Of a stretch of 20,000 bases of DNA, positions 1 through 20,000 are shown one piece after another; the first letter of the stretch is position 1; every line of letters begins with the position of its first letter. The notes below the pieces were generated by a model, which was not told the DNA's origin, searched no databases, and saw only the letters and a list, made by a program, of their open reading frames with translations. The DNA comes from an uncultured virus (IMG/VR IMGVR_UViG_3300027973_000046). Taxonomy: Duplodnaviria > Heunggongvirae > Uroviricota > Caudoviricetes. The stretch is from positions 58,929-78,928 of IMG/VR virus record IMGVR_UViG_3300027973_000046. One strand, 5' to 3'. The position numbers and the translations under genes are program-made.

Positions 1-357
1 CTGGTGCGAAGCCAAATACATTTCAAAAGACATCTGTGCTGCCATTTCAAAACTGTTTTTAATATAAAGTATTTTTTGGTTTAGCTTTTCATCATCTGTT
101 TTATTCAATACATTTTCTGTTAAAATATTTTTGTTGTTTCCATAAATAAGAGAAGCGTCATTGCTTGCTGTCCAGTCTTCCCACTTTGTAATTGCCTGGT
201 GGCTTCGTTCGTCTGCATCCACAAGGTGTATAAACTTTAATAGCTCTTCTGGGTAGCTTAAAACATTTTTAAAGTACCATATGTCTTTTTCAAGAATTTG
301 TACGTCAAACATGTGATACATGTCGTTTGGGTTAAATGTTTCTTTTGATATTTCCAT
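1..357 (-). CDS. Partial gene running off the window; probable further 2OG-Fe(II) oxygenase (N-terminal 119 aa)
   Basis: Not in the ORF track. ATG at 357-355 overlaps the TAA of the upstream gene (TAATG) and the frame stays open to position 1: MEISKETFNPNDMYHMFDVQILEKDIWYFKNVLSYPEELL...KWEDWTAS... The IWYFKNVL and W..W motifs match the N-termini of the neighbouring oxygenases (VDVYRNVL...NWDKWAS; MWVYRNVF). The catalytic motifs lie outside the window. Confidence 0.65.
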   Translation of the reverse strand, partial: MEISKETFNPNDMYHMFDVQILEKDIWYFKNVLSYPEELLKFIHLVDADERSHQAITKWEDWTASNDASLIYGNNKNILTENVLNKTDDEKLNQKILYIKNSFEMAAQMSFEMYLASHQ

Positions 358-1115
358 TAAATATTCTCCACTTCAGACGCTGGGATATTGTACCCATCGG
401 GGGTTAATCTTAAACCTTTTTCACGAACTTTTTTCCAGTCTTCTTGTTCGCCTTTTTGCATTGCCCTAACTTCTGCTAATTCTTTTGCCCATTCGTCACG
501 GACTTCTTGTGGGTAATCTGATTCTTCTCTGTCGTCCCAGAATGATCCAAGTGTATATCTTGGACTACCTTTTACTACTGTTACCTCGTGCATATTTTTA
601 TGCCCGCCGTGAAAAATTAAAAATGATCCAGCTTTTGGAACAATTTCCATTGGAAGGTTTCCGTGATCAGCGTCAAATTTTAATGTCCCTCCTTCAAAGT
701 CATCATTCAGGTATAAGAATCCAGCATATCTACTTCTAGTAAATGCTCCCATCTTACCTTTATTGTCACTGTTGTCGGAATGCTTTGGGGCAAATGCTCC
801 TGGCAACCATCTCTGCACGTGAAAACTTATTTTTGACATATCTGAAACATTTTTATTTGCAACTTCAGATGCAGCTACTTTAAATTTTTCTTGTATATCT
901 GTAAACCAAGTATTTGATAAATTAAATTTTTCTAGTATTGGCTCTCCGTCGTAAGGATACCTAGCAGAATAAGATTCATAAAAAGAAATTCCTTTCCAGT
1001 AATCCTCATCAGTTTCCTCTAATTCTTTTAAAACATTAATTACAGAAGTGCATTCCTCTGGTGTAATAAAACCTTCATATAAAAATATATCATCAGATAG
1101 CTTTATTAGATTCAT
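357..1115 (-). CDS. 2OG-Fe(II) oxygenase, prolyl 4-hydroxylase-like
   Basis: HxD motif (KHSD), YLNDDFEGGTL, distal His with Arg at +10 (HEVTVVKGSPRYTLGSFW). TAATG overlap at both ends. Confidence 0.9.
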   Translation of the reverse strand: MNLIKLSDDIFLYEGFITPEECTSVINVLKELEETDEDYWKGISFYESYSARYPYDGEPILEKFNLSNTWFTDIQEKFKVAASEVANKNVSDMSKISFHVQRWLPGAFAPKHSDNSDNKGKMGAFTRSRYAGFLYLNDDFEGGTLKFDADHGNLPMEIVPKAGSFLIFHGGHKNMHEVTVVKGSPRYTLGSFWDDREESDYPQEVRDEWAKELAEVRAMQKGEQEDWKKVREKGLRLTPDGYNIPASEVENI

Positions 1116-1933
1116 TACATTGCACCAGGTCCCGATTTGTCTCCAACCAAATCGTCATACTCTACTGGCTTTCCGTCTTGCAAATATCTCATATTTCTTG
1201 GATCTTCAAAATCAATTCTTTTTGATTCTTTTTTCATCCAGTTGTATGCTCCAAAAGTAAGTTGGTTTTGTAGCCATTCTTTTGAGCCAGCATATCTGTG
1301 CATTACAAAGTTTCTAACAAAAAACTTTTCTCCATTGTAAATTGTTTTAACTCCATGAAAATATGGTTCGTCTGAAGGAAACACTAAAATGTCTCCAGCC
1401 TGTGGCTTGTGATTTACTATCTTGCCATCAACAACAAACTCAATGTCTCCGCCGTCATAATCATCATTGATATACATTGTGCATGTAAGTAAGAATTTTG
1501 GTCCAGGCATTTCTCTTTGAGAAATAATATAGTCTGTGTGGTACTGCATTGTCATTTTGTTTTCTAAAACATCAACCTGGTCGTTATATTTTGAGAATGA
1601 GGATCCAGTAAAATACCAGTCTTCTGGTAGCTCAACTCCGTGTCTGGTGATGTAGTCATTTAAAACTAGGTCGTAGGCATCTTGAACCTGTTTAGCAAAA
1701 TCTTTTTCTTCGATAAACATTGGGTCCTGATTGTCTTGATTTATTTCAGCAGTATCTTTTATTTGTGTATATGTTCCAAAAGATGCCCACTTGTCCCAAT
1801 TTTTTAAATAATGCTTTCCTTCAGATGTTCTTTCTGATTTTTTCATTGTTTCGTATAAAGCTTTTGGGTCACGCAAAACATTTCTGTATACATCTACTTT
1901 TGGGTATAACTCTACATATTCTAAATTACTCAT
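1115..1933 (-). CDS. 2OG-Fe(II) oxygenase, prolyl 4-hydroxylase-like
   Basis: HTD, YINDDYDGGDIEF, KPQAGDILVFPS, HGVKTIYNGEK (Lys at +10). Start moved from 1969 to ATG 1933, which has an ATGA overlap with the upstream stop and a GGAG RBS. Confidence 0.9.
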   Translation of the reverse strand: MSNLEYVELYPKVDVYRNVLRDPKALYETMKKSERTSEGKHYLKNWDKWASFGTYTQIKDTAEINQDNQDPMFIEEKDFAKQVQDAYDLVLNDYITRHGVELPEDWYFTGSSFSKYNDQVDVLENKMTMQYHTDYIISQREMPGPKFLLTCTMYINDDYDGGDIEFVVDGKIVNHKPQAGDILVFPSDEPYFHGVKTIYNGEKFFVRNFVMHRYAGSKEWLQNQLTFGAYNWMKKESKRIDFEDPRNMRYLQDGKPVEYDDLVGDKSGPGAM

Positions 1934-2619
1934 GGTTGTTTGTCTCCAGTATGCTTTTGTATTGTCCAAAAAAACGGCGATGTAAATCTATTACCAGATT
2001 TTACTGGGCGGACTCCGTGTGTATAAAACCTATCTCCTGGGAAGAAATAAGCAGCTCCTGCTTTTGGCTTAAACTCTATTCCGTGTTGCGGAAAATAAAG
2101 TTCTCCGCCTTCGTAATCATCATTAAAATAAAATAATCCCGATAAATCGTACCAAGGAAAATCATTTGCTCTTCCCTGTTCAATTCCTGTGTGGAATTCT
2201 TTATCGGCATGTGGCTCTTGTCTTGCACCTATTGGCCACCTTACAATTGCTGGGCCAGTTTCTTTTGCATCAACATCAAAAAATTTGTCTACTTCAATTT
2301 TTAATCTTGCAATCATGCTATTTATTAACTCAAGAATTGTTGGGTCTGACGCCATGAGGGAATTGTATGTACATACCCTATCCTTCCAAATGTCCGCGTC
2401 GTATAAAACAAGACCATCTTCATCTTTATGGGTTTCTGTGTGGTCCCAAATTTTATTATTTAAAGCAAAATTAATAAGTCTTTCTCGCTCTTCTGTGGTT
2501 AAAAAATTCTCTAACTCTACGATGTTATCGGAAGAGTCTCCAAAAAAACCAGATGGAGTTATTGACTTGGGGGCGTTATGCTTATTCCAGTCGTTTGCTA
2601 TTGCTTGATTATTATTCAT
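1930..2619 (-). CDS. 2OG-Fe(II) oxygenase, prolyl 4-hydroxylase-like
   Basis: HAD, YFNDDYEGGELYF, KPKAGAAYFFPG, HGVRPVKSGNRFTSPFFW. Confidence 0.9.
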   Translation of the reverse strand: MNNNQAIANDWNKHNAPKSITPSGFFGDSSDNIVELENFLTTEERERLINFALNNKIWDHTETHKDEDGLVLYDADIWKDRVCTYNSLMASDPTILELINSMIARLKIEVDKFFDVDAKETGPAIVRWPIGARQEPHADKEFHTGIEQGRANDFPWYDLSGLFYFNDDYEGGELYFPQHGIEFKPKAGAAYFFPGDRFYTHGVRPVKSGNRFTSPFFWTIQKHTGDKQP

Positions 2620-2625
2620 ATTATC

Positions 2626-2634
2626 ATTATACCA
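2626..2634 (-). promoter_or_regulatory. Extended -10 promoter (TGGTATAAT), probably leaderless transcript
   Basis: Perfect TGnTATAAT in a 22-nt intergenic gap, 6 nt before ATG 2619, with no Shine-Dalgarno. Confidence 0.6.
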
Positions 2635-2641
2635 TTTCTAT

Positions 2642-3352
2642 TTATTTACTAATATCACGAACATTTAGTATTATTTTTTTGGCCTGGTGGGACCCAAGAG
2701 AATTTCCCTTATGATCAACAGCATTTTTATATAGGCCAGCCCAATCCCCATCTTTTTGTCTTCTAGTAACATACTCGGTATATTCTGGATCGTTCTGTAC
2801 TTCATCTAGGGGCAAATCCAATCCGTTGCTTATTATGGCAGTAGAGTGATTTATTTGTGCTAGATCTATTGGTAATACTGAAACTACTGGGGTGCCCGCT
2901 TTTATTGTTATTGGAACATCTTTTTTTGAAATTTTCCACGCTGGGCTTAGCTGACCTTTTAAAAACGAAGCATTTAATAAAACTTCTAAAACGTGAACCC
3001 CGTCTATAAACTGGTTTGGAACTCTTTTTACCCACAAGGTTAAATTCTCATCTGTTTTAAACATCAGCCCAGTGTTAAATGTAATTATATCATTTCTGCT
3101 ATCAATGTATAGGTACTCTTCTCCAGAAATTACTTCTATATATTTTTGCTGTGGTTTTGGATTTGAGTTGCAAATAAAAGTTATATCTTTTGGAAAAGAT
3201 ATTCCCCATCCAAGATTATTTACTAGGCCAAGCGGAAAACATCTGTATGCGTGTTTTTCTGGCGTCTCGTCCATCCAGTCTCTTTTAGTTTCCAATGTAG
3301 TTAAATTTCCTAGGCTATCTGAAAGCCTATATACATTAAATTCAATTGGCAT
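2642..3352 (-). CDS. DUF6065-like protein (paralogue 2)
   Basis: KRDWMDETPEKHAYRCFPLGLVNNLGW matches the R.WMD.T...AYRC.P...N..GW signature I associate with DUF6065; also IKAGTPVVSVLP. Clear paralogue of 3342-4046. Confidence 0.75.
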   Translation of the reverse strand: MPIEFNVYRLSDSLGNLTTLETKRDWMDETPEKHAYRCFPLGLVNNLGWGISFPKDITFICNSNPKPQQKYIEVISGEEYLYIDSRNDIITFNTGLMFKTDENLTLWVKRVPNQFIDGVHVLEVLLNASFLKGQLSPAWKISKKDVPITIKAGTPVVSVLPIDLAQINHSTAIISNGLDLPLDEVQNDPEYTEYVTRRQKDGDWAGLYKNAVDHKGNSLGSHQAKKIILNVRDISK

Positions 3353-4046
3353 CTGTACCGCCCTTTAATCTTATTGATTTTAGTTGATGCTCTCCTATTT
3401 TGTTTCCAAGATTATCAACGGCGTCTCTGTAAAAATTTGACCATTCCCCAGACTGATTAATTTCTTCAAGCGCTATTGAATATGCTGGAGTAAGGAATTC
3501 TGTTTTTGGTACTTCATGAATATCTCGCAATTCCATTTCTGAATTTTGTAATTCCATTAAATTCATTGGTATGACTGATATTATTGGGGTATTGGCTTTT
3601 ATTGTTATTTCTACATTTGGCCTTGTAATTCTCCAAGCACAGGGAAGGTCTCCCCTAAAAAACGATGTTGAAACAAGCGTTGTAAATGGAACAACACCAT
3701 CAATAAATTGATTTGGCACTGGCATTGAAAGCAAAGTTTCTTCTGGGTCTGTGATAAACATTACTCCAGTACGAAAGCTTACAGTAGCATTTGCACGATC
3801 TGGATAGGCGTATTTTTCACCTTTAAGAATTTTTACATGCTCTCCAGATGTATCAGAAATTCCGTCCCATATAAAAGTTATGTCTTCTGGGAAAGATATA
3901 CCCCAGCCAAGCTGATTAGTTAAGCTGACAGGAAAGCATTTATATGCATGGGCCTTCCAAGTATCATCCATCCAGTCTCTTTTAACAGACAATGGAGATA
4001 CGTTTGCAAGACCATCTCTAGTTTTGTATACCTTTATGTTTTTCAC
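3342..4046 (-). CDS. DUF6065-like protein (paralogue 1)
   Basis: KRDWMDDTWKAHAYKCFPVSLTNQLGWGISFPEDITFIWDG. The start is probably GTG 4046 (AAAGGG just upstream) rather than TTG 4052. Confidence 0.75.
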   Translation of the reverse strand: MKNIKVYKTRDGLANVSPLSVKRDWMDDTWKAHAYKCFPVSLTNQLGWGISFPEDITFIWDGISDTSGEHVKILKGEKYAYPDRANATVSFRTGVMFITDPEETLLSMPVPNQFIDGVVPFTTLVSTSFFRGDLPCAWRITRPNVEITIKANTPIISVIPMNLMELQNSEMELRDIHEVPKTEFLTPAYSIALEEINQSGEWSNFYRDAVDNLGNKIGEHQLKSIRLKGGTDAN

Positions 4047-4707
4047 GTTCAACCCTTTCGGCTCTCATTTGCATAAACTCTTGGTTGTGTGCGTGATCAT
4101 TATAATCAAGCATTGTTACAATTGAATATTTTCTACCAGAAGTTACTGGTGCGGCTAAGTGAGAGAAGAGATAGGTTGATGGGAATATGTATAGGTCTCC
4201 AGCCTGTGGCTTAATGCTTAAGTTTAATTTTGGAAAAACAAGTTCTCCGCCTTCATACTCATCGTTTGGGTAAGCAACTAAGGAAACTGTGGCGCTGTAA
4301 GAAAATCCATGGTCTGCATGCTCTTGAAAATGTTGTCCTGGACCATACTGAATAAAGTTCATTACTTCCCAGTAATTCATTCTAACGTTATATGCAGCAC
4401 AATAATCTTCAACCGCTGGTATCTGTGCATTGTAAGAGTCTTGCCAAATTGTAGCAAGTGTGGCTTGATCATCGTTTATTGGATTAGTAATTTCTCCAAT
4501 TTTAAAATCTCTGCAGTCTCTATAGCTTGGCTTCTTTTCCATGTATCCTACTGTGGCGTCCTGCCATGACAAGCCACTTGAATTATTTTCTAGCAAGACA
4601 CTTACTCTGTTCATGATGTCAAGCTCTGGGGTAAATACGTTGCGGTATACCCACATGCCTGGAAATAGCATTTCTTTTGATGACCAATTTTGACTAATGT
4701 TACTCAT
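4018..4707 (-). CDS. 2OG-Fe(II) oxygenase, prolyl 4-hydroxylase-like
   Basis: YGPGQHFQEHAD, YPNDEYEGGELVF, KPQAGDLYIFPS, HLAAPVTSGRKYSIV (Lys at +10). GGAG RBS; ATG directly follows the upstream TAA. Confidence 0.9.
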   Translation of the reverse strand: MSNISQNWSSKEMLFPGMWVYRNVFTPELDIMNRVSVLLENNSSGLSWQDATVGYMEKKPSYRDCRDFKIGEITNPINDDQATLATIWQDSYNAQIPAVEDYCAAYNVRMNYWEVMNFIQYGPGQHFQEHADHGFSYSATVSLVAYPNDEYEGGELVFPKLNLSIKPQAGDLYIFPSTYLFSHLAAPVTSGRKYSIVTMLDYNDHAHNQEFMQMRAERVEREKHKGIQN

Positions 4708-5304
4708 TTATTCTCCTAGTTTAGTATAGTTTAACATATCATCAGGTAGTATGTCAATAATTAAATGGGTTCTGTCTTCACTGCTTTTATTGCTAACGGC
4801 ATGCGGTAGCATATTATTTATTTCGTAGATACCAAACTCTTCCATATGAATGGTATTATTAAAGACCGTAAAGGTAACGTCTTTATTAGTAATGATTGGG
4901 ATGTGGACTCTCCTAGAAAAATTTAATAGGGGGCCTGCATCAACATGCTTATGAACTTCTGAATTTGCGTGTAGCTTAATTATCTCACATCTAATTACTT
5001 TTCCGCAATAGTGTTCTTCCAGATAATTAAAAAGTTTATCTAATTCTTCTTGGGCTTCTTTTGTTTTTAGAGAATTTTCATAAGTTGTAACAATCTCTAG
5101 GTCTGGGGTCCACTCGTATGGGGTTGAGCATATTCTAAACATTTCTGTATTTGTGTGAACAAGTCCATGATTTTGTCTTGTAGTATTTAAAAGCCACTCA
5201 TCAGAAAAATTAGAAACTTCTGCTTTTATCATTTTTATATCACAAAAGCCTAAATGTTTAATTGACCATTTAGTATCTTTTTTTATTCTTTGATACATAC
5301 TCAT
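4708..5304 (-). CDS. Aspartyl/asparaginyl beta-hydroxylase-family 2OG-Fe(II) oxygenase
   Basis: HKHVDAG, RRVHIPIITN and EINNMLPHAVSNKSSEDRTHLIID match the Asp_Arg_Hydrox/AspH-type pattern. The start may be ATG 5298, which is better spaced from GGAGGTG. Confidence 0.85.
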   Translation of the reverse strand: MSMYQRIKKDTKWSIKHLGFCDIKMIKAEVSNFSDEWLLNTTRQNHGLVHTNTEMFRICSTPYEWTPDLEIVTTYENSLKTKEAQEELDKLFNYLEEHYCGKVIRCEIIKLHANSEVHKHVDAGPLLNFSRRVHIPIITNKDVTFTVFNNTIHMEEFGIYEINNMLPHAVSNKSSEDRTHLIIDILPDDMLNYTKLGE

Positions 5305-5980
5305 ACACCTCCATGTCCATTTTATTTAAATCTTCTATTTTACTTATTTGAGATTTTGTTAAATTTAACTCTAATCCTGGGGATCTATTTGCTGGGTCTG
5401 ACCTGTGTTTAAACGACTCAAACCCAAAATTATTTTTTAATGCCTTATTTAAATCTTCTTTAAACAAGGATATATCCTCAAGTGTATAATAGTAAAAATT
5501 TTGTAAATTGTCAATTGCTTTTTGAGGCCCGCCCTCTATTCCTTCCAAGTACCACCCGCTATCAATAGTGTGCTGAAAATAATTAAAGTGTTTATTAAAC
5601 TGATCAATGTTTGTTTTTCCAATTAAAAATTTAGTCTGAAGGTTTGACTGCATTTCGGACTGTTCTCCATATAGCCAGCTCTCAAGCTTTTCTTCAGATT
5701 CTTTGCCCGCCCTTATTAAACCAGTTGTATATTTAAAATAGCTTACAAATCTATCTACTGGATTTCTTATTATTGTAAATACTTCTGGGTTGTCCATATA
5801 ATCTAAGGGCATGGTTCCAAAATGTCCGCCAACAAATAAACTTTTATTTATAACAGATGGTTCTATTATTGTTCTATTTGAAACAAAATGTGAAACCCCA
5901 CCAGTAATTAGGTGGGGCAGCACATGATTCTTTATATGTATTCCAGCAGTGCGTGGGATATGTAGGTGGTAAATAGACAT
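5270..5980 (-). CDS. PAPS-dependent sulfotransferase (Sulfotransfer_2-like)
   Basis: 5'-PSB loop HLHIPRTAG (canonical HIPKTAG) and 3'-PB motif FTIIRNPVDRFVSYF. C-terminal N..D..VY motif. Confidence 0.85.
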   Translation of the reverse strand: MSIYHLHIPRTAGIHIKNHVLPHLITGGVSHFVSNRTIIEPSVINKSLFVGGHFGTMPLDYMDNPEVFTIIRNPVDRFVSYFKYTTGLIRAGKESEEKLESWLYGEQSEMQSNLQTKFLIGKTNIDQFNKHFNYFQHTIDSGWYLEGIEGGPQKAIDNLQNFYYYTLEDISLFKEDLNKALKNNFGFESFKHRSDPANRSPGLELNLTKSQISKIEDLNKMDMEVYEYVSKNKKRY

Positions 5981-7465
5981 TTATGCAAAATATTTTCTAT
6001 TATGTACTACTAATCCTCCCGCTATTAAAATGTCATTAGGAGCTGCATCGAACTCATAAACATTTCTGTTTTCATCGATAATTTGAATTTCATTTACTAG
6101 AATAGAAGAGAAAGATCCATCTTCATTTCTAGAAATTACTTCGTCTCCTGGCTCTAAAATTCCAGTTACTCCAAAGAAATATGTGTTATTTCTTTTCACA
6201 AGAATTGTTTGTTCTAGAGAGAATCTGTGAGCAGGGTTACCGTTAATACATAGTGTAACTTCTTTAACAGAAGGAATTATGTTTGTTATAACAGTTGGAA
6301 CAATTGCTAGATTGTTTAGTTCTGAGCTGGACCATGTGTAAGGGTCTACTGAGAATTCGCTATCTAGTCCGTCCCAAGTTACACCCCAAACATTATCTCC
6401 AATTTGAACATCTGAAGCTTTTTTGTATTCTATTGTATTGTTTTCTCCGATTATTGTAATCAGTGTATCTTGATCAATACAGAACCCTGGAGGTGAGAAG
6501 AACCCTGGAGGTGAGAAGAATCCTGGAGGTGCAAAGAACCCTGGAGGTGAGAAGAACCCTGGAGGTGAGAAGAACCCTGGAGGTGAGAAGAACCCTGGAG
6601 GGCTAAAGAAGTTTGGTGGCGCAAAGAAGCCTGGTGGGCTAAAGAACGACGGTGGGCTAAAGAACGCTGGTGGCGAGAAGAAGCCTGGTGGGCTAAAGAA
6701 CGCTGGTGGCGAGAAGAATGCTGGTGGCGAGAAGAATGAAGGTGGCGAGAAGAAGCCTGGTGGGCTAAAGAACGCTGGTGGCGAGAAGAACGCTGGTGGC
6801 GAGAAGAATGAAGGTGGCGAGAAGAAGCCTGGTGGGCTAAAGAACGCTGGTGGGAAGAACGGCGGGAAGAACGGGGCTAGAGTTGTTACAGAATTTGAAC
6901 TTCCAGAGTAAGCAGAATTTAAATTTCCGTTTATAGCAAGTACTTGATATGTCTGTGAAGTATTTGCTGTTTCTGGTACAGTGTATGAAGTTCCAGTTGT
7001 TGAATAAGTTGGTCCATCAGAAGACTTAAGTATGTAACCAGTTACAGATGACCCTCCATTATTTTCTGGTGCTGCCCATGTAACATAGTCTTGATTTGTT
7101 TGCGCTGTTGCTACTGGAGCCGCTGGTGTTGAGGTAACTGTTGTTACTGTAACTTGATTAGATGCGGCAGAAGGAAGGGATGTTCCGTTATCATTACTTG
7201 CTGTTACTGTTATGGTTGGCGTAGCGCCTACACCAAAACCTGTAATTGTTAATGGTGAAGATGCACCTGTTACAGTTTGTCCCGTGCTGGCTGTTGCTGT
7301 AAATGATGTTGCAGCATTTCTGTTGTCTGGGGTAAATGTTATTGTAACTGCGCCGTTGTTGTACGGACGATTAGTTCCAACATTTGTTGCTGTACCAATA
7401 ATTGGTGCATATGGTGCCAGGAAGTCATTAGCTCCCTGGCTCATTCTACCTGCTTGTTTTGACAT
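5981..7465 (-). CDS. FN3-FN3 / (FFSPPx)20 repeat / C-terminal Hint domain protein
   Basis: Two FN3-like domains (VTITFTP...TITVTASNDNGTS; VTWAAPENNGGSSVTGY...YQVLAINGN), a Pro/Phe repeat at aa 198-328, and a Hint domain from C329 (CIDQDTLI...DVQIGDNV...LEPGDEV...VYEF...GGLVVHN489). AAGGAG RBS. Confidence 0.9.
   Translation of the reverse strand: MSKQAGRMSQGANDFLAPYAPIIGTATNVGTNRPYNNGAVTITFTPDNRNAATSFTATASTGQTVTGASSPLTITGFGVGATPTITVTASNDNGTSLPSAASNQVTVTTVTSTPAAPVATAQTNQDYVTWAAPENNGGSSVTGYILKSSDGPTYSTTGTSYTVPETANTSQTYQVLAINGNLNSAYSGSSNSVTTLAPFFPPFFPPAFFSPPGFFSPPSFFSPPAFFSPPAFFSPPGFFSPPSFFSPPAFFSPPAFFSPPGFFSPPAFFSPPSFFSPPGFFAPPNFFSPPGFFSPPGFFSPPGFFSPPGFFAPPGFFSPPGFFSPPGFCIDQDTLITIIGENNTIEYKKASDVQIGDNVWGVTWDGLDSEFSVDPYTWSSSELNNLAIVPTVITNIIPSVKEVTLCINGNPAHRFSLEQTILVKRNNTYFFGVTGILEPGDEVISRNEDGSFSSILVNEIQIIDENRNVYEFDAAPNDILIAGGLVVHNRKYFA
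5999..6481 (-). other. Hint (Hedgehog/intein-like) autoprocessing domain, 161 aa, no endonuclease
   Basis: N-terminal Cys (codon 6481-6479), D.QIGD.V motif, L.PGDEV motif, block F VYEF and terminal VVHN, followed only by RKYFA-stop. Confidence 0.88.
6482..6874 (-). repeat. Coding 18-bp tandem repeat: PFFPPFFPPA + 20 x FF(S/A)PP(G/A/S/N) + F
   Basis: Counted directly from the translation: aa 208-327 are 20 hexapeptides. The DNA units vary at synonymous positions. Confidence 0.97.
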
Positions 7466-7489
7466 TTATATATTCTCCCTTAATCCGAA

Positions 7490-10400
7490 TTACGCTGAAA
7501 GGTCTCCAAAGACCAACCATCCGCTTGATATTTTCATTGCTGTTACAACTGAGTTAGTTGTTCTAAACTTAAGTCCTGGTGTTCCAACAACTCCATTAGT
7601 TGATTCAAAACGTGCTCCTGTGGATGATGCCTGGTGGAAGTCGATTGACTGTCCAGTTACGTATCCTGTTGCTGGTAGAGTAATTACTACTGCTCCAGTT
7701 AGTGGTATAAACTGATCTGCCCGATCTGGTCCGATTGTAACTGCTCCTGCTGCTAATGCAGTTGGAATGTTAGTAATAGAAGGAACGCCAGCCTTAGTCT
7801 GTGTACCGTCTGTAAAGACTACGCCAGATGCTGCAACTGTTACTGCTCCAGTAAATGTTGGTGAAGCAATTGGAGCGAATCCTGCAATACTTGCGCCTGC
7901 TGGGATTGTAACTGTTCCTGTAAATGTAGGAGACTCAATGCCTGCTACTGTAGAGTAGTTTGTTCCATCAGTTGTAAACTCCCACTTATCAGTAGATTCG
8001 TTCCAACGAATCTGAACTGCAGATGAATCTCCACGCATGATTCTTAGTCCAGCGTTTTCTGTTGGAGCACCTGTAGTAAAGTTACTATTTAGGTCAATAA
8101 TGTTATCAGCCAAAGAAATTGTTTCGCTGTTTACAGTTGTAGTTGTTCCGCTTACTGTTAGGTTTCCACCAACAACAAGGTTTCCATTTACTTCTGCATT
8201 ATCATTAAGGTAAACTTTTCCTGTACCGTTTCCAGATAATGATAAGTCTGTATTTGTTGTTTTGCTTGTAATACTATCAGTTTTTACTCCATTGCTAAAG
8301 GCAATTCCATTACCGTCTGCGCTTGAGAAGTTAGCTCCTGCTTCAACTACTAAAGGTCCCTTGATATTAACAGAGCCAGTTCCTGTTGGATCTAGTTCAA
8401 TGTTACCGCTTCCGCTTGTTCTTAGGCCAAGGTTTTCATTAATGTCGGCAGAAACAACAATTGCTCCTGATTCATCTTGAATAACCTTCTGACCGTTAAC
8501 GTATAGTGATCCTGGACCTACGTAGATATCTTTCCACATCTTTGTAGGAGAACCTAAGTCAAATGTGTTGTCAGTTGCAGGAACTATGCTTCCACCTGCA
8601 GTAACTGTTGGCAAAACTACAGTTCCTGTAAATGTTGGTGATGCAAGTGGTGCTTTAAGATTGTCATTTGTAATAGTTGCATAAGTTGCGGCAGCTGTTG
8701 CGCTAGCAAGGTAGGTTGAAGATGCTGTACCTATCGCTAGCTTTGAATCTAATTGTGTTTGTATTGCTGAAGTTACACCATCAACATATCCAATTTCATC
8801 TGCTGAAACGTTTCCGATTGATGTAGTTGCTGGCAATACTACTGTGCCAGTAAATGTAGGTGCTGCTGATGGGGCTTTTGCCGCAAGGTTTGAAACCAAG
8901 TCTGTAATTTTAGACTGATCAATAAATCCTGCAAGCATTACGTTTGTAATTCCACCAGTGTTAGTTTTTACTATTGCCTCTCCAGCAATTTTTAGTGGAG
9001 AAATTTCTGCTGTGTCGCTAATATCTAAATTAGATATTGCTCCGTTTGCAATTTTTCCTGAAGTTACTGCATTATCCGCTAGTTCGCTTGTTCCTACAGA
9101 AGATGCTGCGATCTTTGCTGCTGTTACTGAATCATCGGCTAGCTTTAAAGTTGTTATTGTTAAGTCTGCAATCTTTGCTGCTGTTACTGCGCCATCGGCT
9201 ATCTCGCTGGTTCCTACAGCAGATGCTGCGATCTGTGCTGCTGTTACTGCGTTATCGGCTATCTCGCTGGTTCCTACAGCAGATGCTGCGATCTGTGCTG
9301 CTGTTACTGAATCATCAGCCAACTTTGCGGTTGTTACTGAATCGTCAGCCAACTTTGCGGTTGTTACTGCAAGATCTGCAATCTTTGCTGCTGTTACTGC
9401 GTCATCAGATAATTTTTGATTTGTTACTGCTTCGTCGTCAATCTTTAAAGTTGTTACTGCGTCGTCGGCTAGCTTTAAAGTTGTTACTCCTTGGTTTGCA
9501 ATCTTTGCGGTTTCCACTGCAAGGTCTGCTAGCTTTGTAGCTCCAACAGCACCATTTGCAATTTTTGCTGAATTGACTGCTAGGTCTTCAATTTTACTTG
9601 GAGTGACTGCTGCGTCTGCAATCTTTGTTGCAATAACTGCTGCGTCTGCAATCTTTGTAGTTATTACTGCACCAGAAACAATTGCTCTAGATCCTACTGA
9701 GCTTACGTTCATCATTGGTTCTGTAACTGCAGAGTCAGGCAAAGTTACTGTTCCTGTAAATGTTGGACTAATAATAGGAGCTTTTAGGTCTATTTGTCCG
9801 TATACCTGAGATATGTTTGCTGCATCGTATTTTGAATTAAGTTGTGTTTGTATGGCTGAAGTAACTCCATTTAATGTCTGAAGTTCAGCATTTGAAACAT
9901 CTCCAATTGATGCGCGATCTGCAAATAGTCCTCCGAGTTGAAGGTCGTCTTTTGTGTATGTTGTAAAGTCTACTACTGTTGTAGGCTCTGCGGTAACACC
10001 AGAAAATAGTTTCCATCTTCCGCCATCAGATGCATCACGAACAAGACCAGAATGCTGGTATGTTCCGTCATTAAATGCTGCAACGACTCCAAGGTCAAGT
10101 GCGTTTGATTGGTTGCCATCTCCAATATAAATCATTGGATCGTCTACTGTTACATTTGTAGAATTTACTGTAGTGCTAGTTCCATTAACTGTCAGGTTGC
10201 CTGAAATGGTTACGTTATTAGCTGTGAGGCCTGTTGCAACATCTAGGTTAATTGCATTAAGTGTGGTGGCATTTACTGTTCCAGAAAAATTTGGAGAATT
10301 TGAAACTGCTATATTTAGGTATCCGCCTGCATCGTCATAAGTTTTAACAATGTTTGTGCCAGCAGTAATTTCAGAGGCTACAACATCTTGAATTGTTTCT

Positions 10401-10840
10401 GTTATATCTAGCTCTGATGCTGGAACTTTACCGACACTGTTAAGTGATGCTACTCCAAGCGCTGTGCCGCGATCAGAAAGTGGTATAAATCCCTCGTCAA
10501 CTGTATTTGATAATGCCAGTACGGTTTCCTGTACGTAATTTTTAGTTGCAATAATGCTTGAATCGACATTTATTGTAATGGTATTAGATCCATCGTTATA
10601 TGTCTTTGTTAGTCCCGCTCCCATTGTAAGTGCGGTGTTAATTGCGTCTTGGGAAATTTCACCAATCGCTACATCTGAATTATTTGCATATGCAAGGGCG
10701 GTCCAGGTAGAAGATCCGTTACCGAACTTAAATAGGTTTGAGTCTGACTCTACACCCATTTCTCCTGCTGCCAAAATTGGATTTACTGAGGTCCATTGTG
10801 AAGCTGTACCTCTTCTTACTTGAATTCTTACTGTTGACAT
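7490..10840 (-). CDS. Long tail fibre/appendage protein with Mtd_N-like N-terminus
   Basis: RIQVRRGTASQWTSVNPILAAGEMGVESDSNLFKFGNG (Mtd_N-type), GNLTV.GT.TTVNS modules, 10-aa repeats, several P(I/L)ASPTFTGTV-type fibre motifs, C-terminal WLVFGDLSA. The start is probably ATG 10840, after AAGGGGTGG. Confidence 0.85.
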   Translation of the reverse strand: MSTVRIQVRRGTASQWTSVNPILAAGEMGVESDSNLFKFGNGSSTWTALAYANNSDVAIGEISQDAINTALTMGAGLTKTYNDGSNTITINVDSSIIATKNYVQETVLALSNTVDEGFIPLSDRGTALGVASLNSVGKVPASELDITETIQDVVASEITAGTNIVKTYDDAGGYLNIAVSNSPNFSGTVNATTLNAINLDVATGLTANNVTISGNLTVNGTSTTVNSTNVTVDDPMIYIGDGNQSNALDLGVVAAFNDGTYQHSGLVRDASDGGRWKLFSGVTAEPTTVVDFTTYTKDDLQLGGLFADRASIGDVSNAELQTLNGVTSAIQTQLNSKYDAANISQVYGQIDLKAPIISPTFTGTVTLPDSAVTEPMMNVSSVGSRAIVSGAVITTKIADAAVIATKIADAAVTPSKIEDLAVNSAKIANGAVGATKLADLAVETAKIANQGVTTLKLADDAVTTLKIDDEAVTNQKLSDDAVTAAKIADLAVTTAKLADDSVTTAKLADDSVTAAQIAASAVGTSEIADNAVTAAQIAASAVGTSEIADGAVTAAKIADLTITTLKLADDSVTAAKIAASSVGTSELADNAVTSGKIANGAISNLDISDTAEISPLKIAGEAIVKTNTGGITNVMLAGFIDQSKITDLVSNLAAKAPSAAPTFTGTVVLPATTSIGNVSADEIGYVDGVTSAIQTQLDSKLAIGTASSTYLASATAAATYATITNDNLKAPLASPTFTGTVVLPTVTAGGSIVPATDNTFDLGSPTKMWKDIYVGPGSLYVNGQKVIQDESGAIVVSADINENLGLRTSGSGNIELDPTGTGSVNIKGPLVVEAGANFSSADGNGIAFSNGVKTDSITSKTTNTDLSLSGNGTGKVYLNDNAEVNGNLVVGGNLTVSGTTTTVNSETISLADNIIDLNSNFTTGAPTENAGLRIMRGDSSAVQIRWNESTDKWEFTTDGTNYSTVAGIESPTFTGTVTIPAGASIAGFAPIASPTFTGAVTVAASGVVFTDGTQTKAGVPSITNIPTALAAGAVTIGPDRADQFIPLTGAVVITLPATGYVTGQSIDFHQASSTGARFESTNGVVGTPGLKFRTTNSVVTAMKISSGWLVFGDLSA
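9014..9703 (-). repeat. 23 x decapeptide repeat (consensus xAVTxAK(I/L)AD)
   Basis: 30-bp periodicity. The 60-bp copies at 9181-9240 and 9241-9300 differ at only 2 positions. Confidence 0.93.
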
Positions 10841-10872
10841 ATTTGCCACCCCTTGTTTAGATTTATTTGTTA

Positions 10873-10881
10873 ATTATAGCA
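10873..10881 (-). promoter_or_regulatory. Extended -10 promoter (TGCTATAAT)
   Basis: Perfect TGnTATAAT in the intergenic gap, about 30 nt upstream of the long fibre start. Confidence 0.55.
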
Positions 10882-10901
10882 CTACAATAATTCCAAAACA
10901 A

Positions 10902-11273
10902 TTACGAAATTGTTCCAGAATCAAAGGTCATGCTGTATATATCTGTTGAGTAATCTCCACCATCCGCAAACTTTGTGGCTGCTGTATTTACTCCATTTGC
11001 AAAAACTGTATATACTGGCTGGCCGTCATAATCTATTGCCAGTCCAATATCCATAAATGTTAAAGCACCTAGATCTTCCGCCGCATCTGTAAGGAGGGCG
11101 ATTTCCTTCCAAGCACCATTTATCTGGATTTTTAATCTTCCAGTTGATGAGTCGAAGGCAAGGGGGGTTGAATTTAAGACTAAGTTGTCTACATTTACTG
11201 CTGCATCGAATGTTGCAGGTCCTGCTACGTTAAGGCCATTTTTAACCTTGAAGTTCTTATTTACTATTGCCAT
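10902..11273 (-). CDS. Small virion structural/fibre-associated protein
   Basis: N-terminus MAIVNKNFKVKNGLNV is nearly identical to that of 11337-13100. Acidic DGG/DSG C-terminus; AGGGG RBS. Confidence 0.7.
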   Translation of the reverse strand: MAIVNKNFKVKNGLNVAGPATFDAAVNVDNLVLNSTPLAFDSSTGRLKIQINGAWKEIALLTDAAEDLGALTFMDIGLAIDYDGQPVYTVFANGVNTAATKFADGGDYSTDIYSMTFDSGTIS

Positions 11274-11300
11274 TTAAGTTCACATATCCCCTAATGTTTT

Positions 11301-11333
11301 GGTGGGGTTTTGAAAGGACCCCATACCTTTTAT
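11301..11333. terminator. Intergenic hairpin (possible terminator or processing site)
   Basis: TGGGGTTTT-GAA-AGGACCCCA inverted repeat followed by TACCTTTTAT on the + strand. Confidence 0.4.
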
Positions 11334-11336
11334 TAA

Positions 11337-13100
11337 TTATTTAATTAGTGTTGCATAAACCATTACATCTGTTGATGCGTAGGTTGTTGTTACTGATATT
11401 GATACATCTCCTGAAACGTATGCTGCTGATACTGTTCCAAGGTCGAGTCCTGTTGTGATTGAGCCGAACTCTGTTATTGCTACGTTATTGCTTGTATCTA
11501 ATGTAAGTAGTACTTCAGAAACCTGAGTATTGACTCCATTTTTTAATTTAACAATTGCTTTAGCTGTTCTGTAGTCTGCCGCTGCCCATGTAAGAGCATT
11601 AACAGTTGCTGCTGATGCTACGGTTGAAGTTGCTGCCTGTACTGCTGCTACATCATTTACGTTGACCTTTGTAAATGGTGTTGTACCATTTTTTACGCTT
11701 GTAAGAGCGCTTGCTGCTGTTGATTCTGCTGAAGATTGTGCTGCTGCTTGTGCAGTTGCAATTGCTGCATTACGGTCTGTGACTTCACCTGAGATTGCAG
11801 TTGAAATTGCTGAGTTACGTGCTGTAGCTTCTGCAGCAACCTTTGACGTTGCATCCGCTGCTGCGGTTGCTACTGAGGCTGCGTCGCCTGTTACTCTAAG
11901 AGCTGCTTCTGCAGCTACCTTAGATGTTGCATCTGCTGCTGCAGTTGAAACTGAAGCTGCGTCGCCTGTTACTCTAAGAGCTGCTTCTGCAGCTACCTTA
12001 GATGTTGCATCTGCTGCTGCTGTCGCTTCTGCTGCTGATCGAGCTGCGTTTGCCTTAGTTGTTGCATCTGCTGCTGCAGTTGAAGCTGCTGATGCTAAAC
12101 TTGAAGTTACATCTGCTGCGTTTGCCTTTGTACCAAGAGCTGTTGTTAATGTTGTTGAATAATTAGCATCATTATTAATTGCGTCTGCTAATTCATTTAA
12201 AGTGTCAAGAATTCCTGGTGCACCATCAACTAATGAATCTACTGCATCTGAAATTGCTGTGTTACGGTTTGAAACTTCTGTTGCTATTGCTGCTGAAAGT
12301 GCTGATGCTGCTGTTGCCTCTGCTCCAGACTTTGCTGCGTTTGCCTTAGTTGTTGCATCTGCTGCTGCTGCAGAGATTGCTGCTGCTTGTGCTGCATCTG
12401 CCTTAGTTGTTGCGTCTGCTGCTGCGGTTGAAACTGAAGCTGCATCGCCTGATACTCTAAGAGCTGCTTCTGCAGCTACCTTAGATGTCGCATCGGTTGC
12501 TGCTGTCGCTACTGAGGCTGCGTCGCCTGATACTCTAAGAGCTGCTTCTGCAGCTACCTTAGATGTCGCATCGGTTGCTGCTGTAGATTCTGCTGCAGCT
12601 TTAGCAGTTGCAATTGCAGTATTTCTGTCAGAAACTTCTGTAGAAATTGCTGCTGAAATTGCTGTATTGCGGGCTGTAACTTCTGCTGCGACCTTAGCGG
12701 TTGCATCGGTTGCTGCATTTGCCTGTGCGCTTGATGCAGCACCTGCTGCATCATATGCTGCAGCTGTTGCTGCTAGTGCACGAGCATTTGTGAAATATAG
12801 ATTTGATCCTTCTGCAAGATCGTCAGTATCATGATTTGAAAGGCTTGAAACTGTACCCGTTACGTTACCAGTTAAATTACCAACAATAGATGCTGTAATT
12901 GTTCCTGCTGAGAAGTTTCCTGAGCCGTCGCGCTTTACTACAGTATTAGGAGTGTTTGCTGTATCCGCTGATCCGCCAACTGTACTGATAATGAATGCTG
13001 TTGATGCTTCTGTTAATACATTAAATCCGTTTACCGTTGCGACGGAACCGTCAACGACAAGACCATTTTTTACTCTAAAGTTCTTATTTACTATTGCCAT
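11337..13100 (-). CDS. Ala-rich coiled-coil tail fibre protein
   Basis: VVKRDGSGNFSAGTITA, TDDLAEGSNLYFTNARA and LVDGAPGILDTLNELADAI phage-fibre motifs, 26-aa Ala-rich repeats, and a C-terminal DYRTAK domain. AGAGGAG RBS. Confidence 0.82.
   Translation of the reverse strand: MAIVNKNFRVKNGLVVDGSVATVNGFNVLTEASTAFIISTVGGSADTANTPNTVVKRDGSGNFSAGTITASIVGNLTGNVTGTVSSLSNHDTDDLAEGSNLYFTNARALAATAAAYDAAGAASSAQANAATDATAKVAAEVTARNTAISAAISTEVSDRNTAIATAKAAAESTAATDATSKVAAEAALRVSGDAASVATAATDATSKVAAEAALRVSGDAASVSTAAADATTKADAAQAAAISAAAADATTKANAAKSGAEATAASALSAAIATEVSNRNTAISDAVDSLVDGAPGILDTLNELADAINNDANYSTTLTTALGTKANAADVTSSLASAASTAAADATTKANAARSAAEATAAADATSKVAAEAALRVTGDAASVSTAAADATSKVAAEAALRVTGDAASVATAAADATSKVAAEATARNSAISTAISGEVTDRNAAIATAQAAAQSSAESTAASALTSVKNGTTPFTKVNVNDVAAVQAATSTVASAATVNALTWAAADYRTAKAIVKLKNGVNTQVSEVLLTLDTSNNVAITEFGSITTGLDLGTVSAAYVSGDVSISVTTTYASTDVMVYATLIK
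11830..12580 (-). repeat. Two blocks of 78-bp (26-aa) repeats A(A/T)DATSKVAAEAALRV(S/T)GDAASV(S/A)TA
   Basis: Matching DNA at 11881/11959 and 12442/12520, each pair 78 bp apart. Confidence 0.9.
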
Positions 13101-13123
13101 AATTTATGACTCCTCTTACTGCT

Positions 13124-13678
13124 TTATTTTAACGCTGTTCTAAAATATCTTACAGTTACTTCTCCTGATACTGGGGTGACTGTTAGATTAATTATACCAT
13201 TTGACGATTCAAAAGCTGTTGTCGCAATTGATGAATTGGCATTTGTTACAATATTGGATTCTGAGACATATATATCAGAAGATCCTCTTAATGCTGTTAT
13301 GTTAGAAAAATATGATTCTCCAGTAGATGTTTTTACAATCTGCAGGGCATAAGATGCAGTCCGATAGTCTGCTGATGCATATGAGTCTATAGTTGTTTTG
13401 TTTTGGATTCCCGCCACCGTTAAGTCATTATTTCCTTCTAGACCCATAAGTGTTTCTATGCTTGCCGATGTATTTGCAAGAGTTCCCACTGAAGCTGATA
13501 GGGAATTGATTTTATATGTCAACGAGTTTGAATCCGTTGAGTTTGTTATTCCTACTACATTTTCTAATGCCTCTATTGCGTCGTTAGCATTAGCATGTTG
13601 TTCTGCGTGACCAACCAATTCATCTTTTGAAGATGGGTTTAAAAGGCTGTCTTTACTTGTTGGAAAAGTGCTTGCCAT
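13124..13678 (-). CDS. Virion structural protein
   Basis: N-terminal FPTSKDSL.NP...HAEQHANANDAIEALE..VG motif. The C-terminal IDSYASADYRTASY domain is paralogous to the C-terminus of 11337-13100. AGGAGG RBS. Confidence 0.7.
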   Translation of the reverse strand: MASTFPTSKDSLLNPSSKDELVGHAEQHANANDAIEALENVVGITNSTDSNSLTYKINSLSASVGTLANTSASIETLMGLEGNNDLTVAGIQNKTTIDSYASADYRTASYALQIVKTSTGESYFSNITALRGSSDIYVSESNIVTNANSSIATTAFESSNGIINLTVTPVSGEVTVRYFRTALK

Positions 13679-13707
13679 GTTGCCTCCTGGCGGTACTGCA
13701 TTTACTA

Positions 13708-13713
13708 ATTATA
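13708..13713 (-). promoter_or_regulatory. -10 element TATAAT
   Basis: AGATATAATTA in the intergenic gap about 30 nt upstream of ATG 13678. It shares the TATAATTA context of the 10873 site. Confidence 0.45.
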
Positions 13714-13725
13714 TCTTATTTAAAA

Positions 13726-13932
13726 TTATAATTGAGATGAAACCGCAGATATTTGTATTTCTTTTTCTTCTATTTGTTCTTGTAAGGATTCTAGCCTTTC
13801 ATTGTCTGGTTTAGACTTAGCAGATTCTGCTATTTTTTCAATTTCATAAGAGTACTTCTGATACTCTAAATTTCTTACTGCCGACTGCTTAATTGCTTCT
13901 TTTTCTGGATCAGAAAGGTATTCGTAAGACAT
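13726..13932 (-). CDS. Small acidic coiled-coil protein (possible fibre assembly chaperone)
   Basis: 68 aa, E/K/Q-rich helical sequence, AGAGGA RBS, located directly downstream of a putative receptor-binding gene. Confidence 0.65.
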   Translation of the reverse strand: MSYEYLSDPEKEAIKQSAVRNLEYQKYSYEIEKIAESAKSKPDNERLESLQEQIEEKEIQISAVSSQL

Positions 13933-13933
13933 T

Positions 13934-14134
13934 TTATCCTCTTAATTCTACTATCATCTGGGTGTAGGTGTCTACCTCAGATATAAATCTATCTAAGACA
14001 TCTTGCCTTAGCTCTTTTCCGTCAAATTCTTCTGGAAATGTCAGTATTCCATTTCTTAATTCATTTATTACAATTGATATGGAATCAATTTTAGCATTTA
14101 ATATTTCTATTTGTTCATCGTTAGTTAATGTCAT
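13934..14134 (-). CDS. Small acidic helical protein (possible fibre assembly chaperone)
   Basis: The start is probably ATG 14134 (ATGA overlap with the upstream stop). LTNDEQIEIL resembles LSDPEKEAIK of the next gene. Confidence 0.6.
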   Translation of the reverse strand: MTLTNDEQIEILNAKIDSISIVINELRNGILTFPEEFDGKELRQDVLDRFISEVDTYTQMIVELRG

Positions 14135-15915
14135 GCCCATGAGCTCCAAGCGGTAAATGCTGATGAGCTAGAGCCGTTTGCTCTAACTCTAAAACGAGAC
14201 CAAGCGTAAGAGTAGCTATTATAATTTTTTGATCGGCTATAAACTGTTCCTGTGTCTGAGGCTAGGACTGTGCCTCCGTTTGAACTTGCAAATTGTAGTT
14301 CATAATCCCATGAGCTTGGAGTTCCTCCAGAACCATCAGACCAAGATGCTTGCCAAGAAGATGGGCTTGATGCTGTTCCTGAACCTGAAACCCAGGCAAA
14401 AGTTAAGTTTGGCACACCTGGTCCCGCAACTGCTACCGCTGACCATCTTGCAACCATTGTAATATTCCGAGAAGGTGGATACCATGTTCCACCTGCTCCA
14501 ACATTATATGTGTAGTCTGCAGATGCTGTGTCGTACCATCCATTAAATGTATATCCAGGTCTTGATGGCTGACCTGCTGCGGTAGTTGGATTTCCTGCAG
14601 TCCATGTACTTTCTCCGCCACCAGTTCCACCATTGGCGCCATAAGTAGCCGTATAAGTTACTGCTACTGGTATTGGGGTAGAGACAACTGTATTTGATTG
14701 AATCCAATTAGACCATCCTCCAGCATTATATGCTCTAGCAAATGCAACAAATTGATCTGGTGTTCCACTAGCTTCTGAGGTTGTTATTTGATGAGAAACG
14801 CTTGTTCCAGAAACAGTTCCATTAGGTGTTCCGCTGCCGCCTTCTCCTGGAGGTGTTCCTGTTGCCTTATTAATTTTAATTTCATACGCTGTTGGACTTC
14901 CGCTCCATCCTGATGTTGTTGCGGTAATAGTTGTAAGTGCTTGTTGTGTGCCAGCAGGTGCAAGGATTATTGATCCTCCGCTTGGTACTGCTATTACTAC
15001 TGCAGTCAGTGTTCCAGATGCATATCCTGGATTTGCTGATTTGTTTGATGCAGTAGCACTTGTTTGCATTCCATATCCTTGTGCAGCAGCAGATCTTGGA
15101 TATACTGTAAAATAATTTGATTCGTTTCCGTCTGCAATTGCCCAAGTATAATTAGTTTGTGAAGATGGAACATTTACTGTTGTGCTTACGTTATTTCCAT
15201 ATTTAACAATATCGTAAGATGATGCTCCAGTTGCAGCAGACCAGTATATATAAACTTGTTTATTTGAATTTGTTGGGGTAACAGTAATTTGTATTGGTCC
15301 AGCTGAACCAGATCCGCTGAAGTTGCCAGAACTTACAGCGGAACTTGGAGAGATTGATCCATTATTAGTACTAATTGAATATGAAGTTGCATACGTAGAT
15401 GTTCCCCAAGATCCAGTAAAGTTTAAATCAGATGTAGATATAGAAACAGAAGGCTGGGTTGGGTATGGAGTTGAGTCATAAGCAATTACTGAAGTAACCA
15501 TTGGCAATATGTTAGTTCCAGAACTTCCACTTATTGTTGTGCTTCCTCTTCCATTTGTTGCTGTTATTGTAACGCCTATAGACTGATCAATATCTGCTGC
15601 TGTTGCTGTGTACGTTGCAGAAGTAGCTCCTGGAATATTTGTGCTTCCGCGTTTCCACTGATATGTATATGATGTTGGCGCATAGGCTGGGTCCATATTC
15701 CATGAGTGATTTGGTGTCCATGTTGAACCAGGGGATGGATAAGTGGTACCTGAATACGTAAATGTTGGGCCACCAGTTGAAACTGGTGAGTTTGGATATA
15801 CTATTTGCCAGCTTCCATTATAAACCCAGCTTTTAACAGCATTTACCCACGAAGAACCATTATGAATCTTTAATGATTTAGCTTCTTGCCAATATGTGCC
15901 ATCATGTATCTTCAT
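14131..15915 (-). CDS. Ig-like/FN3/InlB B-repeat adhesin, putative receptor-binding fibre tip
   Basis: N-terminal repeated (H/Y)(D/N)G.(x)W beta motifs, Ig-like PTSYTYQWKRGSTNIPGATSATYT...D, FN3-like WSAATGASSYDI and ARAYNAGGWS, and Listeria-Bacteroides repeat ANGG...PSRPGYTFNGWY...ITMVARW (about 14443-14660). Confidence 0.8.
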   Translation of the reverse strand: MKIHDGTYWQEAKSLKIHNGSSWVNAVKSWVYNGSWQIVYPNSPVSTGGPTFTYSGTTYPSPGSTWTPNHSWNMDPAYAPTSYTYQWKRGSTNIPGATSATYTATAADIDQSIGVTITATNGRGSTTISGSSGTNILPMVTSVIAYDSTPYPTQPSVSISTSDLNFTGSWGTSTYATSYSISTNNGSISPSSAVSSGNFSGSGSAGPIQITVTPTNSNKQVYIYWSAATGASSYDIVKYGNNVSTTVNVPSSQTNYTWAIADGNESNYFTVYPRSAAAQGYGMQTSATASNKSANPGYASGTLTAVVIAVPSGGSIILAPAGTQQALTTITATTSGWSGSPTAYEIKINKATGTPPGEGGSGTPNGTVSGTSVSHQITTSEASGTPDQFVAFARAYNAGGWSNWIQSNTVVSTPIPVAVTYTATYGANGGTGGGESTWTAGNPTTAAGQPSRPGYTFNGWYDTASADYTYNVGAGGTWYPPSRNITMVARWSAVAVAGPGVPNLTFAWVSGSGTASSPSSWQASWSDGSGGTPSSWDYELQFASSNGGTVLASDTGTVYSRSKNYNSYSYAWSRFRVRANGSSSSAFTAWSSWA

Positions 15916-15922
15916 TTATATC

Positions 15923-18274
15923 CTAGTATTGTACGTAAATATCTCCAGCAACCATTCCAGTAGTAGGGAGTGTGCCAGTATTATTATAGAATGTTTTTGC
16001 TCCAACAGGAATTGTTACTATTGATCCTAAAGAAACTAGCTGTCCATTAATTCCAACATAATTATTTGCAAGCATGACATTTGTAACTGTTGCCGTATCG
16101 GCCAAAGTAACTGCCGTTCCAGCAATTTTTGTTTTATCTATTGCGGCAGAAGAATTTATATCGCCATTAAGAATAGAACCATCTGCAATTTTTGCTGATG
16201 TTATAGAGTTATCCGCTATTGTTGTAGATAATCCAGTTACTGTAGCACCAGAAAAATCTACTATCCCAGTAAATACTGGGGAGGCCTTGGTTGCATAGCT
16301 TGTTAAGTTTAATGTTGCCCATGAAGCAGATGTTCCGTCTGTAGTTAAATATTTACCAGAATTGTTTAATTGAGCTGGTAGGGCTGTTATTCCAATTACA
16401 GTTGCTCCCGAGAAATCTACTGTTCCAGTAAATACTGGTGATATCTTTGTTGAATAGGTAGCTGCTGCAGTAGACGTTGAAATTTTTGTATCAAGGGCTG
16501 CTTGAGTTGCAGTAGATATAGGCTTTGATGCATCTGTAGTATTTTCTGCATTTCCCAATCCAACCATTGCTTTTGTAATTCCATTTACCGTTCCGCTAAA
16601 TGTTGGTGAAACAATTGGTGCATATGTTGATGCTGCAGTTGAAGAAGAAAGTTTAGTTCCAACTAATGTAGTTAAAGAAGATGCTGCTGTTTGATCAGAT
16701 GCAATGTAGTCTGAAATTTCTTTAAGTGTATCAAATGTTGCTGGCGCTCCATTTACAACATTTGTTATTGCAGCTGTAATGTCTGAAGTTCTAGCAATAT
16801 CTGAATTTAAGACAGTTGAGTCTATTTTTCCAGTTGCAATACTAATTTTTGGATAAAGTAAATTTGCATCAGCTTCTGTTAAATATGATTCAAGTGTGTT
16901 ATTTAAAGAAGTTGGTGTTGTAAAAGTAGAATTAACATATGTTTTTGTCGGAAAGGTGTTATTTGCATATGTTAAAAGATCTTCTTGAGCTTGATTTACA
17001 TTTACATAAACATCTGCAAATTTTTGATTTGTTGCAGAGATAACTCTTTCTGGTGTAAAATAAAGATTTGTTGTACCCTCTGCTACTGCGTCTGTTGTTC
17101 CAGTAAATGTTGATCCGCCAGAACCTGCTGCGCCTGTGTCGCCCCGTGGAATTGTAAAATTAAATATTGCTGCTTGGGATGTTCCAGAATTTGTTATAGC
17201 TACAGATGAACCTGCTAAACCAGTGGTAACAGAACCAACTGTTATTGTTGCTGCTGTTCCAGCGACTCCAGGTGTTCCATCTGCGCCAGCTGAACCAGTG
17301 TCACCTTTTAATCCCTGTGGACCTTGTGGACCTGCTGCACCAGCGGCACCCGCAGGACCAACATCGCCTCTAGGACCCTGTAAGCCTGTAGCTCCGATAC
17401 CAATTGGACCAGATTCTCCTGTGTCACCTTTTAATCCCTGTGGACCTGCTGCACCAGCGGCACCCGCAGGACCCGCAGGACCCGCAGGACCTGTGGCACC
17501 TGTGTCACCTTTTAATCCCTGTGGACCTGCTGCACCAGCGGCACCCGCAGGACCCGCAGGACCTGTGGCACCTGTAGCGCCAGGAGTTCCTGTACCAGCA
17601 GTAATTCCAGAAACTGCTGCATTGATTGCAGTATTTCTATTTGTAATTTCAGTTGATATGGCAGTATTTATTGCTGTGTTTCTACTAGAAACTTCTGTCG
17701 CAATTTTAGTATCTGTATAAGAATTGGCTGTGACTACTGCTGCTGCTGTAGCAATTGTATCTTTTGTATCTGATGCCGCTGCCGCTGCAATGATAGCCTC
17801 TGATTTAGCTGCTGCTGCTTTGTTAGTTGCATCATTTGATGCTGTGCTAATTGCTTCTGTTTTTGCAGCAGCGATTGCTGTATTTCTATTTGAAGTCTCT
17901 GCTGCAATTGCGCTAACTATAGAAGCAGAAACTGCATCGATTGCTCTTTGATTTGTAAAATATTTATTTGTAGATCCTTCTGTTATAGAGTTAGAAGTTA
18001 ATTGAGCGATTGCAGCATTTAAATCAACTCCTGCTGAAATAGAATCTGGTAGTTGGGAAGTAGGTATTTTACCAGCTGAGTTAAGTGTAGCGATTCCGTT
18101 TGCTTCTCCAACTTTTAATGCATAGGAAGTTGTGGCATTCCATCTTGAGCCGTTGCCAACTTTAAATTTAAGAGTATCTGTTTCAATACCAAGTTCACCT
18201 GGCAATAGTATGGGATTGTTTAAAACCCAATTTGCTGCTGTATCTCTTCTAAGCTGTATTCTTAATGATGCCAT
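15923..18274 (-). CDS. Collagen-like tail fibre protein with Mtd_N-like N-terminus
   Basis: [38 protein letters not shown], a Gly-X-Y tract, [45 protein letters not shown]-terminal GDIYVQY. The start is probably ATG 18274, after GGAGGT. Confidence 0.87.
17258..17590 (-). repeat. Collagen-like Gly-X-Y tract (36 triplets, one GI interruption)
   Basis: Read directly from the translation. [13 protein letters not shown](GPQ)GLKGDT unit occurs three times with near-identical DNA. Confidence 0.95.
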
Positions 18275-18275
18275 T

Positions 18276-18734
18276 TTATGAACCTCCTGCATCAACAATT
18301 ATACCATCGTTGTCTGCAGAACTTCCTCCTTCTAGGATTTCGTCTTGTACTTCTATAACACTGCCTTCTGGGTTTCCGCCATCAAGCAACGTTTGGTTTT
18401 CAAATGTTCCGCCTTGGTTTGATGTTGAAGGATATTGTCCATCGTATCCAATTACAAGCGGTAATACTAGATTGGGAGAATCTGAAGTATTTGTTTCCTT
18501 AAATGTAATCTTATTTTGAACATCAATTGTATGAACATTTCCATCAAATGAATGTGTATGCATATAAAATGGTGTTGGGTCTGTGCTCGGCGGGGTAAGC
18601 TCTACCCAAACCATACCATTGTATATTCTTAAATTCTTACTTACTACATTAAAGTATATATCTCCAACAGTGGCTATGTCGGGGTTCTCCATAGAAGTAA
18701 GAAGATTAAGTGCAACCTTCATTTGTCTGGACAT
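18276..18734 (-). CDS. Virion structural protein (acidic DGG-motif C-terminus)
   Basis: P...VGDIYFN...LRIYNG..W motif similar to the N-terminus of 18739-19938. The tail has repeated LDGG/LEGG/DAGG. Confidence 0.65.
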
Positions 18735-18738
18735 TTTA

Positions 18739-19938
18739 TTATCCTACAACTACTACTTTATATTCTCCAGCTGACGGGGCTATTGCAAAGTCTACTGTTA
18801 CTGTATTCGAGCTAGTTCTTTTTACATCAGCTTCAACTTGTGCAAACGGTGATGCTGCTTCAAATATTTGAACAGTTACATCAGTTGTTCCTAAATTGTG
18901 TGTTATTGTATAAGATGTGGCAGACGCACCAAGTGTTTCTGCATATTTTCTAGCAATTGCATGATAGGCTGTTCCATTATTTGTTAATGCCCAGTTGTCT
19001 GATGTTTCATTCCATAGGATTTCTACATCTGTCTCTAGTCCACGCTCTACTGTTATTCCAGCATCTGTTGTTGGGGTGCCAGCAAAATTGCTATTTAGCT
19101 TTACCTTATTATCTTCAATATTAATCTGTGTTGTATTTACAGAGTTAACAGTTCCAATAACATTGAGGTTTCCACCAACCTGTAAGTTTCCAGTAATTTC
19201 TACATTGTCTGGCAAGCCTACGGTTACCGCTGCGTTGTGTCCGCTATTTGGAGAAACAGTAATTTCATTTGCTGTTCCTACAATAGTTGCTACATAGTCG
19301 CCTGTTGTTTGTGAATCTAAATTAATATCTTTTACAGATACTACGCCTGCGTTTACATTAAAGTCTGCTGCATCAAAAGAAGCGACACCTTTGTTTGTTG
19401 TGCTTGCGTCTTCACCAGAAATTGTAATTGCATTATTTGTTACAGCAACATCAATTCCTTCTCCACCATTTACAGTTAATCCTTCTGTAAGTAATGAAAT
19501 AGATGTATTTCCAGTGTCTCCAGTTATTGCAAGCTCTGTTGCTACATCAACCTGACCAGCTGCAGTTAATCTACCTTGCTGATCTACTGTGAATGTTGGT
19601 ATCTTTGTTTGTGATCCGTATGAACCAGTTGTTACTGCTGTATTGTCTAAATCTATTGTTGTGATTCCTGTAGAATCAACGTATGTTCTTGTTAAGCCAA
19701 CTCCGCCTTCAATTGAAGCGCCGATTACATCTTGAATTACTTCTTGAGAACCACTCATTGATTGCCATGGACCGTTTGGTGATGCTAATCCATTGTAGTA
19801 GTACATAACATTGTCGCCACTGTTATAGTAAATTTGACCAATTACTGGGTTTGATGGAGCTGAGCCTAAATTCTGAATTCTAGCATTTAAGAGCTCATTT
19901 TTATTGAGATCAATGCTAACTAAAAACTTTTTTGCCAT
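18739..19938 (-). CDS. Virion structural/short fibre protein
   Basis: MAKKFLVSIDLNKNEL...GQIYYN, GSYGSQTKIPTFTVDQQGRLTAA, ASTTNKGVASF, a GNLNV.GTV module, and a C-terminal ITHNLGTTDV domain. AGGGAG RBS. Confidence 0.78.
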   Translation of the reverse strand: MAKKFLVSIDLNKNELLNARIQNLGSAPSNPVIGQIYYNSGDNVMYYYNGLASPNGPWQSMSGSQEVIQDVIGASIEGGVGLTRTYVDSTGITTIDLDNTAVTTGSYGSQTKIPTFTVDQQGRLTAAGQVDVATELAITGDTGNTSISLLTEGLTVNGGEGIDVAVTNNAITISGEDASTTNKGVASFDAADFNVNAGVVSVKDINLDSQTTGDYVATIVGTANEITVSPNSGHNAAVTVGLPDNVEITGNLQVGGNLNVIGTVNSVNTTQINIEDNKVKLNSNFAGTPTTDAGITVERGLETDVEILWNETSDNWALTNNGTAYHAIARKYAETLGASATSYTITHNLGTTDVTVQIFEAASPFAQVEADVKRTSSNTVTVDFAIAPSAGEYKVVVVG

Positions 19939-19950
19939 TTTCTTTCTCCC

Positions 19951-20000
19951 TTATGACAGATATGCTGTCCCTGAAAACGGTTGTGCCATAGTCAGTGTTA
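19951..20000 (-). CDS. 3' end of an upstream gene (...TLTMAQPFSGTAYLS*)
   Basis: Open frame ending in TAA at 19953-19951, just before the RBS of the next gene. Confidence 0.5.
   Translation of the reverse strand, partial: TLTMAQPFSGTAYLS

What the first reader, a model, noticed from the sequence alone, without database searches (positions are those of the whole stretch)
1..7465. Candidate phage-encoded post-translational modification system: (FFSPPx)20-Hint substrate plus sulfotransferase, 5-6 Fe/2OG hydroxylases and 2 DUF6065-like proteins
Seen: a Ser-Pro-Pro/Phe-Phe repeat protein whose stop codon directly abuts a run of nine genes. Eight of the nine junctions abut or overlap, and every gene with a recognisable activity is a group-transfer or oxidation enzyme. 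Established: P4H-type 2OG oxygenases hydroxylate Pro-rich repeats (plant extensin Ser-Pro motifs; the chlorovirus PBCV-1 prolyl 4-hydroxylase acts on Pro-rich repeat peptides), and PAPS sulfotransferases modify hydroxyl groups. Inference: this is a substrate-plus-tailoring cluster, organised like a RiPP gene cluster but inside a phage tail module. It would hydroxylate Pro/Phe/Asn and then sulfate the repeat, giving a chemically decorated virion appendage or released peptides. Phage 2OG oxygenases are usually labelled generic auxiliary metabolic genes; here a plausible substrate sits next to them.
Basis: partly seen in the sequence, partly recalled or inferred. Interest (0 to 1): 0.92.

Follow-up and report, generated by a model that had tools for sequence, protein, structure and literature searches.

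The report
Hint-capped Phe/Pro repeat plus hydroxylase cassette
An uncultured lake phage encodes, next to its tail-fibre genes, a protein with twenty Phe-Phe-Ser-Pro-Pro-x units capped by an intein-like self-cutting domain and followed by nine tightly packed enzyme genes, mostly collagen-type proline hydroxylases, which makes the repeat a testable but unproven target for phage oxygenases whose role has long been unknown.

Summary
Window 5981-7465 (- strand) encodes a 494-aa protein with a conserved N-part containing FN3, a 132-residue charge-free tract with 20 FF[S/A]PPx units, and a C-terminal Hint domain. Pfam missed the Hint domain, but a profile search and a fold search both found it. Nine genes follow, and 8 of the 9 junctions abut or overlap. 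They encode a sulfotransferase, an AspH-family oxygenase, five P4H-type 2OG oxygenases with intact iron and 2OG residues, and two DUF6065 proteins.

DUF6065 has a dUTPase fold and is not an oxygenase.

Wherever the sequence reaches far enough, related viral contigs carry the repeat gene directly before such an enzyme block. This held in a search anchored on the repeat gene, one anchored on DUF6065 and one anchored on a neighbouring LamG gene. Two phages whose compared head-module genes are 98-100% identical have swapped the repeat gene and the whole block together.

Proline-rich repeats go with 3-9 P4H-type genes, and Phe-Gly repeats go with 0-2. That split maps to a single branch, so it has no statistical weight. 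Collagen-like fibres are dissociated from the block.

The substrate link is therefore plausible (about 0.5) but not shown. The idea has partial precedent in print (Iyer et al. 2010). This scan has also met the same system repeatedly on other DNA.

The parts
6878..7465 (-). Repeat protein, N-terminal conserved part (residues 1-196). It includes an FN3-type domain.
   Evidence: The family alignment A8 (37 rows) matches titin/fibronectin FN3 domains in the PDB. PF00041 fn3 is found in 34 of 37 members. The window's own copy scores nothing at E<=0.01.
6482..6877 (-). Charge-free Phe/Pro repeat (residues 197-328) with 20 FF[S/A]PPx units and 11 Pro-Pro-Gly.
   Evidence: TRF gives period 18 nt and 20.7 copies. 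This part is hypervariable among relatives, which carry FFxPPx, FFPP/FFPFFPP, FGAFGAFG or FGVFGFSP repeats.
5981..6481 (-). C-terminal Hint (BIL/Hog-type) domain plus stop codon. It starts with Cys329 directly after the last repeat and ends ...VVHN-RKYFA.
   Evidence: The A1 profile against PDB sequences gives a bacterial intein-like domain (2lwy, E 8e-7) and inteins. The AF2 model has pLDDT 92.4. Foldseek top hits are the BIL2 domain 6y75 (E 4e-8), inteins and hedgehog 1at0. Pfam alone finds nothing.
5270..5980 (-). Sulfotransferase (236 aa). Its start abuts the stop codon of the repeat gene.
   Evidence: PF03567 scores 32 bits against a cut-off of 22. HIPRTxG and R72/P74/R77/S80 are invariant in 7 orthologues. 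The nearest solved chain is heparan sulfate 6-O-sulfotransferase 5t03, E 1e-6.
4708..5304 (-). AspH-family 2OG oxygenase (198 aa).
   Evidence: PF05118 scores 45.1 against 22.6. H120, D122, H168 and R178 are invariant in 8 orthologues. The nearest solved chain is L-proline cis-4-hydroxylase 4p7w, E 1.5e-7.
4018..4707 (-). P4H-type 2OG oxygenase ox4 (229 aa).
   Evidence: PF13640 scores 51.9 bits. H130, D132, H183 and K193 are invariant in 24 orthologues. Nearest solved chains: B. anthracis P4H 3itq/5hv0 (E 4e-8), LH3, mimivirus L230 6ax6 and PBCV-1 P4H 5c5t (E 0.011).
3342..4052 (-). DUF6065 protein b (236 aa), dUTPase fold.
   Evidence: PF19541, E 1e-30. The AF2 model has pLDDT 92.3. VIA-align gives Z 11 to dUTPases, and the top 22 rows are all dUTPase/dCTP deaminase superfamily or viral dUTPase-fold proteins. 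W27, C39, G49, D57, P156, P162 and Y208 are invariant.
2642..3352 (-). DUF6065 protein a (236 aa), a paralogue 41% identical to b.
   Evidence: PF19541, E 2e-28. Identity is from alignment A2.
1930..2619 (-). P4H-type 2OG oxygenase ox3 (229 aa).
   Evidence: PF13640 scores 37.2 bits. H137, D139, H201 and R211 are invariant in 17 orthologues. Nearest real solved chains: P4H 5hv0 (E 4e-6) and prolyl 3-hydroxylase 1 8k0e (E 7e-6).
1115..1969 (-). P4H-type 2OG oxygenase ox2 (284 aa from the TTG start; the ATG at 1933 gives 272 aa).
   Evidence: PF13640 scores 35.7 bits. H144, D146, H205 and K215 are invariant in 22 orthologues. PDB matches are weak: P3H1 at E 0.007 and P4H at E 0.027.
357..1115 (-). 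P4H-type 2OG oxygenase ox1 (252 aa).
   Evidence: PF13640 scores 42.3 bits. The HSD...HEV...RYT motifs are seen in the sequence.
1..357 (-). N-terminal 119 residues of P4H-type oxygenase ox0. The whole gene is 220 aa and runs 306 nt beyond the window's left edge.
   Evidence: L001:18623-19285 matches PF13640 at 45.9 bits. The HCD...HEV...RYT motifs are seen in the sequence.
7490..10849 (-). Tail-fibre-type protein (1119 aa) directly upstream. This is context only, not part of the cassette.
   Evidence: Mtd_N and tail-fibre PHROGs matches. A homologue precedes the repeat gene in most of the related loci that reach that far upstream.

Best explanation
This is a cassette of uncultured freshwater phages. 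The portal is about 55% identical to portals of Streptomyces phages, so the host is probably an actinobacterium. The cassette sits between the tail-fibre genes and the head genes.

Its first gene makes a fibre-module protein with three parts: an FN3-bearing N-part, a greasy charge-free (Phe-Phe-Ser/Ala-Pro-Pro-x)20 thread, and a C-terminal Hint domain.

- Shown: the Hint fold, a Cys directly after the last repeat, and a terminal His-Asn with no downstream nucleophile.
- Inferred: as in BIL and Hedgehog domains, the Cys turns the preceding peptide bond into a thioester. The Hint domain then removes itself. This leaves the repeat's C-terminus free, or hands it to another nucleophile.

The nine genes behind it are read as one translationally coupled run.

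- Shown: five collagen-type prolyl/lysyl-hydroxylase-like oxygenases and one AspH/proline-hydroxylase-like oxygenase keep their iron and 2OG ligands. The sulfotransferase keeps its PAPS-binding motifs. The two DUF6065 proteins have a dUTPase fold with an invariant Cys.
- Inferred: the oxygenases hydroxylate prolines of the phage's own repeat. X-Pro-Gly and Ser-Pro-Pro sites are the likeliest targets, and different paralogues would act at different positions.
- Inferred: the AspH-like enzyme and the sulfotransferase add a further hydroxyl and a sulfate.
- Inferred: the DUF6065 proteins act as non-catalytic partners of the oxygenases that precede them.

The product would be a chemically decorated thread on the virion's adsorption apparatus.
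For: 1. Synteny under three different anchors.
- Anchored on the repeat gene: 79 loci were kept of 229 relatives. Every locus with a proline-type repeat has P4H-type genes and DUF6065 behind it.
- Anchored on DUF6065 in genome contigs: all 4 loci (of 8) that reach upstream of the first oxygenase carry a Pro-type repeat gene there.
- Anchored on the LamG gene: all 23 loci whose upstream reaches that position have a repeat gene directly before the block. Of these, 21 are Pro-type with at least 5 oxygenases and 2 are Phe-Gly-type with a different set.

2. Cassette behaviour. L148 and L119 share portal, protease, capsid and two small neighbouring ORFs at 98-100% and LamG at 94%; one gene further downstream is only 56% identical. 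From the repeat gene to the last oxygenase, nothing is above 29% identical. The repeat type (FG against PP) and the enzyme set change together.

3. Enzyme kinship. The profiles of ox4 and ox3 find B. anthracis P4H, P3H1, LH3, mimivirus L230 and PBCV-1 P4H as nearest solved chains. The catalytic residues are invariant.

4. Proline content. Repeats with Pro-Pro go with 3-9 P4H-type genes in uncut blocks. Phe-Gly repeats go with 0, or 2 in L066.

5. Collagen is not the partner. A complete 109-kb genome with a Pro-type repeat and 6 block oxygenases has no collagen match. A complete 116-kb genome with collagen-like genes has no such block.

6. A second, separate pairing. In Phe-Gly-type phages, another Pro-rich repeat protein is followed by a small Cys-rich protein and a single P4H-type gene. 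The repeats are (xVTP)n, (TP)n/(AP)n, (PVVPP)n-Hint and (AVTP)n-Hint. This is seen in 4 places.

7. In the 73%-complete own contig, the repeat protein is the only coding-strand ORF with a 40-residue stretch of at least 30% Pro, and it holds the only Hint domain.

8. Every family member has Cys or Ser at the repeat/Hint junction, although the repeat itself is hypervariable. The junction is seen in 23 of 23 rows that reach it, and in the other 9 rows.

9. Oxygenase-to-DUF6065 adjacency. In 63 unique loci, 54 of 69 DUF6065 runs are preceded by an oxygenase, mostly with overlapping or abutting genes.
Against: - No mass, activity or binding datum exists.
- On a tree of the N-domain, the Phe-Gly class is one clade (17 rows, support 97). 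The Pro-repeat/oxygenase covariation therefore needs only one change and carries no statistical weight.
- Within Pro-type loci the number of oxygenases correlates only loosely with the Pro count (rho 0.51, n=29, not corrected for kinship). It does not correlate with the Pro-Pro count (rho 0.07). L039 keeps 5 oxygenases beside a 20-residue remnant repeat.
- Gene neighbourhood in a mosaic fibre region can reflect linkage alone.
- The own contig has a further oxygenase (ox2-like, E 1e-34) and a DUF6065 gene in the replication/recombination module, with no Pro-rich neighbour.
- Relatives' blocks also hold an SDR, a class II ribonucleotide reductase and families of unknown function.
- The sulfotransferase's nearest solved relative acts on a sugar. 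The AspH-like enzyme's nearest solved relative acts on free L-proline.
- The sulfotransferase/AspH pair follows the Hint subtype (12 of 12 against 0 of 44). It also occurs with a Phe-Gly-type repeat in L046.
- The window's Hint domain has Gln where relatives have the block-B His: S-L-E-Q against T-L-E-H or S-G-S-H. Its self-cleavage is therefore less certain.
- Synechococcus phage Syn9 has a DUF6065 homologue (gp43) with a dioxygenase array behind its fibre genes, but no such repeat-Hint gene.
Confidence: 0.5

Rival explanations
1. The enzyme block is an auxiliary or secondary-metabolite island. It hydroxylates and sulfates a small molecule, a free amino acid or a non-ribosomal or short peptide. 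It lies beside the repeat gene only because the fibre region is a hot spot for insertions.
For: - Iyer et al. 2010 proposed secondary-metabolite synthesis for the Syn9 array of 10 dioxygenases, 2 halogenases and a dUTPase-fold Cys protein (passages read). Syn9 gp43 is a DUF6065 member by my A2 profile, E 2.9e-18.
- The AspH-like enzyme's nearest solved chain is a free-L-proline cis-4-hydroxylase.
- The sulfotransferase's nearest solved chain is a carbohydrate sulfotransferase.
- Relatives' blocks include an SDR.
Against: - The window has no backbone-making enzyme: no NRPS, ATP-grasp or halogenase.
- Three oxygenase profiles lie nearest to protein prolyl/lysyl hydroxylases.
- The block never appears without the repeat gene in three differently anchored samples of this phage group.
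- The block swaps together with the repeat gene.
Confidence: 0.17
2. The oxygenases modify other proteins: collagen-like tail fibres, other virion proteins, or host proteins such as translation factors or envelope proteins. The repeat protein is only a neighbour.
For: - The window has collagen-like fibre genes on both sides. One (15923-18298) contains GPx and GLKGDTG triplets. The other is a collagen + S74 gene just left of the window.
- The nearest solved relatives act on collagen-like substrates.
- One oxygenase + DUF6065 pair lies far from any Pro-rich gene.
Against: - PF01391 has 0 matches in a complete genome that carries the block, and 5 matches in a complete genome without it.
- Of the 39 Pro-type loci, 26 have no run of 6 or more Gly-X-Y triplets within the fetched +/-10 kb.
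- Host targets cannot be tested with these tools.
Confidence: 0.2
3. DUF6065 and the oxygenases act on nucleotides or DNA, as part of a base-modification pathway.
For: - DUF6065 has the dUTPase/dCTP-deaminase fold.
- One oxygenase + DUF6065 pair lies among RuvC-, RecA- and exonuclease-like genes.
- A class II ribonucleotide reductase borders the block in many relatives.
Against: - The DUF6065 profile finds no dUTPase at the sequence level (0 PDB sequences at E<=1).
- The oxygenases belong to PF13640, with protein hydroxylases as nearest structures. No nucleic-acid oxygenase (AlkB, TET/JBP) appears among those hits.
- No glycosyl- or methyltransferase of base-modification type is present in the window.
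Confidence: 0.05

Closest known systems
Chlorovirus PBCV-1 prolyl 4-hydroxylase (PDB 5c5t) and mimivirus L230 collagen lysyl hydroxylase (PDB 6ax6), acting on the viruses' own Pro-rich or collagen-like repeats
   Same: These are virus-encoded 2OG oxygenases of the collagen-hydroxylase clade paired with virus-encoded repeat proteins. Both chains are matched by the ox4 profile, at E 0.011 and 0.008.
   Different: Those are single enzymes in giant eukaryotic viruses. Here a bacteriophage carries five paralogues plus an AspH-like enzyme, a sulfotransferase and two dUTPase-fold proteins. The candidate substrate is a Phe/Pro repeat capped by a Hint domain. The substrate work on PBCV-1 (Eriksson et al. 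1999) and on mimivirus is recalled, not read here.
Tandem dioxygenase array of Synechococcus phage Syn9, gp41-gp54 (Iyer, Abhiman, de Souza, Aravind 2010, PMC2938197)
   Same: [quoted passage not shown] That protein, gp43, matches my DUF6065 profile at E 2.9e-18. The array lies right after the fibre and fibre-assembly genes gp32-gp39.
   Different: Syn9's oxygenases do not match my ox2-ox4 or AspH profiles at E<=0.01. Syn9 has tryptophan halogenases and no FN3-repeat-Hint gene. The authors proposed secondary-metabolite synthesis, not modification of a virion protein.
Bacterial operons of beta-hydroxylase + PhyH-type dioxygenase + sulfotransferase with co-encoded collagen-like or tail-collar proteins (prediction in Iyer et al. 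2010)
   Same: [quoted passage not shown] The window has an AspH-family gene overlapping a sulfotransferase gene.
   Different: Those are cellular operons with PAPS synthetase and Gly-rich or tail-collar proteins. Here the setting is a phage, no PAPS synthetase is in the window, and the co-encoded protein is a Phe/Pro repeat with a Hint domain. Neither case has been tested. The paper's Figure 4 and supplements were not seen.
Bacterial intein-like (BIL) domains, ciliate BUBL BIL domains and the Hedgehog/Hog autoprocessing domain (Hint superfamily)
   Same: Shared features are the Hint fold, a Cys at position 1, a C-terminal His-Asn, and no splicing nucleophile after it. Top fold matches are 6y75 (BIL2 of BUBL1), 2lwy and 1at0. 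These domains cut themselves off and can pass the upstream chain to another nucleophile (recalled).
   Different: Here the domain caps a low-complexity aromatic repeat on phage fibre-module proteins. The window's copy lacks the block-B His. Cleavage or transfer has not been tested.
Bacillus anthracis prolyl 4-hydroxylase (PDB 3itq, 5hv0)
   Same: It is the best solved match of the ox4 profile (E 4e-8) and a top match for ox3 (E 4e-6). The match covers the HxD...H core.
   Different: It is a cellular single-gene enzyme studied with collagen-like (Gly-Pro-Pro)n peptides (recalled). Similarity is at the family level only.

Membership tests
Hint superfamily (BIL / Hog type autoprocessing domain) | Hint fold | tested here: met
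   The AF2 model has pLDDT 92.4. Foldseek finds BIL2 6y75 at E 4e-8, TM 0.66-0.76, followed by inteins and hedgehog 1at0. The A1 profile finds 2lwy at E 8e-7.
Hint superfamily (BIL / Hog type autoprocessing domain) | Nucleophile (Cys/Ser) as first residue of the domain | tested here: met
   Cys329 follows the last repeat. Cys or Ser is present in all 32 family rows.
Hint superfamily (BIL / Hog type autoprocessing domain) | Block B Thr-x-x-His (motif recalled) | tested here: not met
   The window has S-L-E-Q at the aligned place. Relatives have T-L-E-H or S-G-S-H.
Hint superfamily (BIL / Hog type autoprocessing domain) | Self-cleavage at the N-terminal junction | not testable with these tools
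   This needs expression and a gel or mass measurement.
Intein (protein splicing) | Cys/Ser/Thr after the C-terminal Asn, and a C-extein that completes a host protein | tested here: not met
   The sequence ends ...VVHN-RKYFA. Arg follows the Asn, and only 5 residues remain.
P4H-type 2OG-Fe(II) oxygenases (PF13640) | Profile match above the curated cut-off | tested here: met
   All five genes score 35.7-51.9 bits against a cut-off of 27.
P4H-type 2OG-Fe(II) oxygenases (PF13640) | His-x-Asp...His iron triad and a basic 2OG-binding residue | tested here: met
   These residues are invariant in the orthologue alignments of ox4, ox3 and ox2. They are present in the ox1 and ox0 sequences.
P4H-type 2OG-Fe(II) oxygenases (PF13640) | Peptidyl-proline as substrate | not testable with these tools
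   Only kinship is available: the nearest solved chains are protein prolyl/lysyl hydroxylases.
Asp/Asn beta-hydroxylase family (PF05118) | Profile match above the cut-off and conserved metal ligands | tested here: met
   The score is 45.1 against 22.6. H120, D122, H168 and R178 are invariant. The nearest solved chain is L-proline cis-4-hydroxylase.
Sulfotransferase (PF03567, Sulfotransfer_2) | Profile match above the cut-off and PAPS-binding loops (5'-PSB and 3'-PB motifs, recalled) | tested here: met
   The score is 32 against 22. HIPRT(A/S)G and R72..P74..R77..S80 are invariant in 7 orthologues. The acceptor is unknown.
DUF6065 (PF19541) | Profile match above the cut-off | tested here: met
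   Scores are 107.4 and 100 bits against a cut-off of 26.6.
dUTPase / dCTP deaminase superfamily | Fold | tested here: met
   VIA-align gives Z 10-11 over 116-135 aligned residues for the seven best dUTPase chains (Z 8.5 or more, 102-135 residues, for the top 13 rows). The top 22 rows are dUTPases, dCTP deaminases or viral dUTPase-fold proteins such as HCMV pp71 and MHV-68 ORF10.
dUTPase / dCTP deaminase superfamily | Catalytic sequence motifs of dUTPases | tested here: inconclusive
   The A2 profile finds no PDB sequence at E<=1. The invariant residues are W, C, G, D, P, P and Y. Motifs were not mapped residue by residue onto a dUTPase.
RiPP biosynthetic gene cluster | Short precursor with leader and core peptide, recognised by tailoring enzymes and released by a protease | tested here: not met
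   The candidate substrate is a 494-aa protein with FN3 and Hint domains. No leader, RiPP recognition element or dedicated protease was found by Pfam. The resemblance lies only in the gene order, with the substrate first and the tailoring enzymes after it.

The most novel reading that the evidence does not exclude
The phage builds an extensin- or mussel-glue-like thread on its adsorption apparatus. A charge-free Phe/Pro repeat is hydroxylated at several positions by a battery of dedicated prolyl hydroxylases and is O-sulfated. Its C-terminus is activated as a thioester by the Hint domain, so the decorated thread becomes covalently joined to another virion protein or to a host-envelope nucleophile. 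The cassette of repeat plus matched enzymes is exchanged as a unit to change host range. This would give the large family of orphan phage 2OG oxygenases, and DUF6065, their first function.
Probability: 0.22. Interest if true: 0.88.

Novelty: new variant of a known kind. Interest (0 to 1): 0.68.

Why it matters
Phage genomes from lakes and oceans carry many 2OG-Fe(II) oxygenase genes that are labelled generic 'auxiliary metabolic genes'. No substrate has been assigned to them. The one published analysis of such an array that I read (Syn9) guessed at secondary metabolites.

Here a concrete candidate substrate sits directly before the array and is exchanged with it. It is small enough to express and easy to assay by mass. 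That makes an old open question directly testable.

If the link holds, it would show three things:
- bacteriophages chemically tailor their own adsorption organelles, as giant viruses and eukaryotes tailor collagen and extensins;
- Hint domains serve as removable or ligating caps on phage fibre proteins;
- DUF6065 is a partner of protein hydroxylases.

If the link fails, the cassette still defines a widespread, undescribed class of Hint-capped aromatic-repeat fibre proteins.

Tried and rejected
- **Pfam on the repeat protein.** Neither the whole protein nor thirds of it gave a Hint or FN3 match. Family profiles and a fold model were needed.
- **Isolate phage collection (50,697 records).** There was no DNA match to window 1-7465. 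tblastn found no match for the repeat protein or for DUF6065. The system is so far seen only in uncultured phages, apart from the remote DUF6065 homologue in Syn9.
- **Viral scan with alignment A2.** I then used the narrower alignment A9 on genome contigs.
- **The 8 MAG contigs from that scan.** They carry inconsistent labels (Bacteroidetes, Acidimicrobiaceae, Beijerinckiaceae, Luteolibacter and others). They look like mis-binned phage contigs, so I did not use them as host evidence.
- **Fused forms of DUF6065.** None was found among longer proteins. This is weak evidence.
- **Unknown block families u2, u4, u7, u9 and u10 of the Phe-Gly-type loci.** None has a Pfam match. The u2 profile has HDHGG and GHPH motifs, only spurious PDB hits, and hhalign probability 3.5% against ox4. 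Whether these families are oxygenases stays open.
- **Promoter and terminator scans.** They were at chance level: 42 found against 33.8 +/- 4.9 expected, and 8 against 9.2 +/- 3.3.
- **RNA libraries.** Contigs from four metatranscriptome runs of four studies cover 25-27 of 30 bins of window 1-11000. One contig (5759-6510) bridges the junction between the repeat gene and the sulfotransferase. DNA carry-over is not excluded, and contigs cannot show a transcript. This is presence only.
- **Complex prediction for ox4 + DUF6065 (A3 + A2).** The job was never accepted because the queue was full, so no result exists.
- **Sulfotransferase/AspH against Hint subtype.** There are 4 independent pairs, all in the same direction, p = 0.125. 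The genes abut, so linkage is enough to explain it.
- **Literature searches.** 'DUF6065' gave 0 papers. Prolyl 4-hydroxylase/phage/tail fiber/collagen-like gave nothing relevant in the 15 listed. Bacterial intein-like/phage/Hint/tail gave only inteins in terminases. 2OG-Fe/phage/tail fiber/hydroxylation gave only generic AMG notes in the listings. None of these searches turned up a description of Hint-capped repeat proteins beside phage oxygenases.

Full report
**What is there.** All genes of the window lie on the - strand. Window 5981-7465 encodes a 494-aa protein. Its DNA holds an 18-nt tandem array of 20.7 copies at 6481-6853. In the protein, residues 197-328 are a charge-free tract (P45 F45 S21 G11 A9 N1). 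It has 18 FFSPPx and 2 FFAPPx units and 11 Pro-Pro-Gly.

Nine genes follow, and 8 of the 9 junctions abut or overlap (coordinates):
- a Sulfotransfer_2 protein;
- an Asp_Arg_Hydrox protein;
- five 2OG-FeII_Oxy_3 proteins;
- two DUF6065 proteins.

All of them score above Pfam's cut-offs. The last oxygenase runs 306 nt past the window's left edge.

The window is the right end of a 78.9-kb viral contig. Upstream lie tail-fibre-type genes. Downstream lie a collagen + Peptidase_S74 fibre, a LamG protein, the portal, the protease and the capsid.

**The repeat protein.** Pfam sees neither Hint nor FN3 in it.
- A profile of 32 C-terminal domains from relatives (A1) finds a bacterial intein-like domain (2lwy, E 8e-7) and inteins among solved sequences.
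- An AlphaFold model (pLDDT 92.4) matches the BIL2 domain of Tetrahymena BUBL1 (E 4e-8), many inteins, the C. thermocellum BIL and the hedgehog autoprocessing domain.
- The domain starts with Cys329 right after the last repeat and ends VVHN followed by RKYFA. It is therefore not an intein. It has the layout of BIL/Hog domains that cut themselves off.
- One caveat applies. Relatives have T-L-E-H or S-G-S-H at block B, and the window has S-L-E-Q.
- The N-part belongs to a family in which 34 of 37 members match Pfam fn3. The family profile finds titin and fibronectin FN3 domains.

**The family.** A scan of viral contigs found 229 relatives, of which 79 loci were kept. The family has three parts:
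- a conserved N-domain;
- a hypervariable aromatic repeat: FFxPPx, FFPP/FFPFFPP, (GAF)n or FGVFGFSP;
- a variable end: a Cys-type Hint of several subtypes, a Ser-type Hint, a small Cys-rich knot, or nothing.

The residue at the repeat/Hint junction is Cys or Ser in all 32 rows.

In several phages a second fibre-region protein carries the same repeat and the same Hint subtype as the first: L066, L069 and L059. L042 has a second one with another Hint. Repeat + Hint thus behaves as a cassette that is appended to fibre-module proteins.

**The enzymes.**
- Orthologue alignments show invariant HxD...H and Lys/Arg in ox4, ox3 and ox2. The same motifs are present in ox1 and ox0.
- The ox4 profile lies nearest to B. 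anthracis P4H (E 4e-8), human LH3, mimivirus L230 and PBCV-1 P4H. The ox3 profile lies nearest to P4H and prolyl 3-hydroxylase 1. The ox2 matches are weak.
- The AspH-like protein keeps H120, D122, H168 and R178. It lies nearest to L-proline cis-4-hydroxylase, E 1.5e-7.
- The sulfotransferase keeps HIPRTxG and an R..P..R..S motif. It lies nearest to heparan sulfate 6-O-sulfotransferase.
- DUF6065 is not an oxygenase. Its model (pLDDT 92.3) has the dUTPase fold, with Z 11 and all top 22 rows from the dUTPase/dCTP deaminase superfamily or viral dUTPase-fold proteins.
- The DUF6065 profile finds no dUTPase by sequence. Its invariant residues include one Cys.
- In 63 unique loci, 54 of 69 DUF6065 runs are preceded by an oxygenase gene, mostly overlapping or abutting.

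**Does the block go with the repeat gene?** It does in the repeat-anchored sample. That sample is biased by its anchor, so I used two other anchors.
- With DUF6065 as anchor in genome contigs, 8 loci came back. All are from this phage group. All 4 that reach upstream of the first oxygenase carry a Pro-type repeat gene there.
- With the LamG gene as anchor, 53 loci came back, 51 of them with a LamG ORF. All 23 whose upstream reaches the position have a repeat gene directly before the block. Of these, 21 are Pro-type with at least 5 oxygenases. The other 2 (L116, L148) are Phe-Gly-type with the set 'u2 A D D u2 u2 O O'. Three further loci (L105, L113 and L128) are cut inside the repeat gene and show its Hint end followed by the block.
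- L148 and L119 have portal, protease, capsid and two small neighbouring ORFs 98-100% identical and LamG 94% identical; one gene further downstream is only 56% identical. Nothing from the repeat gene to the last oxygenase is above 29% identical. The repeat gene and the whole block were therefore exchanged as one cassette.

I found no block without a repeat gene, and no repeat gene without a block, in this phage group.

**How strong is the covariation?** Pro-Pro repeats go with 3-9 P4H-type genes in uncut blocks. Phe-Gly repeats go with none before the ribonucleotide reductase, except 2 in L066.
- On a tree of the N-domain (56 rows), the 17 Phe-Gly rows form one clade with support 97. One change explains the pattern, so it has no statistical weight.
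- Within Pro-type loci, the Pro count and the oxygenase number correlate loosely (rho 0.51, n=29, not corrected for kinship). The Pro-Pro count does not correlate (rho 0.07). L039 keeps 5 oxygenases beside a 20-residue remnant repeat.
- The sulfotransferase/AspH pair occurs in exactly the 12 rows whose Hint ends [V/I/C]HNxK, including one Phe-Gly-type locus (L046). This needs 5 changes on the tree and gives 4 independent pairs (p = 0.125). Because the genes abut, linkage is enough to explain it.

**Rival substrates.**
- Collagen-like fibres are the obvious alternative. However, a complete 109-kb genome with a Pro-type repeat and 6 block oxygenases has no PF01391 match. A complete 116-kb genome with 5 collagen matches has no such block.
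- Of the 39 Pro-type loci, 26 have no Gly-X-Y run within the fetched flanks.
- In Phe-Gly-type phages, the single P4H-type gene outside the reductase neighbourhood lies behind another Pro-rich repeat protein and a small Cys-rich protein. The repeats are (xVTP)n, (TP)n/(AP)n, (PVVPP)n-Hint and (AVTP)n-Hint. This is seen in 4 places. It repeats the theme at a second site.

Several results count against the reading:
- The own contig has an ox2-like oxygenase and a DUF6065 gene among RuvC-, RecA- and exonuclease-like genes.
- Relatives' blocks hold an SDR, a second kind of sulfotransferase, a class II ribonucleotide reductase and unknown families.

**What is known.**
- Iyer et al. 2010 (passages read) described the Syn9 array of 10 dioxygenases, two halogenases and a dUTPase-fold protein with a conserved cysteine. 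They proposed secondary-metabolite synthesis.
- Syn9 gp43 matches my DUF6065 profile at E 2.9e-18. The array lies right after the fibre genes. Syn9 has no repeat-Hint gene and no match to my oxygenase profiles.
- The same paper predicted that bacterial beta-hydroxylase + sulfotransferase operons hydroxylate and then sulfate co-encoded collagen-like or tail-collar proteins.
- My searches found no description of Hint-capped aromatic repeats beside phage oxygenases.
- Earlier notes of this scan describe the same system on other DNA many times. I tested their main claims here rather than relying on them.

My best reading (about 0.5) is that the cassette encodes a fibre-module protein whose Phe/Pro thread is hydroxylated, and perhaps sulfated, by the enzymes behind it, and whose Hint cap removes itself. 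The rivals are a small-molecule island (0.17), other protein targets (0.2) and nucleotide chemistry (0.05).

It is a new variant of known kinds: viral prolyl hydroxylases with viral repeat substrates, phage dioxygenase arrays, and Hint autoprocessing. Its interest lies mainly in making the function of orphan phage oxygenases testable.

Weak side evidence: lake metatranscriptome libraries hold contigs of the region, including one across the junction between the repeat gene and the sulfotransferase. DNA carry-over is not excluded. The planned complex prediction for ox4 + DUF6065 never ran because the queue was full.

Noticed in passing
G000:C1:13646-15477 (outside the window; own contig, locus L090): A third DUF6065 gene (13646-14365) and an ox2-like oxygenase (14647-15477, A5 profile E 1e-34) sit in the replication/recombination module, among RuvC-, RecA- and exonuclease-like genes. 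A 105-aa ORF lies between them and there is no Pro-rich neighbour. A further oxygenase lies at 9942-10565.
   Followed up: partly
L066:2967-5798 and 10001-11356; L069:1-2070 and 10001-11593; L059:2-664 and 10001-11326; L042:1-2421 and 8185-9588: Within one phage, two different fibre-region proteins carry the same repeat type. In three of the four phages they also carry the same Hint subtype with near-identical junctions. This looks like concerted evolution or copying of a repeat+Hint cassette between genes.
   Followed up: partly
L088 (G005:C1:82035-84997); L068:2-2150; L059:2-1457; L069:1-2930: In the Phe-Gly-type phages there is a recurring triad: a Pro-rich repeat protein ((xVTP)n, (TP)n/(AP)n, (PVVPP)n or (AVTP)n), then an ~80-aa Cys-rich protein (CPE..CKKCGC..CPLGKW), then a single P4H-type oxygenase.
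   Followed up: partly
L044:10001-11326, L055:7130-8446, L064:8761-9999: The Phe-Gly class includes pure (Gly-Ala-Phe)17-22 tracts. These have glycine at every third residue, like a collagen repeat, but no proline.
   Followed up: no
L061:12628-13224; L022:9232-9912 and homologues: Other enzyme kinds are recruited to the same position in relatives. They include a Sulfotransfer_1 protein (E 2e-6), unrelated to the window's Sulfotransfer_2, and a short-chain dehydrogenase (adh_short, E 4e-42).
   Followed up: partly
L046:4171-5462, L059:13460-16264, L066:14664-16848 and others (alignment A10): Unknown ~220-aa family 'u2' replaces most oxygenases behind Phe-Gly repeats. It has conserved HDHGG and GHPH motifs and a C-terminal QHWIPL. 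It has no Pfam or credible PDB match.
   Followed up: partly
L039:1235-2341 compared with L034:3762-5135: Two near-identical repeat proteins differ by an almost complete deletion of the repeat (20 against 104 residues). The five oxygenases behind them stay. This may be a recent deletion or an assembly collapse.
   Followed up: no
window 7490-10849: The 1119-aa tail-fibre-type protein has a long run of ~11-residue units (A.KIAD.AVT..) and an Mtd_N start. The reverse strand of this repeat gives long spurious ORFs.
   Followed up: no
window 15923-18298 and 11337-13100: One fibre protein is collagen-like, with GPx triplets and three GLKGDTG units (X-Lys-Gly sites). Another is Ala-rich, with repeated ATDATSKVAAEAALRV(S/T)GDAASV units.
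   Followed up: no
L099 (Synechococcus phage syn9 28855-29805, gp36): Between the Syn9 fibre genes and its dioxygenase array lies a 316-aa protein with 111 glycines. It is a low-complexity candidate counterpart of the repeat protein.
   Followed up: no
window 6510-6880: The longest listed contigs of all four RNA-library runs stop at about 6510-6515, the edge of the 18-nt array. This is probably an assembly break at the repeat.
   Followed up: no

What the first reader, a model, noticed from the sequence alone, without database searches (positions are those of the whole stretch)
5981..6484. Non-canonical C-terminal Hint domain fused directly to the last repeat (…PPGF|C…HN|RKYFA)
Seen: Cys1 follows the final repeat with no linker. 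The domain ends in His-Asn but the +1 residue is Arg, not Cys/Ser/Thr, and only 5 residues follow. By eye the block-B TxxH motif aligns to SLEQ (His to Gln) and block-F VYD is VYE. Established: canonical splicing needs a +1 nucleophile; Hedgehog and bacterial intein-like Hints instead cleave or transfer the N-terminal part to an external nucleophile via a thioester. Inference: this Hint could activate the repeat's C-terminus (Phe-thioester) for ligation to a small molecule, another virion protein or macrocyclisation. Alternatively it may act as a triggered cleavage switch or a recognition module for the tailoring enzymes. The missing block-B His suggests slow or conditional N-cleavage.
Basis: partly seen in the sequence, partly recalled or inferred. 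Interest (0 to 1): 0.8.

Follow-up and report, generated by a model that had tools for sequence, protein, structure and literature searches.

The report
Self-processing Hint cap on phage fibre
A virion-module protein of an uncultured tailed phage ends in a real but unusual intein/Hedgehog-type (Hint) domain that most likely cuts itself off the sticky Phe/Pro repeat it caps; it belongs to a large phage family that has not been described and whose chemistry has not been tested.

Summary
The last 166 residues of the 494-aa ORF (5981-7465, minus strand) have a genuine Hint fold. The AF2 model has pLDDT 92.7. VIA-align gives Z about 17 to Hedgehog Hh-C, Tetrahymena BIL2, inteins and the C. thermocellum BIL. 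hhalign gives 98.8% probability to bacterial tandem BIL units.

- **Anatomy:** Cys1 directly follows the last FFxPPx repeat. The domain ends in His-Asn, +1 is Arg, and five residues follow. Block-B TxxH reads SLEQ.
- **Classification:** It is not an intein. Its logic is that of type-A bacterial intein-like (BIL) domains.
- **Family:** It belongs to a large uncultured-phage family (619 representatives) that no Pfam or NCBIfam model captures at threshold. Cys1 is present in 76/76 and block-B Ser/Thr in 118/118. Block-B His is present in only 40/118 (Gln 52, Glu 24). His-Asn is present in 94/118, and Lys at +1/+2 in 89/94 of those.
- **Likely role:** Homologues without any Hint stop right after the repeat. 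The Hint is therefore most likely a self-removing maturation cap, possibly re-attaching the Lys tail.
- **Linked gene:** A sulfotransferase gene abuts the stop codon here. Such a gene follows 28/33 HNxK-type Hint genes and 0/48 others.

No chemistry has been tested. The scan met this family before on other DNA (e1-5997621 and others). I rate it a new variant of a known kind.

The parts
5981..7465 (-). Whole ORF, 494 aa: leader + two FN3 domains + FFxPPx repeat + Hint + 5-residue tail
7406..7465 (-). Residues 1-20. N-terminal leader with a conserved motif (consensus MSKxxGRxSQxANDFLxP). Low model confidence. Possibly the virion-attachment peptide (inference).
   Evidence: consensus; pLDDT 54-74
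6878..7405 (-). Residues 21-196: tandem FN3 domains
   Evidence: pLDDT 90; titin/LAR FN3 tandems, E about 1e-9; BFVD 'Fibronectin type III [uncultured Caudovirales phage]', E 1e-20
6482..6877 (-). Residues 197-328. Phe/Pro-rich hexapeptide repeat (FFxPPx) with an 18-nt period, ending at Phe328 (the -1 residue).
   Evidence: (TRF 6481-6853, period 18, 20.7 copies)
5999..6481 (-). Residues 329-489: Hint domain, Cys329 to Asn489
6479..6481 (-). Cys329 (Cys1), the predicted N-S acyl-shift nucleophile. Invariant in 76/76 aligned relatives.
6311..6373 (-). Residues 365-385. A family-specific loop of about 20 residues (consensus DELxDExxxDPYTWSS), absent from bacterial BIL units. Glu and Pro are invariant in A1.
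6209..6220 (-). Block B, Ser416-Leu-Glu-Gln419 (= TxxH). Thr is replaced by Ser and His by Gln.
6032..6055 (-). Block F positions. Glu471 is the equivalent of the intein F:4 Asp. Asp478 is the equivalent of the block-F His (PHTF in BILs).
5999..6004 (-). His488-Asn489, the terminal His-Asn (94/118 relatives)
5984..5998 (-). C-terminal tail Arg490-Lys491-Tyr-Phe-Ala494. Lys491 (+2) is invariant in A1, and Lys is at +1/+2 in 89/94 HN-type relatives.
5270..5980 (-). Sulfotransferase-like gene. Its ATG directly abuts the Hint ORF's TAA. It tracks HNxK-type Hint genes.
   Evidence: PF03567, 1.8e-7
4708..5304 (-). Asp/Asn beta-hydroxylase-like cupin gene. It usually accompanies the sulfotransferase.
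   Evidence: PF05118, 1.3e-11

Best explanation
The domain is a type-A-BIL-like Hint that acts once, in cis, as a self-removing cap on the C-terminus of a phage virion-module protein (leader, two FN3 domains, then about 130 residues of uncharged Phe/Pro repeat).

**Proposed steps (all inferred from Hint chemistry; none shown here).**
1. Cys329 attacks the Phe328 carbonyl (N-S acyl shift), giving a Phe328 thioester.
2. Because there is no +1 Cys/Ser/Thr, no branched ester can form.
3. The thioester is resolved by hydrolysis, or by aminolysis with the tail, while Asn489 cyclises and cuts the C-terminal junction.
4. The mature protein ends at or just after the repeat, either as ...PPGF-COOH or as ...PPGF-RKYFA.

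The Hint would keep the aggregation-prone repeat capped until folding, tailoring or assembly. This is analogous in role, not in fold, to the self-cleaving C-terminal chaperone domains of phage fibres. Gln in place of the block-B His is a family trait and may slow or gate step 1.
For: **Fold and homology.** AF2 pLDDT is 92.7. VIA-align gives Z 17.2 / rmsd 2.1 to 1at0, Z 17.0 to 6tmm and Z 16.4 / rmsd 1.9 to 2lwy. Foldseek finds 50 hits at E<=1e-3, and all listed rows are Hint proteins. hhalign to tandem BIL units gives 98.8% probability. In the profile search of PDB, 11 of 12 hits are inteins or BILs. 13 of 14 family members touch Intein_splicing at E<=1.

**Selection on catalytic positions.** I analysed 118 single-domain representatives, chosen from the 160 proteins then held. 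The other 42 were multi-domain or partial and were dropped.
- Cys1 is present in 76/76 aligned sequences.
- Block-B Ser/Thr is present in 118/118.
- His-Asn is present in 94/118.

**BIL logic.** +1 is Ser/Thr in only 7/94 and never Cys. The tail is 1-5 residues in 80/94. Passages of PMC4031507 define type-A BILs: C-terminal His-Asn, no +1 nucleophile, cleavage products dominant, and splicing by aminolysis after Asn cyclisation.

**The Hint is dispensable for the mature protein.** 98 shorter homologues of the N-terminal part were found, many of 220-270 aa on contigs of up to 121 kb. They stop a few residues after the repeat. In fetched loci, complete Hint-less ORFs occupy the same fibre-module position.

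**The repeat needs a cap.** The 40 residues before Cys1 in 72 representatives are 24% Phe and 23% Pro, with 0.2% Lys, 0.4% Asp and 0.3% Glu.

**Structural-module context.** The gene lies between tail-fibre-like genes and a hydroxylase cluster, upstream of portal, protease and the major capsid protein.
Against: - No cleavage has been observed. Everything about the chemistry is inference.
- The block-B His, usually essential for the N-S shift, is Gln here. The F:4 Asp equivalent is Glu and the block-F His equivalent is Asp, so the domain could be slow or inactive.
- Simple cleavage explains neither the conservation of His-Asn nor the conservation of Lys (89/94; Arg in only 3) in the tail.
- Degenerate relatives (Ser1, with C-terminal FD/YD/HD in place of HN) persist with the fold. 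This hints that the domain may also have a non-catalytic role.
- The bulky -1 Phe could compensate for the missing His (abstract of PMC6333167). Family-wide, however, -1 size does not track the block-B residue: in the Gln class, 16 of 36 have Gly/Ala/Ser at -1.
Confidence: 0.55

Rival explanations
1. The Hint is a built-in, ATP-free ligase. The Phe328 thioester is captured by a lysine epsilon-amine, either the conserved tail Lys491 in cis or a Lys of another virion protein or another copy in trans. Capture in cis would give a branched, isopeptide-linked C-terminus once Asn489 cyclises. Capture in trans would crosslink or polymerise the fibre.
For: - Lys, not merely a basic residue, is kept at +1 or +2 in 89/94 HN-type relatives, with Arg in only 3.
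- HN, Asp478 and Lys co-occur in 77/118. Sequences that have lost HN tend to lose both of the others.
- The repeat itself has almost no Lys (0.2%).
- Tetrahymena BIL2, which joins its N-extein to a Lys epsilon-amine by isopeptide (section 2.4 of PMC8616854), is among the top structural matches: Foldseek 1.7e-7, Z 17.0.
- Conserved His-Asn implies that C-junction chemistry matters.
- Among Hint-less homologues, 20 of 35 have Lys or Arg in the last six residues (Arg in 15, Lys in 5), against a background of about 0.5%. A Lys-bearing tail after splicing would therefore mimic them.
Against: - +1 Lys is shared with bacterial tandem BIL units (VHNKGG in 18/22), where it may serve cleavage catalysis instead.
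- No coordinates were available to measure the Lys-to-Cys1 distance.
- There is no mass evidence.
- Hint-less homologues function without any such ligation.
Confidence: 0.2
2. The domain is catalytically silent and stays on the protein. It would be a globular C-terminal knob, either a receptor-binding or assembly tip, or a docking platform that recruits the adjacent sulfotransferase and hydroxylase to the repeat or tail.
For: - The block-B His, the F:4 Asp and the block-F His are all replaced.
- Degenerate Hint derivatives without Cys1 or HN persist in the family.
- There is a family-specific conserved loop of about 20 residues.
- The sulfotransferase gene abuts the stop codon. Such a gene follows 28/33 HNxK-type Hint genes and 0/48 others. 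The pairing recurs on the N-extein tree: 7 changes on the quick tree, at least 2 forced by well-supported branches.
Against: - Cys1 (76/76), block-B Ser/Thr (118/118) and His-Asn (94/118) are under strong constraint, which a mere knob would not need.
- Hint-less homologues exist in the same gene position.
- The linkage could reflect cassette inheritance and not physical binding.
Confidence: 0.17
3. RiPP-like or Hedgehog-like use. The thioester is handed to a small-molecule nucleophile, or to the protein's own N-terminus (macrocyclisation), or repeat peptides are released as modified products.
For: A repeat array sits beside many tailoring enzymes: four complete 2OG-Fe(II) oxygenases, two DUF6065 proteins, a cupin hydroxylase and a sulfotransferase. 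Hedgehog provides a precedent for transfer to a small molecule (passages of PMC7664689).
Against: - There is no adduct-recognition region after the Hint, only five residues.
- A 328-residue N-extein with two folded FN3 domains, in a fibre module, argues for a structural protein.
- No protease, cyclase or exporter was found among the window's ORFs.
Confidence: 0.05

Closest known systems
Type-A bacterial intein-like (BIL) domains, e.g. C. thermocellum BIL (PDB 2lwy)
   Same: Hint fold (Z 16.4, rmsd 1.9 over 130 residues). N-terminal Cys. C-terminal His-Asn. No +1 nucleophile. The expected outcome is cleavage at both junctions with optional aminolytic ligation (passages of PMC4031507).
   Different: - The block-B His is Gln here.
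- The block-F His equivalent is Asp.
- There is an extra loop of about 20 residues.
- It always sits at the extreme C-terminus with a 1-5 residue Lys tail.
- The hosts are phage FN3/PASTA-repeat proteins, not bacterial secreted proteins.
- It is not captured by any Pfam Hint model at threshold.
Bacterial tandem BIL arrays with a Tim44-like tail (P0101, P0139, P0141, P0158, P0160)
   Same: They are the closest sequence relatives outside the phage family: hhalign 98.8%, E 5.4e-17. They share the VHN-K junction (18/22 units).
   Different: They keep TxxHP and PHTF, occur as 3-5 tandem units joined by KGG(G)C linkers, and are strongly recognised by PT-HINT and Hint.
Tetrahymena BUBL BIL2 (PDB 6y75, 6tmm)
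   Same: A top structural match. It is a Hint without canonical splicing that transfers its N-extein to a lysine epsilon-amine (PMC8616854, section 2.4). This is a precedent for a role of the conserved tail Lys.
   Different: It is flanked by ubiquitin-like domains, and its block-B His (H69) is present and Zn-gated. No such chemistry has been shown here.
Hedgehog C-terminal autoprocessing domain (PDB 1at0)
   Same: The best VIA match (Z 17.2). It is a C-terminal Hint that uses only the N-S shift to release and modify the N-terminal part (passages of PMC7664689).
   Different: Hedgehog has a sterol-recognition region after the Hint (recalled), and this protein has five residues. Hedgehog keeps the block-B His.
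Self-cleaving C-terminal intramolecular chaperone domains of phage tailspikes and fibres (Peptidase S74; recalled)
   Same: The proposed role is the same: a C-terminal module that helps maturation of a fibre and then cuts itself off.
   Different: The fold and chemistry are unrelated. No S74 hit was found in Pfam, and the fold here is Hint.

Membership tests
HINT (Hedgehog/intein) superfamily | Hint beta-fold | tested here: met
   pLDDT 92.7; 32 Hint chains at Z>=5, top Z 17.2
HINT (Hedgehog/intein) superfamily | N-terminal Cys/Ser nucleophile at the first residue | tested here: met
   Cys329; 76/76 in relatives
HINT (Hedgehog/intein) superfamily | Block-B Thr-x-x-His | tested here: not met
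   The motif is Ser-Leu-Glu-Gln. The register is fixed by hhalign. The family column is Gln52/His40/Glu24.
Canonical class-1 intein | +1 Cys/Ser/Thr on a real C-extein | tested here: not met
   +1 is Arg490 and only five residues follow. +1 is Ser/Thr in 7/94 relatives.
Canonical class-1 intein | Inserted in a conserved site of a host protein that exists without it as one continuous protein | tested here: not met
   It lies at the extreme C-terminus. Hint-less homologues simply end after the repeat.
Type-A BIL domain | C-terminal His-Asn with no +1 nucleophile, and an N-terminal Cys | tested here: met
   definition from passages of PMC4031507
Type-A BIL domain | Sequence membership in the published BIL-A motif set (Amitai 2003) | not testable with these tools
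   That paper and its motifs were not available. Dassa 2004 is not held. Homology to tandem BIL units is shown, but whether those are type A as originally defined is not known.
Type-A BIL domain | Autocatalytic N- and C-terminal cleavage | not testable with these tools
   Needs expression and mass spectrometry.
Pfam Intein_splicing (PF14890), PT-HINT (PF07591), Hint_2 (PF13403) | Score at or above the gathering cutoff | tested here: not met
   The window domain scores 13.2 bits against 35.8. None of 52 family members reaches any Hint cutoff; the best is 25.5 bits. NCBIfam gives nothing.
Hedgehog Hog domain | Adduct (sterol)-recognition region C-terminal to the Hint | tested here: not met
   Five residues follow Asn489.
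BUBL-type BIL | Flanking ubiquitin-like domains; isopeptide product | tested here: not met
   The N-extein is FN3 domains plus repeat, and there is no C-extein domain. Whether an isopeptide product forms could not be tested.

The most novel reading that the evidence does not exclude
The family is a phage-encoded, ATP-independent protein-ligation device. The Hint converts the C-terminal Phe of the repeat into a thioester. The strictly conserved tail lysine, or a lysine on another virion protein or another copy, captures it as an isopeptide, with Asn cyclisation then discarding the Hint. This is BUBL-like chemistry used to build or anchor a virion appendage. The co-inherited sulfotransferase and cupin hydroxylase would act on that junction or tail.
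Probability: 0.18. Interest if true: 0.85.

Novelty: new variant of a known kind. Interest (0 to 1): 0.6.

Why it matters
Hint domains are the chemistry behind inteins, Hedgehog lipidation and most protein-ligation tools. This is a large natural family (619 representatives at E<=1e-3; 57 + 67 viral loci fetched) that standard annotation misses.

- Two-thirds of its members do without the 'essential' block-B histidine.
- It carries a near-invariant post-Asn lysine.
- It sits on phage surface proteins next to orphan 2OG oxygenases and a sulfotransferase.

It offers three things. First, a natural test of how the N-S acyl shift works without the histidine. Second, a possible new lysine-directed ligation chemistry. 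Third, a concrete substrate hypothesis for the many unexplained oxygenase genes of aquatic phages.

Tried and rejected
- **Complex prediction.** Complex prediction of sulfotransferase (A3) with Hint (A1) gave no verdict: runs 0.21, 0.39, 0.12, median 0.21 against the mark of 0.32. I do not use it either way.
- **Bulky -1 residue compensating for the missing block-B His** (idea from the abstract of PMC6333167). There is no family-wide correlation. In the Gln class, 9 of 36 have an aromatic residue at -1 and 16 of 36 have Gly/Ala/Ser. In the His class the figures are 7 and 8 of 22.
- **Cultured or annotated relatives.** megablast and tblastn against 50,697 phage records found nothing. The genome-contig scan with the single domain found no relative.
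- I used single proteins instead.
No viral locus was found for P0155.
- **Downstream genes of remote family members.** Most are 170-250 aa proteins with no Pfam family, with weak DUF6065 or 2OG hits in three and class-II RNR beyond them. This gave no further clue.
- **Literature.** Searches found no paper describing this family.
- **A residue-level distance check (Lys491 to Cys329)** was not possible, because model coordinates are not exposed.
Full report
**What is there.** The window lies in a 78,928-base linear virus record, estimated 73% complete. In that record, 69 of 74 ORFs are on the minus strand. PHROGs hits show a siphovirus-like phage: a 3,680-aa tape measure, portal, head protease, major capsid protein, large terminase, DNA polymerase and a UvsX-like recombinase.

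In the direction of transcription, the window holds tail-fibre-like genes first. These carry Mtd_N, collagen and Flg_new domains and hit PHROGs tail-fibre families. Next comes the 494-aa ORF at 5981-7465. It is followed without any gap by:
- a sulfotransferase-family gene (PF03567);
- an Asp/Asn beta-hydroxylase-like cupin (PF05118);
- four complete 2OG-Fe(II) oxygenases (PF13640);
- two DUF6065 genes.

The portal and head genes follow beyond the window.

The ORF translates to ...FFSPPGF|CIDQDT...GGLVVHN|RKYFA*. The DNA confirms TGT for Cys329 right after the last repeat codon. It also confirms CAT AAT AGA AAA TAT TTT GCA TAA, followed directly by the ATG of the sulfotransferase gene. The repeat is an 18-nt unit in 20.7 copies at 6481-6853.

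Single-sequence searches almost miss the domain:
- the whole protein has no Pfam family;
- the domain alone gets Intein_splicing at E 0.076, 13.2 bits, against a cutoff of 35.8;
- phmmer against PDB finds nothing;
- NCBIfam finds nothing.

**It is a Hint domain.** A search found twelve metagenomic homologues at 44-60% identity, all carrying a precomputed FN3 family. An alignment of 14 domains (A1) shows invariant Cys1, His-Asn and a Lys two residues after Asn. Evidence built on that alignment:
- AlphaFold2 gives pLDDT 92.7 and pTM 0.88.
- Foldseek against PDB gives 50 hits at E<=1e-3, and every listed row is an intein, a BIL or Hedgehog Hh-C. The best is 2lqm at 9.9e-8. Tetrahymena BIL2 (6y75) scores 1.7e-7, 2lwy 7.2e-6 and 1at0 1.2e-5.
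- An independent all-against-all VIA-align run over 48,161 chains gives 1at0 at Z 17.2 (rmsd 2.1, 135 aligned), 6tmm at Z 17.0, 4o1r at Z 16.9 and 2lwy at Z 16.4 (rmsd 1.9, 130 aligned). Ranks 1-32 are all Hint-fold chains, and the next chain has Z 2.6.
- The A1 profile against PDB sequences finds 12 chains at E<=10, of which 11 are inteins or BILs, aligned over blocks F and G ending at His-Asn.
- 13 of 14 members touch PF14890 at E<=1.
- The protein atlas places the domain among viral (Uroviricota) clusters that are either unnamed or Hint families, score 0.93.

**The block registers.** I cut 22 canonical units from five bacterial tandem-BIL proteins and one further multi-Hint protein, all returned by the representative search. 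I then ran hhalign against A1: probability 98.8%, E 5.4e-17, 131 columns.
- It pairs Ser416 with the block-B Thr, Gln419 with the block-B His and Thr420 with the Pro of TxxHP.
- It pairs Asp478 with the His of the block-F 'PHTF'.
- The RecA alignment pairs Glu471 with the block-F Asp.

The phage domains also carry an extra loop of about 20 residues (residues 365-385) with invariant Glu and Pro.

**A large, unannotated phage family.** The A1 profile finds 619 representative proteins at E<=1e-3, 166 at <=1e-10 and 44 at <=1e-30. The domain is nearly always at the very C-terminus.

From the 160 proteins then held, I kept 118 single-domain sequences with near-full profile coverage. The 42 dropped were multi-domain or partial. 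In those 118:
- Cys1 is present in all 76 that reach the N-terminus.
- The block-B first position is Ser 91 / Thr 27.
- The block-B His position is Gln 52 / His 40 / Glu 24 / Thr 1 / Gly 1.
- The next residue is Pro in 44.
- His-Asn is present in 94.

Among those 94:
- Lys is at +1 (38, of which 30 end the protein there) or at +2 (51). Arg is at +2 in 3, and 2 are otherwise.
- +1 is Ser/Thr in 7 and never Cys.
- The tail is 1-5 residues in 80.

HN, Asp478 and Lys co-occur in 77 of 118, while forms lacking HN tend to lack both of the others.

Pfam on 52 full-length members finds FN3 in 25 and PASTA in 10. No member reaches the gathering score of any Hint family, the best being 25.5 bits. Three tandem-BIL controls hit PT-HINT and Hint strongly.

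The 40 residues before Cys1 in 72 representatives are 24% Phe, 23% Pro, 11% Ser and 8.5% Gly, and are almost uncharged.

**The N-extein.** Residues 1-196, modelled with 17 homologues (A2), give pLDDT 90: a low-confidence leader of about 20 residues and two FN3 domains. The model matches titin and LAR FN3 tandems. It also matches 'Fibronectin type III [uncultured Caudovirales phage]' entries in BFVD, the best being A0A6J5NYB8 at 49% identity, E 1e-20. Public relatives therefore exist but are labelled only by their FN3 part.

**The Hint is optional.**
- A search with residues 1-196 among shorter proteins gave 98 hits at E<=1e-5. Many are 220-270 aa and lie on contigs of up to 121 kb. They have the same leader, FN3 pair and aromatic repeat, and stop a few residues later.
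- Of the 63 hits of 215 aa or more, 35 passed my aromatic-content filter. Of those 35, 20 have Lys or Arg in the last six residues (Arg in 15, Lys in 5), against a background of about 0.5%. Eight have Cys-rich tails. Some of these may be truncated at contig ends.
- In fetched loci I also saw complete Hint-less ORFs. I also saw degenerate Hints with Ser in place of Cys1, a retained block-B 'S..SH', and FD/YD/HD in place of His-Asn.

**Context and a linkage.** In 37 of 57 viral loci found with the Hint profile, the order is fibre gene, Hint protein, sulfotransferase, generally followed by the cupin hydroxylase and the 2OG/DUF6065 genes. This holds down to about 40% Hint identity.

I then pooled all unique complete ORFs from 120 loci that have at least 1,500 bases downstream. 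A sulfotransferase homologue lies directly downstream of:
- 28 of 33 'HNxK' Hint genes;
- 0 of 6 'HNK-stop' genes;
- 0 of 24 degenerate-Hint genes;
- 0 of 18 genes with no detectable Hint (this class includes some long proteins with sub-threshold Hint remnants).

Further points on the linkage:
- The linked class includes both FFxPPx (20) and FGFxP (7) repeat types. FFxPPx proteins without a canonical Hint are followed directly by the 2OG/DUF6065 genes.
- Linked tails are xKx[F/Y](A). Most of the unlinked HNxK tails are three residues long.
- On a quick maximum-likelihood tree of the N-terminal FN3 region (73 rows), the sulfotransferase label needs 7 changes. At least 2 are forced by well-supported branches. 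The shuffled mean is 22.1, and 0 of 500 shuffles were as low. The careful tree did not finish, and recombination inside genes is likely, so this is suggestive only.
- The sulfotransferase keeps an HIPRTxG loop and invariant Arg72, Arg77 and Ser80. From memory, I read these as the PAPS-binding motifs.

**How it most likely works.** By fold, homology and conserved residues this is a BIL-type Hint. Passages of PMC4031507 and PMC7664689 state that BILs lack the +1 nucleophile and mainly cleave. They also state that type-A BILs keep His-Asn and can ligate their flanks, by aminolysis of the thioester after Asn cyclisation.

I therefore favour (0.55) a self-removing cap: an N-S shift at Phe328-Cys329, resolution of the thioester, and Asn489 cyclisation. 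This would leave a mature FN3-repeat protein like the Hint-less homologues. What simple cleavage does not explain is the strict conservation of His-Asn and of Lys (not Arg) in a tail that can be a single residue.

Section 2.4 of PMC8616854 reports that Tetrahymena BIL2, a top structural match, forms an isopeptide between its N-extein and a lysine. That makes a lysine-capture route a serious rival (0.2). A retained, non-catalytic knob or docking domain (0.17) and small-molecule or RiPP-like routes (0.05) are less likely, for the reasons given in their entries.

The abstract of PMC6333167 shows that a bulky -1 residue can replace the block-B His in one intein. Phe328 fits that idea here, but the family as a whole shows no such correlation.

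**Novelty.** Six full-text searches found no description of this family. I saw only listings and abstracts, apart from the passages and sections named above.

The scan's own notebook, which I consulted only after my reading was formed, shows that other agents reached the same reading on related phage DNA. Those findings are e1-5997621, e1-6006308, e1-6061897, e1-6042978 and e1-6042990. They are unchecked AI notes and not independent evidence.

I rate this a new variant of a known kind (a BIL-type Hint), with an open and testable question about its chemistry.

Noticed in passing
window 5270-5980 (-) and 4708-5304 (-); loci L007-L132: A sulfotransferase-like gene, usually with an Asp/Asn-hydroxylase-like cupin, occurs only directly downstream of Hint genes with an HNxK tail: 28/33, against 0/48 for HNK-stop, degenerate or absent Hint. 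Here its ATG abuts the Hint ORF's stop codon. The function of the pairing is unknown.
   Followed up: partly
proteins P0161-P0258; loci L069, L083, L102, L105, L117, L118, L130, L132: Hint-less homologues (leader + two FN3 + aromatic repeat, then stop) are common, some with Cys-rich tails such as ...CPDCTKGCPC. Other homologues carry degenerate Hints with Ser1 and FD/YD/HD in place of His-Asn.
   Followed up: partly
window 6481-6853: The repeat is an 18-nt tandem array of 20.7 copies. Relatives differ widely in copy number and unit (FFxPPx, FFPP, FGVFGFSP, FTPYS, PSFPSF), so the tract looks hypervariable.
   Followed up: partly
window 357-4707 and 1-357 (-): There are four complete 2OG-Fe(II) oxygenase paralogues (PF13640) and two tandem DUF6065 paralogues. 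No paper mentions DUF6065. Collagen-like Gly-X-Y tracts in the 791-aa fibre (15923-18298) are further candidate hydroxylase substrates.
   Followed up: no
G000:C1:35359-46401 (outside the window): A 3,680-aa tape-measure protein, which implies an unusually long tail. The record also carries a Nol-like carbamoyltransferase and a further 2OG oxygenase next to the terminase.
   Followed up: no
loci L043, L047, L059, L062: Some related phages carry two repeat-Hint genes in the same fibre module.
   Followed up: no
loci L040, L069, L091, L123: In remote relatives the repeat protein is followed by a 240-250 aa protein with no Pfam family (weak DUF6065 in one), and then by a class-II ribonucleotide reductase.
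   Followed up: no
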